From Candidatus Nomurabacteria bacterium CG1_02_43_90 (GTDB lineage Bacteria > Patescibacteriota > Minisyncoccia > Phycocordibacterales > UBA1550), in contig MNVN01000003.1 in assembly GCA_001871765.1 (NCBI GenBank), positions 1-53,110 of the forward strand: a stretch of DNA of 53,110 nt. Reading direction: 5' to 3'. The notes under the pieces were generated by a model that ran no database searches, was not told the origin of the DNA, and was given only the letters and a program-made list of their open reading frames with translations. How positions within the stretch are numbered: the first letter of the stretch is position 1; every line of letters begins with the position of its first letter. Shown piece after piece: positions 1 through 53,110 of the stretch. The translations under genes and the position numbers were made by a program.

Positions 1-356
1 GGGGGAGGAAGGAGAGGATGACGCCAGGTCAGCATGTCCCTTTGATACCCTGGGCTGCACACTTGATACAATGGTCACTACAACGGGTCGCGACGGGGTA
101 ACCCTGAGCCAATCCTAATAAAGGTGGCCCCAGTTCGGATTGAGGGCTGAAACTCGACCTCATGAAGTTGGAATCGCTAGTAATCGCGGGTCAGCTATAC
201 CGCGGTGAATACGTTCTCAAGTCTTGTACTCACCGCCCGTCACGTCAGGGGAGCCGAGAGTACCCGAAGTCCCACCTTGCGTGGGCCTAAGGTAAGCTTG
301 GTAACAAGGACGAAGTCGTAACAAGGCACGGCTAGCGGAAGCTGGTCGTGAATCAA
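1..356 (+). rRNA. rrs: 16S rRNA, 3'-terminal ~350 nt (partial, runs off the window start)
   Basis: Universal 3'-domain blocks are readable: GAATCGCTAGTAATCG, GGTGAATACGTTC, TTGTACTCACCGCCCGTCAC (221-240) and AAGTCGTAACAAGG (313-326). Helix 45 is CACGGCTAGC-GGAA-GCTGGTCGTG (327-350). The mature 3' end is uncertain because no CCTCC follows directly. Confidence 0.9.
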
Positions 357-589
357 TTCAAAATATAAAGGTATCATGCACCCTCGTGGTTGTGATACTA
401 TGAATTGGTCGGTTTTTTCCGCAAGGAATTAAGATGAAGGTCCTCCCATCTCAAAAAGGGACCCCCTTACTAGAAGGGTTACTAGTACGCAAGCCCTTGC
501 TTAGTTGCCTATTTTTAAAATGGACAGCGAAGCAAGGCCAAGAACGGAACAAAATAAAGAATATTCACTCTCTTGCAGTTCAGTATGGC

Positions 590-743
590 CATGTTTAAAA
601 TATTTCCCTGTCTGCGTTGCAAATTTTCTGCTACGGAGTGCGAGTCGGAATATTTAATGTATCTCGATACACTAAATATTCCGACTCGACTCCTCGCAAC
701 GAAAAATCTGTAACTCGACTAGGGAACCCCTATTTTAAACATG
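590..743. repeat. Long imperfect hairpin / inverted repeat (~154 nt) downstream of the 16S
   Basis: Outer arms CATGTTTAAAATA (590-602) and TATTTTAAACATG (731-743) are perfectly complementary. Inner complementary blocks are TTCCCT/AGGGAA, GCGTTGC/GCAACG and GAGTGCGAGTCGGAATATTTA/TAAATATTCCGACTCGACTC. The apex is GTATC-TC-GATAC. Confidence 0.6.
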
Positions 744-773
744 ACCTAGATTTTACATATAGTAGTTGTTGAG

Positions 774-814
774 AGCACTAAAAAACCGCCCCATAAGGGC
801 GGTTTTTTAGTGCT
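774..814. terminator. Rho-independent terminator-like hairpin, bidirectional
   Basis: AGCACTAAAAAACCGCCC-cataa-GGGCGGTTTTTTAGTGCT. The GC core is flanked by an A-run and a T-run. Confidence 0.6.
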
Positions 815-869
815 TGACTTTTTATACAAAGTATGCTATCATATTAAAAGTCTAATTTAGGAGAGTATC

Positions 870-1094
870 GTGAAAAATAATCTGAGGGTTGTTGCATGTG
901 TTTTTCTTTCAGTGTTTTTCTTTTTCTTGTTTGGCGCCTATCTCGACCGCCCTACCGTTGAGGTGGATGTCGACACGCAACTGTGCGTGAGAGCGTATGG
1001 TCCCCATGGAGAGATCTCTTGTTCTGACGCGTTGCGCGTCGCACACGAGAAGGTATTTGTGGACTCTCGCGCACGTCGCGAGATAAAAAGTTAG
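870..1094 (+). CDS. Hypothetical small protein with an N-terminal hydrophobic segment
   Basis: 74-aa ORF with a GTG start, preceded by AGGAG (859-863) at 6-nt spacing and followed by a terminator hairpin. No recognisable family. Confidence 0.35.
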   Translation: MKNNLRVVACVFLSVFFFFLFGAYLDRPTVEVDVDTQLCVRAYGPHGEISCSDALRVAHEKVFVDSRARREIKS

Positions 1095-1112
1095 TTTTTT
1101 TGGACAAAAAAT

Positions 1113-1140
1113 CAGCCGGTCACTCAATGAGTGCCGGCTG
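1113..1140. terminator. Terminator-like hairpin between convergent ORFs
   Basis: CAGCCGGtCACTCA-a-TGAGTGCCGGCTG, with an A-run before it and TTTATT after it. Confidence 0.6.
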
Positions 1141-1184
1141 TTTATTCTATTATTTTTTTCTGCTTTATTTTCTTCGCCCACGGT

Positions 1185-1775
1185 TCATTCGGAAGTTGAT
1201 GACACGCCGACGATTCTTCGTGCGACGTATCGTTGGAGCTCCATACAAAGGAAGCTCAAGATAAGGGCATAAAAAGCATACCCATATACGCGCGCCTTAC
1301 GGAACGCGTATTTTAGCACTTTGTTTATTTCGCGCTTGATGGCGCGAAGATAAGCTCGTGCTCTTTTCCCCTCGAGTACTCCTTGCGGGTGGTTGTGAGC
1401 CCGCACTACTTTTTTGGTTTTTCCAACATAATGGGAAGAGGGGAATCCCTTCTTATTTTTGACTGGAGGGAGGGGGGCGACAGTCTGCACCGCGCGCTCT
1501 TTTTCGCCGAGAACGTTGTCGCTACTCCCCGAGTCTTCTATTCGACGGAAAGAAGCCATTTGTTTTACCAAGCTTTCATTTGCTAACATTTCCCTCCGTT
1601 CCTTCTTCTTATTACGGATCCTTCTTTGTTTGTTCTGTGCTATCTTTATTCGTTTCTTGTGTGCTTCAGGGGTTCTTTCTCCTGAAACCTCTGCGGACCT
1701 TTTTGGAGAAGTGTCGCCTTCTCGCCTTGTGGTACGTACAAAATGTACCCGCTTTGATACTTTGGATAGGGGCAT
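1185..1775 (-). CDS. Hypothetical highly basic (K/R-rich) protein with a C-terminal hydrophobic helix
   Basis: 196-aa ORF, the longest in this spacer. The translation is lysine/arginine rich. No family recognised. Confidence 0.4.
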   Translation of the reverse strand: MPLSKVSKRVHFVRTTRREGDTSPKRSAEVSGERTPEAHKKRIKIAQNKQRRIRNKKKERREMLANESLVKQMASFRRIEDSGSSDNVLGEKERAVQTVAPLPPVKNKKGFPSSHYVGKTKKVVRAHNHPQGVLEGKRARAYLRAIKREINKVLKYAFRKARVYGYAFYALILSFLCMELQRYVARRIVGVSSTSE

Positions 1776-1950
1776 AATCTCACCTTTTCTTTTATTAAAA
1801 AACTAAAAATCGGGAATTTCCCGAACATCAAAAACTGAAGAAACTATATCACAGTATTCGTATATATGCAAACCGTATTTTACGGGTGAGTATAGGAGGT
1901 GTCTACTTAGGGGCACTCTTGGAATGCACAACTGAATACTTGGCCTGTTA

Positions 1951-1979
1951 TTGCATCTGAGCACTTTTTTTGCTATATT
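1951..1979 (+). promoter_or_regulatory. Sigma70-like promoter for tRNA-Ile
   Basis: TTGCAT (1951-1956), 17-nt spacer ending in TGc, then TATATT (1974-1979). The tRNA starts at 1991. Confidence 0.55.
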
Positions 1980-1990
1980 CTGTAAGTTCT

Positions 1991-2067
1991 GCGCGATTAG
2001 CTCAGGTGGTTAGAGCGCGTCACTGATAATGACGAGGTCCGAGGTTCGAGTCCTCGATCGCGCACCA
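1991..2067 (+). tRNA. tRNA-Ile (anticodon GAU), CCA encoded
   Basis: Manual cloverleaf: acceptor GCGCGAT/ATCGCGC, D arm GCTC..GAGC, anticodon stem CGTCA/TGACG with loop CTGATAA, T arm CGAGG-TTCGAGT-CCTCG, then ACCA. Confidence 0.93.
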
Positions 2068-2094
2068 ATAAGGAACTTAGCGGTTGAGAACCAA

Positions 2095-2133
2095 CTAAGG
2101 AATGGGCGTGCCTTCGGCACGCCCATTCCTTAG
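2095..2133 (+). terminator. Very stable hairpin after tRNA-Ile
   Basis: CTAAGGAATGGGCGTGCC-TTCG-GCACGCCCATTCCTTAG (about 17 bp, UUCG loop) followed by TTTCG. It is preceded by a smaller GGTT-GAGA-AACC hairpin. Confidence 0.6.
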
Positions 2134-2263
2134 TTTCGAAGAAACCTCTAAGTACTATTTTGTGTGTCTCTATTTTACCAAGCTCGCACCTATTTTCAAA
2201 ATCGCTAATGTGCTACGCGCGGAGCGCGTGGTGGCTCTGACCCAAAATCGTACGCTCGTTGCC

Positions 2264-2477
2264 CCGCCGGCCTCCGCTATCGCTCCGGCGGTGACCTCGC
2301 AGAAATTTTCCCTTACAATTTTCCTTTTGCGCGCGCCCCCTGAAAAAAATTAAAAAAAGGAAAGGGAAATTTCTGCTCGGTTCCGCCCTCCAAGTGTTCG
2401 GGCGGTGCGGCGGGACTTCGACGCTCGGACGGCTCGGCATTCCTCCTCCTCCCCCAACCCCCTCCTGCCGAGCCGTC
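2264..2477 (+). other. GC-rich non-coding block with three hairpins whose loops carry CCUCC-type motifs
   Basis: Stems are CCGCCGG/CCGGCGG (2264-2270/2285-2291), CCGCCC/GGGCGG (2383-2388/2400-2405) and GACGGCTCGGCA/TGCCGAGCCGTC (2428-2439/2466-2477). The third loop reads TTCCTCCTCCTCCCCCAACCCCCTCC. Confidence 0.3.
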
Positions 2478-2508
2478 CTCGCTTCAAAACAGGATGGGTG
2501 CAAAAACA

Positions 2509-2538
2509 TTGACAGTTTAGTACTTCTTATGCTATGAT
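2509..2538 (+). promoter_or_regulatory. Sigma70-like promoter
   Basis: TTGACA (2509-2514), 18-nt spacer, TATGAT (2533-2538), upstream of the ORF at 2587. Confidence 0.55.
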
Positions 2539-2586
2539 CTATTTGGATTCCGAAACCTACAGAAACCCTAAATACAGGAGGACGAA

Positions 2587-3198
2587 ATGACATCGATATA
2601 TGATCTAAGTTGGAGCGAGACCTCGTTTCTCGCTAAACTAAAGTTCTTTTGCAAATCACGAAAGCAAGAGAAGGAGAAAATGCAGTCGAACGATCAACAG
2701 GTGCGAGCTGGAGGATACTCCGCACTCTCAAGCACGTATTACAGCATCGTCGGCACTGCATTCACTCAGCTCAAGGCAGCGCTTCGTCCGAAGTTGCTCG
2801 CTCCAGTTAAAGTCGTGGCGTGGTGCCTCACATGGCTTCCGCTTGCCGCGTACTGCTACTGGCGCATGCTTCCGCTCTCAAACCGCATCGTCGATCTCAT
2901 CGGCTACGACGGCATGTCAGCCGACCAGTGCGATGTTCGCCAAAGCATTCTGCGCTGCCAAGTCGAGTACGACGAGGCGAAGAAGTGCCTTCGAGCCGCA
3001 CTCGCCAAGAATCCCAAAAAGGCCCACACGCGAGGTATGCTTCACGTTGGACTTGCCGAGATATACCAGTATGAGGGAAATAGGCAGAGTGCGCGGACTG
3101 AAGTGCATGCGGCACTTACCGAAGCTGCGGAAGCGGAGAAGCAAGACCCGCGGCAAGCGGCGCGTATCTACAAGCACTGCGCCGACTTGTTCGGATAG
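2587..3198 (+). CDS. Hypothetical protein with a hydrophobic segment and a C-terminal TPR-like helical region
   Basis: 203-aa ORF with a strong AGGAGG (2576-2581) 5 nt before the ATG. It sits in a visibly GC-richer segment than its surroundings. Confidence 0.5.
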   Translation: MTSIYDLSWSETSFLAKLKFFCKSRKQEKEKMQSNDQQVRAGGYSALSSTYYSIVGTAFTQLKAALRPKLLAPVKVVAWCLTWLPLAAYCYWRMLPLSNRIVDLIGYDGMSADQCDVRQSILRCQVEYDEAKKCLRAALAKNPKKAHTRGMLHVGLAEIYQYEGNRQSARTEVHAALTEAAEAEKQDPRQAARIYKHCADLFG

Positions 3199-3369
3199 GT
3201 AGGGGAAAACGATCGCTACCCCACCGCTGATCTTCGTCTCAAGGCGCAGGAACTCGCGCAAGCAACAGGCGCACGCGATCAGCTTCTCAAGCTGTGATGA
3301 TGTGGTACATGCGCCACCAACCGCTTCGTGTTCATTCACGGAGCGGTTTCTTTTTGCTAAAATTTACAG

Positions 3370-4054
3370 ATGAAAACATCTCCGCCAATTAAGAAAATCA
3401 AAAAATGGCTCGCCAAAGAAAATCCGCTCAATCTTCTTGAGGATAATTTTTCTATAAGAGGATATTGATCCAAAAGCATGGTCTGGTCTTTTTGATTATT
3501 TACTTGAAACACCGGAGAAAAAATTTATCTTGCGTTTCAAGGGTCCTGAATGGGGCGAGACAAATGGAGTTATTGATGAATACAAAACACTTAAAAAGAT
3601 TGAGTAATATGAAGTCGGACCAAAGGTGTATTATATGACAGAAAATTTTTTTGGCGAGCCAATGATTTTTGAAGAATATTTGGAAGGGAAATTACTAGGA
3701 GATTTTTCATCGGAGGAGCAGAAAAAATATTTTTCCGAAGTCGCCAAATTCATTTACAAAATAAATTCTATTCCATTTCAAAAAGATGAGTTCCCATTTC
3801 AAGAGCCAATAACGAGTTACACCAAAAGTAAGAACGCGTGGAAAACAAGAATAGAATTTATTTTGGACTGTAAGGAAACGAAAACCTGTGGACAAGAATT
3901 GTTGGCGTTTCTTCCGGGCGTTGAATCAATTCTAAATAAATTTGAAGACCGCTTGCAAAGAGTTCTCACACAGGTTGGCAATTCTTTTGTTTTTGAAAGC
4001 GCACATTTAGGCCATTGCTTGAAAACTTCCGCAGGTTTTCGTTTCTTTAATTAG
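3370..4054 (+). pseudogene. Aminoglycoside/choline-kinase-type phosphotransferase (APH fold), disrupted
   Basis: The reading frame shifts near 3460-3468. There is an in-frame TAA at 3605-3607 between ..TLKKIE and YEVGPKVYYM... The catalytic-loop region is degenerate (AHLGHC), and the ORF ends at a TAG where the family normally continues. Confidence 0.6.
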
Positions 4055-4083
4055 GAGCAGTCAATGATTCTGTTTCTCACTTT

Positions 4084-4407
4084 ATGTTATGGCCGTATTT
4101 AGGTGCAGCACTTTTTGGTCTTTTAATTGCATATATTTTTGAAAAAGAAAAATTTGGAAATATAACTCATTTAGGCAAATACTGGAAAGGTTCCGTTCTC
4201 ATAGGTTTATTTTCTGTCGCGGGTGGGTACGCAATTTTCAAAGCACTTTCTTTTGGTCCACTTTCGGGAGTTTATGCAATTCATCCCGCATATACTTTTA
4301 TTGCAGGAATTTTTGGTTTTATTTTCTTCAAAGAAAAATTAACAAAAAAGAAAATCATACTCGCACTTTTAAGTATTGTTGGTATGATACTTTTGAAAAT
4401 AGGATAG
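4084..4407 (+). CDS. EamA/DMT-type membrane protein, single domain (possibly a gene fragment)
   Basis: 107 aa with several hydrophobic helices. This is about half the size of a typical two-EamA-domain transporter. Confidence 0.45.
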   Translation: MLWPYLGAALFGLLIAYIFEKEKFGNITHLGKYWKGSVLIGLFSVAGGYAIFKALSFGPLSGVYAIHPAYTFIAGIFGFIFFKEKLTKKKIILALLSIVGMILLKIG

Positions 4408-4426
4408 AAAATAACTTTGTTATTTT

Positions 4427-4963
4427 CTATATCGTTTCTAGGATTTTAAAAAAAATTTCATCGCCTTTTGTTTTATCAACAAACATTTCAGGATGAAATT
4501 GTAATCCGTAAATAGGTTTGATTTTATGTTTTATCATTTCAACCCCATGATTTGATGTGGCAAGAGCTTCAATTTCATCCGAAACTTTATCAATAACAAA
4601 CCTGTGGGCTTCGTAAATAGGAATTTCTACATTTTCAAATTTTATATTAGAAATTCCTTTCTCCTTGGCTTCCAGCTCCTTTAGAGTGCAGTTAAAAGCT
4701 GTTGCTACTATTTCACAACCCAAGCAAATACCAATAATTTTTTTATCAGTTTCTCTTATGAAATTAATTTCATTTGCATAGTCTTCTTTATGATTTTTAA
4801 CGGGATTAACACCTGAACCTCCTAAAAAAATTATTAGATCAAATGTATTTGCAAAATTAGGAGAAAATTCTTCTTTTTTACAAATTGAAAAATCAAAATT
4901 ACGAAGTAATTTTTTAGTCTCCTCAATGTTTTTCGTGTGATTATCAACAAGAAGAATTTTCAT
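4427..4963 (-). CDS. Class I glutamine amidotransferase-like protein
   Basis: Nucleophile elbow GICLGCE and the C-terminal LQFHPE His-Glu motif, in 178 aa. Confidence 0.75.
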   Translation of the reverse strand: MKILLVDNHTKNIEETKKLLRNFDFSICKKEEFSPNFANTFDLIIFLGGSGVNPVKNHKEDYANEINFIRETDKKIIGICLGCEIVATAFNCTLKELEAKEKGISNIKFENVEIPIYEAHRFVIDKVSDEIEALATSNHGVEMIKHKIKPIYGLQFHPEMFVDKTKGDEIFFKILETI

Positions 4964-5043
4964 ATAAACTAGTCAGAAGATTCTAAATTTTTTTTAAGCG
5001 CCTTTTCTAGCTCTTGAACCAAATTGTCATTTAAGGTGTCTTT

Positions 5044-5094
5044 ACTATACCAAGTTAGAACCTATTTTCAAAATCGGTTCTAACTTGGTATAGT
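5044..5094. repeat. Perfect 19-bp-stem hairpin
   Basis: ACTATACCAAGTTAGAACC (5044-5062), loop TATTTTCAAAATC, GGTTCTAACTTGGTATAGT (5076-5094). Confidence 0.7.
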
Positions 5095-5151
5095 AGACAC
5101 ACACAGAGCGGAATATAAAAGAATTTTTTCATTTCTCCCTCACTTCCATTT

Positions 5152-5264
5152 ATAATGACGAGGTCCGAGGTTCCGAATCAGTAGATTCTAACCTAGCAAG
5201 GTTACATCTTGGATGCAGACGCTTGGCCGAAGACTCTTGGACCCTGTCCTCGATCGTGCACCAA
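5152..5264 (+). repeat. Duplicate of the tRNA-Ile 3' half (att-like direct repeat) interrupted by a 72-nt insert
   Basis: 5152-5173 is identical to tRNA positions 2026-2047. 5246-5264 matches 2050-2068 with one mismatch. Positions 5174-5245 replace 2 nt of the T-loop. No acceptor 5' strand or D arm lies upstream. Confidence 0.7.
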
Positions 5265-5306
5265 AATAGAAAACCGGGCATTATAATGCTCGGTTTTCTA
5301 TTTTGG
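5261..5306 (+). terminator. 20-bp-stem hairpin overlapping the CCA of the tRNA fragment
   Basis: CCAAAATAGAAAACCGGGCA-TTATAA-TGCTCGGTTTTCTATTTTGG. Confidence 0.5.
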
Positions 5307-5332
5307 TGTCGTTTCTGTTATGATAGATTTAT

Positions 5333-6682
5333 ATGGAAACAAACTACAAAACCTTTTTTAAGGGAAAGAAAATTACCATGCTTGGTCTAGGGCTCTTGGG
5401 GCGGGGTGTGAATGTGGCAAAATTCCTTGCGGAGCTTGGGGCAGACCTTACCATTACTGACCTTAAGTCAAAGGATTTACTTGCGCCGTCAGTCAAACAG
5501 CTCTCAAAATTTAAGAATATACAATTTGTCCTCGGGGAACATCGGCTCAAAGATTTTCAGAAATGCGACATGGTTATCAAATCTGCGGGGGTACCACTTG
5601 ATTCACCTTATATTGCAGAAGCAAGGAAAAATGACATTCCCGTCGAAATGGATGCATCGCTCTTTGCAAAATTTACCCCGGCAACGATTGTGGGGGTTAC
5701 GGGTACGCGGGGTAAATCGACGGTGGCGCACCTCATTTACCACATTCTTGAACATGCTTACTCAAAACATGTTTTTCTAGGAGGAAACGTGCGGGGGATG
5801 GCGACACTACCACTTCTCAAGAAAACAAAGATTGGGGATATTATAGTCCTCGAACTCGACTCATGGCAGTTGCAGGGTTTTGGTGACGCAAGGCTCTCTC
5901 CCCATGTTGCCGTCTTCACCAATTTTTATCCTGACCACTTAAACTACTATCAAGGGGATATGAAGAAATATTTTAACGATAAGGCAAATATTTTTAAATA
6001 TCAAAACGAAGGAGAAGTTTCTATTTTTGGCGAACTTGCCGCAAAAGAGATTAAGACCCGTTTTAAGGGTGATACTCAGGGTGATGTTATTGTTGCGCGT
6101 AAGGGTGTTGTCCCTGCCTCATGGAAGCTCAAAATTCCTGGCGAGCACAATCGCGCGAACATTGCGTGTGCGATTGCCGTATGCAAAGAGCTTGATGTTT
6201 CTGACAAAATTATCAAAGCTGGCGTCGAGAGTTTTGTGGGAGTACCGGGGAGACTTGAGTTTTTGCGTGAAGTACAGGGGGTAAGATATTATAACGATAC
6301 TACTGCTACCACTCCCGACGGAAACCGCGTGGCTCTTGAAGCCCTCGAAAACAAGAAGAAAAATAGCATTGTGTTAATCGCGGGCGGAGCGGATAAAAAT
6401 CTTGACTATACGAGCATGGCGCGGTTGTTGCATAAGACAGTGAAAGGCCTCGTGCTTATTGAAGGAGCGGCAACAGAAAAACTTCTTGCGCTTATCCCAA
6501 AGAAAACTTCATACCCCGTGTATATAGTATCTAGCATGAAAGATGCAGTGGAAGCGGCACGGGATTTTGCACAAAAAGGCGATACGATACTCCTTTCTCC
6601 AGGGGCTGCAAGTTTTGGGGTGTTCAAAAATGAATTTGATAGGGGTGATCAGTTTGTGAAGTTGGTGGAAAAGATAAAGTAA
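5333..6682 (+). CDS. murD: UDP-N-acetylmuramoyl-L-alanine--D-glutamate ligase
   Basis: 449 aa with an N-terminal Rossmann motif GLGLLGRG and the Mur ligase P-loop GVTGTRGKST. It lies adjacent to murC. Confidence 0.9.
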   Translation: METNYKTFFKGKKITMLGLGLLGRGVNVAKFLAELGADLTITDLKSKDLLAPSVKQLSKFKNIQFVLGEHRLKDFQKCDMVIKSAGVPLDSPYIAEARKNDIPVEMDASLFAKFTPATIVGVTGTRGKSTVAHLIYHILEHAYSKHVFLGGNVRGMATLPLLKKTKIGDIIVLELDSWQLQGFGDARLSPHVAVFTNFYPDHLNYYQGDMKKYFNDKANIFKYQNEGEVSIFGELAAKEIKTRFKGDTQGDVIVARKGVVPASWKLKIPGEHNRANIACAIAVCKELDVSDKIIKAGVESFVGVPGRLEFLREVQGVRYYNDTTATTPDGNRVALEALENKKKNSIVLIAGGADKNLDYTSMARLLHKTVKGLVLIEGAATEKLLALIPKKTSYPVYIVSSMKDAVEAARDFAQKGDTILLSPGAASFGVFKNEFDRGDQFVKLVEKIK

Positions 6683-6688
6683 TGAACA

Positions 6689-7993
6689 ATGAACGAGGAT
6701 TTTTTGAAAGATATTCAGAGTGTACATTTTATCGGTATCGGTGGTATCGGAGTCTCGGCGGTTGCGCGCTTAATGCTTACTCGCGGAGTAGAGGTTTCCG
6801 GATCTGATCGGGGAGCTTCGCTTATTACTGAAAAGCTTGAAAAGGAGGGCGCAAAAGTTTTTGTTGGTCACGATCATACGCAGGTACCAGAGGAGTGTGA
6901 TCTCGTGGTTTACTCACCTGCAATTGAAGACACTAACCCAGAACTTATCCTGGCCCATGAACGCGGAATGCAGACGCTCTCTTACCCCCAGGCACTCGGT
7001 ATGATTTCGCGCGGGATGCGTACGGTCGCAGTTTCTGGGACACACGGCAAGACTACGACTACGGCAATGACCGCCGAGGTGCTTGTTAGTGCGGGCAAAA
7101 GTCCGACGGTTATTGTAGGAAGTTTGCTCAAGTCAGGGACTAATTTTGTTGCGGGCACGAGCAATCTCTTTGTGGTCGAAGCATGTGAATACCGACGGTC
7201 ATTTTTAAATCTTTCACCAGAAATTTTAGTGATTACGAATATTGATAATGATCATCTTGATTATTACGGTACTATTGAAGGGGTGCAAAAGGCATTTGCA
7301 GAGATGGTAGAAAAAGTTCCTCGACAGGGGGCTATTGTATGTGATCCAAATGACGCGCGGGTTGCACCCGTGCTCATGAACGCGAAAGCGCGCATTGTTG
7401 ATTATACGAAAGAAAATCTCGCTGTAGTTCTCGCGGTCTCAGGTGAGCATAATATTAAAAATGCAAAAGCCGTACTTGCCGTCATGCGCGTCCTTGGTGT
7501 TGATCAAGGGGAAGCAGAGCACTTTTTAAAACAGTTTCAGGGTACATGGCGCCGTATGGAATACAAAGGAGAAACAAAAGGGGGAACGCCTGTGTATGAT
7601 GACTATGCACACCATCCCACAGAAGTCCGAGCGACACTTCAGGGTGCGCGAGCAAAATTTCCTGACGCACGTATTCGGGTGGTATTCCAGCCTCATCTGT
7701 ATTCTCGCACCAAGCTTTTACTGAATGACTTTGCGGTAAGTTTCGATGATGTCGACGAAGTGATTGTTGCCACGATTTATGCCGCACGTGAAGTGATTGA
7801 TCCGACGATATCTGCTGAAATTCTTGCACAGCATATTAGTGACGCGCAAAAAGTTTCCCACCTCCGCGTGTGGGCAATGCTTGATTTTTTGACGATTGAA
7901 AATTATTTGCGCGAAACGGCAAAAGAACATGACGTCATTATTACCATGGGTGCGGGGGATGTTTTTAAAGTAGGGGAGAGTATCTTGGGCTAA
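6689..7993 (+). CDS. murC: UDP-N-acetylmuramate--L-alanine ligase
   Basis: 434 aa with FIGIGGIGVSAVA and the P-loop AVSGTHGKTTTT. Confidence 0.92.
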   Translation: MNEDFLKDIQSVHFIGIGGIGVSAVARLMLTRGVEVSGSDRGASLITEKLEKEGAKVFVGHDHTQVPEECDLVVYSPAIEDTNPELILAHERGMQTLSYPQALGMISRGMRTVAVSGTHGKTTTTAMTAEVLVSAGKSPTVIVGSLLKSGTNFVAGTSNLFVVEACEYRRSFLNLSPEILVITNIDNDHLDYYGTIEGVQKAFAEMVEKVPRQGAIVCDPNDARVAPVLMNAKARIVDYTKENLAVVLAVSGEHNIKNAKAVLAVMRVLGVDQGEAEHFLKQFQGTWRRMEYKGETKGGTPVYDDYAHHPTEVRATLQGARAKFPDARIRVVFQPHLYSRTKLLLNDFAVSFDDVDEVIVATIYAAREVIDPTISAEILAQHISDAQKVSHLRVWAMLDFLTIENYLRETAKEHDVIITMGAGDVFKVGESILG

Positions 7994-7994
7994 T

Positions 7995-8459
7995 ATGGAT
8001 AAGCATCTGAGCTATTTTAAAGAGGCTACAATGGAGGTGCGTAAGGCGCTTTGTCTGCGTTCTCAGTGCGGTACTGTTATTGTGAATAGTGCAGGGGTGA
8101 TTATTGGAAGAGGATATAACGCACCACCACAGGATGATATTTCTCTACGGAGGTGTCATCGCAAGCATGAACTAGACGCTACTTTTAAATCTGACAAAAC
8201 ATGCTGTGTTCATGCGGAACAACGCGCGATAATGGACGCCCTCAGAAATAATACAGATAACATAAAAGGGTCAACACTATATTTCCTTCGTTTGGATGAA
8301 CAGGGCGAAATGAAGTCCTCAGGCAATCCGTACTGTACTATCTGTAGCAAAATGGCTCTTGATGTTGGTAGTAAATATTTTGTTTTGTATCACAAAGAGG
8401 GAATTGTTGTCTATGACACAAAAGAATATAACGAATTATCCTTTGCCTATAAGGAGTGA
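7995..8459 (+). CDS. dCMP/cytidine deaminase-family zinc enzyme
   Basis: CVHAEQRAI (H-A-E) and PCTICSKM (PCxxC) zinc-binding motifs, in 154 aa. Confidence 0.8.
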   Translation: MDKHLSYFKEATMEVRKALCLRSQCGTVIVNSAGVIIGRGYNAPPQDDISLRRCHRKHELDATFKSDKTCCVHAEQRAIMDALRNNTDNIKGSTLYFLRLDEQGEMKSSGNPYCTICSKMALDVGSKYFVLYHKEGIVVYDTKEYNELSFAYKE

Positions 8460-8491
8460 AGCGTGTGAGTTCAAAGTGTATACCTCCTATA

Positions 8492-8519
8492 TTGACAGAA
8501 AGTAAGAAAGTATTACAAT
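8492..8519 (+). promoter_or_regulatory. Promoter giving a leaderless or near-leaderless antitoxin mRNA
   Basis: TTGACA (8492-8497), 16-nt spacer, TACAAT (8514-8519), then only 7 nt to the ATG at 8527. No SD is present. Confidence 0.55.
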
Positions 8520-8526
8520 AAGAAAT

Positions 8527-8781
8527 ATGGCAAAAATGCTTAATTTTGAGAAGATTCAGCGAGTAACGAGCAAGGGGCAGATTACGCTTCCTGCTTTTTG
8601 GCGCAAGGAGTTTGGTACAAACCAGGTGGTCGTGACCACAAAGGGTGGTAAGGTGGAGATTTCTCCCGTACACCTCTCTCGTGAAGGCGAGTATACTGTT
8701 TTTGATGCCATACGTGACAATAAGGGAAAAGGGATTAAGGCGAAAGATCTCGTAAAAATGCTCGATAAGATTAATCGGTAG
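8527..8781 (+). CDS. AbrB/MazE (SpoVT-AbrB fold) type II antitoxin
   Basis: 84 aa. The N-terminal KGQITLPAFWRKEFG is the typical swapped-hairpin motif. It lies directly upstream of a RelE/ParE-like reading frame. Confidence 0.7.
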   Translation: MAKMLNFEKIQRVTSKGQITLPAFWRKEFGTNQVVVTTKGGKVEISPVHLSREGEYTVFDAIRDNKGKGIKAKDLVKMLDKINR

Positions 8782-8783
8782 TT

Positions 8784-9028
8784 ATGAATGAAATTGAGAA
8801 GCTTTTTCGGAAGATGAACAAAAAAATAGTCTCATTCTTCATGATGAGATAAACTCGCTTCTTCAAAAAAAGTACGAAAGGGGTAATATCAAGAAACTAC
8901 AAGGGAGCGATTTCTATCGTTTACGAAAGGGAAAGTTTCGAATTATTTTTCATTACGATGGGAAAGAGGAAATTGTTATTGATGCAGTTCGCGTAAAAAG
9001 CGACGATACCTATAAAGATTTTATATAA
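8784..9028 (+). pseudogene. RelE/ParE-family toxin, interrupted by a -1 frame change in an A7 run
   Basis: The ATG at 8784 gives MNEIEKLFRKMNKK.., which stops at 8850-8852. The -1 frame continues as NSLILHDEINSLL..KLQGSDFYRLRKGKFRIIFHYDG..IVIDAVRVKSDDTYKDF to the TAA at 9026-9028. The total length of 245 nt is not a multiple of 3. Confidence 0.6.
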
Positions 9029-9032
9029 TACT

Positions 9033-9743
9033 ATGGCAACCCTCTATATTATTGGTACCCCTATTGGCAACCTCGAGGATATCACTTTGCGTGCGCTTCG
9101 TATCCTCAAAGAAGTTGATGTAGTTTTGTGTGAGGACACACGCGTGACCAAGCGACTCCTCTCAAAATATGAAATCACGACGCTAACGATGAGCTATCAT
9201 GCACAATCGAAACTTGCGAAGGTGGATAAAATTTTGGCGCTTCTCGAGGAAGGCAAGAACCTGGCTCTTGTTTCTGATGCCGGTACCCCTTGTATTTCTG
9301 ACCCTGGCTCACTCCTTCTTGCTCAGGTGCGCGAGAAATTTGGCGACGAAGTTGCCCTCGTTCCTATTCCTGGCCCATCCGCTATCATTACCGCTCTTTC
9401 TTCTGCGGGGATCTCTGTCGCAGAGTTTACGTTTCTTGGGTTCCTCCCTCACAAAAAAGGGCGTGAGACGTTATTTAAGGAAATAGCGCAATCAGAACGC
9501 GTGATGGTCTTTTATGAATCAACTCACCGTATTCTTAAGGCACTTGAGTCTCTTGAGAAGTTTTGTGGGCCCGAACGCGAGATCATTGTGGCACGCGAAT
9601 TAACCAAAATATATGAGGAATTTGCACGAGGTACTGTCGCTGGTGTGCAGGCACACTTCGCAAAAAAAGCCGACCGTGTCCGCGGTGAATTTGTCGTAAT
9701 TGTGGAGGGTAAGCAGGACCATAAATCCTCAAAGGGCGAATAA
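9033..9743 (+). CDS. rsmI: 16S rRNA (cytidine1402-2'-O)-methyltransferase
   Basis: LYIIGTPIGNLEDITLRALRILKEVDVVLCEDTR is the hallmark tetrapyrrole-methylase-fold N-terminus of RsmI. 236 aa. Confidence 0.88.
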   Translation: MATLYIIGTPIGNLEDITLRALRILKEVDVVLCEDTRVTKRLLSKYEITTLTMSYHAQSKLAKVDKILALLEEGKNLALVSDAGTPCISDPGSLLLAQVREKFGDEVALVPIPGPSAIITALSSAGISVAEFTFLGFLPHKKGRETLFKEIAQSERVMVFYESTHRILKALESLEKFCGPEREIIVARELTKIYEEFARGTVAGVQAHFAKKADRVRGEFVVIVEGKQDHKSSKGE

Positions 9744-9781
9744 CTCTTGAACAATACCATCATTTCCTGTATCCTACCCTT

Positions 9782-10021
9782 ATGTCAAAACATACACTAA
9801 TTATTTTTCTCGGTATCTTCATTGTCGTAGTTGCCCTCGGTGGTTTTCCTTCATGGGCACGCACAACACTTCTTGTGCTAAGCGGAATCGCCGTTATTGT
9901 GTTTGCATACCTTTCTTCAGTTGTTTACTGTAGTAACTGTAAAAAGCTTATTGATGAGGCTGACCAAGTACTCCTTGTTTCGCCTGCATCAAGTGAGATA
10001 ACTTCAAACCCAACACAATGA
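9782..10021 (+). CDS. Hypothetical small membrane protein
   Basis: 79 aa with two hydrophobic helices. Its stop overlaps the next start in an ATGA arrangement at 10018-10021. Confidence 0.4.
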   Translation: MSKHTLIIFLGIFIVVVALGGFPSWARTTLLVLSGIAVIVFAYLSSVVYCSNCKKLIDEADQVLLVSPASSEITSNPTQ

Positions 10022-11283
10022 AGCGGGGATATGCATATTGGGGAATAGGGGCTGGGGTTCTTTTTGTCGGATTGTTTTCCACTTTTTATTTTTTTGCTCC
10101 CGCATTTTCTTCGGTGGGATATGGTACGGACCAAGCGCGTATTAAAGGTGATGCGACCGTTGCTATAACCTCTGAAAAAATCGCAACAAGCACAGAAGAA
10201 CGTTTTGTGGCAACACATGTGAAAACTCCCGAAGCAGTAAAAGCGATTTACATGACAGCATGTGTGGCAACGATGCCAAGTTTCCGCGAGAAGCTCGTGA
10301 AGATTGCTGATACTACCGAAGTGAACAGTATCATTATTGACGTGAAAGATTTTAGCGGTACGATTGCATTCAAACCAGAAGACCCTCTTTTGAAAGATAA
10401 TACGGGAACTGGTTGTCGCACTAAAGATTTGCGTGAGTTTATTGCGGAGCTTCACCAAAAAGGAATTTATACGATTGCCCGCATTACGGTGTTTCAAGAT
10501 CCTTACTATACCAAAGCGCACCCTGACCTTGCGGTACATAAAAAGAGCGACGGGAGTACGTGGAAAGATCGCAAAGGTTTGAGCTTTGTTGATGTGAGCG
10601 CGAAGCCATATTGGGATTATGTGGTAGCGCTTGGTAAAGAGTCGTACGCCCTTGGTTTCGATGAACTTAATTTTGATTATATACGGTTTCCTTCGGATGG
10701 TGATATGAAGGACATTGAGTTTACGTGGAGCAAAGGTATGGGCAAAGCAGAGGCTCTCGAGCATTTTTTTGCCTACCTTCATGATGCACTCAAGGACACA
10801 GGAGTAAAGACCTCTGCCGATCTTTTTGGTATGACGGCAACAAATACGGATGATTTGAATATTGGGCAAGTCCTCGAGAGGGTGATGCCGTACTTTGACT
10901 ATGTGTCACCGATGGTATATCCGTCACACTACCCATCTCATTTTAATGGATGGGCAAACCTCAATGATCATGTGTATGATGTGGTGCACTACTCGATGAG
11001 CCGGGCGGCACTCCGCGCCGTAGCAACGACGACTCCTGTAGAGCATTTGGGTGGTATGCGTATCGGCACCTCTACTCCAGCTACGTATACTAAAGAATCC
11101 TATGATAAAAATAAACTCCGTCCATGGTTGCAAGACTTTAACTATGGTGGCACCTATGGTCCCACAGAAGTCCGCGCGCAGATTCAGGCGACGTATGACT
11201 CTGGTTTGAACTCATGGCTCCTTTGGGATCCAAAAAATGTATATACGGCCGCAGCCTTGAAGGGGGAAGGTGGTGGTCAGTAG
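10018..11283 (+). CDS. Putative glycoside hydrolase (DUF4015-like TIM barrel), membrane anchored
   Basis: 421 aa with an N-terminal TM segment. Blocks VKAIYMTA, IIIDVKDFSG, GIYTIARITVFQD and LNFDYIRFP resemble the putative glycosyl hydrolase family. Confidence 0.65.
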   Translation: MKRGYAYWGIGAGVLFVGLFSTFYFFAPAFSSVGYGTDQARIKGDATVAITSEKIATSTEERFVATHVKTPEAVKAIYMTACVATMPSFREKLVKIADTTEVNSIIIDVKDFSGTIAFKPEDPLLKDNTGTGCRTKDLREFIAELHQKGIYTIARITVFQDPYYTKAHPDLAVHKKSDGSTWKDRKGLSFVDVSAKPYWDYVVALGKESYALGFDELNFDYIRFPSDGDMKDIEFTWSKGMGKAEALEHFFAYLHDALKDTGVKTSADLFGMTATNTDDLNIGQVLERVMPYFDYVSPMVYPSHYPSHFNGWANLNDHVYDVVHYSMSRAALRAVATTTPVEHLGGMRIGTSTPATYTKESYDKNKLRPWLQDFNYGGTYGPTEVRAQIQATYDSGLNSWLLWDPKNVYTAAALKGEGGGQ

Positions 11284-11318
11284 TTTTTAGGTTTTAGAAA
11301 ATATGGGAAGGGTAGGTG

Positions 11319-11361
11319 AAATACACAGGGCGGTTGGCTTCGCCAACCGCCCTGTGTATTT
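11319..11361 (+). terminator. Rho-independent terminator
   Basis: AAATACACAGGGCGGTTGG-cttcg-CCAACCGCCCTGTGTATTT followed by TTTATTTT. Confidence 0.7.
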
Positions 11362-11417
11362 TTATTTTGTTACTGATTGGTGGTATACTTTAACCATTCA
11401 CTAATCACTATCGACTA

Positions 11418-13532
11418 GTGGCTACTAACTACCCCATGTACCTCTACGATAAAAATCGCATCACGTATTTTGCAGAGACGGACCGTCGCAATAAACGCAT
11501 TCCTTTTGGTATCAAAGCAGAAGACCGCACGCGCCACATGTATATCATTGGGAAGACGGGTATGGGGAAGTCTACCTGCATTGAAAACATGGTCGTGCAA
11601 GATATTCGGAATGGGGAAGGGTTTGCTTTCATTGACCCGCACGGCAAGTCTGCCGCGCTTCTCCTTGATTATATCCCGGAGGACCGCTTGAAAGATGTGG
11701 TGTACTTTGCACCGTTTGATGTTGATAACCCGATCTCTTTTAACGTGATGGAGGATGTGGGTCCTGACAAACGCCACCTCGTTGCAAACGGTCTCATGAG
11801 TGCCTTCAAAAAGATTTGGGGGCCGGAAACTTTTTCTGCACGTATGGAGTACATTCTCATGAATGCCCTCCTTGCGCTCCTTGAGTACCCTGAGTCAACA
11901 CTTCTGGGGGTGAGTCGTATGCTTACGGACAAGGTCTATCGAAAGAAGATTGTTGATAACGTGAAAGACCCCTCGGTACGCGCATACTGGGTTGATGAAT
12001 TTGCAAAATACAGCGAGAACTATGCAAAGGAAGCCGTTCCTGGTATCCAAAACAAACTCGGTCAATTTACTTCAAACCCTCTCATTCGTAACATTATCGG
12101 ACAACCAAAATCATCTTTTGATTTACGCAAGATGATGGATGAACGCAAGATTTTGATCGTGAATCTCTCGAAGGGGCAACTCGGGGAAGGGAATGCCGCT
12201 CTTTTAGGAGGTATGATTATTACTAAGATTTATCTTGCCGCAATGTCGCGCGCAGATTTGACGGAAGGAGAGCTGAAAAAGCTCCCTAATTTTTATATGT
12301 ATGTGGACGAATTCCAGTCCTTTGCGAATGAATCTTTTGCTGATATTTTGTCGGAGGCACGTAAGTATAAACTTGCACTTACCGTCGCACACCAATACAT
12401 CAAACAGATGGATGAAAAAGTTGCGGATGCAGTTTTTGGTAACGTGGGCACCCAAATCATGTTTCGTGTTGGCGCACCTGATGCAGAGGTCTTGGAAAAA
12501 GAATATGCACCCGTGTTTACCGCGGAGGACATGGTGAGTCTCGGTTTTACACAGATATACTTGAAGCTCATGATCGACGGTGTTGCCTCGCATCCTTTTT
12601 CTGCGGTGACGTTGGGGCCTATCGCTCCTCCTAAAAAATCTTTGCGCGAAGAAGCACTCGCTCTGTCCCGTTCTTCGTATGGTCGCCATCGAGAAGAAGT
12701 CGAAAAGGCCATCGCTGATTGGTATATGTCGGGGGGTAGTGAGGGTTCATCTGAGCCCACTCGCGAGCGACCTGACTCACGTGGAGAGCATGCACCACGT
12801 CCAAGCACACAGCCTTCACGAGCCCCTATTTCTCCTGTCGATGCTGAGGCTATTCGTGAACGGTACTCTGCGCAACCTCGCCAGAATGTTGCCGTTACTG
12901 AAAAACAACATCAGTCACCACAAAGTCCTGCAAAACACCAAGCATCATCGACAAAACCTGGAGAAAAAACTTCGAAAGGGCTACCCGATTCAATAAGTGC
13001 TTTGCAAAAACAAGGAATTCCGGTATCTAAAAATATTGAAACAAGTGGACCTTCTTCAGCAAAGATGTCATTTCAGAACGATAAGCTCGAGAAACCCTTT
13101 GCTCAGGCATTTAAAGATTTACCTAAAATCGATGAACTTGAAGGTCAGATAAGGGAAAATGAAGAGCCTCAGTCGGTGAGTCTTTCGGCTCTCGCACAAC
13201 CAGCTTCAGGGAATAAAAATGGAGTGATTGATTTTACAAAAAATAAAAATCCGCGACCAGAGAGCTTGGGAAGTTTGAAGGCAGCACTCGCTGATGTTTT
13301 AGTGAAGGAAAAGAAATCAACGATACCACCACTTCCTTCAACCCCCAACAAAACCTTTGTTAACGATGAAGCAAAGCACGACCTTCCCGAAAAGAATAAA
13401 GAAGAAGATGTTTCCTCAGAGAAAAAACAAGATATTTTTAGAGAGCCAGTTCCTCCAGAAAAAAAAGAAGAGTCAAAAGTAAAAGAGGTCCCCGAGGATG
13501 TCCTTATGGCACTTTTGCGCGGAGATAACTAA
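11418..13532 (+). CDS. VirD4/TraD-like type IV coupling-protein-family P-loop ATPase with a long low-complexity C-terminal tail
   Basis: Walker A GKTGMGKST and a Walker B-like YMYVDEFQSF. The conserved ARKYKLALTVAHQY block is typical of TraD/TraG DNA-transfer ATPases. The last ~270 aa are S/P/K/E-rich. The start (GTG 11418 versus ATG 11436) is uncertain. Confidence 0.75.
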   Translation: MATNYPMYLYDKNRITYFAETDRRNKRIPFGIKAEDRTRHMYIIGKTGMGKSTCIENMVVQDIRNGEGFAFIDPHGKSAALLLDYIPEDRLKDVVYFAPFDVDNPISFNVMEDVGPDKRHLVANGLMSAFKKIWGPETFSARMEYILMNALLALLEYPESTLLGVSRMLTDKVYRKKIVDNVKDPSVRAYWVDEFAKYSENYAKEAVPGIQNKLGQFTSNPLIRNIIGQPKSSFDLRKMMDERKILIVNLSKGQLGEGNAALLGGMIITKIYLAAMSRADLTEGELKKLPNFYMYVDEFQSFANESFADILSEARKYKLALTVAHQYIKQMDEKVADAVFGNVGTQIMFRVGAPDAEVLEKEYAPVFTAEDMVSLGFTQIYLKLMIDGVASHPFSAVTLGPIAPPKKSLREEALALSRSSYGRHREEVEKAIADWYMSGGSEGSSEPTRERPDSRGEHAPRPSTQPSRAPISPVDAEAIRERYSAQPRQNVAVTEKQHQSPQSPAKHQASSTKPGEKTSKGLPDSISALQKQGIPVSKNIETSGPSSAKMSFQNDKLEKPFAQAFKDLPKIDELEGQIRENEEPQSVSLSALAQPASGNKNGVIDFTKNKNPRPESLGSLKAALADVLVKEKKSTIPPLPSTPNKTFVNDEAKHDLPEKNKEEDVSSEKKQDIFREPVPPEKKEESKVKEVPEDVLMALLRGDN

Positions 13533-13533
13533 C

Positions 13534-14973
13534 ATGAGAACGATTGGAGCCACTTTATTTTTTCTTTTTGCATTTGTTGGTCACGTCTCTGCTTCCGTTG
13601 TTATTAACGAGATCGCATGGATGGGTACTGCTGTCTCCCCGTCGAATGAATGGATAGAAATTGCGAACACGGGGAATACACCAAGTGATCTTAATGGATG
13701 GACACTCTCTCTCGAAGGGAAAAAAGACATTATTCTTTCGGGGAGTATTGCAGGAGGAGGGTATTATTTGATCGAGCGTACTGATGACACTACGGTACCA
13801 AATATTCCTGCTGACCTCATTTCATCATTTGGTACCGGGATACCGAATACCGGAGCGGTGCTCTCACTTAAAGATACACAAGGTACCGTAGTTGACCGCG
13901 TAGACGGCTCGAATGGTTGGAATATTGGCGGTAATATAGCGGGGGACAATACGACCAAGGAGACAGCACAGCGTGGGGCGAATGGTTGGTACACCAGCGC
14001 TCCTACACCGCGAGCACTAAATGGAGGAGCCCAAAATAATATTGTCACGAATAGTCCTTCGGTCACGGACAATACTACGAATACTACGCCCTTCGCATCA
14101 CCATCTTCAATAAGCGCTTCGTTTCCTGTTGACCCACAAATTTTTGCAGATGCAGGGACGAGAGAGCGCACGATTTCAGCAGGCGCAACCGTCACTTTCC
14201 TAGGTCGCGTATTTGGACTCAAAAAAGAACCTATCGAAAATGCACGCATATCATGGTCGTTTGGTGACGGAGGAATGACGGATGGTACAAGTGTCTCTCA
14301 TATTTTTTATTACCCTGGGGACTATATCGTAGTTTTGGATGCTTCTTCTGGATACTACAGTGCTTCGGATCGTGTATCTGTTCATGTGGTGACACCTGTC
14401 CTTTCTTTACGCACGGGCGGTGACGAAGCGCGCTCTTTTATTGCGCTTGAAAATGAAGGAAGCGATGAAGTTGATTTGTCTCTCTGGCAGATTGAAGGTG
14501 CAGGAAAAATTTTTATACTTCCGCAACACACGATTGTAGGGGCGCGGAAAACGCTCACGCTTCCTTCTGAGATTACCGGGATCGTATCGCCAAAAGAAAG
14601 CATTGTTTTTCTTCGTTTCCCAAATGGTACACGAGTTGAACCTAACCAGTATCTTGCTCCGCCTACTCCCGCACAAAAAATGAAGGTTGAGACCATTCCA
14701 ACATCTCAAGCCTCCGCTGTTGTTTCGCGTACGGTACTTTCTGATACAGAGAACGCCTCACAAGAAGCTGTTGCAATAGGTGCTTTTGACGACACTACTC
14801 CTTCCCTTGAGGGTGCTACCACCGAACGCCTATGGCCATGGTATGTAGGCGCTGCTTTCTTGGCCCTTTTTGCAATCGTCGGCGCACATTTTGCGCGTGA
14901 ACAAAAAAACGACGAAAAACGACGCCTTACCGCGGATGATTTTGAGATTGAGGAGGATAAAGACCCTTTTTAG
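13534..14973 (+). CDS. Secreted lamin-tail-domain (LTD) + PKD-domain protein with a C-terminal membrane anchor
   Basis: Signal-like MRTIGATLFFLFAFVGHVSA. LTD signature VVINEIAWMG..NEWIEIANTG..LNGWTL. PKD-like SWSFGDGG..YPGDYIVVLDA. C-terminal hydrophobic helix. I chose ATG 13534 over the upstream ORF-track start at 13498. Confidence 0.75.
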   Translation: MRTIGATLFFLFAFVGHVSASVVINEIAWMGTAVSPSNEWIEIANTGNTPSDLNGWTLSLEGKKDIILSGSIAGGGYYLIERTDDTTVPNIPADLISSFGTGIPNTGAVLSLKDTQGTVVDRVDGSNGWNIGGNIAGDNTTKETAQRGANGWYTSAPTPRALNGGAQNNIVTNSPSVTDNTTNTTPFASPSSISASFPVDPQIFADAGTRERTISAGATVTFLGRVFGLKKEPIENARISWSFGDGGMTDGTSVSHIFYYPGDYIVVLDASSGYYSASDRVSVHVVTPVLSLRTGGDEARSFIALENEGSDEVDLSLWQIEGAGKIFILPQHTIVGARKTLTLPSEITGIVSPKESIVFLRFPNGTRVEPNQYLAPPTPAQKMKVETIPTSQASAVVSRTVLSDTENASQEAVAIGAFDDTTPSLEGATTERLWPWYVGAAFLALFAIVGAHFAREQKNDEKRRLTADDFEIEEDKDPF

Positions 14974-15031
14974 TAAACTCTGGTTTTTTTGTCTAATGTG
15001 TGGTATTTTTTCGGTAGTTGTTTTTTAGATA

Positions 15032-15610
15032 ATGAAGGGGGTTAAGATGACTGCGAACAAAGAGCCACAACCGCATCTTTCACGGAAGATAAGAGCTTCC
15101 TTGGACAAGGTATGGTGTCTGTGGAGAACCATCAATGAAATAAAACGAGATATTGTTTCTTCTTGCCTTGTGTACCGCTTGTATCATTGTTGCATGTTGT
15201 CGTTTTTCTTGCAAAGATTCGCGCGCGAAAAACGGGAGCTTTTTAAACTGATCGAAGATGAGAGTCACAACGATTTCCATCTGGTATTTTTTCTGGAGAT
15301 TGGCGAAGTTCTCTATTCTGTCGGGGAGTTTGAAGAAGCAATCAAATGTTTTGACAAGGTGATTAAGGGTATTGGATATTACAATTTTGATGCCAGCGTG
15401 CAAGCAATCATGGGGAAAATTGAGAGTGAGATTGCGCTTCACGAGTGGGACATTTTTAGGAGCTCTAAAGTTTTGTCAGAAATCGCACACCTTTGCGACA
15501 CGGTTAGGCAGGATCTTCGTGTGGTGAGCGATGAAGTCCGCTTTCTTACTGAGAAGCGCCTTACACATATTGTGTCGCTTATAGAGAACAATTATAGGCT
15601 CAGTGTTTGA
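15032..15610 (+). CDS. Hypothetical helical (TPR-like) protein
   Basis: 192-aa ORF with no recognisable family. An alternative start at 15047 is preceded by AAGGGGG. Confidence 0.45.
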   Translation: MKGVKMTANKEPQPHLSRKIRASLDKVWCLWRTINEIKRDIVSSCLVYRLYHCCMLSFFLQRFAREKRELFKLIEDESHNDFHLVFFLEIGEVLYSVGEFEEAIKCFDKVIKGIGYYNFDASVQAIMGKIESEIALHEWDIFRSSKVLSEIAHLCDTVRQDLRVVSDEVRFLTEKRLTHIVSLIENNYRLSV

Positions 15611-15662
15611 TCATTCAGTTCTTGTACGATCGCCGGACTTATCCAGCGGTTTTTTTGTTGGT

Positions 15663-16361
15663 TCAGTTTTTCTTAAGTATCATCAAAAAGTTTTCTTCAC
15701 CACTCGGGCGACGAATCACTTCAATTTTTTCTATTGCGAGACCTGCTTGGCGCGCAAGAGAAGCAAGCTCGCGTTTTGAAAGTGCATGCACGAAACGCGC
15801 ATTCTGTTCCTTTCCAAACTTAAGAAAGGCGTCACCAAAATCAAGGCGTGACCTTCTCGTTATCTTTTTAAAAACATGCGCTAGTATGATACGAGGCTTC
15901 GAATGCCAGACGTTCCATGCCGTGAGAACGATGAGGCTCCCTGGTCTTACCATACGGGCCATTTCACGAAGAAACTGCACGCGATAGGCACGTGAGGGAA
16001 TATGGTGGAGCACCGCAAAGGAGACGACTGTTTCGAATGAGTTGTCAGAAAAAGGAAGTGCGAGTGCATCGCCGACAAAAAATGTCGTGCTGGGTCGCTT
16101 TCGATATCGGTCCCGCGCAATCGCAATGAGCCCTTCAGAAAAATCAATCCCGGCGTAGGTTATTTCTTTGTCATCGAGTGCTCCGAGGAAGCGACCATTA
16201 CCACATCCGACATCAAGGATGCGAGCTTTTTTGGGGATAAGGTCAACGATAAAAGAAAGTTCATCCCAGAATTTTCCGCGCGTACGCGAGAAGTCATCGG
16301 TGATTTTTTCATACCCCGCGCGCGACTGTGCGAGGATTTGATTTGCATATTCTTGTTTCAT
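15663..16361 (-). CDS. Trm9/ALKBH8-type class I SAM methyltransferase (putative tRNA cm5U34 methyl-esterifying enzyme)
   Basis: YEKITDDFSRTRGKFW, ILDVGCGNGRFLG, DALALPFSDNSFETVVSFAVLHHIPSR and RPGSLIVLTAWNVW are co-linear with the Trm9 blocks Y..IA.HFS.TR.K.W, DVGCGNGKYL and ISIAV.HH. Divergent from elp3. Confidence 0.7.
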   Translation of the reverse strand: MKQEYANQILAQSRAGYEKITDDFSRTRGKFWDELSFIVDLIPKKARILDVGCGNGRFLGALDDKEITYAGIDFSEGLIAIARDRYRKRPSTTFFVGDALALPFSDNSFETVVSFAVLHHIPSRAYRVQFLREMARMVRPGSLIVLTAWNVWHSKPRIILAHVFKKITRRSRLDFGDAFLKFGKEQNARFVHALSKRELASLARQAGLAIEKIEVIRRPSGEENFLMILKKN

Positions 16362-16443
16362 AGGTAGGATAAGGTAGAATAGTGAAGATTAAATAGTAAA
16401 TAGTAAAATATTTTAAAAACTTTCAACTTTTTCTTACTCTACC

Positions 16444-18399
16444 ATGCTTTTTGCAGACATAAAAACAGACCGCGATCTTGATCTACTCAAACGTCGCATT
16501 GTAGCGGACGATGCTATTTATGCTCGTTTTTTGGAGGTGAGATGTAAACTATATGACCCCGAGGGTAAACTCGCTCCCGAGGGGCATTTTGAGCCTAAAA
16601 AAGGTACTTCGGGGCGTCGTTTGCCCACTAATGCGGAAATGCTCGCTTTGTATAAAGATGGTCTTGAAAAAGGGGAGGAAACGGTTAATACCGACGCTGA
16701 GCTCGTCATGAAGAAATTCAAGGTTCGTAGCAACTCGGGGGTTGCCGTGGTGTCGCTTTTGACGAAGCCATTTCCTTGCCCAGGTCGCTGTACGTATTGC
16801 CCAACTGAGGAGCGTATGCCCAAAAGCTATCTTTCGAAAGAACCCGCAGCGGCGCGCGCACTCGCGAATGATTTTGACCCCTATGCACAGGTGACCAACC
16901 GCTTGCGTGCACTCGCTATGAACGGGCATGCAACCGACAAAATTGAAATGATTGTGATCGGAGGAACGTGGAGTTTCTACCACCCCGTGTATCAAGAAGA
17001 ATTTCTTGCCGAATGTTTTCGTGCGTGCAACAACTTCGGGTTAACGGAAGATATGCAAACAAAAAAAATGGCGAAGTCGCTCCTTGAACTGCAGTCAGAT
17101 AACGAAACTGCACCAACGCGAATCATCGGACTTTCCATTGAAACACGCCCCGACTATATTACCAATTATGAATTGGAACGCTTACGCGCACTCGGGGTTA
17201 CCAAAGTCGAGATTGGCGTGCAACACCTCGATGATGAAATTTTGAAAAAAACAAAACGCGACATGAAGATCGTGCAAGTCAAAGAGGCAACGGAGCGTTT
17301 GCGGAATGCAGGGTTTAAGGTGGTGTACCACATGATGCCCAACCTACCGGGAAGTAGTATCGAGCAAGATATCAAAATGTTTGGCGACCTTTTTTCAGGC
17401 GAGGACTATCACCCCGATATGCTCAAGGTGTACCCGTGTATGGTTCTCGAGGGAAGTGAACTTTTTAATACTTGGCAGGAAGGCCTGCCTGCGTCGCGAC
17501 CGGGATTTTTTTCTACGTACGTTATACTTTGTGATGACAATAGTTTTTATATAGGTCAAACAGGTGATTTGGAAAAACGTTTCCAAAAACATTTAGCAGG
17601 TACTGGAGCAGAGCACACAAAAAAACATCGCCCTCTCAAGGTCATTCATTATGAAGAATACTCAACAAGAGAAGAGGCTGTTAAGCGTGAGAAGTTTTTG
17701 AAAACTGGGTTTGGGCGGAAATGGGTAAAGAGAGAATACGTGGCTGGCCGTACGCGACAGGCAGGGGGCTTTGTGCCCTACACCGACGAGGAACTTGTAC
17801 ACGTTCTCGTTGAAGCAAAAAAACAAGTACCGAAGTACGTTCGTATCATCCGCGTGATACGTGACATACCTGCTACCTATATTCAGGCAGGAAGTAAAGT
17901 TTCCAACTTGCGACAATGGCTGGAAGTGGATATGCGAAAAAATAATTGGCGTTGTAAATGTATTCGCTGTCGTGAAGTGCGCGGAATGGTTGTGGACCCC
18001 AAGGATTTCCCCCTTACCCGTACCGAGTATCGCACCAAAACAGGGAGAGAATTTTTCTTATCATTTGAGGAAGCACACGAGGGGAAGCTTGCTTCATTTC
18101 TTCGTTTGCGCCTGCCCGATAATCACGGAAAGGAATTTGAGAAGGGGACACTGGCAGTCTTGAAAGATGCGGCACTCGTGCGTGAGCTCCATACCTACGG
18201 GCGCATGGCAACGATAGGAGAGGAGGGGACACAGAGCCAGCACCTCGGCTTTGGGAAACAGCTTCTCATCGAAGCGGAGCGTATTGCGAAAGAAGCAGGC
18301 TACAAAAAAGTCGCTATCATTGCGGGTATCGGCGTCCGCGAGTATTACAAAAACCGCGGCTATTCGCTTGAGGGGAGCTATATGGTGAAGTATGTGTAG
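16444..18399 (+). CDS. elp3: Elp3-type radical SAM / GNAT acetyltransferase (tRNA wobble uridine carboxymethylation) with an inserted GIY-YIG domain
   Basis: Radical SAM cluster motif CPGRCTYCP. Elp3 blocks IETRPDY, EIGVQH, YPCMVLEGSELF.. and VRIIRVIRDIP. C-terminal GNAT with QHLGFGKQL. 651 aa. Confidence 0.85.
   Translation: MLFADIKTDRDLDLLKRRIVADDAIYARFLEVRCKLYDPEGKLAPEGHFEPKKGTSGRRLPTNAEMLALYKDGLEKGEETVNTDAELVMKKFKVRSNSGVAVVSLLTKPFPCPGRCTYCPTEERMPKSYLSKEPAAARALANDFDPYAQVTNRLRALAMNGHATDKIEMIVIGGTWSFYHPVYQEEFLAECFRACNNFGLTEDMQTKKMAKSLLELQSDNETAPTRIIGLSIETRPDYITNYELERLRALGVTKVEIGVQHLDDEILKKTKRDMKIVQVKEATERLRNAGFKVVYHMMPNLPGSSIEQDIKMFGDLFSGEDYHPDMLKVYPCMVLEGSELFNTWQEGLPASRPGFFSTYVILCDDNSFYIGQTGDLEKRFQKHLAGTGAEHTKKHRPLKVIHYEEYSTREEAVKREKFLKTGFGRKWVKREYVAGRTRQAGGFVPYTDEELVHVLVEAKKQVPKYVRIIRVIRDIPATYIQAGSKVSNLRQWLEVDMRKNNWRCKCIRCREVRGMVVDPKDFPLTRTEYRTKTGREFFLSFEEAHEGKLASFLRLRLPDNHGKEFEKGTLAVLKDAALVRELHTYGRMATIGEEGTQSQHLGFGKQLLIEAERIAKEAGYKKVAIIAGIGVREYYKNRGYSLEGSYMVKYV
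17485..17769 (+). other. In-frame GIY-YIG (YhbQ/UPF0213-like) nuclease domain inserted into Elp3
   Basis: ~95 aa lie between ..LFNTWQEG and FVPYTDEE. The segment reads YVILCDDNSFYIGQTGDLEKRFQKHLAGTGAEHTKKHRPLKVIHYEEYSTREEAVKREKFLK, the GIY-(10)-YIG..R..H..G..E..K pattern. Confidence 0.75.
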
Positions 18400-18426
18400 T
18401 TACTTTGGGGGCTGAGCATAGAATTA

Positions 18427-19485
18427 CTAATGATTATTTTCAGATTCTTTAGGTAGCAATTTTAAAGAAAGGATCATCCTCAATTTTTTGTCATAAAAAT
18501 AAGCTATATAGCTCAACATAATAGCTACTATCATCATAATTCCACCGCGCAATTCAAGTGAGCCGTAAGATTCAAAATATTTAATAAGCGTGTTGCCTAC
18601 TGTTTGATGTATCAAATATAAGGGGTAAGTTATTCCCCCAATAACCGCACTGATTACTAGCCATCTAGGCGAATGTATTTTAGGAGATAAGTAAACAAGA
18701 ATTATTGTTGTAATAAAAAATAGGGGATGTAGCCACATCACAAAATTAGTGTCTATTGGATTGGGTGAAAGATATGGAGGTAACGCCCGAGCTGAAATAT
18801 ATGTTGAATAGACTGCGACTATAAAAAGAAATCCGTAGTCATAGCATTTTTGCTTAAGCGAAGAGTAGTCAGTACTTACTATTATGGAAAGCGTTATCCC
18901 GAACAAGAAGTATGATGCGTGTCTAACAAGTAAAGTTTTTGCGATAAAATTATTATCAATAGTAAGTAGAAATGCTACAGTACTAACAACTAACCAACCT
19001 AGTGTAAACGTGCGAATGTTTTTCCATGAGAAAAAATACACAAATAATCCTATCGCTACATAAAAGATAAGCTCAACAACAAGAGACCAATACGCGGCGT
19101 CCACAAGCCTTAGGTACCCAAAAGCATTACTTAACTTTTCCCCAAGCATCGTCATACTAATAAGGTACTCTTGGAATAAAACAGGATTACCATTCGGTAT
19201 TAGTAACGTGAAAATATAAGTGGCAGTACAGATCATCCAAAACAAAGGGAAAAGCCTAATCCATCTTTTTAGGGCAAATTTCTTGATAGAAGTACGGGAG
19301 ATGCTTTGAGAGATTACAAAACCACTAATTATAAAAAAAATAGGGACACCAAGGTTGCCATATCTGTACCACGCTAGGTCTGGAGACCACCAGAGGAAAT
19401 AGTGAAAACTCATCACCCAAAAAGCTGCAAAGAAGCGAAGAATATCTAAAAGAGAATAATGGGTTTTCATGTTTGATATCAACAA
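18427..19485 (-). CDS. Acyltransferase family 3 (membrane O-acyltransferase)
   Basis: 352 aa, polytopic. N-terminal LDILRFFAAFWVMSFHY is typical of acyltransferase_3. Confidence 0.8.
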   Translation of the reverse strand: MLISNMKTHYSLLDILRFFAAFWVMSFHYFLWWSPDLAWYRYGNLGVPIFFIISGFVISQSISRTSIKKFALKRWIRLFPLFWMICTATYIFTLLIPNGNPVLFQEYLISMTMLGEKLSNAFGYLRLVDAAYWSLVVELIFYVAIGLFVYFFSWKNIRTFTLGWLVVSTVAFLLTIDNNFIAKTLLVRHASYFLFGITLSIIVSTDYSSLKQKCYDYGFLFIVAVYSTYISARALPPYLSPNPIDTNFVMWLHPLFFITTIILVYLSPKIHSPRWLVISAVIGGITYPLYLIHQTVGNTLIKYFESYGSLELRGGIMMIVAIMLSYIAYFYDKKLRMILSLKLLPKESENNH

Positions 19486-19525
19486 ATAGCCTAATATCTA
19501 TACTTTATGATAGTATCATATACAT

Positions 19526-20299
19526 ATGAAACAAAAAATAATACAGAGCATAAGAATAATTATGGGGTTTAATATAGTCTCTGTTTTTACGCTTATAACA
19601 AGCGGATACCACTCCTTTTTAAAAGCTTGTTACCGGGCTTTTGTTGCAGCTCACATGGTAGACATAACGGAGTTGTCTGCGATACCTCAAATATCCCTTG
19701 ATCAGATATTGGGAAAGGTTAGACCAACGATACATATGACGATTATGTCTAGTGAAAATGGTAGAGTTCCTTCGGATCAAGCTATCGCGATAATTGCAAT
19801 TCTGGCAAAAGAGCAGCCTAAAGAGGTTTTAGAGATAGGAACTTTTTTTGGGCATACGACAAGACTTATTGCAGAAAACCTACCAAATGGAATTATCCAT
19901 ACACTAGATCTTCCTCAAGAGTTTAACTCAAAAGGAGACCTAAAAAGTATTCCAAAAGATGATTCCCATCTTATCGAAAGACGTATTGTTGGGCGTGAAT
20001 TCATAGGGAGTATTTACGAGAAACAAATCAGACAACATTTTGCAGACACGGCTACTTGGGATTTTAGTGAGGAAGGGGAGCCAACCTTCTTCTTTATTGA
20101 CGGTTCTCATACGTATGAGTATTGTAAAAATGATTCGGAAAAATGTTTTACGCTATGTAAGGGGAGAGGTGTGTTTTTGTGGCATGATTGCGATTTTGGT
20201 CATCCTGGTGTTGTAAAATTTATAAATGAATGGAGAACTATGGGGCGTGATATCGTTAGAATTGAAGGAACCCCGATTGCCTACTGGAAAAGTTTTTAA
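19526..20299 (+). CDS. Class I SAM-dependent methyltransferase (Methyltransf_24-like)
   Basis: LEIGTFFGHTT and FFFIDGSHTYEYCKNDSE blocks. A TGaTAGTAT -10 element lies 9 nt before the ATG. Confidence 0.7.
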   Translation: MKQKIIQSIRIIMGFNIVSVFTLITSGYHSFLKACYRAFVAAHMVDITELSAIPQISLDQILGKVRPTIHMTIMSSENGRVPSDQAIAIIAILAKEQPKEVLEIGTFFGHTTRLIAENLPNGIIHTLDLPQEFNSKGDLKSIPKDDSHLIERRIVGREFIGSIYEKQIRQHFADTATWDFSEEGEPTFFFIDGSHTYEYCKNDSEKCFTLCKGRGVFLWHDCDFGHPGVVKFINEWRTMGRDIVRIEGTPIAYWKSF

Positions 20300-20308
20300 T
20301 CTTTTAAT

Positions 20309-21211
20309 ATGACCAATATCAGTAAAGAGGAAAATAAGAAAGTGGTTCTGTATTTACCTGGGTCTGTTGGGGATAATTTCATAGTGCTATCTTTGGCTCA
20401 ACAATTAAAAGATAATAATATTAAAGGTATCGTAATTGCAGTTAATAATTCTCTAGACACATATCGCTCAATAAGTAAGGACTTAGCTGTTTCTGATGAA
20501 GTTTTTAGTGCTAGGAATATTTTTTTCCTCCTTAAACTGTTCTTTCAATCTTTTTTTAAAGATACGTACTTTATTTTTTTCCTTACGCCAGATTCAAAAC
20601 TAATTAGCTATACATCGTTCGTCTTTCATTATCTTTCTCGAGTAAAGATGATCTCATTTTTATTTACAGATATACACAAGAAGCCTCATTTTTTTGGAGA
20701 CAACATTATGTGTAGTGAAAAAAACACAGTACAAGAATTATTCAGTTTTATTTTTGACCGTTTAAACATTAAAAGTGTGGCAAAAAACCCTTATTTAGAG
20801 CTACCTGTATTCAACAGAGGTAACTATTCTGTTCTCCATCTATATCCGTCTGCCCCAGATAGAAAAATAGAAAAGGAGGACATTAAAAAGGGGATAGTAG
20901 ATTACTATAAAGAACATATGAACATGGCCACCACCATGGTTATTACTGGAGCCCCCTCAGATATAGTAAAAGATATAAGTCTAGAAGATTATATCCCTAA
21001 TGAATTTAATTATTTAGATCTTAGAGGGAGGTTGAGCCTAGTGTCGCTTATGTATGTTATTCATGATGCCGAGAGTTATTTTGGGGTGCATACTGGGCCA
21101 ACTCATATCGGCGCTATGTTTAACAAGAGAGGGATTGCTTTTTACAAAAAAGAGAGGCCTGTTGTCAGCGTTCGTTATAATAGTAACTATAAAGTAATTT
21201 CCCTCGACTAA
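20309..21211 (+). CDS. Hypothetical protein, possibly glycosyltransferase family 9-like
   Basis: 300 aa. The C-terminal LSLVSLMYVIHDAESYFGVHTGPTHIGAM weakly resembles the GT9 donor-binding region. Low certainty. Confidence 0.4.
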   Translation: MTNISKEENKKVVLYLPGSVGDNFIVLSLAQQLKDNNIKGIVIAVNNSLDTYRSISKDLAVSDEVFSARNIFFLLKLFFQSFFKDTYFIFFLTPDSKLISYTSFVFHYLSRVKMISFLFTDIHKKPHFFGDNIMCSEKNTVQELFSFIFDRLNIKSVAKNPYLELPVFNRGNYSVLHLYPSAPDRKIEKEDIKKGIVDYYKEHMNMATTMVITGAPSDIVKDISLEDYIPNEFNYLDLRGRLSLVSLMYVIHDAESYFGVHTGPTHIGAMFNKRGIAFYKKERPVVSVRYNSNYKVISLD

Positions 21212-21216
21212 TTTTT

Positions 21217-22461
21217 ATGATTTTTTTTACTAAACTAAAAAAAATACTTGATAAGTCTTTCTTAAAAGAATTATCATGGTACACAATTGGACAAACTACC
21301 GTTCAAATTTTTTTTGCTCTTGGTGTTATCATTACTTCTAGATATCTTGGACCAGACAATCTTGGTTTATATAGTTTTGTCCAAAATTACTTGAGCGTGT
21401 TTATGCTTGTGGCCGTTGGAATGGATTTTTATTTCACTTGGAGAATTGCAAAAAGTGAAGATAAAATTAAAGACCTTAAAGAGTATTTTGGCCACAAGAT
21501 ATACATCACAAGTTCTTTCTCTATCTTAGGAATCATTCTCGCGTGGAGTATTTTACCATCAGATGTTGCGTTGATGTCAACGATATTATGCGCCCCATTA
21601 TTCCTGAGCTCATTTACGGCCTTTTTCCAATACGCAATCGTTATCAATAAAGCACGAATAATTGCTCTAACGCAAATATTGTCGTCGTTGACCCTTTTTC
21701 TCATGAAAGTATTTCTCGTGAATTTTCATGCCCCTCTCCTTGCTTTTGTAGCTGTTAGTGCAGGCGATACGTTTTTTATGGTAACTTTATTGGCTTTATT
21801 TTTTTTGAGTAACCCTGAAATCAGAAAACCTTTTTTTTATGCAAGTTTTCCAAGTATTTTTTCGACAATAAAATTTTTGTACGCTATTCGTTTTATGGTC
21901 ATTTCATTAGCTCTGTGGCAATTACTATTGCGCGTAGATCAACTAGTTTTAGCGACTTTTTCGAATGCGTATACTCTTGGTATTTACTCGGCAGCGGTAA
22001 AAATTACAGAAGTACCCAACTTCTTTGCTGGAGGGATTTATGCCTCTCTTGTCGCCCATATTGCTAGTACTGCACTAAGAAAAGACGATCATTCAAAAAA
22101 TAGTATTCGTAAAGTTATGTTACTGTACTTTAGTTCGGGTACGGTTATTTCGATTCTTACTATAATTACCGCCCCGTTTATTGTGAGCTTACTTTACGGA
22201 CCCAAGTTTATTGAAGTAACCCCTATTTTAAGAGTATACGCACTTTCCATCCCAGGTATGTTCCTGGTATATCATTATTTGGCTATTTACGCGGTACAAG
22301 GAAAACACTTACAGCAGGCATTTATTTTTAGTTTAGGTATTATTATAAATATAGTATTAATTTATATATTAACACCAATTTTTGGCATTACGGGTACTGC
22401 TTTTGCCACCGTTATCTCCTACACATTTATGTCAGGCGTTTTCTACTTACATATGCGTTAA
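21217..22461 (+). CDS. Wzx-like oligosaccharide flippase (MOP superfamily)
   Basis: 414 aa with about 12 hydrophobic helices and typical polysaccharide-biosynthesis-protein topology, within a glycan cluster. Confidence 0.8.
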   Translation: MIFFTKLKKILDKSFLKELSWYTIGQTTVQIFFALGVIITSRYLGPDNLGLYSFVQNYLSVFMLVAVGMDFYFTWRIAKSEDKIKDLKEYFGHKIYITSSFSILGIILAWSILPSDVALMSTILCAPLFLSSFTAFFQYAIVINKARIIALTQILSSLTLFLMKVFLVNFHAPLLAFVAVSAGDTFFMVTLLALFFLSNPEIRKPFFYASFPSIFSTIKFLYAIRFMVISLALWQLLLRVDQLVLATFSNAYTLGIYSAAVKITEVPNFFAGGIYASLVAHIASTALRKDDHSKNSIRKVMLLYFSSGTVISILTIITAPFIVSLLYGPKFIEVTPILRVYALSIPGMFLVYHYLAIYAVQGKHLQQAFIFSLGIIINIVLIYILTPIFGITGTAFATVISYTFMSGVFYLHMR

Positions 22462-22487
22462 AAGGTTTTTAATGATATACTTTTTTT

Positions 22488-23057
22488 ATGAATCCAATAG
22501 CATCTTTTTTTGCAAAAGTTTTTATTTATTTTTGGTATAAAAAAGGCGAATATTTTTTTTGGAGAAGTAAAAAATATGTAACTAATTGGGGTGAAGGTAC
22601 TTACGGCACTCCGTACCTGATTTCGTATGACAAAAGAAGTACTTTGTCAGTTGGTGCATATTGCTCAATTGCTAGTAGGGTGAGCATACTTTTGGGAGCC
22701 AATCATTTATTTGGAAGAATAACGACATATCCATTAAGTCTAATAAATGAAGATATGACCGTTACTGATGCCAGTGAACCAGGGTCTGTTGTTATTGGGA
22801 ATGATGTCTGGGTTGGTTATGGACCTACTATCATAGGACCTGTTTCTGTCGGAGATGGTGCAATAATCGCTGCGGGGACAGATGAGGTACATGCAAAAAT
22901 TATAAAATATAGGTTACCTGAAGATCAGATTAATGACATGGTCGCTATTGCTTGGTGGGGGTGGGGTAGAGACAGTATTAAAAAAAGAGAGAAGGATATA
23001 TACTCTAAAGATTTTAATAAATTTATTAAAAAATATAAAAATGAAGCAGGAGAATAA
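22488..23057 (+). CDS. Hexapeptide-repeat (left-handed beta-helix) O-acetyltransferase, CatB/Vat-like
   Basis: [28 protein letters not shown] repeats and a C-terminal [19 protein letters not shown] block. A TGaTATACT -10 element lies 6 nt before the ATG. Confidence 0.75.
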   Translation: [189 protein letters not shown]

Positions 23058-24030
23058 AAAATGTCCGATATGTGGTGCACCCGCCTCTGTTCTTTTTAAT
23101 GACTTTAACGGGTACATCGAGGGGAAAACTTTTGACTTATATGAATGCAGTGTTTGCATGGCCTCTTTTGTCGACCCTCTTATCTCTGAAGCTAAGTTGT
23201 ATAATTATATTTACAATTTAGGGGATAAAGCACCTGGATATGAGAGGTATTTGAGATATGCCCAACTAGTTACTGAATTTAAAAATCCCCTCAACATTTT
23301 GGCGAATGCGGAAAGCGTCTATTGGGGGGTTAAAAATGCCTTAGAAAAATATTTTAAAAATAAAGACATATCGATATTAGAAATAGGAACAGGTCTCGGA
23401 TATCTAACCTATTCTTTGAATAAAGCAGGGTATAGTACTAAAGGACTGGATATCTCAGAAGAAGCGGTGGCCAGGGCAAATAAACGTTATGGTAATTATT
23501 ATACGGCGGGAGACTTATTTGAGATTGTAAAAAAGAACATCGATAAATATGATTGCGTAATCATGACAGAATTGATTGAACACGTAGAAGACCCCAAGGC
23601 TTTTATTGGGGCAGCTTTTTCTTTACTGAAAGAAGGTGGAAAATTAATTTTAACAACACCTAATAAATCCACTGCTCCTCAAGGTACTGTTTGGCAAAGT
23701 GATATACCCCCCATTCATTTATGGTGGCTGGCAGAGGATTCTATTTTGTATATAGCAAAATCATTTAATAAAAAATGTGAATTTATAGATTTTACCGCAT
23801 ACACCTCTATGTTTTATGAAGATAAAGCAGTCGTTCCGATGGAATTCTTGCAAGCCAATTTACCAAGAATGGACACAGAAGGTAATTTATTTCCGAAACA
23901 TGTGAACAATAGTTTAAAGTCTAGATATCTTAGTATTAAGATGAGGTACGCGCTCTCTTATTTAAGGAGAAGGTTTAAAACAAAAAGTCCCTCGAGTAGA
24001 TCAGCAACAATGTGTGCTGTAATGTATTAA
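23041..24030 (+). CDS. Class I SAM-dependent methyltransferase with an N-terminal Cys-rich (zinc-ribbon-like) segment
   Basis: CPICG..CSVC, then ILEIGTGLGYLTYSL (motif I). I chose ATG 23041 instead of the upstream ORF-track start. Confidence 0.7.
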   Translation: MKQENKKCPICGAPASVLFNDFNGYIEGKTFDLYECSVCMASFVDPLISEAKLYNYIYNLGDKAPGYERYLRYAQLVTEFKNPLNILANAESVYWGVKNALEKYFKNKDISILEIGTGLGYLTYSLNKAGYSTKGLDISEEAVARANKRYGNYYTAGDLFEIVKKNIDKYDCVIMTELIEHVEDPKAFIGAAFSLLKEGGKLILTTPNKSTAPQGTVWQSDIPPIHLWWLAEDSILYIAKSFNKKCEFIDFTAYTSMFYEDKAVVPMEFLQANLPRMDTEGNLFPKHVNNSLKSRYLSIKMRYALSYLRRRFKTKSPSSRSATMCAVMY

Positions 24031-24035
24031 TTTTT

Positions 24036-25046
24036 ATGCAATCAACTAACGTAGCCGTCGTCACCGTTACCTATGGCAATAGATGGAATTTTTTATCACA
24101 ACTTGTTGGTGTGGTTATGAATGATCCTTATGTAACGAAGTTAATTATTGTTGATAATGGGTCAAAGAATAAAAAAGAAATAGAAGAGGGCGTAAAAAAA
24201 TATGGAGATAAGGTTGTCATTCTACGGCAAGAAAAAAACATAGGGTCAGCCGGTGGTTTTGCTCGCGGGCTTGCTTATGCAAGAGGTGTTGCTTGTGACT
24301 ACATTTTTATGTTGGATGATGATAATGTGCCCGAAGAAGGAGCGATAGAAAAGTTTCTTGAGTTAAGAAAATTATTTTTAAACGAAAAGGTAGTTTTGGT
24401 GGGAAGCAGGCCTCTTTTACTTGGGAATACTGATATCTTTTATAAAAAAATAATAACAGATACTTCTTTGAAGTTTACTTTTTTTGAAGTTTTTAGTTTT
24501 GCTAAATTTTTTAATTTCCTGAAACTATTTAGAAGTACTAAAGGTTTAATACGAGGTACATTAATTCCCATTGTGCCCAATGAAAGTTTTATCTATGGGG
24601 GAGCTTTTATCCCCATTGAGGCAGTAAGAGAAGCGCCACTTCCTGACGCGAGCCTTGTTCTTTATGGTGACGATATCGAATATTCTTGGGGTATTAAAAA
24701 ATTAGGGTATGAGTCATATGCTTGCATACGACCAAGGATTAATGATGCCTCTGTTACGTTTAGTGACGGTTCGCATATTTCAGGGTTGTTTGATCCCGGG
24801 ACCGAAATATTCAAGGTATATTACCGCATAAGAAATATGGTACGAATTTCTATCCGTACTACCACACAGGCACAAACCATTCTCTTTTTGAATATTATTG
24901 TGTGGACTTCTGGTTTATGCATTCTTGGTATGTTTAAATACGGAGTTAATCGTAATTATGTAAGGCGGATAAGGATCATTCTACAAGCTGTTTATGGGGG
25001 GTATGAGGTAAACTACAGAACTCCCAAAGAAGCAGAGCTCCCTTAA
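24036..25046 (+). CDS. Glycosyltransferase family 2 (rhamnosyltransferase-like)
   Basis: VAVVTVTYGN, IIVDNGS, MLDDDN (DxD) and YGDDIEYS blocks. I chose ATG 24036. Confidence 0.8.
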   Translation: MQSTNVAVVTVTYGNRWNFLSQLVGVVMNDPYVTKLIIVDNGSKNKKEIEEGVKKYGDKVVILRQEKNIGSAGGFARGLAYARGVACDYIFMLDDDNVPEEGAIEKFLELRKLFLNEKVVLVGSRPLLLGNTDIFYKKIITDTSLKFTFFEVFSFAKFFNFLKLFRSTKGLIRGTLIPIVPNESFIYGGAFIPIEAVREAPLPDASLVLYGDDIEYSWGIKKLGYESYACIRPRINDASVTFSDGSHISGLFDPGTEIFKVYYRIRNMVRISIRTTTQAQTILFLNIIVWTSGLCILGMFKYGVNRNYVRRIRIILQAVYGGYEVNYRTPKEAELP

Positions 25047-25054
25047 CGAGATAG

Positions 25055-25945
25055 CTACTTTTGCACGCAAAGAATGTTTGTTTGCGCCTTGAACCCCTGA
25101 TTAAATGATGAAATAAAATCAACATCATCGACAATTTTCTTCCTTTCCTCATCGAGGTCATATATATCATAATTATTATTGCGTAAAAAAGTGATGATTT
25201 CTTTTTGGTGGGACGGATTTGTCTTTGCGTAATAAAGAGGGGAATATTCTAAGAGTATTTTTGGGTGGTTCTTTTTGATTGTTTCTTCTGCTCCTTTGAG
25301 TACAAAATATTCGTATCCTTCTACGTCTATTTTCATGAAAGAAGGATTTAGAGAGAGGGAATCAAGCGTTACCACCTTGATAGATTCTTTTTTCCCTACT
25401 GCTGAGAAATTAACAATAGAGGATCCTGCGGTGTTGCTTTCGCAAATGTGGATGGTTTCCTTAGATTCTTTTTCTCCAAGAGCTAAAGGCATTACTGTTA
25501 CATTAGCACTTTTGTTTATAGACGTGGATTTCTCAAATTGCTCCCTGAGGAATGAAATTGGTTCAAAGGAGATAACGTTTCCCTTGTCTCCTACAACCTT
25601 TGAAATAAACAAAGAATGATGTCCAATATTTGCACCAATATCTAGTACCGTGTCTCCCTTCTTTATGTTATTCATAATTTCCTTCAGAATATGTGTTTCG
25701 TAACATTTGTAAACATAGAGCCATTTATCGAGATACCCATTCTTAGGGTTTATGTATAATTTATAAGAAAAGCCAAAGTAGTTTAAATTGATTAACGTTT
25801 CCTTTTTAAAATTATAGGCTCGTAATGTGAATACTACAGAAATGCTTTTTGCGATCGTCGCATTATAGATAGCCTTAATGAACGTAAACAAAAAATCTGG
25901 CAGATTTCTCTTTATTATAAATTTTATTTTGCTGGTAGTTTTCAT
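25055..25945 (-). CDS. FkbM-family methyltransferase
   Basis: VLDIGANIGHHSL and MKIDVEGYEYFVLKGA are hallmark FkbM (Methyltransf_21) blocks. Confidence 0.8.
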   Translation of the reverse strand: MKTTSKIKFIIKRNLPDFLFTFIKAIYNATIAKSISVVFTLRAYNFKKETLINLNYFGFSYKLYINPKNGYLDKWLYVYKCYETHILKEIMNNIKKGDTVLDIGANIGHHSLFISKVVGDKGNVISFEPISFLREQFEKSTSINKSANVTVMPLALGEKESKETIHICESNTAGSSIVNFSAVGKKESIKVVTLDSLSLNPSFMKIDVEGYEYFVLKGAEETIKKNHPKILLEYSPLYYAKTNPSHQKEIITFLRNNNYDIYDLDEERKKIVDDVDFISSFNQGFKAQTNILCVQK

Positions 25946-26005
25946 TGTTTTTGTTTGATTGTCATTTAGTATAAAATATAACTCAGAAAATCACTAATAC
26001 TAAAA

Positions 26006-26770
26006 TTAACAAAGAGCCCGTACAAGACGAATAAGTATGTATAGGTTAAAAGAGGGGTAGTTTAGTAATTTCTGGTGGCATCCTTCTCGGAGTAAATTCA
26101 AAATTATTTTTTGTTTTTCCTTGTAGTCTTTTTTTCTAAAATTCAATCCAGTGGCTTTGTCATAGCCATCCGTTAGAGTGCTCTTTTGGTCGACATAGTA
26201 CATTTTTTCGTGCAAGCCGACCTGAAAGAAAAAAAGCCACTCCTCTCCTTGTTTTATTTTTTTTGAAAACTGTATGTTAGAAAGTAGCGATGTTTGTATA
26301 CATTGAGTAACGTCCCCTTGTATCCTTTTGAGTATTAAATATTCGTATGCATAAGAATAGGCAGTTTTATTTCTAGGAGCTGATGTTAGTGAAGTCCCGT
26401 TTTCATAAGCACGGTTTGTAATGAACCATCTTTTATCTGGATAGGTAGAAACGATGGTGGTAAAGGTCTCAAGGGTATCTTTCGAGAACCAATCATCATC
26501 ATCCAAAAAGATAACCCAGTCAGAATCTTTTGAGAGGGAATCGAGACCGCGGTTTCGAGAATAGTTTACCCCCTCGTTCTCTTTATTTTTTAGATAAACA
26601 ATACGCGGGTCAGTGAACGTTTTCTCGAGCGAAGAATAACTTGTATCATCAGGGGAATCATTCACAATGACCATTTCCCAATCGGTATGCGTTTGCTGAA
26701 GCACAGAGGTAATTGCCCGTGAAAGTTTGTCTGCTCGTTTGTAGGTGGGGGTGATAATACTAAATTTCAT
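26006..26770 (-). CDS. Glycosyltransferase family 2
   Basis: MKFSIITPTYKRADKL.., VIVNDSPDD and FLDDDDW (DxD). Confidence 0.8.
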   Translation of the reverse strand: MKFSIITPTYKRADKLSRAITSVLQQTHTDWEMVIVNDSPDDTSYSSLEKTFTDPRIVYLKNKENEGVNYSRNRGLDSLSKDSDWVIFLDDDDWFSKDTLETFTTIVSTYPDKRWFITNRAYENGTSLTSAPRNKTAYSYAYEYLILKRIQGDVTQCIQTSLLSNIQFSKKIKQGEEWLFFFQVGLHEKMYYVDQKSTLTDGYDKATGLNFRKKDYKEKQKIILNLLREGCHQKLLNYPSFNLYILIRLVRALC

Positions 26771-27680
26771 AGGCGTGTTGTTTAGGCAAACAAAGAATAT
26801 CGCACTGCGATTTTTCCTTTGTAAAAGGAGTAAGAAATTCCTCTGTTGAAGTTATTTTTTTCATATAGTCTTCTACATCATACATAGCATAGTCAAGTTC
26901 CCGGAGAAGTGAGAGGATTGCCCCCCCATCGGTGCCTCCTTTCTCGGAATATAGTTTCCCAGAGAATTCAAGGACAATAATAGGTTTATGTTTTTTGAGC
27001 GTTTTTTTTATCCCCACTAACACTTCATATTCATATCCTTCCACATCAATTTTCACCATATCAATGCGAGAGAGGCTCTCCAGTAGCTCATCCCCTCGTT
27101 TTATGGTGATACTAATTTTTTCACCCTCTTTTCCCTTAGAGGAAACGATAGAAGACCCCCCGACGTTATTTTTTTCAACATAAAGAGACTCCTCTTTGTT
27201 TTCTTTACCGAGTGCAACGTTGTGTGCGTGAACAATACGTTCAAAATGGTTAATTTTTAGACTGTCCAAAAATTGTTCATAAATGTAAGGGATTGGCTCA
27301 AAGGAGTAGACCTTACCTGTGTCACCCACGATACTTCCTGCAAGCATACTATGTTGTCCAATATTTGCCCCAATGTCCACAAACGTACTCCCTTTCTTGA
27401 GATAGGTCACGAGGAGGTCAAGAATTTGTGGCTCATAAGTTCCATAAAGGAAAATATGTTTATCGATGAATCCGTTTTTTGGAGAGATAAAAAGTGAAAA
27501 TTTATGTCCATGATGTGCAGTTTCGATAGTGCGGTAATTATTGAAGCGTTTAAGACGGAGTGCATCGAGGATATCTACAAGCTTCCTAAAAATAGTTTGC
27601 CAAAGAGCAAGGATTAAATCAAAAATGCTTTTTGGTAAAAGTTTCTTGAGGGAGTATTTTATTTTGCTTCTATTTATCAT
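26760..27680 (-). CDS. FkbM-family methyltransferase (paralog of 25055-25945)
   Basis: FVDIGANIGQHSM and VKIDVEGYEYEVLVG. Co-linear with the other FkbM copy. Overlaps the downstream GT2 by 11 nt. Confidence 0.8.
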   Translation of the reverse strand: MINRSKIKYSLKKLLPKSIFDLILALWQTIFRKLVDILDALRLKRFNNYRTIETAHHGHKFSLFISPKNGFIDKHIFLYGTYEPQILDLLVTYLKKGSTFVDIGANIGQHSMLAGSIVGDTGKVYSFEPIPYIYEQFLDSLKINHFERIVHAHNVALGKENKEESLYVEKNNVGGSSIVSSKGKEGEKISITIKRGDELLESLSRIDMVKIDVEGYEYEVLVGIKKTLKKHKPIIVLEFSGKLYSEKGGTDGGAILSLLRELDYAMYDVEDYMKKITSTEEFLTPFTKEKSQCDILCLPKQHAYEI

Positions 27681-27685
27681 ACGTA

Positions 27686-28384
27686 TTAAATAAAACCAAA
27701 GAGCTTTTTGAGGAGCGTTTTAAGGCCGAGAACCTCAGTCACTTTTTTGCCCCATTGATAGACACCTATTTTTTTAAAAAATATATTGAGCGGATGTCCC
27801 CAAGAATAATGCCAGAGATGTACGCCGATGACTTCAGGGCCGAGGTCTTGCCCGTGGAACTCCTTGATGTGTTCGCTGTCGAATGGATAAAATGTTTTGG
27901 GAGGGTAGACGGTAAGATTTGCTTTGTTTGGGTAGGTATTAAAGACGAGAGAGAGAACACGGGGAATAGTAATGAGCGAAGCTGTCTCTCTATCATAATG
28001 ATTTTTACACGCTTCTATAAAAGAATGATGCGCTTCTGCGCCAATCATTCCCGCACTTATTACCCCCGTTGATTCTTCGCCAAGAACACAAAGGTTTTTG
28101 GTCAGAGGTTCAAGAGACTGAATGAGTAGCATATCGGTGTCCAAATAGAATCCGCCGTGTTCAAGGAGGATTTTTAAGCGGGCATAGTCAGCAACGAATG
28201 CCCACTTTCTCTCTGCGTACATACGTTGCACAAAAGGGGACTGCTCTACAGGGAAGTTTTCCTCGTTCCATTCTTTAACCTCAAAATCTGGACATGTTTG
28301 TTTCCAGCTCTCAATACACATGAGAATCTCGGGACTCTTTGGGTTTTTGCCAAACCAGCAGTAGTGAATAATTTTTGGAATCAT
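27686..28384 (-). CDS. Glycosyltransferase with DXD sugar-transferase motif (GT32 / capsular Gly_transf_sug-like)
   Basis: IPKIIHYCWFG, ADYARLKILLEHGGFYLDTDM. Confidence 0.7.
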   Translation of the reverse strand: MIPKIIHYCWFGKNPKSPEILMCIESWKQTCPDFEVKEWNEENFPVEQSPFVQRMYAERKWAFVADYARLKILLEHGGFYLDTDMLLIQSLEPLTKNLCVLGEESTGVISAGMIGAEAHHSFIEACKNHYDRETASLITIPRVLSLVFNTYPNKANLTVYPPKTFYPFDSEHIKEFHGQDLGPEVIGVHLWHYSWGHPLNIFFKKIGVYQWGKKVTEVLGLKTLLKKLFGFI

Positions 28385-28432
28385 CGTGTGTGGATTTAGT
28401 ATAGCACTGTGTTACAATAATTCATTATACTC

Positions 28433-29239
28433 ATGAAAACACCGCTTGAACATAATATTGCAGCTCATGATAAAAGTGCCAAAAAGTATGAGCAAGTACA
28501 CGGAGAAATTTATAATGATGTTGAACAGACTCGCCTACAGAGTTGCCTTTTAAAAGCTGTTTCGTCTATACAAACGGGAAGTAATCCTGTCATTGCTCTT
28601 GATTTTGGGTGTGGTGCAGGGAATTTGACCGAGCATCTTACGGGGTTGGGGTGCGAGGTGATTGCAGGGGATGTTTCGCAAGGTTTTTTGGATTTAGTTG
28701 CCAAACGTGTATATGTCATGCCGGTGAGGACGGTGAAATTGAACGGCATAGACTTATCAGGGATTTCTGATAAAAGTGTCGACATGGTCGCAATGTATTC
28801 GGTCCTTCATCATATTCCCGAATACCTCTCTCTTATGAAAGAATTTAGCCGTGTTCTCAAGAAAGGCGGGGTAGTTTATATTGACCATGAAGCTTCTTTG
28901 GCATTCTGGAATCAACCTGAGTCATATCGAAAGTTTCTTATAGAAATAAAGAGAAAATCTCGAATAAATTTAAAAAAGTTTTTTATAGCAACGAATTATG
29001 TTGATTGGATTATGAGGAGGTTTGTTGATTCGCGATATCAAAGAGAGGGCGACATACACGTTTTCCTTAATGATCATGTTGAATGGGATAAGATTCGTGA
29101 AGAGTTAAAAAATGTCGGGATAGAAGAGCTTTATGAAGAGACCTATTTGTTGTTTAGGCGTGAGTACAATCAAAGGGTATACCAAAGTTACCAAAAGGAG
29201 ATAGGAGACATGCACGTGTTTATTGGGATTAAAAAATAA
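28433..29239 (+). CDS. Class I SAM-dependent methyltransferase
   Basis: ALDFGCGAGNLTEHL (motif I), VDMVAMYSVLHHIPE and LKKGGVVYI. Confidence 0.75.
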   Translation: MKTPLEHNIAAHDKSAKKYEQVHGEIYNDVEQTRLQSCLLKAVSSIQTGSNPVIALDFGCGAGNLTEHLTGLGCEVIAGDVSQGFLDLVAKRVYVMPVRTVKLNGIDLSGISDKSVDMVAMYSVLHHIPEYLSLMKEFSRVLKKGGVVYIDHEASLAFWNQPESYRKFLIEIKRKSRINLKKFFIATNYVDWIMRRFVDSRYQREGDIHVFLNDHVEWDKIREELKNVGIEELYEETYLLFRREYNQRVYQSYQKEIGDMHVFIGIKK

Positions 29240-29298
29240 AAAAAATACCTAACCTTTTTTCTTTGTTTTCATGATTTTTATGGTACGATAACCACATT

Positions 29299-31221
29299 AT
29301 GAACATACACAAAATATTGGCGAATTGGGTAGTTTTTGCAGGTTTTATCGTGATACCTTGTATCCCTTTTATTGTCATGGGGAAGAGTACTTTTTTCCCG
29401 TACATCGTCGGTAAGAACTTCGCGTTTCGTGTCATTGTCGAAGTCATGTTTTCTGCATGGCTCGTCCTCGTATACATTGACCCGGCATATCGTCCAAAGA
29501 AAAGTTATTTGCTCGGCGCATTTGGCACACTTCTTTTTGTCGTAACTCTCTCCGCAATCTTTGGAGAAAATCCTACAAAAAGTTTCTGGTCTAACTTTGA
29601 ACGCATGGAGGGTGTCGTGACGTACTTTCACTTGTTCGCATACTTTGTTGTTGCTTCCACTGTGCTCACGGTGCGCAACCTTTGGCGATCATTTTTGCAA
29701 TTCAACCTTGGTGTCAGTTTGATCATGGGTATTTATGCCTTGTCACAAATTTCAGGACAAGCTGTTGGTTTTCGTGCCAGCGGAACTTTAGGTAACTCTT
29801 CCTATTTGGGAATCTATGCGTTTTTTAATATTTTTTTAGCGGTATTTTTTATAGGAGGAGAAAATATCAATACTTATAAAGGGAAGATACGAGCTATTAC
29901 TTATGCCTTAATCGCTATTTTACAAACATACGTTCTCTATCATACGGGAACCCGAGGGGCTATTTTAGGACTTATTGTGGCTGTAGGTATAAGCGCGATT
30001 CTTGTTGCCATTTTTGAAAAAGAAAAAAAGGCTTTCAGGGTGTGGGCAATAGGAGGTCTTATTACTCTTGTTGCGTTGGTCGGTATTTTTGTCTCAGTAC
30101 GTAACACCTCTTTTGTAAAAGAGACACCACTCCTCGCTCGATTTTCAGAAATATCAATAAGTACCCTTCCTACAAATGCGCGTTTTATGATTTGGAATAT
30201 GGCATACCAAGGATTCAGAGAGCACCCTCTGCTTGGGTGGGGGATGGAAAATTTCAACTATGTTTTTAACAAATATTATGACCCTAATATGTGGGGGCAA
30301 GAGCAATGGTTTGACCGTGCACACAATGTGTTCTTCGATTGGTTGATTGCCGGAGGTATCTTTGCCCTCCTTGCCTACCTCTCTCTGTTTGGTTTTGCCG
30401 TTTATTATATCTGGCGACCGACGACACTTCTCTCTGTTCTCGAAAAGAGTATTCTCACTGGGCTTTTGGGTGGGTACTTTTTCCAGAACCTTTTTGTGTT
30501 TGATAATCTCACGAGTTTGATTTATTTTGGCACGATACTCGCTTACGTGGAGAGCCTACGACAGAGAGACCAGGCTCCTGAAAAAAAGTTAGTAAAAAAA
30601 GGAAAAAGTAAGGAAGAAGATTTTACGGTGATTGTCTCCGGTGGTGCGATACTCCTTGCTTGCGTACTTGTTTACACCGTGAATTACAACGGCTTCATGC
30701 AGAACACAACGCTTATTCGAGCAATGAGCGACCGGTCGGGTGCGGAAAATAATTTGGCGCTCTTTAAACAAGCTATTGCGTATAACTCATTTGGTACGGC
30801 GGAAGCACGTGAGCAACTCGGACAAATCTCGACGGACGGTTTCGGTCACTCGGGTACAGTTTCTGATATACAAAAACAATTTATTGTTCTTGCGGCAAAT
30901 GAGTTAGGGAAACAAGCAGCTGAACTTCCTCGTGATGCGCGCTACCAAATATTTGAGGGGAGCTTCCTTGTCCGTGTTGGTGCTATCGATCAGGGTATTG
31001 GTTATATCAATCGAGCAATAGAACTTTCTCCTAAAAAACAATCAATGTATTTTGAGTTGGGGAATGCGTACTACCGCAAGAAAGACCTCGTAAAAGCAGA
31101 AGAAGCATTTAAGCACGCGTATGAGCTTGCACCAGCGTACGCTGAGGCAAAGAAGTACTATATAGAGATTTTGACCACAGAAGGGAAGACTGCAGAGGAA
31201 AAGAAAGTGAGTGAGGAATAG
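29299..31221 (+). CDS. O-antigen ligase/polymerase-like (Wzy_C) polytopic membrane protein with C-terminal TPR repeats
   Basis: 640 aa with at least 10 hydrophobic helices. It has a HTGTRGA-type loop and a soluble C-terminal region with TPR-like AIELSPKK..YFELGNAYYRKKDLVKAEEAFKHAYELAP. Confidence 0.75.
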   Translation: MNIHKILANWVVFAGFIVIPCIPFIVMGKSTFFPYIVGKNFAFRVIVEVMFSAWLVLVYIDPAYRPKKSYLLGAFGTLLFVVTLSAIFGENPTKSFWSNFERMEGVVTYFHLFAYFVVASTVLTVRNLWRSFLQFNLGVSLIMGIYALSQISGQAVGFRASGTLGNSSYLGIYAFFNIFLAVFFIGGENINTYKGKIRAITYALIAILQTYVLYHTGTRGAILGLIVAVGISAILVAIFEKEKKAFRVWAIGGLITLVALVGIFVSVRNTSFVKETPLLARFSEISISTLPTNARFMIWNMAYQGFREHPLLGWGMENFNYVFNKYYDPNMWGQEQWFDRAHNVFFDWLIAGGIFALLAYLSLFGFAVYYIWRPTTLLSVLEKSILTGLLGGYFFQNLFVFDNLTSLIYFGTILAYVESLRQRDQAPEKKLVKKGKSKEEDFTVIVSGGAILLACVLVYTVNYNGFMQNTTLIRAMSDRSGAENNLALFKQAIAYNSFGTAEAREQLGQISTDGFGHSGTVSDIQKQFIVLAANELGKQAAELPRDARYQIFEGSFLVRVGAIDQGIGYINRAIELSPKKQSMYFELGNAYYRKKDLVKAEEAFKHAYELAPAYAEAKKYYIEILTTEGKTAEEKKVSEE

Positions 31222-31236
31222 AAAAAAGGAGAATTA

Positions 31237-31265
31237 TTGACAAAAAGTACCTTGGTCTGTAGAAT
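31237..31265 (+). promoter_or_regulatory. Sigma70-like promoter
   Basis: TTGACA (31237-31242), 17-nt spacer, TAGAAT (31260-31265). The downstream ORF has GAGGAG 6 nt before its ATG. Confidence 0.55.
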
Positions 31266-31307
31266 ATCGTCATTGCTAATTTTGGCAAGATTTTTGAGGA
31301 GCAGGTC

Positions 31308-31796
31308 ATGAGCCCAGAAGTTCTTTCAAGAAACAATCACGCATTTTTCTATACCCAACTCTCAATGTTTTTGCTGGGCCATCGTTTTGGTTCGATTGTA
31401 CGGTCACTTGCAGTGAGGGGTGAGGATGATATGCGCAATCCTGCTGATCGTTTTGAAACAATGACCTTCGGCCTCAATAACGGTGAGGTAGGCTACGTGC
31501 AAATCAGCAAAGAAAGTGCCGACTTACTCGTAGGCATAGATACTTTTTGGTGCAACAAGATCCCCGGGAATATTGCGGGGAACAGTAATGGTCGGTGTTT
31601 CATTGCCGACGTAGAAGGCCTTGACATAACGTTGCAGATAATCGCACATGAAGGCCCGAGAGGTATTGTCTTTGAACAGGCAGTCCTTCAAAGGATCAGT
31701 GACGATACACCTCTGGGTTTTTTTGTTGCGGTCTGCGTTACACCGACAGGGAAGCCTGTACATGAAGAAGAATTGGTTTGCCTGTGGGGAGATTAG
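31308..31796 (+). CDS. Hypothetical protein
   Basis: 162-aa ORF with its own promoter, SD and terminator. No family recognised. Confidence 0.45.
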   Translation: MSPEVLSRNNHAFFYTQLSMFLLGHRFGSIVRSLAVRGEDDMRNPADRFETMTFGLNNGEVGYVQISKESADLLVGIDTFWCNKIPGNIAGNSNGRCFIADVEGLDITLQIIAHEGPRGIVFEQAVLQRISDDTPLGFFVAVCVTPTGKPVHEEELVCLWGD

Positions 31797-31806
31797 TTTC
31801 CTGTCT

Positions 31807-31838
31807 AACCGCCAAAAGCAAAAACTGCTTTGGCGGTT
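31807..31838 (+). terminator. Rho-independent terminator
   Basis: AACCGCCAAAaGCA-aaaac-TGCTTTGGCGGTT followed by TTTTGCTTT. Confidence 0.7.
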
Positions 31839-31920
31839 TTTGCTTTCCACTATTGAGATACAAAATAGTGCCGTTCAAGCGTGTCTGTTATGGTGAATTT
31901 AGGGGAAGTATCCAAAATAC

Positions 31921-31948
31921 TTGACTTTTTTTTGGAATCTGCTATACT
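31921..31948 (+). promoter_or_regulatory. Near-consensus sigma70 promoter with no conserved ORF downstream
   Basis: TTGACT (31921-31926), 16-nt spacer, TATACT (31943-31948). Confidence 0.55.
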
Positions 31949-31954
31949 TGATTT

Positions 31955-32247
31955 ATGTGAGTGCGAAGGAGGAAACTCTTTTGCGTTTCAACAAACGAAT
32001 GTCTGCGTAAACCCCCACGAAAGTGGGGTTTTGCGTTTTTATAGTAAATCGTTTAGAATAAGAGAAGTCCCTCCCGATAAATCTACTGATTTGTCCTGAG
32101 GACGAGCCTATCGATTCGTGTTTTTTTATGGCTAGCGGTAGCACTCACATATTAGACATTTGTTGGAGTTCGCACCCGCTGGCCTTATGAGTACATGAAT
32201 TTTAAAAAAATCCCCCAAATTGCCGAATGACAGTTTAGGGGATTTTT
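31955..32247 (+). ncRNA. Candidate structured non-coding RNA or long regulatory leader upstream of murB (family unknown)
   Basis: Bounded by the promoter above and a terminator hairpin (32206-32247). A 10-bp long-range helix pairs ATGTGAGTGC (31955-31964) with GCACTCACAT (32141-32150). Inner helices are GGAGG/CCTCC (31968-31972/32070-32074), CCCCAC-GAAA-GTGGGG (32013-32028) and CGATA/TATCG (32076-32080/32110-32114). Confidence 0.35.
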
Positions 32248-32265
32248 CGTTATAATACAGAGTAT

Positions 32266-33300
32266 ATGGCATTAGAAATTTTAAGAAATATTCACCTCGC
32301 GCCCCTTACGACAATGCGCGTAGGGGGAGATACTCAGTATTTTGCACGCGTACAGAGTATCGAAGAGTTAAAAGAAGCATTACTTTTTTCTCAAAACCAA
32401 GGAATTCCATTTTTTATACTTGGAGGTGGGTCGAATGTTGTCGTCTCTGATGCGGGGTACGCGGGGTTGGTGATAAAAAATGAAATAAAAGGAATTTCTT
32501 GCGCAGACGATGTGGTAACTGCTGGTGCGGGGGAGGTGTGGGACGAGGTAGTGCGCGAAGCTTCCTTGCGCAACCTTTGGGGTATTGAAAACTTATCCCT
32601 TGTACCCGGTACTGTTGGTGGTGCTGCGGTGCAAAATATTGGAGCATACGGAGTAGAGGCGTGCGACACGATTCTCTCTGTCGAGGTCTTTGATGTCGAC
32701 ACGATGAGTGTAAAAAATTTTCTCGGTGAAGAATGTTTATTTGGATATCGTGAAAGTATTTTTAAAAAAAATAAAAATTTTATTGTTACGCATGTTTCTT
32801 TTTTGTTGAGTCAAGAAAAAAAAGTACGCATTGACTATGAAGATGTAAAAAACTTTTTTGAAGAACGCGCAAAAAATAAAATGAGAGAGGATCGTTTAGA
32901 TGATGAACCCTCACTACAAGAGATTCGCGAAGCAATCGTCGCGATACGTACAGCAAAGATGCCAGTGTATCCGATGGGGACAGCGGGATCATTTTTTAAA
33001 AACCCTGTCGTCTCTGCAGAGCGCTACGAAATACTCAAAAAAACGTACCCCGAAATAAAGGCCTATATACAAGCCGATACTACGGTAAAGCTTGCTGCTG
33101 CATGGCTTTTTGACAAAGTGGGTGGTTGGCGAGGCATACGTCGTGGTGATGCAGGAGTGCATGAAAAACAAGCGCTCATTCTCGTGAATTATGGTAGTGC
33201 ATCAGCGCAAGAAATATTTTTACTTGCAGAGGAGATGAAGCGGGGGATCAAAGCAAAAACAAATGTCGATATTGAAGAAGAAGTTGTTGTTATAAAATAA
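32266..33300 (+). CDS. murB: UDP-N-acetylenolpyruvoylglucosamine reductase
   Basis: 344 aa. LAPLTTMRVGG, FILGGGSNV and the FAD-binding domain pattern, plus C-terminal AAWLFDKVGGWRG.. HEKQALILVN. Confidence 0.9.
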   Translation: MALEILRNIHLAPLTTMRVGGDTQYFARVQSIEELKEALLFSQNQGIPFFILGGGSNVVVSDAGYAGLVIKNEIKGISCADDVVTAGAGEVWDEVVREASLRNLWGIENLSLVPGTVGGAAVQNIGAYGVEACDTILSVEVFDVDTMSVKNFLGEECLFGYRESIFKKNKNFIVTHVSFLLSQEKKVRIDYEDVKNFFEERAKNKMREDRLDDEPSLQEIREAIVAIRTAKMPVYPMGTAGSFFKNPVVSAERYEILKKTYPEIKAYIQADTTVKLAAAWLFDKVGGWRGIRRGDAGVHEKQALILVNYGSASAQEIFLLAEEMKRGIKAKTNVDIEEEVVVIK

Positions 33301-33357
33301 TTTTTTGTCGATGAAGAAAAATAAAAAATATTTTTTATAAAAATAAAAATAAAAAAG

Positions 33358-33366
33358 TTATCCACA
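33358..33366 (+). promoter_or_regulatory. Perfect consensus DnaA box (TTATCCACA) in a very AT-rich spacer
   Basis: Exact 9-mer match. Its function is not established from a single box. Confidence 0.3.
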
Positions 33367-33591
33367 GTTATTTTTAAAAAAAGTATTGTGTTTGATTTAC
33401 AGATGCGAGATAATAATGATAGATCACAGTACAACGTGTGAAAGAAATTTTACACAAGCGATGATCCAATAATTGTACGCGAGCGATGATGAGATTTACT
33501 CATACACACTCGGGTCGAGTATTATTGTAGAAAATTAATTTGCATATATGTTCGCGCGTAGTTCACACTACTCACGAACACAACAAAAAAA

Positions 33592-33723
33592 ATGGCAGCA
33601 AAGAAAAAGGTAGCAAAGAAAGCAGTAAAGAAGGTAGCAAAGAAAGCAGTAAAGAAGGTAGCAAAGAAAGCAGTAAAGAAGGTAGCAAAGAAAGCAGTAA
33701 AGAAAACTGCAAAGCGCGCATAA
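33592..33723 (+). CDS. Small lysine/alanine-rich basic protein (histone H1-like repeat protein)
   Basis: 43 aa, MAAKKKVAKKAVKK(VAKKAVKK)x3..TAKRA. It falls below the ORF-track size cutoff and is followed immediately by a strong terminator on the + strand. Confidence 0.6.
   Translation: MAAKKKVAKKAVKKVAKKAVKKVAKKAVKKVAKKAVKKTAKRA
33610..33705 (+). repeat. Tandem repeat, 4 x 24 nt (GTAGCAAAGAAAGCAGTAAAGAAG)
   Basis: Three identical units plus a fourth with one substitution. The repeat is in-frame and encodes VAKKAVKK. Confidence 0.9.
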
Positions 33724-33733
33724 ATTCGCGTTA

Positions 33734-33763
33734 ACAAAAATCCCGCTTCGGCGGGATTTTTGT
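33734..33763 (+). terminator. Rho-independent terminator
   Basis: ACAAAAATCCCGC-TTCG-GCGGGATTTTTGT. Confidence 0.8.
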
Positions 33764-33859
33764 TCGCACAGGCGTTACCCAGAAGGCCCGTCTTCCAAGG
33801 AAGGCAATTCCTTCTTTTTCGTTTTTCACTCCGCTCCATTTTTATGCTAAACTACACCC

Positions 33860-36364
33860 ATGTCATTTTTACATACAATATTAGGGCGTGGCGGGGTAGC
33901 AGGCAAATATGCTCCCCTGATTAAGAAAATCAATGCTTTTGAGCCTGCGATACAGGTGCTCTCTAACGAGGAACTCCGTGAAAAGACCGTGGAGTTTCGT
34001 GGTCGCCTTGCAAAAGGGGAAACTGAGGACGACCTTTTGCCAGAGGCATTTGCTGTGGTACGGGAGGCTTCCCTCCGTACTCTAGGTCAACGACACTACG
34101 ATGTGCAACTTTTGGGAGGTATCGCGCTTCATCAAGGGAAAATTGCCGAGATGATGACGGGCGAAGGAAAAACTCTTGTTGCGACACTCCCCGCATACTT
34201 GAACGCACTTCCTGGGAAAGGAGTACATGTCGTGACGGTCAATGATTATTTGTCACGTCGTGATGCCACATGGATGGGGCAGGTCTATTCATTTCTCGGT
34301 CTCTCTGTTGGTGTACTCAATCATACCTCTTCTTATTTATATACGGCAGAGCCAAACAAAGAAGAACTCGCTACGCTTGACGCTGTGCGCGACGAAGTCG
34401 GTTCATTTAAGGTTGTGCATGAGTTTATGCGACCATGTTCAAAGCAAGATGCGTATCGTGCTGATATTACCTATGGTACGAACAACGAGTTTGGTTTTGA
34501 TTATTTACGCGACAATGTTGCGTACGCATCTGCTGATCTGGCACAGCGCGACTATCACTTCGCTATCGTTGATGAAATCGATTCCATTTTGATTGATGAA
34601 GCACGCACTCCTCTTATTATCTCTGCTCCCTCTGGTGATGCGGAAAATCTCTACACGGTATTTGCGGGAATTGCTGCAAAATTGAAAGAAGGAGAGCACT
34701 ACACGGTAGATGAAAAATTGAAAGCAATACAGATTAATGACGCAGGTATTACGCGCGCAGAGGAGATTTTGGGGGTTGAAAATATTTATACTGAACGTGG
34801 GGTGAAGTATGTGCATCATTTAGACACTGCAGTGCGTGCGCAGGCGCTCTTTCAGCGTGATAAGGAGTATGTCGTGCAAAATGATGAGGTGATTATTGTT
34901 GATGAGTTTACGGGGCGTTTACAGCCGGGCCGTCGTTGGTCAGAGGGACTTCATCAAGCCGTAGAGGCAAAAGAAGGTGTGAAGATACAGCAAGAGTCGC
35001 GGACGTTTGCATCTATTACTTTTCAAAATTATTTTCGTCTCTACGGAAAGCTTACGGGTATGACCGGAACCGCAGAGACCTCAAGCGAAGAGTTCTTCAA
35101 AGTGTATGGACTTGAGGTGGTGTCTATTCCCACCAACAGAAAAGTTGCACGTATTGACCGCACCGACCTAATCTTTCAAACAGAAAAAGGAAAGTTTCAA
35201 GCTATTGCGCGTAAAGTGAAAGAACTGAATGCAAAAGGACAGCCGGTGCTTATTGGTACGGTGTCGATTGAGAAGAATGAGCTTCTCTCTGAGTACCTAC
35301 GTCGTGAAGGAGTACCTCATGAATTACTGAATGCAAAGAATCATGAACGTGAGGGTGAAATCGTCGCACAGGCAGGACGCAAGGGGAGTGTGGTTATTGC
35401 TACGAATATGGCAGGTCGTGGAGTGGATATCAAGCTGGGAGGCAACCCTGGTTCAAAACAAGCATACGAAGAAGTCAAAGAACTCGGTGGTCTCTTTGTT
35501 TTGGGTACCGAGCGTCATGAGGCGCGCCGTATCGACAACCAGCTCCGTGGGCGTTCCGGTCGCCAAGGGGATCCGGGGGAGACACAATTCTTTGTCTCCA
35601 TGGAGGACAGTTTGATGCGCGTCTTTGCTTCTGATGTGGTAAAAAACATGATGGGTAAGCTTGGTATACCTGAAGATGAAGCGATTCAGAACAAAATGAT
35701 TTCGCGTTCACTTGAAACAGCACAGGAAAAAATTGAGGGATTTCATTTTGATTCCCGTAAACACGTACTCTCCTATGATGATGTGATGACGAAACAGCGT
35801 GCTTATGTGTATGGTATGCGTCGTGATATCCTCATGGGGAAAATTGACGTCGTCAAGGAACACCTTTCGGGTATCATTGCAGGAGACACATCAAGTTCTC
35901 GTTCAAGACCCGAATCTGTTGATTCGAAACTTGTTGAAGAAAAAGTTGCAACGCTGGGTGAAGCGGAATTTTATAATGCGGTTAAGCGCCTCATTCTTCA
36001 GGTTGTCGACATGATGTGGATGGAACATTTGGACGCGATGGAATATTTGAAGTCATCGGTGAATTTGCGGGCATACGGTCAACGTGACCCCCTTGTTGAG
36101 TATAAAAAAGAAGGACTGCGTATGTTCCGTGAGATGAAAGAGTCTGTGCAAAATGAAGTACTCCGCGTGCTCCCTGTTATTGGTGTAGGGGCATTTGTGA
36201 AGGAGGAAGAGCAGGCGCGGGAGATTGTAAAGCATGCTACTGAGGTTGGAGGAGAGGAGGATGAGGCTTCAACTGCGACACCTATTCATGCAGACAAGAC
36301 AGGAAGGAACGACCTTTGTCATTGTGGAAGTGGAAAAAAATTCAAAAAGTGTCACGGTGTGTAG
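33860..36364 (+). CDS. secA: Preprotein translocase ATPase SecA
   Basis: 834 aa with MMTGEGKTLVATLPAYLNAL (Walker A), DEIDSILIDEARTPLIIS, TGMTGTA and a C-terminal zinc finger CHCGSGKKFKKCHG. Confidence 0.95.
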   Translation: MSFLHTILGRGGVAGKYAPLIKKINAFEPAIQVLSNEELREKTVEFRGRLAKGETEDDLLPEAFAVVREASLRTLGQRHYDVQLLGGIALHQGKIAEMMTGEGKTLVATLPAYLNALPGKGVHVVTVNDYLSRRDATWMGQVYSFLGLSVGVLNHTSSYLYTAEPNKEELATLDAVRDEVGSFKVVHEFMRPCSKQDAYRADITYGTNNEFGFDYLRDNVAYASADLAQRDYHFAIVDEIDSILIDEARTPLIISAPSGDAENLYTVFAGIAAKLKEGEHYTVDEKLKAIQINDAGITRAEEILGVENIYTERGVKYVHHLDTAVRAQALFQRDKEYVVQNDEVIIVDEFTGRLQPGRRWSEGLHQAVEAKEGVKIQQESRTFASITFQNYFRLYGKLTGMTGTAETSSEEFFKVYGLEVVSIPTNRKVARIDRTDLIFQTEKGKFQAIARKVKELNAKGQPVLIGTVSIEKNELLSEYLRREGVPHELLNAKNHEREGEIVAQAGRKGSVVIATNMAGRGVDIKLGGNPGSKQAYEEVKELGGLFVLGTERHEARRIDNQLRGRSGRQGDPGETQFFVSMEDSLMRVFASDVVKNMMGKLGIPEDEAIQNKMISRSLETAQEKIEGFHFDSRKHVLSYDDVMTKQRAYVYGMRRDILMGKIDVVKEHLSGIIAGDTSSSRSRPESVDSKLVEEKVATLGEAEFYNAVKRLILQVVDMMWMEHLDAMEYLKSSVNLRAYGQRDPLVEYKKEGLRMFREMKESVQNEVLRVLPVIGVGAFVKEEEQAREIVKHATEVGGEEDEASTATPIHADKTGRNDLCHCGSGKKFKKCHGV

Positions 36365-36706
36365 TCCAGGTGCTTTCTGGGAACGTTTGCTGTGTCAAGG
36401 GAAAACCAAACCAAAAAATGTATTTGACAGTTCGTAAAGCGTATTGTAAAATAACCCTTGATAAATAAGGATATTTATAATAAAATACACAAAAAACAAG
36501 CTGAAAAATGGATAAAAACACTTGACTTTTTTGTTTGACTATGATAGCATAAGCATCTCGTCAGTAGAGATTAAGTGCACCTTTAGTTGGGTGCTTTTTT
36601 CTTGAAAGAGATTTGTTCTGTGGATACACTAATAATCACTCGTAACATAATCTCGCGAAATGAGGTCTACCTATATCGAGTTTGGCAAAGCATATATTGC
36701 CACATC

Positions 36707-37228
36707 ATGGAAAATACAAAACAATTCGTTCGTGGGCTCGTCCTTCTCCCGTTCCTTACGGTAGGATCACCCATCGCAATGTTTCATAATAATGTTGTTG
36801 CCTTCAGTCCAGAAGCGCAATCTACGTACGTTTCCCTTTCAGAAGAACACGCGAAAAAGATTGATGCGTATTTTTCTACGCGCTCAATGCCCCTGGAAGG
36901 GTATGGTGCAAAAATGGTGAAAGTTGCGGAAGAGAACAACATTGATTGGCGCCTTTTACCCGCTATTGCTATCAAGGAATCCACGGGTGGGAAGTTTGCT
37001 TGCCACAACAACCCTTTTGGTTGGGGTTCTTGCCAGATAAAATTTAAGAATTTCGATGAAGCAATCGATACGGTTGCGATGAATCTCGGCGGGAACAATC
37101 CTGCAACTGAGCGTTTTTATAAAAATACTGAAACAAAAATAAAGCTCCATCATTACAACGGAACCGTGGTCCCTACCTATACTCATGAAGTTATGAAGTT
37201 TATGGACTTGATTGAACAAGGGGCCTAA
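36707..37228 (+). CDS. Glucosaminidase (LytD/FlgJ-type) domain protein, putative peptidoglycan hydrolase
   Basis: N-terminal hydrophobic segment. IDWRLLPAIAIKESTGGKF..NNPFGWG resembles the glucosaminidase active-site region. I chose ATG 36707. Confidence 0.55.
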   Translation: MENTKQFVRGLVLLPFLTVGSPIAMFHNNVVAFSPEAQSTYVSLSEEHAKKIDAYFSTRSMPLEGYGAKMVKVAEENNIDWRLLPAIAIKESTGGKFACHNNPFGWGSCQIKFKNFDEAIDTVAMNLGGNNPATERFYKNTETKIKLHHYNGTVVPTYTHEVMKFMDLIEQGA

Positions 37229-37235
37229 AGACCGT

Positions 37236-37285
37236 CCCCTAATACAGAAACAACCGCCATATGGCGGTTGTTTCTGTATTAGGGG
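37236..37285. terminator. Bidirectional terminator, ~23-bp perfect palindrome between convergent genes
   Basis: CCCCTAATACAGAAACAACCGCCAT/ATGGCGGTTGTTTCTGTATTAGGGG. Confidence 0.7.
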
Positions 37286-37299
37286 AAAAGAGAGAACGG

Positions 37300-38007
37300 C
37301 TACTTCTTCGTACTTGTTGCCGCTGCTTCTGCTGCCGCTTTGTCGCGGGCCTCACGGAACTTTTTAAGGTCAGGGATTATTTTTTCAATATCTTCGGGAC
37401 TTTTAAAACCGTAATAGGGTTCATCTGATATAACGAGGGCAGGTAGAGTATTGCGTACCCCCTGAATGGACTTCATTGTCTTAACAGCAGAGAGATCGAG
37501 GTTGTAGTCAAATGCGTAGATACGGAGCTCGGGATATTCTTCGCGGAGCTTCGTGAGCACATAACCCTCTCGTTTGCAGTCGTCGCAGTCTCCTTTGTTG
37601 GAATAGAAGTAAATAACGGTAATGGGTTTTACGCCACACTTCTCGTTTACTTGTGCGACGAGTAGGTAGTCCTTAATTTGGAGTAGCGAATAGTATTTTT
37701 TAAGATTGACCACTTCGGCATTCTTTTCACTGAGAGTGTCTTCCATGTAAGCAAGTTTCTGTGCGAGGGAATTGAGCTCTTCAGAAAAGGCGGTGGAATG
37801 GTCGATGACTTTGCAAGAAGATTCTTTGAGGAGGGCGAACTGCGTTTCAGAAGAAAGGATATCAAGAGAGATTTTGTTCTCTACAGATTTTACTTCGGCA
37901 AGGCGACTTTGCTCAAAACGACCACTAATCATAAGCGCTCCAAAAAAGACTGTTGCGGTAATGACGAAAGCGAGAATATATTTTTTTGTTTCTATTTTTG
38001 CGCGCAT
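37300..38007 (-). CDS. Membrane-anchored thioredoxin-fold-like protein (CxxC)
   Basis: 235 aa with an N-terminal TM helix. The CDDC motif is followed by a thioredoxin-like beta-alpha pattern. Weak assignment. Confidence 0.45.
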   Translation of the reverse strand: MRAKIETKKYILAFVITATVFFGALMISGRFEQSRLAEVKSVENKISLDILSSETQFALLKESSCKVIDHSTAFSEELNSLAQKLAYMEDTLSEKNAEVVNLKKYYSLLQIKDYLLVAQVNEKCGVKPITVIYFYSNKGDCDDCKREGYVLTKLREEYPELRIYAFDYNLDLSAVKTMKSIQGVRNTLPALVISDEPYYGFKSPEDIEKIIPDLKKFREARDKAAAEAAATSTKK

Positions 38008-38036
38008 AGTTTTAATAGGGAATTATGGTTATTGGG

Positions 38037-39278
38037 TTAGCGCCACTTGCTCTCGCGGGAGAGGGCAACATTGATAAGAGCGCGGATGAACCAGATAGGA
38101 GCAACAATACCATAAAGAAAAATGAAATAGAAGATACCTGAACTAGGGCGGAAACGCCCTTCGGCGAGGACCACGCCATTCCAAATAATGAAGATACCCA
38201 ATCCGAGGAACATATAGGAGAGAATCGCCATAAAGTCCGTGTTGAAGTAGAACGAATTTGCTCTCGGAATAGCACTAATGAACCCGACTGTTACTATCTG
38301 GACTATTTTGTCGGCAATACTCCTGACTGCGTGAAAGGCAATGAAACTAAAATTGTAGAGAAAGATGAATACACCAAAAAAGGAAATAGGAAGGGTGATC
38401 ATGCCGAGAACGCCATATTCGCGACGAAACATCATGAAGCGATAGTCGAGAGTATTTTTCATTGTGCCGTATGCCCAGCGAAGGCGTTGGCGATAGAGCT
38501 TGTAGAGTGTTGCGGGGGATGAAGTGTAAACCTGCGCCGTGTGCACATTGCGAATGCGTAGATGGTGGGACTGCATACGAAGTGCGAATTCCATATCCTC
38601 CGTATTGTGGGCTTTTTTATAAAGTCCAATTTTTGCAAATACTTCACGACGAAAAATAGAAAATGGCCCGGGGGTAACGTTGATGGCGTCGAGGGGGGAG
38701 AGCATGCGTTTCAAAAAAGCACCTGTGTGGTACTCAGTTTCCTGCATTTTTTGGAGAATTGTTTTTGGTTCGTGGACAACGAGCATCGGGGTTACTGCCA
38801 TGGTGTCACGGTCCTCGTTGAATGCGCGGGCTATTTCGTGGAGCGCGTTCTTATCCACAAAGGAGTCTGCATCAAGACAGCCAATGAGGTCAGCCTTCGA
38901 ATTTTCGATACCAAAATTAACTGCAGTATGTTTCCCGCCATTTTCTTTATGAAAGAGTTTTATCTGAGGATTGCCGACAAACTTTTGTACTACTTCCCAC
39001 GTGCGATCAGTGGAACCGTCGTCGATAATGAAAATTTCCAGTTTGTTTTTTGGGTAATGGAGACGGAGGAGAGATTCGATGGTTTTTGAAATAGTTTTTT
39101 CCTCATTCCAACAAGGAACAATAATGGTTGTAGAGGGGTAATAGGAAAGTTTTTCATGTAGTTTTTTTGTGCTTAGTTTAAGGCGTTCCTCAAAAAAGGT
39201 AATAAGAAAAAATACCTCGAGGTAGAGCGAGAAAAAAAGGAAGACGTAAAGAATGTCGTTAAAGAATGTTTCGACCAC
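38037..39278 (-). CDS. Processive family-2 glycosyltransferase (PgaC/NodC/cellulose-synthase-like)
   Basis: IIVPCWNEE, IIDDGSTD, GKHTAVNFG, LDADS and QRLRWAYG (the Q(R/Q)xRW motif), plus N- and C-terminal TM helices. Confidence 0.8.
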   Translation of the reverse strand: MVETFFNDILYVFLFFSLYLEVFFLITFFEERLKLSTKKLHEKLSYYPSTTIIVPCWNEEKTISKTIESLLRLHYPKNKLEIFIIDDGSTDRTWEVVQKFVGNPQIKLFHKENGGKHTAVNFGIENSKADLIGCLDADSFVDKNALHEIARAFNEDRDTMAVTPMLVVHEPKTILQKMQETEYHTGAFLKRMLSPLDAINVTPGPFSIFRREVFAKIGLYKKAHNTEDMEFALRMQSHHLRIRNVHTAQVYTSSPATLYKLYRQRLRWAYGTMKNTLDYRFMMFRREYGVLGMITLPISFFGVFIFLYNFSFIAFHAVRSIADKIVQIVTVGFISAIPRANSFYFNTDFMAILSYMFLGLGIFIIWNGVVLAEGRFRPSSGIFYFIFLYGIVAPIWFIRALINVALSRESKWR

Positions 39279-39400
39279 GGTGGTGTGTGTTAAAAAATAA
39301 CCCGTTCCGCGGGTCTTTTTGTATCACGCTTACTATACCAGATATTTTAGAAATGAGCAAAATTTTCTGTAGCCGTATGCTTGTGCTAGAATATCGCTAT

Positions 39401-40687
39401 ATGGAACATTCAGTTATCAAAAATGCCGAGGCACTCGGTACAACGCCACTTCGCAAGGATGGCCTCGCTATTCTGGAAGCGGGGTATCGCGCGATTATGA
39501 CCAAAGAGGTTATGCGCAACCGTATTGATATTGATGAGTTACAAATTACCGTAGACGGACGTTCTTTTCCCTTTGGTGCATACGAGCGTGTGTTCTTCGT
39601 GGGGATTGGAAAATGCGCACTTGATGCAGGGCAGGCAATAGAAGAAAAACTTGGGGCATGGCTTACCGACGGAATCATCTTGGATGTACGGGGCGCACCG
39701 CTTCGCAAAATGCGTTCATACATCGGCACACATCCTTTTCCTTCTGAGCAGAATGTTGAAGTCGCTACTTCGATTACAAAAATGCTTGAAGGGCTTACGG
39801 ACCGTGATTTGTTGATTACGGTCGTGTCGGGCGGCGCTTCGTCACTTCTCTGTTTACCTCATGATATTTCGTGCGATACCGTTACTCTTATTACGAAGAC
39901 CTTGATGGAGGGTGGCGCAACAATTGATGAGCTTAACAAAGTTCGCAAACACACTTCAAAAATTCAGGGTGGGCAATTTGCCAAGATGGCGTTTCCTGCG
40001 ACGGTTATCTCGCTTATTTTTTCTGATGTGCCAGGGGATGATATTAGTATGGTCGCCTCGGGTCCAACGGTGATGGATACCACCACGATGGCAGATGCGC
40101 AGGCTGTATTAGAAAAATATGATATTGAAAAAATCTGCAAGATACCACACTGTGGACTTATTGAAACACCCAAGGAAGAAAAATATTTTGAGCGGGTCCA
40201 CAATATTCTTTTTGTTACCAACGAGACAGCATTAGTTGCTATGCAAAAGGAAGCAGAAAAGCGAGGATATACGACACGGATTGAAAATACGGGTCTTCAG
40301 GGTGAGGCGCGCGAAGTAGGCGCACTTTTGGCGCGCGAGGCGACCAATCCAAAAACCTGCAGACTTTTTGGCGGGGAAACGACAGTGACGATACATAAGC
40401 AGGGTAAGGGAGGACGATGCCAAGAGTCCGTACTGGGAGCATTGCCGTTTATCAGAAAGCACGCGTTGTTTGTAGCAGCAACTTCGGATGGTTGGGATAA
40501 TACCCATTTTGCAGGAGCTATAGGGGATACAGAAGTGTTGGCTCATGCGCAAGAGCTCGGACTTGATCCAAAAACTGCAGGCGAGGAAAACCAAGCATTT
40601 GATTTTTTTGAAAAGACGGGGGCGCACATTGATACCGGACGCACGGGGGCAAATGTTTCGGATTGGTATTTTACGATTACCGAATAA
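39401..40687 (+). CDS. Glycerate 2-kinase (DUF4147 + MOFRL family)
   Basis: VGIGKCALDAG, VVSGGASSLL, SDVPGDD, LFGGETTVT..GKGGRCQE. I chose ATG 39401, 8 nt after a TGcTAGAAT -10 element. Confidence 0.8.
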   Translation: MEHSVIKNAEALGTTPLRKDGLAILEAGYRAIMTKEVMRNRIDIDELQITVDGRSFPFGAYERVFFVGIGKCALDAGQAIEEKLGAWLTDGIILDVRGAPLRKMRSYIGTHPFPSEQNVEVATSITKMLEGLTDRDLLITVVSGGASSLLCLPHDISCDTVTLITKTLMEGGATIDELNKVRKHTSKIQGGQFAKMAFPATVISLIFSDVPGDDISMVASGPTVMDTTTMADAQAVLEKYDIEKICKIPHCGLIETPKEEKYFERVHNILFVTNETALVAMQKEAEKRGYTTRIENTGLQGEAREVGALLAREATNPKTCRLFGGETTVTIHKQGKGGRCQESVLGALPFIRKHALFVAATSDGWDNTHFAGAIGDTEVLAHAQELGLDPKTAGEENQAFDFFEKTGAHIDTGRTGANVSDWYFTITE

Positions 40688-40723
40688 TTACGAATCTTGC
40701 CGGTCGCATGTTATACTATCAAA

Positions 40724-41728
40724 ATGAAAATTGCGTATTTTTACAATGAAGATTGGGAAATAGATTATGTAAAGGAGCGACTCCCTGAGCAAGAGATTCT
40801 TTTTTTGAAAGGATCAACGACTGACCATCCCGAGGTGAGAGATCCTGAGGTAGGTATTTTGTCTGTTTTTGTAAATTCACCCGTAGGGAAGGATGAGCTT
40901 GATCGCTTTCCAAACCTTAAACACATCGCAACCCGCTCAACAGGGTTTGACCATATCGATTGCGATGAGGCAAAAGCGCGAGGAATTAGTATCTCTTATG
41001 TGCCCGCGTATGGAGAGAATACTGTTGCTGAATTTGCGATGGCACTCCTCCTTACGGTATCGCGCAGAATGTATGAATGTATCAAAAAAGTTCAAGATGA
41101 AGGATTGTTCTCTCAAGAAGGGCTTCGTGGTTTTGATTTAAAAGGGAAGACAATGGGGATTTTGGGTATTGGGCGTATTGGGGTGCATATGATTCGCATG
41201 GCAAAAGGGTTTGATATGAAAGTTGTTGCTTTTGACTTGTACCCAAAGCAGAGCATGGCGCAGGAACTTGGTTTCTCGTACGTAACCCTCGACGAGCTCC
41301 TTGCGCAGTCCGATGTCATGAGCCTGCACTTGCCCTACATGAAAGAGACACACCACATTATCAATAAGGAGAGTATTCGAAAAATGAAGAAGGGGAGTGT
41401 GCTCATTAATACGGCGCGCGGAGGACTGGTAGAGACCGAAGCGCTTGCAGAAGGGCTTCGTGAAGGAATTCTCCTGGGTGTTGGACTCGATGTTCTTGAG
41501 GAAGAAGCTTTTGTGGAAGATGAGGCACGACTACTCTTTGAAGCACACCCAAAAGAAGAAGATTTGAAAACAATTCTTGCGAATCATTATTTAATTGCGC
41601 ACCCCCGTGCGGTTATTGCCCCTCACAATGCCTTTAACACTGATGAAGCAATTCGTCGTATTCTCGATACCGTTACTCAAAACATGAAGGCATACATGCA
41701 GAACCAATCAATAAATTTAATTCCTTAA
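40724..41728 (+). CDS. D-isomer-specific 2-hydroxyacid dehydrogenase (NAD-binding)
   Basis: GILGIGRIGVHMIRMAKGFDMKVVAFD (GxGxxG), NTARGGLV and PHNAF catalytic His region. I chose ATG 40724, 6 nt after a TGtTATACT element. Confidence 0.85.
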   Translation: MKIAYFYNEDWEIDYVKERLPEQEILFLKGSTTDHPEVRDPEVGILSVFVNSPVGKDELDRFPNLKHIATRSTGFDHIDCDEAKARGISISYVPAYGENTVAEFAMALLLTVSRRMYECIKKVQDEGLFSQEGLRGFDLKGKTMGILGIGRIGVHMIRMAKGFDMKVVAFDLYPKQSMAQELGFSYVTLDELLAQSDVMSLHLPYMKETHHIINKESIRKMKKGSVLINTARGGLVETEALAEGLREGILLGVGLDVLEEEAFVEDEARLLFEAHPKEEDLKTILANHYLIAHPRAVIAPHNAFNTDEAIRRILDTVTQNMKAYMQNQSINLIP

Positions 41729-41745
41729 TTAACTCCTTTTTTATT

Positions 41746-42090
41746 ATGCGCCTACTTGCAAAATGGATTATTATCGCTCTCGCATTTTTAATGCTCCCGA
41801 ACTTTATTCCGGGGATTTTTGTGGCATCATTTCAGACTGCACTCATCGTCGCTTTCTTCTGGGGGATTGCGAATTTGATTATTAAGCCAGTTCTTCTCTT
41901 GGTGCTTCTCCCTATTACCCTCCTCACGCTCGGCTTATTTACGTTTGTCGTGAATGCACTGCTCTTTTGGGGGATTGGTAATGTTGTCCAGGGGTTTTCG
42001 GTTGGTGGCTTTGTCCCCGCCTTTTTGGGGGCACTCGTCATGACAGCTGTTCACGTTATTGCAAATTTTTTGCTTAAGGAAAACGATTAA
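41746..42090 (+). CDS. Phage-holin-family-IV / DUF360 (YvlD-like) small membrane protein
   Basis: 114 aa with four hydrophobic helices. WGIANLIIKPVLLLVLLPITLLTLGLFTFVVNAL is typical. Confidence 0.65.
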   Translation: MRLLAKWIIIALAFLMLPNFIPGIFVASFQTALIVAFFWGIANLIIKPVLLLVLLPITLLTLGLFTFVVNALLFWGIGNVVQGFSVGGFVPAFLGALVMTAVHVIANFLLKEND

Positions 42091-42095
42091 AAAAT

Positions 42096-42716
42096 ATGGA
42101 GAACCTTACTATTGACCATATTATTCCTTTTGTGGAGATGCATCGTCACGTGGGGTACCTCATTTTATTTTTAGTGATGGTCGTTGAGGGAGAAATGTTT
42201 GTTATCCTCGCAGGAATCCTTGCACATCTGAAAGTCTTTGATATCGGGGACGTTATTTGGGTAACACTCCTGGGGGTGCTTTTGGGGGATCTTTTGTGGT
42301 ATCAGCTGGGCGTCTTTGTTTCTGGTCAAGGTAAGTTTCCTGACATTGTGCGTTTTCTGGAGAAGACCGTACTCTCTTTTCTTCCGCGTTTTCGAGAAAA
42401 ACCATTTAAATCTATCTTTCTTTCTAAATTTATCTATGGGGCAAATCACACCACCCTTATTCTCTCTGGTGTCCTCAATGTGAAATTTAGAATTTTTGCA
42501 GAAGCGGAGATTGTTGCGTCAGTTATTTGGGTGCTTATTTTTTCAGCAGTTGGATATTTCTTTGGCTACGCAGCGCTTGCGGTGACACATAAGGTTACGA
42601 ACTTTATTTTGATAGCCGTGATTTTTATGGTAGGGTTTGTCTTGATTCAGCGCTTCGCTTCGAAACGCTATGGGGAATATGAACAAAATCATGAAAAAGA
42701 AAATAGTGACGCATAG
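42096..42716 (+). CDS. DedA-family (SNARE-associated) membrane protein
   Basis: 206 aa. VEGEMFVILAGILA and LSKFIYGANH blocks. Confidence 0.8.
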   Translation: MENLTIDHIIPFVEMHRHVGYLILFLVMVVEGEMFVILAGILAHLKVFDIGDVIWVTLLGVLLGDLLWYQLGVFVSGQGKFPDIVRFLEKTVLSFLPRFREKPFKSIFLSKFIYGANHTTLILSGVLNVKFRIFAEAEIVASVIWVLIFSAVGYFFGYAALAVTHKVTNFILIAVIFMVGFVLIQRFASKRYGEYEQNHEKENSDA

Positions 42717-43590
42717 TGGAAACTTTCATACGGATGAGGTTTTTGCGTGTGCGGTACTCTCACTCTTGTACGATGGTAATGTGGAAATTGTGCGTAGTCG
42801 CGACCCGGAAGTGTGGGCAACGGGGGATTATGTGGTTGATGTCGGTGGTGAATATGATTCCGCGCGCGGACGTTTTGATCATCATCAAATAGGAGGAGCA
42901 GGCAAGCGTGAAAATGATATTCCGTACTCTTCGTTTGGATTAGTTTGGAAAGAGTATGGGGAAAAGTTATGTGGAGGTACTTACCAATCCTACTATATTG
43001 ATGAAAAATTGGTACAACCCGTGGACACGGCAGATAACGGCATCAATACGTTCGATCTAACAGAAAAAAAGATTTTTCCGTATCTTCTTCATCACGTAGT
43101 TACTGCTTTTCGCCCAACATGGAGAGAAGAATCTGAGCATGAGATGTCATTTGATGAGGGCTTTGCTCATGCTGTAGGCGTGGCAAAGCAAGTACTTTTG
43201 CGCGAAATAGTGATTGCGAAAGATGACTTTGAAGGGGAGGCTGCGGTGGTTGATTTGTATCATAAATCTGCCGATAAGCGTGTTGTTGTTGTTGATGGGC
43301 AGTATCCATGGGAGCGTGCACTTTCTCAGTTCCCTGAACCACTCTATGTAGTAAAACCTGACCATGAAAATGGGGGGAAATGGAAAGTGAAAACAGTAAG
43401 AGAGAGGATTGACTCGTTCGAATCACGGAAACCCTTTCCTTCTGTATGGGCAGGAAAATCTGGCAAAGAACTTGCGGAAACTACCGGAGTTCCTGATTCA
43501 ATTTTTTGTCATACAAAACTTTTTATAGCCGTTGCAGGCTCAAAAGAAGGAGCCCTCAAGTTGGCGCACTTAGCAGTGGACGCAGAATGA
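42670..43590 (+). CDS. MYG1 / UPF0160 family metal-dependent hydrolase
   Basis: IVTHSGNFHTDEVFACAVL and FDHHQ motifs. The start is ambiguous (42670, 42679 or 42691), and all three overlap the DedA gene end. Confidence 0.8.
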   Translation: MGNMNKIMKKKIVTHSGNFHTDEVFACAVLSLLYDGNVEIVRSRDPEVWATGDYVVDVGGEYDSARGRFDHHQIGGAGKRENDIPYSSFGLVWKEYGEKLCGGTYQSYYIDEKLVQPVDTADNGINTFDLTEKKIFPYLLHHVVTAFRPTWREESEHEMSFDEGFAHAVGVAKQVLLREIVIAKDDFEGEAAVVDLYHKSADKRVVVVDGQYPWERALSQFPEPLYVVKPDHENGGKWKVKTVRERIDSFESRKPFPSVWAGKSGKELAETTGVPDSIFCHTKLFIAVAGSKEGALKLAHLAVDAE

Positions 43591-43637
43591 TTTTTGTGAT
43601 ATAATTGCATCCTAACTATTAACTACTGACTAATTTT

Positions 43638-44618
43638 ATGGCATTCATCGACGAAATGAGTATTTATATGAAAGCAGGCGACGGGGGCAACGGCGTGATG
43701 CGTATGAAACACGAGAAAGGCAAAGAGTTTGCTGGCCCTTCTGGTGGCGATGGTGGTCGCGGTGGCGATGTCATTATTCGTGGTGTTCGTGACGTGCATA
43801 TTCTCTCAAAGTATCGTCATCAAAAAGAATTTTTTGCAGAACGCGCAGGCGACGGTGGTAACGATAGTTTACATGGACGAAACGGTGATGACTTTGTTTT
43901 TGATTTGCCTGTTGGTTCTATCGTACGTAATACTGAAACGGGAGCAGAGTACCAGCTCCTTAAAGATGAAGAGCAGATTGTGGTGCTGAGAGGTGGTCGT
44001 GGTGGCTTTGGGAATGAACACTTCAAAAGTTCAACGAACCGAGCACCAAAAGAACATGTGCCAGGGATGAAAGGACAGGAGGGAAATTTTGAAGTAGAAC
44101 TTCAGATTGTGGCAGATATTGGATTTGTCGGACTTCCTAACGCAGGTAAGTCGAGTTTGTTGAATACACTTACTCGCGCGAGTGCGAAGACGGCGGATTA
44201 CGCCTTCACCACTCTTGAACCAAACCTCGGCGAATGTTTCGAGTTCATTATTGCAGACATCCCAGGACTTATTGAAGGGGCAAGCGAGGGAAAAGGGCTT
44301 GGGCACAAATTTCTCCGCCATGTGAAGCGTACAAAAATGCTCGCACATTTGGTGTCACTCGAAAACGAAGATCCTCTTGCGGTGTATGACACGGTGCGCA
44401 AAGAGCTTGAAGCCTATGACCATGACCTTGCAACAAAGCATGAAATAATTATTCTTACGAAGACTGATACCGTAACACCAGAGCGTGTAAAAGAGGTGGA
44501 AAAAGCAATGAAGAAAAAAAACCCAGAATCCGAGATCTTCACGATTTCAATCCTCGATGATGTGGTCATGAAAAATTTTCAGGATGAGTTGTTGAAACTT
44601 TTGAAAAAGAGAGGGTAG
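43638..44618 (+). CDS. obg: GTPase Obg/CgtA (short form)
   Basis: Glycine-rich Obg fold GDGGNG..GGDGGRGGDV. G1 is GLPNAGKSSL, G3 is DIPGLIEGA and G4 is TKTD. Confidence 0.9.
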   Translation: MAFIDEMSIYMKAGDGGNGVMRMKHEKGKEFAGPSGGDGGRGGDVIIRGVRDVHILSKYRHQKEFFAERAGDGGNDSLHGRNGDDFVFDLPVGSIVRNTETGAEYQLLKDEEQIVVLRGGRGGFGNEHFKSSTNRAPKEHVPGMKGQEGNFEVELQIVADIGFVGLPNAGKSSLLNTLTRASAKTADYAFTTLEPNLGECFEFIIADIPGLIEGASEGKGLGHKFLRHVKRTKMLAHLVSLENEDPLAVYDTVRKELEAYDHDLATKHEIIILTKTDTVTPERVKEVEKAMKKKNPESEIFTISILDDVVMKNFQDELLKLLKKRG

Positions 44619-44637
44619 TTGTGGTACAATCTTTCGT

Positions 44638-46050
44638 ATGACCTACAAACTTACTGTCGGGCTCGAGGTACATGCCGAGCTCAAAACAAAAACAAAGATG
44701 TTCTGCAATTCGGCGAATGATCCGTTTAATGCGGAGCCGAATGTAAATATTTGCCCAGTGTGTATGGCGCACCCAGGGACATTGCCCGTGATTAACAAGC
44801 AGGCAGTGCACCATGTGCTTCGTGTGGGAACGGCGCTTGGAAGCACGATTGCAGACTTCACTGAATTTGACCGGAAAAATTATTTTTACCCTGATATTCC
44901 GAAAGGATACCAGATTAGCCAGTATAAATACCCCCTTGTATCAGGAGGAAACTTGAACGGCGTTCTCATTGAGCGGGTGCACTTGGAGGAAGATACTGCA
45001 AGCTCTTCACACGAAGGTTCAGAGGGGAGTCTCGTAGACTACAATCGCGCCGGGGTGCCACTCATGGAGCTCGTAACAAAACCAGTGATCCACACCGCAG
45101 AAGATGCAGGTGCTTTTGCACGCGAACTGCAACTCTTGCTCCGCACGCTCGGCGTATCTGATGCAAATATGGAAAAAGGGGAGATGCGTGTAGAAGCAAA
45201 TATTTCAATATCAAATACCGACAAACTTGGCACAAAAGTGGAGGTGAAAAACCTCAACTCATTCCGCTCAGTAGAACGCGCTATTGCATACGAGGTAGCG
45301 CGTATGACGGCAGTCCTCGATGGTGGCCCTGGTGAGATTGTTCAGGAAACACGCGGTTGGGATGAAGGCAAGCAAGCAACATTTTCACAGCGCAAAAAAG
45401 AGAGTGCGCATGATTATCGCTATTTCCCTGATCCTGATTTACCAAAACTTAAAATTTCAGAAATTCCTGAATTTTCAAATGAAGCATTGCAAGCAACGAT
45501 GCCAGAGCTTCCTTGGGAAAAGCGTGAGCGTCTTGTTCGTGAGTATGGTGTGAAGCCAGAGAACGCGGAGGTGTTTATTTCTGAGCCTCTTCTCTGTGGG
45601 CTTTTTGAAGAAGCGGTGATTGCCATTGGTGTCGATAGGCCTTCTGTGTCACTTATCGAGAACTATATTACATCTGATCTTGTTGGCCTAATGAAAGCGG
45701 GGGGTTCCCTTGGTGGAGTGACGGGGCATACTCTTGCCGATCTAGTCAATATGATCAAAGCAGGAGACCTCTCTTCTCGCGGGGCAAAAGATACACTTGC
45801 GATACTCTATGCAGAGGGTGGAGAGCCAAAAGTAATCGCAGAAAAAAATGGCTTCATTCAAAAAAATGACACAGAGGCACTCAAAAAAATCGTTGATGAA
45901 ATTATTTCTGCGAACCCTGCTGTTGCTCTAGATTACAAATCAGGAAAAGTAGCCCTCTTGCAGTTCTTTGTTGGACAGGGAATGAAAGCAAGCAAGGGTG
46001 CGGGGAATCCCGCCCTCCTCAAGACTCTTTTTGAGGAGGGGTTGAAATAA
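44638..46050 (+). CDS. gatB: Asp-tRNA(Asn)/Glu-tRNA(Gln) amidotransferase subunit B
   Basis: VGLEVHAELKTKTKMFC, CPVCMAHPGTLPV, HLEEDT, EVKNLNSFRSV and the C-terminal YqeY-like domain. A TGgTACAAT -10 element lies 7 nt before the ATG. Confidence 0.93.
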   Translation: MTYKLTVGLEVHAELKTKTKMFCNSANDPFNAEPNVNICPVCMAHPGTLPVINKQAVHHVLRVGTALGSTIADFTEFDRKNYFYPDIPKGYQISQYKYPLVSGGNLNGVLIERVHLEEDTASSSHEGSEGSLVDYNRAGVPLMELVTKPVIHTAEDAGAFARELQLLLRTLGVSDANMEKGEMRVEANISISNTDKLGTKVEVKNLNSFRSVERAIAYEVARMTAVLDGGPGEIVQETRGWDEGKQATFSQRKKESAHDYRYFPDPDLPKLKISEIPEFSNEALQATMPELPWEKRERLVREYGVKPENAEVFISEPLLCGLFEEAVIAIGVDRPSVSLIENYITSDLVGLMKAGGSLGGVTGHTLADLVNMIKAGDLSSRGAKDTLAILYAEGGEPKVIAEKNGFIQKNDTEALKKIVDEIISANPAVALDYKSGKVALLQFFVGQGMKASKGAGNPALLKTLFEEGLK

Positions 46051-46055
46051 AAAAT

Positions 46056-46480
46056 ATGGAATCTGTTTTAATCCCGCTATTGACTGCTCTAATGGGTTTA
46101 TATGTAGGACATTTGCTCACTAAAAGTAGAAATTCACTGAGCAGATTTTTCGTGAAAGAGTAAAAATATATTCTGAATTTCAACAGATGACAGGACCTGC
46201 TTTTTTAGACCCTAAAAACCCTCTTTTGAATTTTAATGATCATAAAAAGTTTTCAATAGGAATGTTACTAAGAGCCGGTAGGGTTTTTAGCAGAAGTCGT
46301 CTTTTTTCTAGTTATGGGTTAGAGAAAACGTTAAGGATGTTTTTTGATGTGATAGAAGAAGAATTAGAAACAAGGGAGTCTCGTAAGGAAGGCTCATTAA
46401 AAGATCTTGAAATTAAAGCGAGGATAACTTATCTTACGTATAAAATAGAAATGGTGTATGTAGTATTTACGAATATGTGA
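46056..46480 (+). pseudogene. Hypothetical membrane-anchored protein split into two overlapping frames
   Basis: MESVLIPLLTALMGLYVGHLL.. (46056-46163) and a second frame open from 46130 that contains the 97-aa ORF (46187-46480). The two overlap around a T5 run. It could instead be two small genes. Confidence 0.3.
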
Positions 46481-46583
46481 CAAGGGTATTATTTTGGTGG
46501 ATGTTTATGTTAAAAACAAAATACTTTTTGTTGAGGTTAAGAGAGAAATAATCTATAAGTTTCAATTTTTTTACATTGACATC

Positions 46584-46615
46584 ATATATGACAAAGTATA
46601 TACTTTGTCATATAT
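46584..46615. promoter_or_regulatory. 32-bp perfect palindrome (putative TA operator) embedded in a leaderless promoter
   Basis: ATATATGACAAAGTAT/ATACTTTGTCATATAT. The promoter is TTGACA (46576-46581), 17-nt spacer, TATACT (46599-46604), then 9 nt to the ATG at 46614. Confidence 0.6.
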
Positions 46616-46886
46616 GAAAACAGCAGTATTAAATATCAAAATAGACCCCAAGGTGAAGAAGGATGCGCAGAAGGTTGCTGATGAACTCGGCTTCACTTTG
46701 TCGGCTATCATAAATGCCTCTCTGAAAAATTTGGCGCGAAGTAAGACTGTCTCCTTTTCTCTTTTGGAGCCAACACCCTTTTTGGCAAAAGCAATTCGTT
46801 CTGCAGATGCTGATTATGCAAAAGGGAAAAAAACGGTCGGCCCCTTTCGTGATGCTGAAAGTATGATGAAATCTCTTCGTCAGTAG
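46614..46886 (+). CDS. RelB/DinJ-family type II antitoxin
   Basis: LNIKIDPKVKKDAQKVADELGFTLSAIINASLKNL is the ribbon-helix-helix DinJ pattern. I chose ATG 46614. Confidence 0.75.
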   Translation: MKTAVLNIKIDPKVKKDAQKVADELGFTLSAIINASLKNLARSKTVSFSLLEPTPFLAKAIRSADADYAKGKKTVGPFRDAESMMKSLRQ

Positions 46887-46889
46887 GCT

Positions 46890-47147
46890 ATGGTTACGTA
46901 TCATCGAAATTTTAAGAAAATGTTTCAGAAACTTCCCCTTGCGATACAAGAAAAGTTCTCTGAGCGTATGGTTATTTTTATAAAAATTCCCTATCATGGA
47001 ACACTGGAGAACCACGCGCTCTCGGGAGAATGGAAAATGTGTAGAAGTATTAATATAACAGGGGATATCCGAGCAGTTTATAAAGAACGAGATCGTCGGG
47101 TTGTGCAGTTTATTGCCATCGGGAGTCATAGTGAATTGTATTCATGA
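46890..47147 (+). CDS. YafQ/RelE-family mRNA interferase toxin
   Basis: 85 aa. HALSGEWKMCRSINITGDIRAVYKERD..VVQFIAIGSHSELY matches the YafQ-type C-terminal pattern. It starts 3 nt after the antitoxin. Confidence 0.75.
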   Translation: MVTYHRNFKKMFQKLPLAIQEKFSERMVIFIKIPYHGTLENHALSGEWKMCRSINITGDIRAVYKERDRRVVQFIAIGSHSELYS

Positions 47148-47191
47148 AAAGTATATTTTTGTGGTGTGGTTTAATGTGGTAAGATTAAGTG

Positions 47192-47826
47192 ATGAATAAA
47201 ATAATAATCTTAGTATCCTCTATTTTTGCTCTACTTGTTCTTGGTGTTTATTTTAAGAACAACCTACCTATATAGACACCAGTGGCACCTCTGTTGACAG
47301 TGAGTCTTTAGCACAATTATCCCATGAGCCATCCTCTAGCTTAATATTTAATTTTACGGGAAAACCAATCTGCATTACTGCTCCAGATTTTTGTAATGAA
47401 AAAGAAGCCCCCGTATTTTTAAGTGATAATGGCCCTCATTTTTCTGGCCTGTTTAATTACCCAGAAGAAGCATTAAAAAAACTCAATGGAATGATAGTTG
47501 GGATTTTGTTGGTAAAGGAGGATTTTTTTGAAAAGTCTCAAGTCTTTCAATTTAGATACCCTGAGGGGAATAATGTTACAGGAACAACCACGGATGATTA
47601 TTGGTTAGTGCTTGCTACTATTACAATGCCTAATGAGATTGGTGCTAAAAAACTAAAAAAACAATTACTGTTTTTTTATAAGAATCCTCTCACTGGTGTT
47701 TCTGAAGTTTCTCAGGTCCCAACAATGCCAGGTTTAAGAATAGTTGACTCAGTGAGCACCACAAACAAAGAAGGGTTAGAAGTTAAAGCACGCGACAATA
47801 GTAATTTATTACAAAATTTCACTTAG
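47192..47826 (+). pseudogene. Hypothetical signal-anchored protein with a frameshift
   Basis: MNKIIILVSSIFALLVLGVYFKNNLPI stops at the TAG at 47273-47275. The -1 frame is open from 47257 and runs on through DTSGTSVDSESL... into the 111-aa ORF ending at 47826. Confidence 0.5.
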
Positions 47827-48076
47827 TTATTACTGATAAAATAGGAATGGCTGATAATATTGATGATGCTGGGCACCGCTTCTTGTGGGCGACTCATGTT
47901 GATGCTGCACCAAGCGACTATTCTGAGATAGAACAGGATTTGTATTATAAATACGGTTGGTTTCGTTTTTAAAATATCCGCACTTAGAAAATATACTTAT
48001 TAAGTATATTTGGTGTACATGTGTTTGTATAGTAAAATAGATAAATAGTATTAATAATGTTAATTAAAGAAATATC

Positions 48077-49111
48077 ATGGCAAAAATACGAGTAGCGATT
48101 AATGGGTTTGGGCGCATTGGACGCACGTTTTATAAATTGGCACGCACACAGCCAGAAATTGAGATTGTAGCAGTGAACGATTTGGGGGATCCTGCAAACA
48201 TGGCATACCTTTTGAAGTACGACACTGCATACGGTAAGGCAGATTTTAATGTTGAAGTAGTAGGGGGATATGAGCCTGGCTTTATTGTCGATGATGAAAA
48301 AGTTGTATTGGTACAAGAAAAAGATGCAACGAAACTTCCTTGGGCAAAATACAACGTGGATGTTGTGGTTGAATCGACAGGGTTTTTCACTAGCTTTGAA
48401 AAATCAAAAGCACACCTAGATGCAGGTGCAAAGCGTGTAGTTATTACCGCACCCGTAAAAGGAGAGCAAGTGCCAGGGATTACTGGGGTGACTGTACTCA
48501 TGGGTATTAATGACGAAAAACTCGCAACGTGCCAGATTTCTTCAAACGCTTCGTGTACTACCAACGCAGCATCACCACTCATCCACATTCTGAATGAGAC
48601 GATTGGTATCGAGAAAGCACTTTTGAACACGACACATGCATACACCGGGACACAAAAGATTGTTGATGGTCCTGGAGGCAAAGACCTCCGTGGGGGGCGT
48701 GCTGCTGCTCAGAATATGATCCCTGGTTCAACAGGAGCAGCTATTGCGGTGACCGAAGCAGTGCCAAGTTTGATCGGTAAATTTGACGGTATTGCTATTC
48801 GCGTGCCTGTGATTGCGGGTTCCATTGCGGACATAACCTTCCTTGCAAAACGTAATACTTCGGTGGAAGAGGTAAACCAAATTTTGCGCGATGCAGCAAA
48901 AGACCCTCGTTGGGAAGGTATCTTTAGGGTGAGCGAAGAACCTATTGTTTCTTCTGATATTATGGGGGAACGTTATGGCGCTATTGCTGACCTTGAGCTT
49001 ACTCGTGTTGTTGACGGCAACCTTGTAAAAGTATTGTCATGGTATGACAACGAGATGGGGTATACGAATACGTTAGTGAAGCATGTTGTAGAGGTTGCAA
49101 AGCACATATAA
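48077..49111 (+). CDS. gap: Glyceraldehyde-3-phosphate dehydrogenase
   Basis: INGFGRIGR, SNASCTTN (catalytic Cys) and WYDNEMGY. Confidence 0.93.
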   Translation: MAKIRVAINGFGRIGRTFYKLARTQPEIEIVAVNDLGDPANMAYLLKYDTAYGKADFNVEVVGGYEPGFIVDDEKVVLVQEKDATKLPWAKYNVDVVVESTGFFTSFEKSKAHLDAGAKRVVITAPVKGEQVPGITGVTVLMGINDEKLATCQISSNASCTTNAASPLIHILNETIGIEKALLNTTHAYTGTQKIVDGPGGKDLRGGRAAAQNMIPGSTGAAIAVTEAVPSLIGKFDGIAIRVPVIAGSIADITFLAKRNTSVEEVNQILRDAAKDPRWEGIFRVSEEPIVSSDIMGERYGAIADLELTRVVDGNLVKVLSWYDNEMGYTNTLVKHVVEVAKHI

Positions 49112-49145
49112 TTTACAATTAACAACTTACAGCATGGTTTAAAAA

Positions 49146-49436
49146 TTGAGATTTTTTGAATGGCAAGTATGGCGAGATTCAAAAAGTTTATCTGCTAAAG
49201 TTTTGGATATTGTAAATAATTTGCCACAGGAATACCTATTTGATCTCGGTGTAAAGATAGTAGATTACGGGTTTCCTATAATGATTAATATCGCGGAAGG
49301 AAGTGGAAAATCTATAGACAAAGACTCTAACCCTTACCTTGATGTATTTTTAGGGTAATTGTATGAAATAGTTGCTTCTCTTGATATATTGCGCGATAAT
49401 AAGATTATTAAAAAAAGAGTTTCAGGGTTTATTTAG
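49146..49436 (+). pseudogene. Four-helix-bundle protein (23S rRNA intervening-sequence protein family), in-frame stop
   Basis: WQVWRDSKSL..INIAEGSGKS matches the family core (..SNIAEGSGR). There is an in-frame TAA at 49356-49358, and family-like sequence (LYEIVASLDIL) continues to the TAG at 49434-49436. TTG start. Confidence 0.6.
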
Positions 49437-49459
49437 TAAAAGTTCCCTCATTCCTAAAC

Positions 49460-49492
49460 AACTCTTTAGTTTCAAAAAGAAACTAAAGAGTT
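49460..49492. terminator. 14-bp perfect hairpin
   Basis: AACTCTTTAGTTTC-aaaaa-GAAACTAAAGAGTT. Confidence 0.5.
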
Positions 49493-49530
49493 CGTTATAA
49501 ATTGTTTGTTGTAATTAGTATGTTAAATCT

Positions 49531-49980
49531 ATGAAATTATACATTGGAACCGATCATGCGGGATTTGAACTCAAAGAAGAACTCGTTTCTTTTTTGCGTG
49601 TGGAAGGTCATGAAGTAGAGGATATGGGGGCGCACACCTTTGAAGCGCTCGACGACTACCCAGATTTTATTCGTCCTGTTGCGGAGGCTGTCGCCGATGA
49701 TATTACTTCTCGTGGAATTATCCTCGGTGGTTCAGGACAAGGCGAAGCAATGTGTGCAAATCGTATAAAGGGTGCACGCGCAGCTGTATATTATGGTGGA
49801 ACCGTAGACATAGCGATACTTTCTCGTGAACATAACGATGCAAATATTTTGTCTCTTGGTGCACGCTTTGTTGAAATGGATGAAGCAAAGGAGGTGGTGC
49901 GTGTGTGGCTCGAAACGCCTTTTAGCGGAGAGGGAAAGCACGCACGAAGGATTGCAAAAATAGATAATACACAAAAATAA
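49531..49980 (+). CDS. rpiB: Ribose-5-phosphate isomerase B
   Basis: GTDHAGFELKE, ILGGSGQGEAMCANRIKG and ANILSLGARF. Confidence 0.88.
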   Translation: MKLYIGTDHAGFELKEELVSFLRVEGHEVEDMGAHTFEALDDYPDFIRPVAEAVADDITSRGIILGGSGQGEAMCANRIKGARAAVYYGGTVDIAILSREHNDANILSLGARFVEMDEAKEVVRVWLETPFSGEGKHARRIAKIDNTQK

Positions 49981-49981
49981 T

Positions 49982-50164
49982 ATGAGAGAAATATATAGGA
50001 GTAAAATTTTTATACATTTTCTGGTTTTTATGGGGTTGTTTGCTTTATCTGGATATATTTATGCAGGCATTAAAGTACTAATTCTATTTTCAGTACTTTC
50101 ATTTGCTGGTGCAGTTTGTGGGGCATTTGATAAGCTAAGTGATCAAATAGAAAAACATGGCTGA
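49982..50164 (+). CDS. Hypothetical small membrane protein
   Basis: 60 aa with two hydrophobic helices, wedged between rpiB and rpe. It overlaps the rpe start by 8 nt. Confidence 0.35.
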   Translation: MREIYRSKIFIHFLVFMGLFALSGYIYAGIKVLILFSVLSFAGAVCGAFDKLSDQIEKHG

Positions 50165-50831
50165 AATTATTCCCGCAATTATGCCTCAAGATTACGATGA
50201 CCTTTTAGAAAAGGTTAATCTTTTTGTAGAGGTCGTGCCGTTTGTTCAACTTGATATTATGGATGGAAAATTTGTTCCTGAGCGCACATGGCCGTACCCT
50301 TTGGAGCGCGACCCTCATTTTGGGATGATCGTAGACCAAGAAGAGGGTATGCCTCGTTGGGAGGATATTGATTTTGAAATAGACCTCATGGTGGAAAACC
50401 CTGAATTCATGGTACCTAAATGGGTTATGGCAGGGGCGCGCCGGGTCATCGTTCACGTTGAATCAATGAAAGATTTTGAAACAATTCGTAGTGCTGTACC
50501 CGACGGGCTTATTGAACTCGGACTCGCTATAAATACAACGACTCCTCTTTCTGTTGTTGAACCCTATGTTGACCGTGTTGATTTTGTGCAGTGTATGGGT
50601 ATTGCGCGTATCGGGTTTCAAGGGGAAGCATTTGATGAACGAGTGCTCGACAACGTGCGTGCGTTACACGCGCTTCGACCAGACTTGCCTATTAGTATTG
50701 ATGGTTCAGTGAACTTTGATACGGCGCGTAGTCTTGTGGAGGCGGGAGCAACACGATTGGTTGCAGGGTCAGTAATTTTAGAGAGCGAGAATATTATTTC
50801 TACTATTGATGAATTAAAAAATTTGCTATAA
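50157..50831 (+). CDS. rpe: Ribulose-phosphate 3-epimerase
   Basis: IIPAIM.., QLDIMDGKFVP and IDGSVN.. blocks of the RPE TIM barrel. Confidence 0.85.
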   Translation: MAEIIPAIMPQDYDDLLEKVNLFVEVVPFVQLDIMDGKFVPERTWPYPLERDPHFGMIVDQEEGMPRWEDIDFEIDLMVENPEFMVPKWVMAGARRVIVHVESMKDFETIRSAVPDGLIELGLAINTTTPLSVVEPYVDRVDFVQCMGIARIGFQGEAFDERVLDNVRALHALRPDLPISIDGSVNFDTARSLVEAGATRLVAGSVILESENIISTIDELKNLL

Positions 50832-50961
50832 TAAACTTAAGATAAAATTTGTTTACGAAATATTTTATCAAAATTTCAAATGTTCATTTTTTTTTAAATA
50901 AATTTAAAGGTATTAATTTAAAAATTAAAAACTTGGTTTTAAAAAATTTAAGTACTCTTAT

Positions 50962-51831
50962 ATGACACATCTCCACGATGACAAAATAAAATTTCTTGAA
51001 GAAAAAGCTATCGAAGTTCGTAAGTCGATTATTGAGATGCTCGTTGAGGCAAAGTCAGGACATACGGCGGGACCACTCGGTATGGCGGATATTTTTACCG
51101 CGTTTTATTTTCATATTCTTAAACATGATCCCCATAATCCGACATGGGAAGATCGTGACCGCGTGGTGCTTTCTAATGGGCATATCTGCCCTGTACTCTA
51201 TTCTGCAATGGCACACGCGGGATATTTTCCTGTTGAAGAATTAAAGACACTTCGTAAATTTGGCTCCCGACTACAGGGACACCCTCATCGTGAATGGTTG
51301 CCAATGCTCGAGACGAGTTCGGGTCCCCTCGGAGAAGGTCTTTCTCAGGCCGTGGGTATGGCAATGATTGACCGACTTGATCGCGGACAGAATTCAAATA
51401 GAACCACTTATTGTTTTTTGGGTGATGGTGAGTTGAACGAAGGGCAGGTGTGGGAGGCCGCTATGCTTGCCGGGAAAGAAAAACTCCACAATCTTGTGGC
51501 CGTCGTCGATCGCAATAATATTCAAATCGATGGGTTTACTGAAACAGTGATGCCCCTTGAACCCCTCATGGATAAATGGAGGGCTTTCGGGTGGCATGTT
51601 CTTGAGATTGATGGACACAACATGGAGTCAATTGTCGATGCTGTAGATGAGGCGCGTGCAATTTTTGAAAAACCATCCGTCATTATTGCGCATACGATTC
51701 CTGGGAAAGATGTCGACATGTTTGAGAATGATTATAAATGGCACGGCAATCCGCCGAACAAAGAGCAAGGAGAAGAGGCTCTTGCGACCTTGCGTACGTT
51801 GAGCGGATTGATTATGAGCGAACACGAATAA
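50962..51831 (+). CDS. tkt: Transketolase, N-terminal (TPP-binding) subunit
   Basis: SGHTAGPLGMADI, RDRVVLSNGH and LGDGELNEGQVWEA (TPP motif GDG..NEG). 289 aa. Confidence 0.9.
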   Translation: MTHLHDDKIKFLEEKAIEVRKSIIEMLVEAKSGHTAGPLGMADIFTAFYFHILKHDPHNPTWEDRDRVVLSNGHICPVLYSAMAHAGYFPVEELKTLRKFGSRLQGHPHREWLPMLETSSGPLGEGLSQAVGMAMIDRLDRGQNSNRTTYCFLGDGELNEGQVWEAAMLAGKEKLHNLVAVVDRNNIQIDGFTETVMPLEPLMDKWRAFGWHVLEIDGHNMESIVDAVDEARAIFEKPSVIIAHTIPGKDVDMFENDYKWHGNPPNKEQGEEALATLRTLSGLIMSEHE

Positions 51832-51832
51832 T

Positions 51833-52840
51833 ATGGATATACCACTTAACCCAAAACTTTTGAATCAGCTGATTCATGGCTCGGCCATAGATATTACTGA
51901 CATAGAGCAAGCTCCAATTCGCTCAGGCTTTGGCGAGGGCCTTTTGATTGCAGGGCGTACTGATTCACGCGTCGTGGCACTTTGTTGCGATCTTACTGAG
52001 TCAACTAAGATGGATGCATTTGCAAAAGAGTTTCCAAAACGGTTTTTTGAAATGGGAATCATGGAGCAGTCGTCTGCTTCGGTGGCTTCCGGCATGGCGG
52101 CAATGGGCAAGGTTCCGTTCCTCTCTTCTTACGCGATGTTTTCTCCTGGAAGAAATTGGGAACAAATTCGCACGACAATTTGTTATAACGACCGCCCCGT
52201 AAAAATTGTGGGTTCACATGCGGGAGTTTCTGTCGGTCCTGACGGTGGTACGCATCAAGCAATCGAAGATATTGCGCTTACGCGTGTGATTCCACGAATG
52301 GTGGTGATTGTTCCTTGTGATAGCATCGAAGCGCGCAAAGCAACAATTGCAATGGCGCAAACAAATTCACCGACGTACCTTCGTCTTGCGCGTGGAAAAA
52401 CCCCAATCATTACTACTGAGGACACTCCCTTTGAAATTGGGAAAGCTCAGATCTTTTATCGCCCTGAACAAGCACCGGTGAAAGTGGGGATTATTGCATG
52501 TGGTGCTTTGGTCTATAACGCAATTATTGCAGCACACGAACTCGCAAGCGAGGGTATCGGTGCCGTGGTAATGAATATCGGCACGATAAAACCAATGGAC
52601 CGTAATGCCGTAATTGCTCTTGCGAAAGAATGCGGAAGGATTGTTACCGTAGAGGAACATCAAGTTGCAGGGGGGATGGGTTCTGTTGTCGCAGAAGTGC
52701 TTGCCGTAGAACATCCTACAAAAATGGCGTTCGTGGGCGCCCATGATAAATTTGGACAATCAGGAACTCCTGAAGAATTGATACACTATTATGGTATGGA
52801 CAAAGAGGGGATCAAGTTTGCCGTTCGGGTGGTGTTGTGA
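51833..52840 (+). CDS. tkt: Transketolase, C-terminal (pyrimidine-binding) subunit
   Basis: FFEMGIMEQS, GPDGGTHQAIEDIA and the C-terminal domain. It starts 1 nt after the N-terminal subunit's stop. Confidence 0.9.
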   Translation: MDIPLNPKLLNQLIHGSAIDITDIEQAPIRSGFGEGLLIAGRTDSRVVALCCDLTESTKMDAFAKEFPKRFFEMGIMEQSSASVASGMAAMGKVPFLSSYAMFSPGRNWEQIRTTICYNDRPVKIVGSHAGVSVGPDGGTHQAIEDIALTRVIPRMVVIVPCDSIEARKATIAMAQTNSPTYLRLARGKTPIITTEDTPFEIGKAQIFYRPEQAPVKVGIIACGALVYNAIIAAHELASEGIGAVVMNIGTIKPMDRNAVIALAKECGRIVTVEEHQVAGGMGSVVAEVLAVEHPTKMAFVGAHDKFGQSGTPEELIHYYGMDKEGIKFAVRVVL

Positions 52841-52855
52841 TAACGTAATAAACAC

Positions 52856-53110
52856 ATGGATTATAAAAAAACAATACTCATTGTTCTCAGCATTATAGTA
52901 CTTGCCGTCCTTGGTCTTTTTGGAATATCGTATCAAGCTGGAGATAACAGTGCTCCTCCTTTGGCAAAAGTAGAAACCCTACGCCAAACCCCTGAACCAA
53001 AAAAGACTGATTTTGGTACCACAACCCCGTCTGGATTCCCTACAAATATTCCCCTTGAAAAGGGTCTTAAGACTGAACAAAGTTATCTACTCGACTATAC
53101 GGGGCAGAAA
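52856..53110 (+). CDS. Hypothetical signal-anchored protein (partial, runs off the window end)
   Basis: The ATG at 52856 opens 85 codons with no stop: MDYKKTILIVLSIIVLAVLGLFG... Confidence 0.45.
   Translation, partial: MDYKKTILIVLSIIVLAVLGLFGISYQAGDNSAPPLAKVETLRQTPEPKKTDFGTTTPSGFPTNIPLEKGLKTEQSYLLDYTGQK

Follow-up and report, generated by a model that had tools for sequence, protein, structure and literature searches.

A conserved divergent pair of Elp3 and a Trm9/ALKBH8-family methyltransferase in Patescibacteria, with a putative mobile GIY-YIG element nested in frame in elp3

The 53,110-nt stretch of contig MNVN01000003.1 from Candidatus Nomurabacteria bacterium CG1_02_43_90 that was analyzed here (the window) carries two divergent genes, one for an apparent Elp3 and one for a methyltransferase, and this locus raises the question of whether a bacterium may hold both enzymes of a pathway for wobble-uridine (U34) modification of tRNA that includes a Trm9-type step; a 2017 review stated that no such Trm9-type genes were detectable in bacteria (PMC5372719). 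An initial reading of the DNA letters (the original prediction) had proposed this pairing, with the methyltransferase as a counterpart of Trm9/ALKBH8. Our preferred explanation, to which we assign a probability of roughly 0.7, is that the locus represents a conserved divergent wobble-U34 module formed by Elp3 and a Trm9/ALKBH8-family enzyme, and that a selfish in-frame element of 282 nt is nested in elp3.

The reading frames of the methyltransferase (232 aa) and of Elp3 (651 aa), both of which open with ATG, and the 82-nt gap between the divergent starts lie exactly where the original prediction had placed them (Table 1). Both start codons are backed by homologues, which share an M(K/R)xEYAN beginning in the case of the methyltransferase and an MLF beginning in the case of Elp3. 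The spacer, which ranges from 22 to 98 nt in relatives, presumably houses the promoters of both genes; when the locus was scanned for consensus promoters and terminators, the number of matches did not exceed chance and none fell in the 82-nt spacer. A feature that the original prediction had overlooked is an in-frame GIY-YIG insertion inside elp3 (aa 348-441), which makes the Elp3 ORF longer than expected by about 94 residues.

Table 1. Features of the elp3-methyltransferase locus, numbered from the first letter of the window; a slash marks the insertion junction.
Feature	Position	Strand	Basis
Trm9/ALKBH8-family SAM-dependent methyltransferase	15663..16361	-	family profile, hhalign, residues, AF2
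AT-rich spacer, 82 nt, between divergent start codons	16362..16443	.	sequence reading
elp3 5' part: basic N-terminal region and radical-SAM domain, aa 1-347	16444..17484	+	TIGR01211; MinElp3 alignment
Putative in-frame mobile insertion, 282 nt / 94 codons, minimal GIY-YIG nuclease	17485..17766	+	PF01541; empty-site Elp3
Element 5' terminal arm, C/CTGCCTG CG TCGCG ACCGG	17484..17503	+	pairs with 3' arm
Element 3' terminal arm, CTGGC CGTA CGCGA CAGGCAGG	17744..17765	+	pairs with 5' arm
elp3 3' part: central linker and KAT/GNAT domain, aa 442-651	17767..18399	+	MinElp3 alignment; Radical_SAM_C, Acetyltransf_1

By profile and motif comparison, the Elp3 assignment is unambiguous, as had been predicted. 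TIGR01211 matches with 509.5 bits (cut-off, 350) in two stretches divided by the insertion, and the protein aligns to solved archaeal and bacterial Elp3 structures in two collinear blocks (MinElp3, 1e-110; DmcElp3, 1e-101), with residues 88-347 corresponding to MinElp3 24-279 and residues 441-649 to MinElp3 279-490. The Fe-S cysteines of the radical-SAM domain (C112, C116, and C119), the zinc cysteines of the central linker (C504, C506, and C509), and the KAT acetyl-CoA motif QSQHLGFG are all conserved, and Pfam matches the 3' part with Radical_SAM_C and Acetyltransf_1. Domain order and motifs are those of the stand-alone Elp3 proteins of Dehalococcoides mccartyi and Methanocaldococcus infernus, which likewise occur without other Elongator subunits; the window protein differs from these in the 94-aa GIY-YIG module, which is added between MinElp3 residues 279 and 280, and in its CX3CX2C Fe-S spacing, which is one residue shorter than that of MinElp3. 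The accompanying statement that Elp3 is rare in bacteria was overstated, as Patescibacteria commonly carry Elp3 and it also occurs in Chloroflexota.

With regard to the methyltransferase, the blocks on which its likeness to Trm9/ALKBH8 had been proposed (FSRTRGKFW, DVGCGNGRFL, and VVSFAVLHH) are all present in the translation. Pfam and NCBIfam returned only generic class I matches (Methyltransf_11), none above the curated cut-off. Trm9 ranked eighth in a single-sequence phmmer search of the PDB, and in a Foldseek search with the AF2 model (pLDDT 93.8), in which class I methyltransferases all look alike, Trm9 structure 5cm2_Z ranked tenth (1e-13), although it superposed better than the nine matches above it, both by target TM-score (0.83) and by rmsd (3.4 Å); single-sequence and fold searches are not discriminating for this protein. 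Automatic JGI names include TRM9 or ALKBH8 for four relatives and 'UbiE' for some others. A family profile built from 38 sequences, when searched against the PDB, placed Yarrowia Trm9 (5cm2_Z) first (3e-30; profile positions 26-227 of 231), followed by a runner-up at 8.5e-24, with CmoM at 7e-11, and hhalign aligned the methyltransferase family with YlTrm9 over 182 columns at a probability of 99.8% (E 8e-28); no placement with UbiE/COQ5 was found.

Seven of nine functionally important Trm9 residues are kept in the window methyltransferase. Y17, R28, D73, H119, H120, W149, and R189 are invariant in the 38 relatives and N224 is nearly invariant (at least 90% of relatives), corresponding to Y18, R29, D72, H115/H116, W145, R241, and N271 of ScTrm9, in which mutants of R29, D72, H116, W145, R241, and N271 are zymocin resistant, while H115A is only mildly impaired and Y18 was not among the mutated residues (PMC4678810). 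The two residues that are not kept are ScTrm9 W168 and Y243, which are replaced by F182 and V191; Trp and Tyr at these positions are retained in many more distant relatives. The protein has the class I fold in common with yeast Trm9-Trm112, human ALKBH8-TRMT112, and Haloferax volcanii HvoTrm9-Trm112, and shares with Trm9/ALKBH8 the N-terminal Y..IA..FS.TR...W, the DxGCGNG and AV(L/I)HH motifs, a conserved Trp after beta-4, and a C-terminal R-Y-x-H and N; unlike Trm9/ALKBH8, its clade has Phe for W168 and Val for Y243, and it lacks the insertion found in eukaryotic Trm9 as well as AlkB and RRM domains. These sequence comparisons support the original interpretation of the methyltransferase as a bacterial member of the Trm9/ALKBH8 family.

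A survey of gene neighborhoods located Elp3 within 8 kb in 27 of the 40 genomes that hold a full-length methyltransferase relative, and in directly divergent orientation in 18 of these 40, as compared to 1 of 40 for generic methyltransferase hits used as a control. The paired genomes belong to Patescibacteria and Chloroflexota, and the pair was present in every close metagenomic relative looked up. Because of this recurrence (27/40 versus 1/40) and its presence in all close relatives checked, the neighborhood is not due to chance, and the gene is, as for Trm9/ALKBH8, tied in genomes to a cm5U-forming enzyme. At the level of sequence, the family memberships of both proteins and the conservation of the gene pair are established. 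In the literature on bacterial Elp3-Trm9 pairing we found only an archaeal precedent, an Elp3-Trm9 gene cluster in Sulfolobus solfataricus, which is attributed to Grosjean et al. 2008 by the papers that cite it (PMC6144793, PMC5372719). As far as these citing papers describe it, this cluster likewise joins both genes of the mcm5U pathway physically but is archaeal, whereas the pair described here has a divergent arrangement that is kept in Patescibacteria and Chloroflexota.

In the proposed pathway, Elp3, with its radical-SAM and acetyltransferase domains, would form 5-carboxymethyluridine (cm5U) at U34, and the neighboring enzyme is predicted to use SAM to methyl-esterify the cm5U carboxyl and hence convert cm5U34 to mcm5U34. 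The original prediction placed this pathway in lieu of, or beside, the bacterial MnmE/MnmG route; MnmE and MnmG were absent among the 30 large ORFs of the 53-kb window that were scanned with Pfam. An alternative that deserves consideration, even if we regard it as unlikely, is that the methyltransferase acts with Elp3 on tRNA to yield something other than mcm5U (perhaps a different ester or derivative, a nucleoside that is modified further, or modification of a different tRNA set), possibly without Trm112. The change of W168 to Phe and of Y243 to Val in the window clade would suit such a product, as would the finding that Haloferax without Trm9 channels cm5U into other products (PMC6144793). 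The same study describes Trm112 as required by Trm9 in eukaryotes and Haloferax, and a filter for two CxxC motifs, which would miss Asp-liganded forms, detected no Trm112-like small zinc-knuckle ORF in the window or among the neighbors of the pair at 24 loci; unlike known Trm9-Trm112 systems, the methyltransferase is bacterial and has no Trm112 partner found nearby. By contrast, the equivalents of R241 and Y18, which are modelled to contact the cm5U carboxylate, and other catalytic residues are conserved, which argues for mcm5U as the product.

The insertion that divides elp3 runs from LPASRPG to GRTRQAG and lacks both a start and a stop codon. PF01541 (1.7e-16) is the only Pfam match within it, the nearest solved structures are the UPF0213 proteins 1ywl and 1zg2, and the GIY-YIG catalytic residues (Y12, Y22, G24, R32, H36, and E69) are invariant in 16 aligned modules. 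AF2 predicts a beta-beta-alpha-alpha-beta-alpha-alpha order for the insertion and folds the module and both Elp3 halves as separate units. The insertion sits in the loop that joins the radical-SAM domain to the linker/KAT half and is read through together with its host, Elp3; all that it encodes is a catalytic GIY-YIG domain of UPF0213/YazA type. The nearest Elp3, with a host part that is 92% identical, has an exact 94-codon gap at the insertion site, and so do others; the insertion is absent from the closest relatives (92%, 90%, and 82% identity) and, among the 120 nearest Elp3 proteins, was found in just 3, always at the same site. These three proteins are divergent, and module and host identities are incongruent. 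At the DNA level the insertion is clean, with GGC/GGG becoming GGC(282 nt)GGC and protein junctions of G/LPAS and RQAG/GF. Neither a target-site duplication nor a clear target consensus was seen in the flanks of the element, which are variable save for a frequent C before and G after, no DNA-binding module for target recognition is evident in the 94-aa catalytic domain, and no further copy or remnant of the element was found within the window.

When protein representatives were searched, the majority of the best 150 hits covered all 94 aa, at internal positions of proteins up to 1101 aa long. In-frame elements of this size form a large family in unrelated genes of many bacteria; copies occur in HsdS, HsdR, HsdM, ArgRS (in one case from Ca. 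Taylorbacteria), trigger factor, and a DUF1156 DNA methylase, in host genomes of 33-67% GC. Nearly all of 78 DNA copies measure 282 nt, are free of internal stops, and continue into an open host frame at either end. Their lengths are divisible by three, and frame breaks were found in 0 of the 78. Hairpin-only units of 33-36 nt and an internal-deletion copy of 24 aa exist as well. The element was not found in IMG/VR viral contigs, PLSDB plasmids yielded only distant stand-alone YazA-type genes, and the annotated relatives nearest to the module are stand-alone YazA-type genes with less than 47% identity. A literature search on the motifs and the concept found no description.

The two ends of the element are mutually complementary. 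In the elp3 copy, terminal helices 1 and 2 are perfect and helix 3 contains one A-C mismatch and one G-T pair; across the DNA copies, the termini pair in 94.6% of cells, a figure that falls to 28-50% once the partner columns are shifted. The terminal covariation score (0.136 versus 0.066) was above all 500 of 500 shuffles, and two terminal pairs at synonymous third positions show 21 double changes each. The termini are 81% GC with 70% identity at third codon positions, while the interior has 38% identity at third positions and a GC content that follows the host (r = 0.82). Minimum-energy and centroid folds of the RNA both keep the terminal stem. In the termini, G-T pairs (38) and A-C pairs (34) on the sense strand are about equally frequent, so that RNA-level and DNA-level pairing are indistinguishable on this count. 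Conserved complementary termini, presence and absence at a site, many contexts, and non-autonomous derivatives, all of which were observed here, are features of a transposon-like element with terminal inverted repeats.

We consider the balance to tip slightly in favor of the elp3 insert being an autonomous member of a hitherto undescribed class of bacterial mobile elements, i.e., a 282-nt, strictly in-frame cassette without start or stop that encodes only a GIY-YIG nuclease between mutually pairing GC-rich termini, is read through as a passenger domain, colonizes conserved genes of translation (Elp3, ArgRS, trigger factor) and restriction-modification across phyla, and spawns hairpin-only derivatives. 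Such an element would fill an intein-like niche without protein splicing, or constitute a REPIN/RAYT-like system built on GIY-YIG. The host protein most likely tolerates the insertion as an extra surface domain, and the element most likely moves at the DNA level; its structure-specific nuclease may act on a hairpin or cruciform into which the termini fold, and the hairpin-only derivatives would represent non-autonomous copies.

Several known systems resemble this element in part. Inteins are likewise selfish, in frame, without a start or stop codon of their own, often endonuclease-bearing, located at conserved sites of conserved genes, and patchy among close relatives. An intein was rejected here, as there is no Hint splicing domain, the two protein junctions have no splice nucleophiles, with neither an N-terminal Cys/Ser nor a C-terminal His-Asn before Cys/Ser/Thr, and 94 aa in total are too small; the paired termini at the nucleic-acid level are, furthermore, a feature that inteins do not have. 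REPIN/REP sequences with RAYT also combine short GC-rich hairpin repeats with a larger copy whose nuclease gene lies between inverted repeat arms, but the RAYT nuclease is of the HUH/Y1 type rather than GIY-YIG, and REPIN/REP sequences lie between genes rather than in frame inside coding sequence. Rickettsia palindromic elements are reportedly palindromic mobile DNA inserted in frame in genes and translated; these encode no enzyme, whereas the full-length element encodes its own nuclease and its hosts span many phyla. Finally, I-TevI, Seg proteins, and UPF0213/YazA/YhbQ share the GIY-YIG catalytic fold and residues, but the element has no DNA-binding domain, is not associated with an intron, and is not a free-standing gene. 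A group I or group II intron was also rejected, with no Rfam match at E < 0.1 in 15500-18600 and all 282 nt coding.

The compensatory changes at synonymous sites, the retention of the terminal helix in RNA folds, and the frequent G-U pairs could also reflect an insert that is excised from the transcript in an intron-like manner, with the paired termini as a processing helix and read-through serving only to express the nuclease; insertion into essential genes such as those for ArgRS and trigger factor would be consistent with this as well. We nevertheless consider excision quite improbable: there is no match to a ribozyme or known RNA family and no room for one in 282 coding nt, G-U pairs show no excess over A-C, and 0 of 78 copies have a frame break even though a spliced element need not stay in frame. 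To our knowledge, bacteria also lack the bulge-helix-bulge splicing endonuclease.

A mobile element read through in Elp3 could also have inactivated its host gene and broken the pathway in this strain, as a foreign domain of 94 residues now separates two halves that have to work together; the acetate tunnel of Elp3 connects the KAT site with the radical-SAM site (PMC13315578). This outcome is distinctly improbable, however, given that neither stops nor frameshifts interrupt the ORF, the host part shares 92% identity with an empty orthologue and has all its motifs intact, AF2 folds the Elp3 halves and the module separately, and the element resides in other, presumably essential genes. Since its sequence is intact and conserved, the insert-bearing Elp3 is probably still active.

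The generic class I domain matches, the eighth and tenth ranks of Trm9, and the occasional UbiE names might suggest that a UbiE/MenG/BioC-like enzyme of the usual kind, which methylates small molecules or lipids, just happens to adjoin elp3, a reading that we disfavor as very improbable, since the profile and hhalign rank Trm9 first from end to end, the N-terminal TRxxxW and the C-terminal RYxH...N lid are lacking in generic methyltransferases, Trm9 catalytic residues are invariant, and the Elp3 adjacency is kept across phyla (1/40 for generic methyltransferases). Least probable of all is a stable, functional GIY-YIG addition to Elp3 that was inherited vertically and repeatedly lost, which would agree with the intact ORF and the single site occupied in three divergent Elp3 proteins but is contradicted by modules with the same DNA termini in unrelated proteins, absence from the closest relatives and incongruent module and host similarities, hairpin-only and deletion derivatives, and termini conserved at synonymous sites.

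The conserved wobble-U34 module with its nested element has implications for both tRNA modification and mobile DNA. While Trm9-type enzymes have been thought absent from bacteria (PMC5372719), the Elp3-Trm9 pair of Patescibacteria and Chloroflexota predicts that bacteria carry out wobble chemistry of the mcm5U type, perhaps with no need for Trm112, and offers small stand-alone enzymes for mechanistic work. The insertion, by staying in frame, small, and folded as an independent domain, would show how selfish DNA can reside in essential genes without recourse to splicing of either RNA or protein. If confirmed, it would place a nuclease family among the few enzymes that mobilize bacterial repeats and account for some of the 'extra domains' in metagenome proteins; GIY-YIG 'fusions' in HsdS, ArgRS, trigger factor, and Elp3 would then be parasites rather than functional architectures, and annotators would need to treat these with caution.

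Both genes of the divergent pair lie where the original prediction had placed them: translation of the window returned the two open reading frames (ORFs), every one of the peptide blocks that had been quoted, and an AT-rich spacer of 82 nt between start codons that face away from each other. The ORF starts, and hence the spacer, are credible because homologues of both proteins start at the same residues. With regard to the 651-aa ORF, its identification as Elp3 was borne out; it scores 509.5 bits against the curated Elp3 model TIGR01211 (cut-off 350), aligns with two stand-alone Elp3 proteins of solved structure, from Methanocaldococcus infernus (~1e-110) and Dehalococcoides mccartyi (~1e-101), and retains the cysteines for Fe-S binding and, in the central linker, the three for zinc, along with the acetyl-CoA motif. 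Stand-alone Elp3 is already known from "some bacterial clades" (PMC6367351, PMC13315578). The match to M. infernus Elp3 (MinElp3) falls into two collinear blocks (aa 88-347 to MinElp3 24-279 and aa 441-649 to MinElp3 279-490), and the ~94 residues between these blocks are foreign to Elp3.

Single-sequence methods are uninformative on the family of the divergent methyltransferase; Pfam returned only generic models (Methyltransf_11 and similar), an NCBIfam scan gave no model above cut-off, and phmmer against the PDB ranked Trm9 eighth. Its close relatives, all from Patescibacteria, are labelled "class I SAM-dependent methyltransferase" by NCBI, while four carry the automatic JGI label TRM9 or ALKBH8. 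By contrast with the single-sequence searches, a family profile built from an alignment of 38 relatives had Trm9 of Yarrowia lipolytica (PDB chain 5cm2_Z) as its top PDB match (3e-30, profile positions 26-227), with the runner-up at 8.5e-24 and CmoM, a bacterial wobble-uridine esterase-type enzyme, at 7e-11; hhalign aligned the profile with the Trm9 chain end to end (99.8% probability, E 8e-28, 182 aligned columns), in agreement with the predicted collinearity with Trm9/ALKBH8. Among the 38 aligned sequences, Y17, R28, D73, H119, H120, W149 and R189 are invariant and N224 is kept in at least 90%; these columns correspond to Y18, R29, D72, H115, H116, W145, R241 and N271 of yeast Trm9 (ScTrm9), in which mutation of R29, D72, H116, W145, R241 or N271 abolishes or cripples the enzyme, while H115A causes only mild impairment and Y18 was left unmutated (PMC4678810). 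Two further important ScTrm9 residues, W168 and Y243, are changed to Phe and Val, respectively, in the clade of the window, although more distant family members retain the Trp and Tyr. An AF2 model of the methyltransferase is confident (pLDDT 93.8); in a fold comparison Trm9 ranked tenth, yet had the best target-normalised TM-score (0.83) among the ten top-ranked structures, a comparison in which Trm9 is not separable from other Rossmann methyltransferases. Judged from its sequence, the methyltransferase is classed here as a bacterial member of the Trm9 family with a predicted Trm9-like activity.

To survey adjacency of the two genes, the methyltransferase alignment was run against genomes, one for each species, and the loci fetched were searched for Elp3 by tblastn. 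Elp3 was found inside the 8-kb flanks in 27 of the 40 loci with a methyltransferase match of at least 190 residues, and was directly divergent (<600 nt between matches) in 18 of these 27; several of the 13 loci without Elp3 are contig ends. Of 40 control loci with no more than a partial, generic methyltransferase match, 1 had Elp3, and this single locus represents a truncated alignment of a true relative. Paired loci carry the labels of several Patescibacteria groups (Paceibacterota, Saccharibacteria, Magasanikiibacteriota, Woesebacteria and Peregrinibacteria), and also occur in Chloroflexota (Anaerolineae, Caldilineaceae, Aquidulcis) and in some bins labelled Gammaproteobacteria; in close metagenomic relatives the divergent pair recurs with spacers of 22-98 nt. 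The conserved adjacency, which the original prediction had left to be surveyed, is strong genomic-context evidence for a pathway shared by both enzymes, which would most obviously be formation of cm5U34 by Elp3 followed by esterification to mcm5U34 by the Trm9-like enzyme. A search for an ORF resembling the zinc-knuckle partner Trm112 found none in the window and none next to the pair at 24 loci, and neither mnmE nor mnmG was found within the 53-kb window. Elp3 and Trm9 are known to cluster in Sulfolobus, and Haloferax was shown to contain mcm5U (PMC6144793). Our literature search found no description of a bacterial Trm9 or of an Elp3-Trm9 pair in bacteria; the pair adds a new, bacterial example to a known type of pathway.

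The content of the window is otherwise ordinary for a Patescibacteria chromosome (MurC/D/B, SecA, Obg, GatB and a low-GC glycan-synthesis block). This block, which begins directly downstream of elp3, encodes an acyltransferase, glycosyltransferases, FkbM and other methyltransferases, a flippase and a Wzy-type ligase, and at three loci from elsewhere (L001, L170 and L171) the pair likewise has glycosyltransferase genes around it. Synteny with the closest relative, locus L086, holds on the methyltransferase side over positions 11418-15610, which encode a TrwB/TraG-like coupling ATPase, a lamin-tail/PKD surface protein and a 192-aa TPR-like protein, but is lost at the 3' end of elp3, beyond which L086 has a RelB/YafQ toxin-antitoxin pair instead of the window genes.

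Coordinates of features in the window and in two loci from elsewhere (L094, L145)
Feature	Position	Strand	Remarks
tRNA-Ile (GAT)	1991-2067		sole tRNA gene of the window
Methyltransferase ORF, 232 aa	15663-16361	minus	window translation
elp3 ORF, 651 aa	16444-18399	plus	window translation
In-frame GIY-YIG insertion, 282 nt	17485-17766 (aa 348-441 of Elp3)	plus	mutually pairing termini
Low-GC surface-glycan block	18427-31221		GC 34-40% vs ~45% elsewhere in the window
Hairpin-only unit	L094:3216-3250	minus	
Hairpin-only unit	L145:2874-2906	plus	uninterrupted reading frame across the unit
Hairpin-only unit	L145:4559-4594	minus	

The foreign residues of Elp3 form a GIY-YIG nuclease domain (PF01541, 1.7e-16) whose closest relatives of solved structure are 1ywl and 1zg2, two small UPF0213 proteins. 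In the AF2 model the domain is a separate beta-beta-alpha-alpha-beta-alpha-alpha fold, flanked by the two Elp3 halves, both of them well predicted. The closest Elp3 (GCA_036170975.1), 92% identical in its host part and adjoined by a 90% identical methyltransferase, has an exact 282-nt gap at the insertion point; its empty site reads GAG GGC/GGG TTC, as compared to GAA GGC, the element (CTG...GGG) and GGC TTT in the window. Among the 120 nearest Elp3 proteins, three (those of the window, P0291 and P0300) carry the domain, all at the identical site. Module and host similarities are incongruent among these three: between the window and P0291, identity is 76.6% for the module and 64.9% for the host part, and between P0291 and P0300 it is 64.9% and 77.0%, respectively. 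The copy in P0291 (L170:3001-4944) has eroded termini (CCGCCTGCGCCTCGTCCC ... CGCGGCAGGTAGG) and may be immobilised.

When the 94 residues were used as query in an exhaustive HMMER search, 1.84 billion representative proteins gave 495 matches below 1e-10, and most of the best 150 of these cover the whole query (1-94) inside longer proteins of up to 1101 aa. Hosts, as identified by reading the proteins and by Pfam scan, include many HsdS proteins (type I restriction specificity subunits), with recurrent sites such as QDPND^EPASxLLERI, as well as an HsdR, an HsdM tail, a DUF1156 DNA methylase and, among translation-related proteins, an arginyl-tRNA synthetase of Ca. Taylorbacteria and two trigger factors. 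The module has constant ends (LPAPRPG at the start, GRTRQAG at the finish), invariant nuclease catalytic residues and a length of exactly 94 aa in 62 of 77 extracted copies. A metagenome scan provided the DNA of 78 copies, nearly all of 282 nt and all but one without an internal stop, the host ORF continuing in frame to either side of the copy; the element was not found in IMG/VR viral contigs or PLSDB plasmids. One HsdS has two module copies, and another has an internally deleted copy of 24 aa immediately before a full copy. In locus L155, a variant 285-nt copy (91-375) with a different 5' end (TTGCCTAAAAAG) and a repeated 3' end (CTGCCTGCCGGCAGGCAGGCAGG) shares an HsdS-like ORF with a canonical copy. 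In P0123 (L084:5001-5444) the module is fused to the C-terminal tail of HsdM only, with an intact hsdS downstream; this gene appears truncated because the remainder of hsdM is missing. Besides its GIY-YIG module at aa 131-224, the DUF1156 methylase P0216 (1101 aa) has a DUF559/Vsr-like endonuclease domain nested at aa 565-669, which may be another type of in-frame nuclease passenger.

Across the 78 DNA copies, the element begins as (ga)C/CTGCCTGCGCCGCGGCCGG and ends as CCGGCCGGACGCGGCAGGCAGG/N, and these DNA ends are conserved far beyond the need of the protein. They form complementary arms (8 bp, 2-nt bulge, 5 bp, 4-nt bulge, 5 bp) in which, among 62 distinct copies, standard pairs occupy 94.6% of cells, compared to 28-50% when partner columns are slid, and the covariation score (0.136 vs 0.066 for shuffles) exceeds 500 of 500 shuffles. 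Two synonymous third-position pairs (Arg CGN with Gly GGN, and Pro CCN with Ala GCN) show 21 double-sided changes each, covering all four Watson-Crick types, and a third pair changed from C-G to T-A in the lineage of the window itself. While the termini have ~81% GC across hosts of 33-67% GC and a third-position identity of 70%, the interior follows host GC (r = 0.82) with a third-position identity of 38%; the interior is thus long adapted to each host and the ends are under constraint at the nucleic-acid level. Three units of 33-36 nt, at two loci, consist of the two arms alone. One of these loci, L145, also has a stretch in which CCTGCCTG/CAGGCAGG motifs are densely clustered, suggesting that its genome harbours a population of REP-like repeats.

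The termini might alternatively pair at the RNA level, allowing intron-like removal of the element; on the sense strand, G-T pairs (38) and A-C pairs (34) are about equally frequent, counts compatible with pairing at either the RNA or the DNA level, but removal of the intron type is opposed by the lack of an Rfam match and by the wholly coding nature of the element, and an intron was rejected on the same grounds for the insert in the window. An intein was also rejected for this insert, which lacks both a Hint domain and junction nucleophiles and is only 94 aa long.

Presence or absence between near-identical hosts and in-frame residence in unrelated genes, together with an intact nuclease, pairing termini and deletion derivatives, characterize the element, and we propose that it is a selfish element that moves as DNA. 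It would be expressed by read-through of the host gene, the host protein tolerating its product as a surface domain, and the GIY-YIG domain would act as a structure-specific nuclease on a hairpin or cruciform of the element's own termini; the hairpin-only units could use the same activity to move. Neither a target duplication nor a firm target consensus was seen at the insertion sites. Recurrence at identical sites in homologous genes and the incongruent similarities suggest that the element may spread between alleles in a homing-like manner.

Among known systems, inteins occupy the same niche, but the element does so without splicing. Like Rickettsia palindromic elements, it is an in-frame palindrome; unlike these, which are not known to encode an enzyme, it does encode one. 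REPIN/RAYT systems also combine hairpin repeats with a cognate nuclease, but they are intergenic and their enzyme differs, whereas the element resides inside coding sequence. Finally, the element has its fold in common with GIY-YIG homing endonuclease genes but lacks both a DNA-binding domain and a gene of its own. Literature searches, including searches for the signature peptides, found no description of the element, although one may exist outside the literature searched; there is a substantial chance that the element represents a new class of mobile element.

Follow-up and report, generated by a model that had tools for sequence, protein, structure and literature searches.

A palindromic element encoding a predicted GIY-YIG nuclease lies in frame within a bacterial Elp3 gene and in many other host genes

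Rickettsia palindromic elements (RPEs) and other intragenic MITEs are short palindromic repeats that insert into unrelated protein-coding genes in frame and are translated as extra peptide segments of the host protein (PMC10969869). RPEs are about 150 bp long, are confined to Rickettsia and encode only a conserved peptide, not an enzyme. Inteins carrying homing endonucleases likewise reside in frame inside conserved host genes and are expressed only through the translation of the host, and they show a sporadic distribution at a fixed site with site-specific lineages. GIY-YIG homing endonucleases of the I-TevI type and the free-standing Seg/Mob genes couple a GIY-YIG catalytic domain to the spread of a DNA segment into cognate genes; they possess a C-terminal DNA-binding domain and their own translation signals, and are intron-encoded or intergenic. 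Elements of the IS200/IS605 type depend on hairpin-forming DNA, with a separate hairpin at each end, and use an HUH (Y1) transposase. In addition, Tsurumaki et al. 2024 (PMC11270868) report that all GIY-YIG proteins found inside rRNA genes of CPR bacteria lie in insertions that resemble neither group I nor group II introns and are scattered over poorly conserved sites. Here we describe a GIY-YIG domain inside an Elp3 gene of Candidatus Nomurabacteria bacterium CG1_02_43_90 (GCA_001871765.1, contig MNVN01000003.1), based on a contiguous stretch of 53,110 nucleotides, hereafter called the window.

The host gene is the forward-strand ORF 16444-18399, which encodes a 651-residue Elp3 (radical SAM / GNAT tRNA U34 modification enzyme) including the insert. 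It matches NCBIfam TIGR01211 in two pieces, residues 82-348 and the remainder (E 8.9e-153, 509.5 bits, cut-off 350), and Pfam reports Radical_SAM at residues 112-308, GIY-YIG (PF01541) at residues 357-423 (E 1.7e-16, 60.7 bits, cut-off 22.6), Radical_SAM_C at residues 439-497 and a weak GNAT match. Against solved Elp3 structures (E 7e-110) the protein aligns as residues 88-347 and 441-649 onto adjacent residues of the chain, with residue 279 of 6IAZ on both sides, and therefore the roughly 94 residues in between have no Elp3 counterpart. The radical-SAM cysteines C112, C116 and C119, the zinc cysteines C504, C506 and C509 and the acetyl-CoA motif Q597-x-Q599-H600...G604 are invariant across 62 Elp3 proteins including that of the window, and the host dN/dS against the insert-free orthologue at locus L001 is 0.055.

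An earlier note, made from the sequence alone, had placed a complete UPF0213/YhbQ-type GIY-YIG module at 17485-17769, inserted without intein junction residues or frame disruption, and had named an alignment with other Elp3 proteins and a profile search for GIY-YIG as tests of this view. The observation is real. In an alignment with 10 relatives, 8 insert-free Elp3 proteins, three of them (P0002-P0004) 92% identical to the query, read TWKE-GGFVPY where the window reads TWQEG-[LPAS...RTRQAG]-GFVPY, so that the insertion is exactly 94 codons (282 nt). The coordinates of the note cover L348-G442 and are correct to within the G/G ambiguity at the junction. The insert has a lower G+C content than its flanks (0.436 against 0.478 and 0.499; GC3 0.34 against 0.50 and 0.53). 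A chance match or an assembly artefact is excluded, because the same insert sits at the same codon in two other full-length Elp3 genes from independent assemblies (loci L002 and L003) and in one fragment (P0282).

At the DNA level the insert is a discrete element, 17484-17765 (282 nt, forward strand), which reads CCTGCCTGCGTCGCG...CGCGACAGGCAGG. Its first base is the third base of the Gly347 codon and its last two bases are the first two bases of the next Gly codon; removing it restores GAA GG^G GGC TTT (E-G-G-F), and the empty site in the 93%-identical orthologue of L001 reads GAG GGC GGG TTC. The restored codon contains no repeated bases beyond the G/G ambiguity, and thus there is no target-site duplication. 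Across the family the ends are imperfect terminal inverted repeats of the form CCTGCCTGCG(C/T)CGCG ... CGCG(G/A)CAGGCAGG. The left arm, 17484-17503, consists of an outer helix strand (17484-17492), a 2-nt bulge (17493-17494), a central helix strand (17495-17498) and an inner helix strand (17499-17503), and encodes (G)LPASRPG. The right arm, 17744-17765, consists of an inner helix strand (17744-17748), a 4-nt bulge (17749-17752), a central helix strand (17753-17756) and an outer helix strand (17757-17765), and encodes AGRTRQAG. Minimum free energy folds of the whole element pair the two ends in all three Elp3 copies. The window copy forms 16 of the 18 consensus pairs and departs from the family consensus at 17494 (T), 17751 (T) and 17757 (A).

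The interior of the element is an open frame without Met or stop within the 94 codons. The predicted catalytic core spans 17512-17712 (residues 357-423), with the predicted catalytic residues Y359, Y369, R379, H383 and E416, of which the two Tyr are those of the GIY and YIG motifs, at invariant or at least 90% conserved columns that align with UPF0213 proteins. It is followed at 17713-17743 by a family-specific basic C-terminal helix, (L)KTGFGRKWVKREY, in which G76, F77, G78, R79, K80, W81 and R84 (module numbering) are invariant in the module alignment; the UPF0213 alignment ends before this segment. An AF2 model of the module has a pLDDT of 92.8, with strands at 10-17, 22-27 and 51-60 and helices between them, in agreement with the beta-beta-alpha-beta-alpha fold of GIY-YIG nucleases. 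The nearest solved relatives by sequence are 1YWL and 1ZG2 (profile E 1.7e-17), and the top five Foldseek hits are UPF0213 (1ZG2, 1YWL) followed by Slx1 (7CQ3, 6SEH), each with a probability of 0.99-1.00. A full-length Elp3 model built from 11 sequences was mediocre (mean pLDDT 68) and was used only for the confidence profile around the insert, where the insert has a pLDDT of 87-91 with low-confidence linkers on both sides. The module is under purifying selection (dN/dS 0.10-0.20).

The same element with nearly invariant termini occurs in many bacterial phyla. A profile search of 1.84 billion representatives gave 168 clusters at E<=1e-30 and 4567 at E<=1e-10, most of the best hits being proteins of 200-1100 residues with the module internal. 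There were 148 hits in GTDB species genomes spanning many phyla, and a DNA pattern built from the termini alone gave at least 120 metagenome hits. Of 166 copies, 164 are open in frame with the host on both sides, and every length but one is a multiple of 3 (copies other than that of the window are 279-309 bp long). We found at least 67 host-gene sites, including HsdS (the commonest), HsdM, MsrB, Ogt, UvrB, DnaG, TrmD and QueC. Of 107 scanned host proteins, all of which match PF01541, 63 are HsdS, while the rest include DUF1156, MsrB, HsdR, trigger factor, QueC, TrmD, ArgRS and TatD; Ogt, NUDIX, RibD_C and HhH-GPD hosts were found as well. By contrast, in plasmid and phage collections only the catalytic core (residues 12-75) matched ordinary free-standing yazA-like genes and no full element was found, and IMG/VR viral contigs gave one distant hit. 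The window contains no second copy and no mini-hairpin.

The termini are almost invariant at synonymous sites in loci that were found by peptide patterns lying outside the termini. In the stem, 91.3% of cells are paired, against 29-50% when the partner is slid, and the covariation score exceeds that of 500/500 shuffles. The inner-helix pair formed by two third-codon positions reads GC in 39, AT in 21, CG in 16 and TA in 6 of 95 sequences. The insertion site follows a loose GA^YGR consensus (-2 G in 54/64, -1 A in 47/64, +1 Y in 49/64, +2 G in 45/64 and +3 R in 54/64). In all 10 HsdS sites of the type DPND^EPAS the base after the element is C or T, which restores the split host codon (Asp GAY in nine, Tyr TAT in locus L036). 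Moreover, 55 solo hairpins with the same termini occur in 1.39 Mb of flanking DNA, nearly all inside long ORFs; these hairpins of 30-39 nt sit in frame, and one 30-mer equals the left 15 nt plus the right 15 nt of the element.

Only 3 of the 120 listed Elp3 relatives carry the insert, and in a tree of 62 Elp3 proteins the three carriers fall in three clades, each with insert-free sisters. The Elp3 proteins of L002 and L003 are only 64-69% identical to that of the window. Module and host distances disagree: between the window and L002 the module dN is 0.143 and the host dN 0.296, whereas between L002 and L003 the module dN is 0.275 and the host dN 0.174. In line with this, the module tree is ((window,L002),L003), while the host tree pairs L002 with L003.

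How can these findings be explained? With reasonable confidence, we read the insert as one copy of a selfish mobile DNA element that has no start codon, stop codon or promoter of its own. Its ends can pair into a stem (9 bp, a 2-nt bulge, 4 bp, a 4-nt bulge on the other strand, then about 5 bp), and it sits after the second base of a host codon, so that in this view Elp3 is translated straight through it and carries the module as an extra, independently folding domain between two helices. The analysis itself establishes the precise in-frame insertion, the empty site in close relatives, the sporadic same-site distribution across the Elp3 tree, the nucleotide-level conservation and covariation of the termini, the target consensus, the purifying selection on the module and the miniature derivatives; what we infer from these is movement, the nuclease activity and its substrate, and that the encoded nuclease drives the spread. 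It could do so by cutting empty GA^YGR sites so that repair copies the element in (homing between alleles of the same gene), and/or by acting as a structure-specific nuclease on the hairpin or cruciform formed by the ends of the element, and rare jumps to new sites and trans-mobilization of the 30-39 nt hairpins would follow. We also infer that Elp3 probably stays functional and that the nuclease gives Elp3 no function of its own. No mobility event was caught in the act: a search of JGI metagenomes for an empty or footprint allele with the exact flanks of the window gave 0 hits, no filled/empty polymorphism with identical flanks was found, and no near-identical copies sit in different genes, the best cross-site pair (81.9% identity) being between two sites in MsrB. 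Modules cluster by host site, and much of the spread could therefore be vertical descent or transfer of whole host genes. In addition, a 94-residue catalytic domain without a separate DNA-binding domain does not resemble the known GIY-YIG homing endonucleases, and no GIY-YIG DNA transposase is known in bacteria. The termini of the window copy are slightly degenerate (16/18 pairs, three departures from consensus), so this particular copy may no longer move. The interpretation of the earlier note is supported, and every factual element of it holds; of its two alternatives, the evidence favors the still-mobile endonuclease that invaded the gene in frame over a new nuclease-equipped Elp3 variant, although the note missed that the insert is a DNA element with terminal inverted repeats, that it belongs to a large family inserted in frame into dozens of unrelated genes, that it has a target consensus and that it has miniature derivatives.

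It is possible, although we consider it unlikely, that the copy in the window is a fossil that is immobile in this lineage and is kept only because its imprecise deletion would break Elp3, with the nuclease as a passenger domain. It departs from the terminal consensus at three positions and loses two stem pairs; it is the only one of 42 sequences with a mismatch at the ninth outer pair, no further copy or mini-hairpin accompanies it in the 53-kb window, and decaying copies exist elsewhere (P0282 and loci L125 and L195). However, all near-invariant nuclease residues are intact, the dN/dS of the module shows that the protein has stayed under selection, and the closest orthologues lack the insert, so the gain is not ancient. 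An exapted domain that serves Elp3 biology, for example in cleavage or surveillance of tRNA or other nucleic acid bound by Elp3, appears very unlikely. Elp3 binds nucleic acid, the insert is under purifying selection, the host gene is intact and highly constrained, and the same site is used in several Elp3 genes, but the scattered distribution among Elp3 proteins and the presence of the same module with the same DNA termini at at least 67 unrelated host sites speak against it, and a protein function cannot explain conservation of the termini at the nucleotide level.

Equally improbable is excision at the RNA level, in which the terminal stem would mark the insert for removal from the mRNA and religation so that mature Elp3 lacks the domain. 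The covarying stem, whose ends pair in the folds of the full element, has the order helix, bulge, 4-bp helix, bulge, helix, with the 5' bulge next to the outer helix and the 3' bulge next to the inner helix, a topology like the archaeal bulge-helix-bulge motif, but the bulges are 2 and 4 nt rather than 3 and 3. If the insert were spliced out there would be no need for a length that is a multiple of 3 or for an open frame into the downstream host sequence, yet 164/166 copies have both. We found no strand bias of wobble pairs (G-U-type mismatches 23, A-C-type 28), which argues against selection on the sense RNA alone. No Rfam family matches, and bacteria are not known to have the archaeal splicing endonuclease. 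An intein or an intron-encoded homing endonuclease of a known kind is refuted, although an in-frame insert at a conserved site of a conserved gene with a sporadic distribution is the lifestyle of inteins. The junctions read EG|LPAS and RQAG|GF, without a Cys/Ser/Thr nucleophile or His-Asn, and Pfam finds no Hint domain. An Rfam scan of 16000-19000 at E<=1 gave only a sub-threshold sRNA hit and no group I or group II intron, and 282 nt filled entirely by the nuclease ORF leave no room for a ribozyme core.

More tentatively, and at somewhat less than even likelihood in our view, the family could represent a class of autonomous bacterial mobile element for which our literature searches, covering only open-access papers and bioRxiv, found no description, so that a prior one cannot be excluded. 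In this reading the only gene of the palindrome-bounded unit, an Slx1/UPF0213-like structure-specific GIY-YIG nuclease, is expressed solely as an internal domain of whatever protein it has invaded, recognizes the hairpin or cruciform of its own ends and/or GA^YGR targets, and moves the element and its miniature derivatives in and out of coding sequences while always preserving the reading frame. That would make it a DNA-level counterpart of an intein and a source of insertions of 10-94 residues in proteins across many phyla.

If our favored reading is right, selfish DNA has a third way to live inside an essential gene without killing the host, alongside self-splicing introns and inteins, by staying in frame, folding as a compact side domain and borrowing the translation of the host. 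It would explain unexplained GIY-YIG "fusions" and LPAP...RQAG peptide insertions in annotated proteins from metagenomes, especially in type I restriction specificity subunits and small housekeeping enzymes of Patescibacteria, and would provide annotators with a simple DNA signature (CCTGCCTGCGCCGCG ... CGCGGCAGGCAGG) to recognize and mask them. It would also add a possible new enzymology, a minimal GIY-YIG nuclease acting on a defined hairpin and a short target, and it offers a natural catalogue of positions where dozens of protein families tolerate a 94-residue domain insertion. For Elp3 itself, it marks the loop between the radical-SAM domain and the Radical_SAM_C segment as permissive.

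In comparison to the free-standing UPF0213/YhbQ/YazA proteins and the structure-specific endonuclease Slx1, the core is closest by sequence and fold, and the yazA-type genes of plasmids and phages match only residues 13-74. Those proteins are stand-alone genes or subunits of repair complexes, whereas the module has a family-specific KTGFGRKWLKRE helix and LPAPRPG / GRTRQAG linkers encoded by the inverted repeats, and was never seen as a stand-alone gene with its own start and stop in the sets examined. With I-TevI-type endonucleases the element shares the association of a GIY-YIG domain with the spread, here inferred, of a DNA segment into cognate genes, but the module has no further domain, and the NCBIfam group I intron endonuclease model (TIGR01453) scores only 17-22 bits against a cut-off of 56. 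The GIY-YIG insertions of CPR rRNA genes come from the same phylum, involve the same enzyme superfamily and also lie inside an essential gene; they sit in rRNA, not protein genes, and the main text of that paper contains none of the terms "inverted repeat", "palindrom" or "hairpin".

Like IS200/IS605-type elements, the element lacks a target-site duplication, has a short specific target and conserves hairpin-forming DNA in cis, but here the two ends pair with each other and the only encoded protein is a predicted GIY-YIG nuclease. With RPEs and other intragenic MITEs it has in common terminal inverted repeats, small size and many copies in unrelated genes that are read through in frame, and the 30-39 nt mini-hairpins behave in the same way. 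Only these miniature derivatives encode no enzyme; the 282-nt element encodes a complete GIY-YIG domain under selection, occurs across many phyla, and has a GA^YGR target without the target-site duplication of MITEs. Finally, the element resembles inteins in being a putatively selfish sequence in a conserved host gene, in frame and expressed only through the translation of the host, with a sporadic distribution and site-specific lineages. It differs from them in that it has no protein splicing apparatus, its nuclease is of the GIY-YIG rather than the LAGLIDADG or HNH type, the domain presumably stays in the mature protein, and the DNA has terminal inverted repeats.

The ORF at 16444-18399 on the forward strand, which is 651 aa long, is an Elp3 that scores 509.5 bits against TIGR01211 (cut-off 350) and is matched by this model in two pieces. 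Pfam identifies Radical_SAM (aa 112-308), Radical_SAM_C (aa 439-497) and, between them, GIY-YIG PF01541 at aa 357-423 (E 1.7e-16). Against solved Elp3 structures the protein aligns as residues 88-347 and 441-649 onto contiguous residues of the chains, with residue 279 of 6IAZ appearing on both sides. In an alignment with ten relatives, eight read TWKE-GGFxPY where the window reads TWQEG-LPAS...RTRQAG-GFVPY, and the three closest (P0002-P0004, 92% identical, 557 aa) lack exactly 94 residues. The earlier note had placed a GIY-YIG nuclease domain in frame within Elp3 at 17485-17769, and both this observation and its coordinates are correct. The note had also proposed a comparison of nucleotide composition, and the insert has a lower G+C than its flanks (0.436 against 0.478/0.499), most clearly at third codon positions (0.34 against 0.50/0.53).

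To define the insert at the DNA level, we compared the window with the empty site in the orthologous locus L001 (GAG GGC GGG TTC) and with two further insert-bearing Elp3 genes, L002 and L003. The inserted DNA is 282 nt long (17484-17765), begins with CCTGCCTGCGTCGCG and ends with CGCGACAGGCAGG, which form an imperfect terminal inverted repeat. The first C completes the host Gly347 codon, while the last GG begins the next Gly codon. Removal of the element gives GAA GG^G GGC TTT, encoding E-G-G-F, and therefore the element sits after the second base of a codon and there is no target-site duplication. Minimum-energy folds of the whole element pair its two ends in all three Elp3 copies. The insert contains no Met and no stop, so it can be expressed only as part of Elp3. 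Next to Elp3, a class I SAM methyltransferase (Methyltransf_11/25) is divergently transcribed in the window (15663-16361, reverse strand) and in all three related loci (L001 7204-7902, L002 7266-7961 and L003 3748-4593). It shows weak similarity to the Trm9 chain of 5CM2 (E 1e-9) and could be the bacterial counterpart of the Trm9 step that methylates the Elp3 product cm5U. The insert-free contig L001 carries Fic/RhuM, TraG/TrwB-type coupling protein and RelB-ParE genes around Elp3 (1884-5080 and 9746-10297); this neighbourhood is itself rich in mobile and defence genes and is not syntenic with the window downstream of Elp3.

The insert is one member of a large family. A search with the 95-aa module alone returned short “proteins” that all carry LPAPR... 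at one end and ...ARQAG at the other, flanked by fragments of HsdS, HsdM, DUF1156 and other proteins. A profile of the module searched against 1.84 billion representative proteins found 168 clusters at E<=1e-30 and 4567 at E<=1e-10, and most of the best 150 are proteins of 200-1100 aa with the module in the interior. Of 107 such proteins, 63 are type I restriction specificity subunits, while the rest include DUF1156 methylases, MsrB, HsdR, pseudouridine synthases, trigger factor, type III methylases, TatD, QueC, TrmD, ArgRS, cobalamin adenosyltransferase and others. A junction-spanning query added Ogt/MGMT, NUDIX, RibD_C, HhH-GPD glycosylase and a fourth Elp3 copy, the 154-aa fragment P0282, which is frameshifted after GTGADH. 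A scan of one genome per GTDB species gave 148 confirmed hits in Patescibacteria, Desulfobacterota, Nitrospirota, Verrucomicrobiota, Planctomycetota, Bacteroidota, Acidobacteriota and more, and in essentially all of these loci the module lies in one open frame with tens to hundreds of host codons on both sides. A search of metagenome contigs with nothing but the DNA termini (CCTGCCTGCGCCGCG, 240-270 nt, CGCGGCAGGCAGG) returned at least 120 hits.

When all loci were pooled, 164 of 166 elements proved to be open in frame on both sides, and they fall into 67 distinct host-site classes. Their lengths are 279, 282 (112 copies), 285, 288, 291, 294, 297 or 309 nt, the single exception being 286 nt long and having a stop. 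Like P0282, two metagenome copies with internal stops (L125 451-736 and L195 748-1029, both on the reverse strand; one of 286 nt) are decaying. Some elements (L018 and L034, right ends; L038) are 309 nt long because a second small palindrome, encoding LPVRNTQTG(T/A)RQAG, is nested just inside the right terminus. In one HsdS gene (P0135, 655 aa; locus L023, 2629-2907 and 3001-3285) two separate GIY-YIG elements are inserted about 30 codons apart. A sub-family of the module, found in L033, L035, L051, L064, L067, L071, L072, L074, L077, L080 and L081 (mostly Bacteroidota), lacks the LPAPRP/RTRQAG ends; it is instead preceded by ...WPVCV(Q)RTGRK... and followed by ...GRNKPYF, inside very long ORFs. 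Judged from the peptide alone, PVCVQ(R)TG looks as if it could be encoded by a second type of palindrome.

The termini are constrained as nucleic acid and not as peptide. The genome loci were found through peptide patterns that lie outside the termini, and in them the terminal codons are almost fixed, including synonymous positions: Pro is always CCT, the first Ala always GCG, Gln CAG and the last Ala GCA. In contrast, internal GC3 of the same elements ranges from 0.17 to 0.74. The two arms can pair as a 9-bp outer helix, a 2-nt bulge on the 5' strand, a 4-bp CGCG/CGCG helix, a 4-nt bulge (CGGA or CGGG) on the 3' strand and an inner helix of about 5 bp. On 42 distinct sequences 91.3% of cells are paired, compared to 29-50% when the partner is slid by 1-3 columns, and the covariation score exceeds all 500 shuffles; because the structure was derived from these same sequences, however, the slid control is partly favourable by construction. 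The informative evidence is the inner helix, where the third position of an Arg codon (CGN) pairs with the third position of a Gly codon (GGN). The joint states are GC 17, AU 8, CG 4, GU 3 and UA 2 of 42, and GC 39, AT 21, CG 16 and TA 6 of 95 in the larger set, whose selection did not constrain these positions. G-U-type and A-C-type mismatches are equally common (23 against 28). There is thus no sign that only the sense-strand RNA is selected, so that a DNA hairpin or cruciform, or both strands, fits better.

Removing each element and aligning the restored sites gives the target consensus G(-2) A(-1) ^ Y(+1) G(+2) R(+3), with 54, 47, 49, 45 and 54 of 64 sites, respectively. In all ten HsdS DPND^EPAS sites the base after the element is C or T, as required to restore the split host codon (Asp GAY in nine, Tyr TAT in locus L036), which fixes the element boundaries at CCTGCCTG...CAGGCAGG. 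The Elp3 site (GG^GGG in the window, GG^CGG in the empty orthologue) fits the minor form of the consensus.

In the 1.39 Mb of DNA retrieved around the elements there are 55 short solo hairpins bounded by the same 9-nt termini, CCTGCCTGC...GCAGGCAGG (loci L032, L045, L052, L063, L074, L078 and L093-L202). They are mostly 30, 33, 36 or 39 nt long, with a few in the range of 18-66 nt. Nearly all lie inside long ORFs, typically in the same codon phase and read as DLPA...QAG, thereby adding peptides such as DLPAASRDAAQAG, and up to three occur in one ORF (for example L147 2116/2185/2614). One 30-mer (L165 6462-6491) is exactly the left 15 nt plus the right 15 nt of the full element, which is what an internal deletion would leave, and one 18-mer is the two 9-nt outer arms joined. 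These hairpins are probably non-autonomous derivatives of the GIY-YIG element, or possibly footprints. The window contains none.

The module alone models with a pLDDT of 92.8. Its nearest solved relatives are the UPF0213 proteins 1YWL and 1ZG2 (profile E 1.7e-17 and 5e-14), and by predicted fold they are the same two, followed by the structure-specific endonuclease Slx1. The GIY-YIG residues Y359, Y369, R379, H383 and E416 are located at invariant or near-invariant columns across the family. Between the three Elp3 copies the dN/dS of the module is 0.10-0.20, so the protein itself is under selection. The family adds a basic helix, KTGFGRKW(L/V)KRE, that the UPF0213 alignment does not cover. In the full-length Elp3 model, whose mean pLDDT is only 68, the insert reaches 87-91 while the segments on either side drop to about 50-60, and it lies between helices 339-345 and 448-460. 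This fits an independent domain in a loop.

Three lines of evidence indicate that the Elp3 copies were not simply inherited. In a tree of 62 Elp3 proteins with the insert columns removed, the three carriers sit in three clades, each beside insert-free sisters, and vertical descent would need many exact deletions. Furthermore, the modules form a clade ((window, L002), L003), whereas the hosts group L002 with L003. Module and host distances also disagree in both directions, with a module dN of 0.143 against 0.296 for the host between the window and L002, and 0.275 against 0.174 between L002 and L003. With 94 codons, the latter two lines are suggestive rather than decisive. Across the family, modules cluster by host site, which is the pattern of homing-type elements: each site has its own lineage, and jumps to new sites are rare. 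The closest cross-site pair, at 81.9% nucleotide identity, occupies two different codons of MsrB in different genomes (GSIKYQDD^HGATE in L029 versus HLGHVFDD^GPTKTG in L043/L114) and is a candidate for a short-range jump. No recent event was caught, as no empty or footprint allele with the exact flanks of the window was found in JGI metagenomes and there are no near-identical copies in different genes.

The suggestion of the earlier note that a mobile endonuclease invaded the gene in frame is supported by these data. Our analysis establishes a precise, frame-preserving insertion, a target consensus, conserved pairing termini, a GIY-YIG protein under selection, a sporadic distribution and short hairpins that look like deletion derivatives. 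On the other hand, that the module acts as a nuclease and that this nuclease, made as part of the host protein, is what spreads the element are inferences, and the mode of movement remains unproven. Two routes are compatible with the data. The nuclease could cut empty GA^YGR sites so that recombinational repair copies the element from a filled allele, which explains site-specific lineages and the absence of target duplication. Alternatively, being of the Slx1/UPF0213 structure-specific kind, it could act on the hairpin or cruciform formed by the ends of the element; this would explain why base pairing, rather than sequence alone, is conserved in the inner helix, and why mini-hairpins that keep only the termini have multiplied. 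In-frame survival needs no special mechanism, because insertions in the other two phases, or with stops, would destroy the host gene and be lost. The window copy has three departures from the terminal consensus (17494 T, 17751 T and 17757 A) and forms 16 of 18 pairs. It is the only one of the 42 aligned sequences with a mismatch at the ninth outer-helix pair (17492:17757, C:A) and the only one with T at 17494. Its termini are the most diverged in that set, and it may be past its mobile phase even though its nuclease residues are intact.

Could the insert instead be a domain exapted by Elp3? This is unlikely, given the scattered distribution and the identical module in at least 67 unrelated sites. 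Excision at the RNA level is worth naming because the stem has the helix-bulge-helix(4 bp)-bulge-helix order of the archaeal splicing motif. However, the bulges are 2 and 4 nt and there is no strand bias, and the rule of multiple-of-three lengths and open downstream frames would be pointless if the insert were spliced out. Intein and group I/II intron readings fail their defining tests: the junctions and the Pfam matches do not fit an intein, and an Rfam scan does not support an intron.

The insert belongs to a widespread family of frame-preserving palindromic GIY-YIG elements, accompanied by apparent miniature derivatives. Searches of full texts, restricted to open-access papers and bioRxiv, found no description of a palindrome-bounded, in-frame, GIY-YIG-encoding element or of GIY-YIG in Elp3 or HsdS. 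Plasmids and phages of cultured organisms hold only free-standing yazA-like relatives of the core. The element seems confined to uncultured lineages, which may be why it has gone unnoticed. CPR rRNA genes have been reported to hold GIY-YIG-encoding insertions that are not introns (PMC11270868), and these may be the same family in an RNA gene. Inteins share the lifestyle but splice. The nearest analogues are Rickettsia palindromic elements (RPEs) and other intragenic MITEs, which are in-frame palindromes translated within host proteins but encode no enzyme (PMC10969869). We regard the element as an RPE-like in-frame palindrome combined with the lifestyle of a homing endonuclease.
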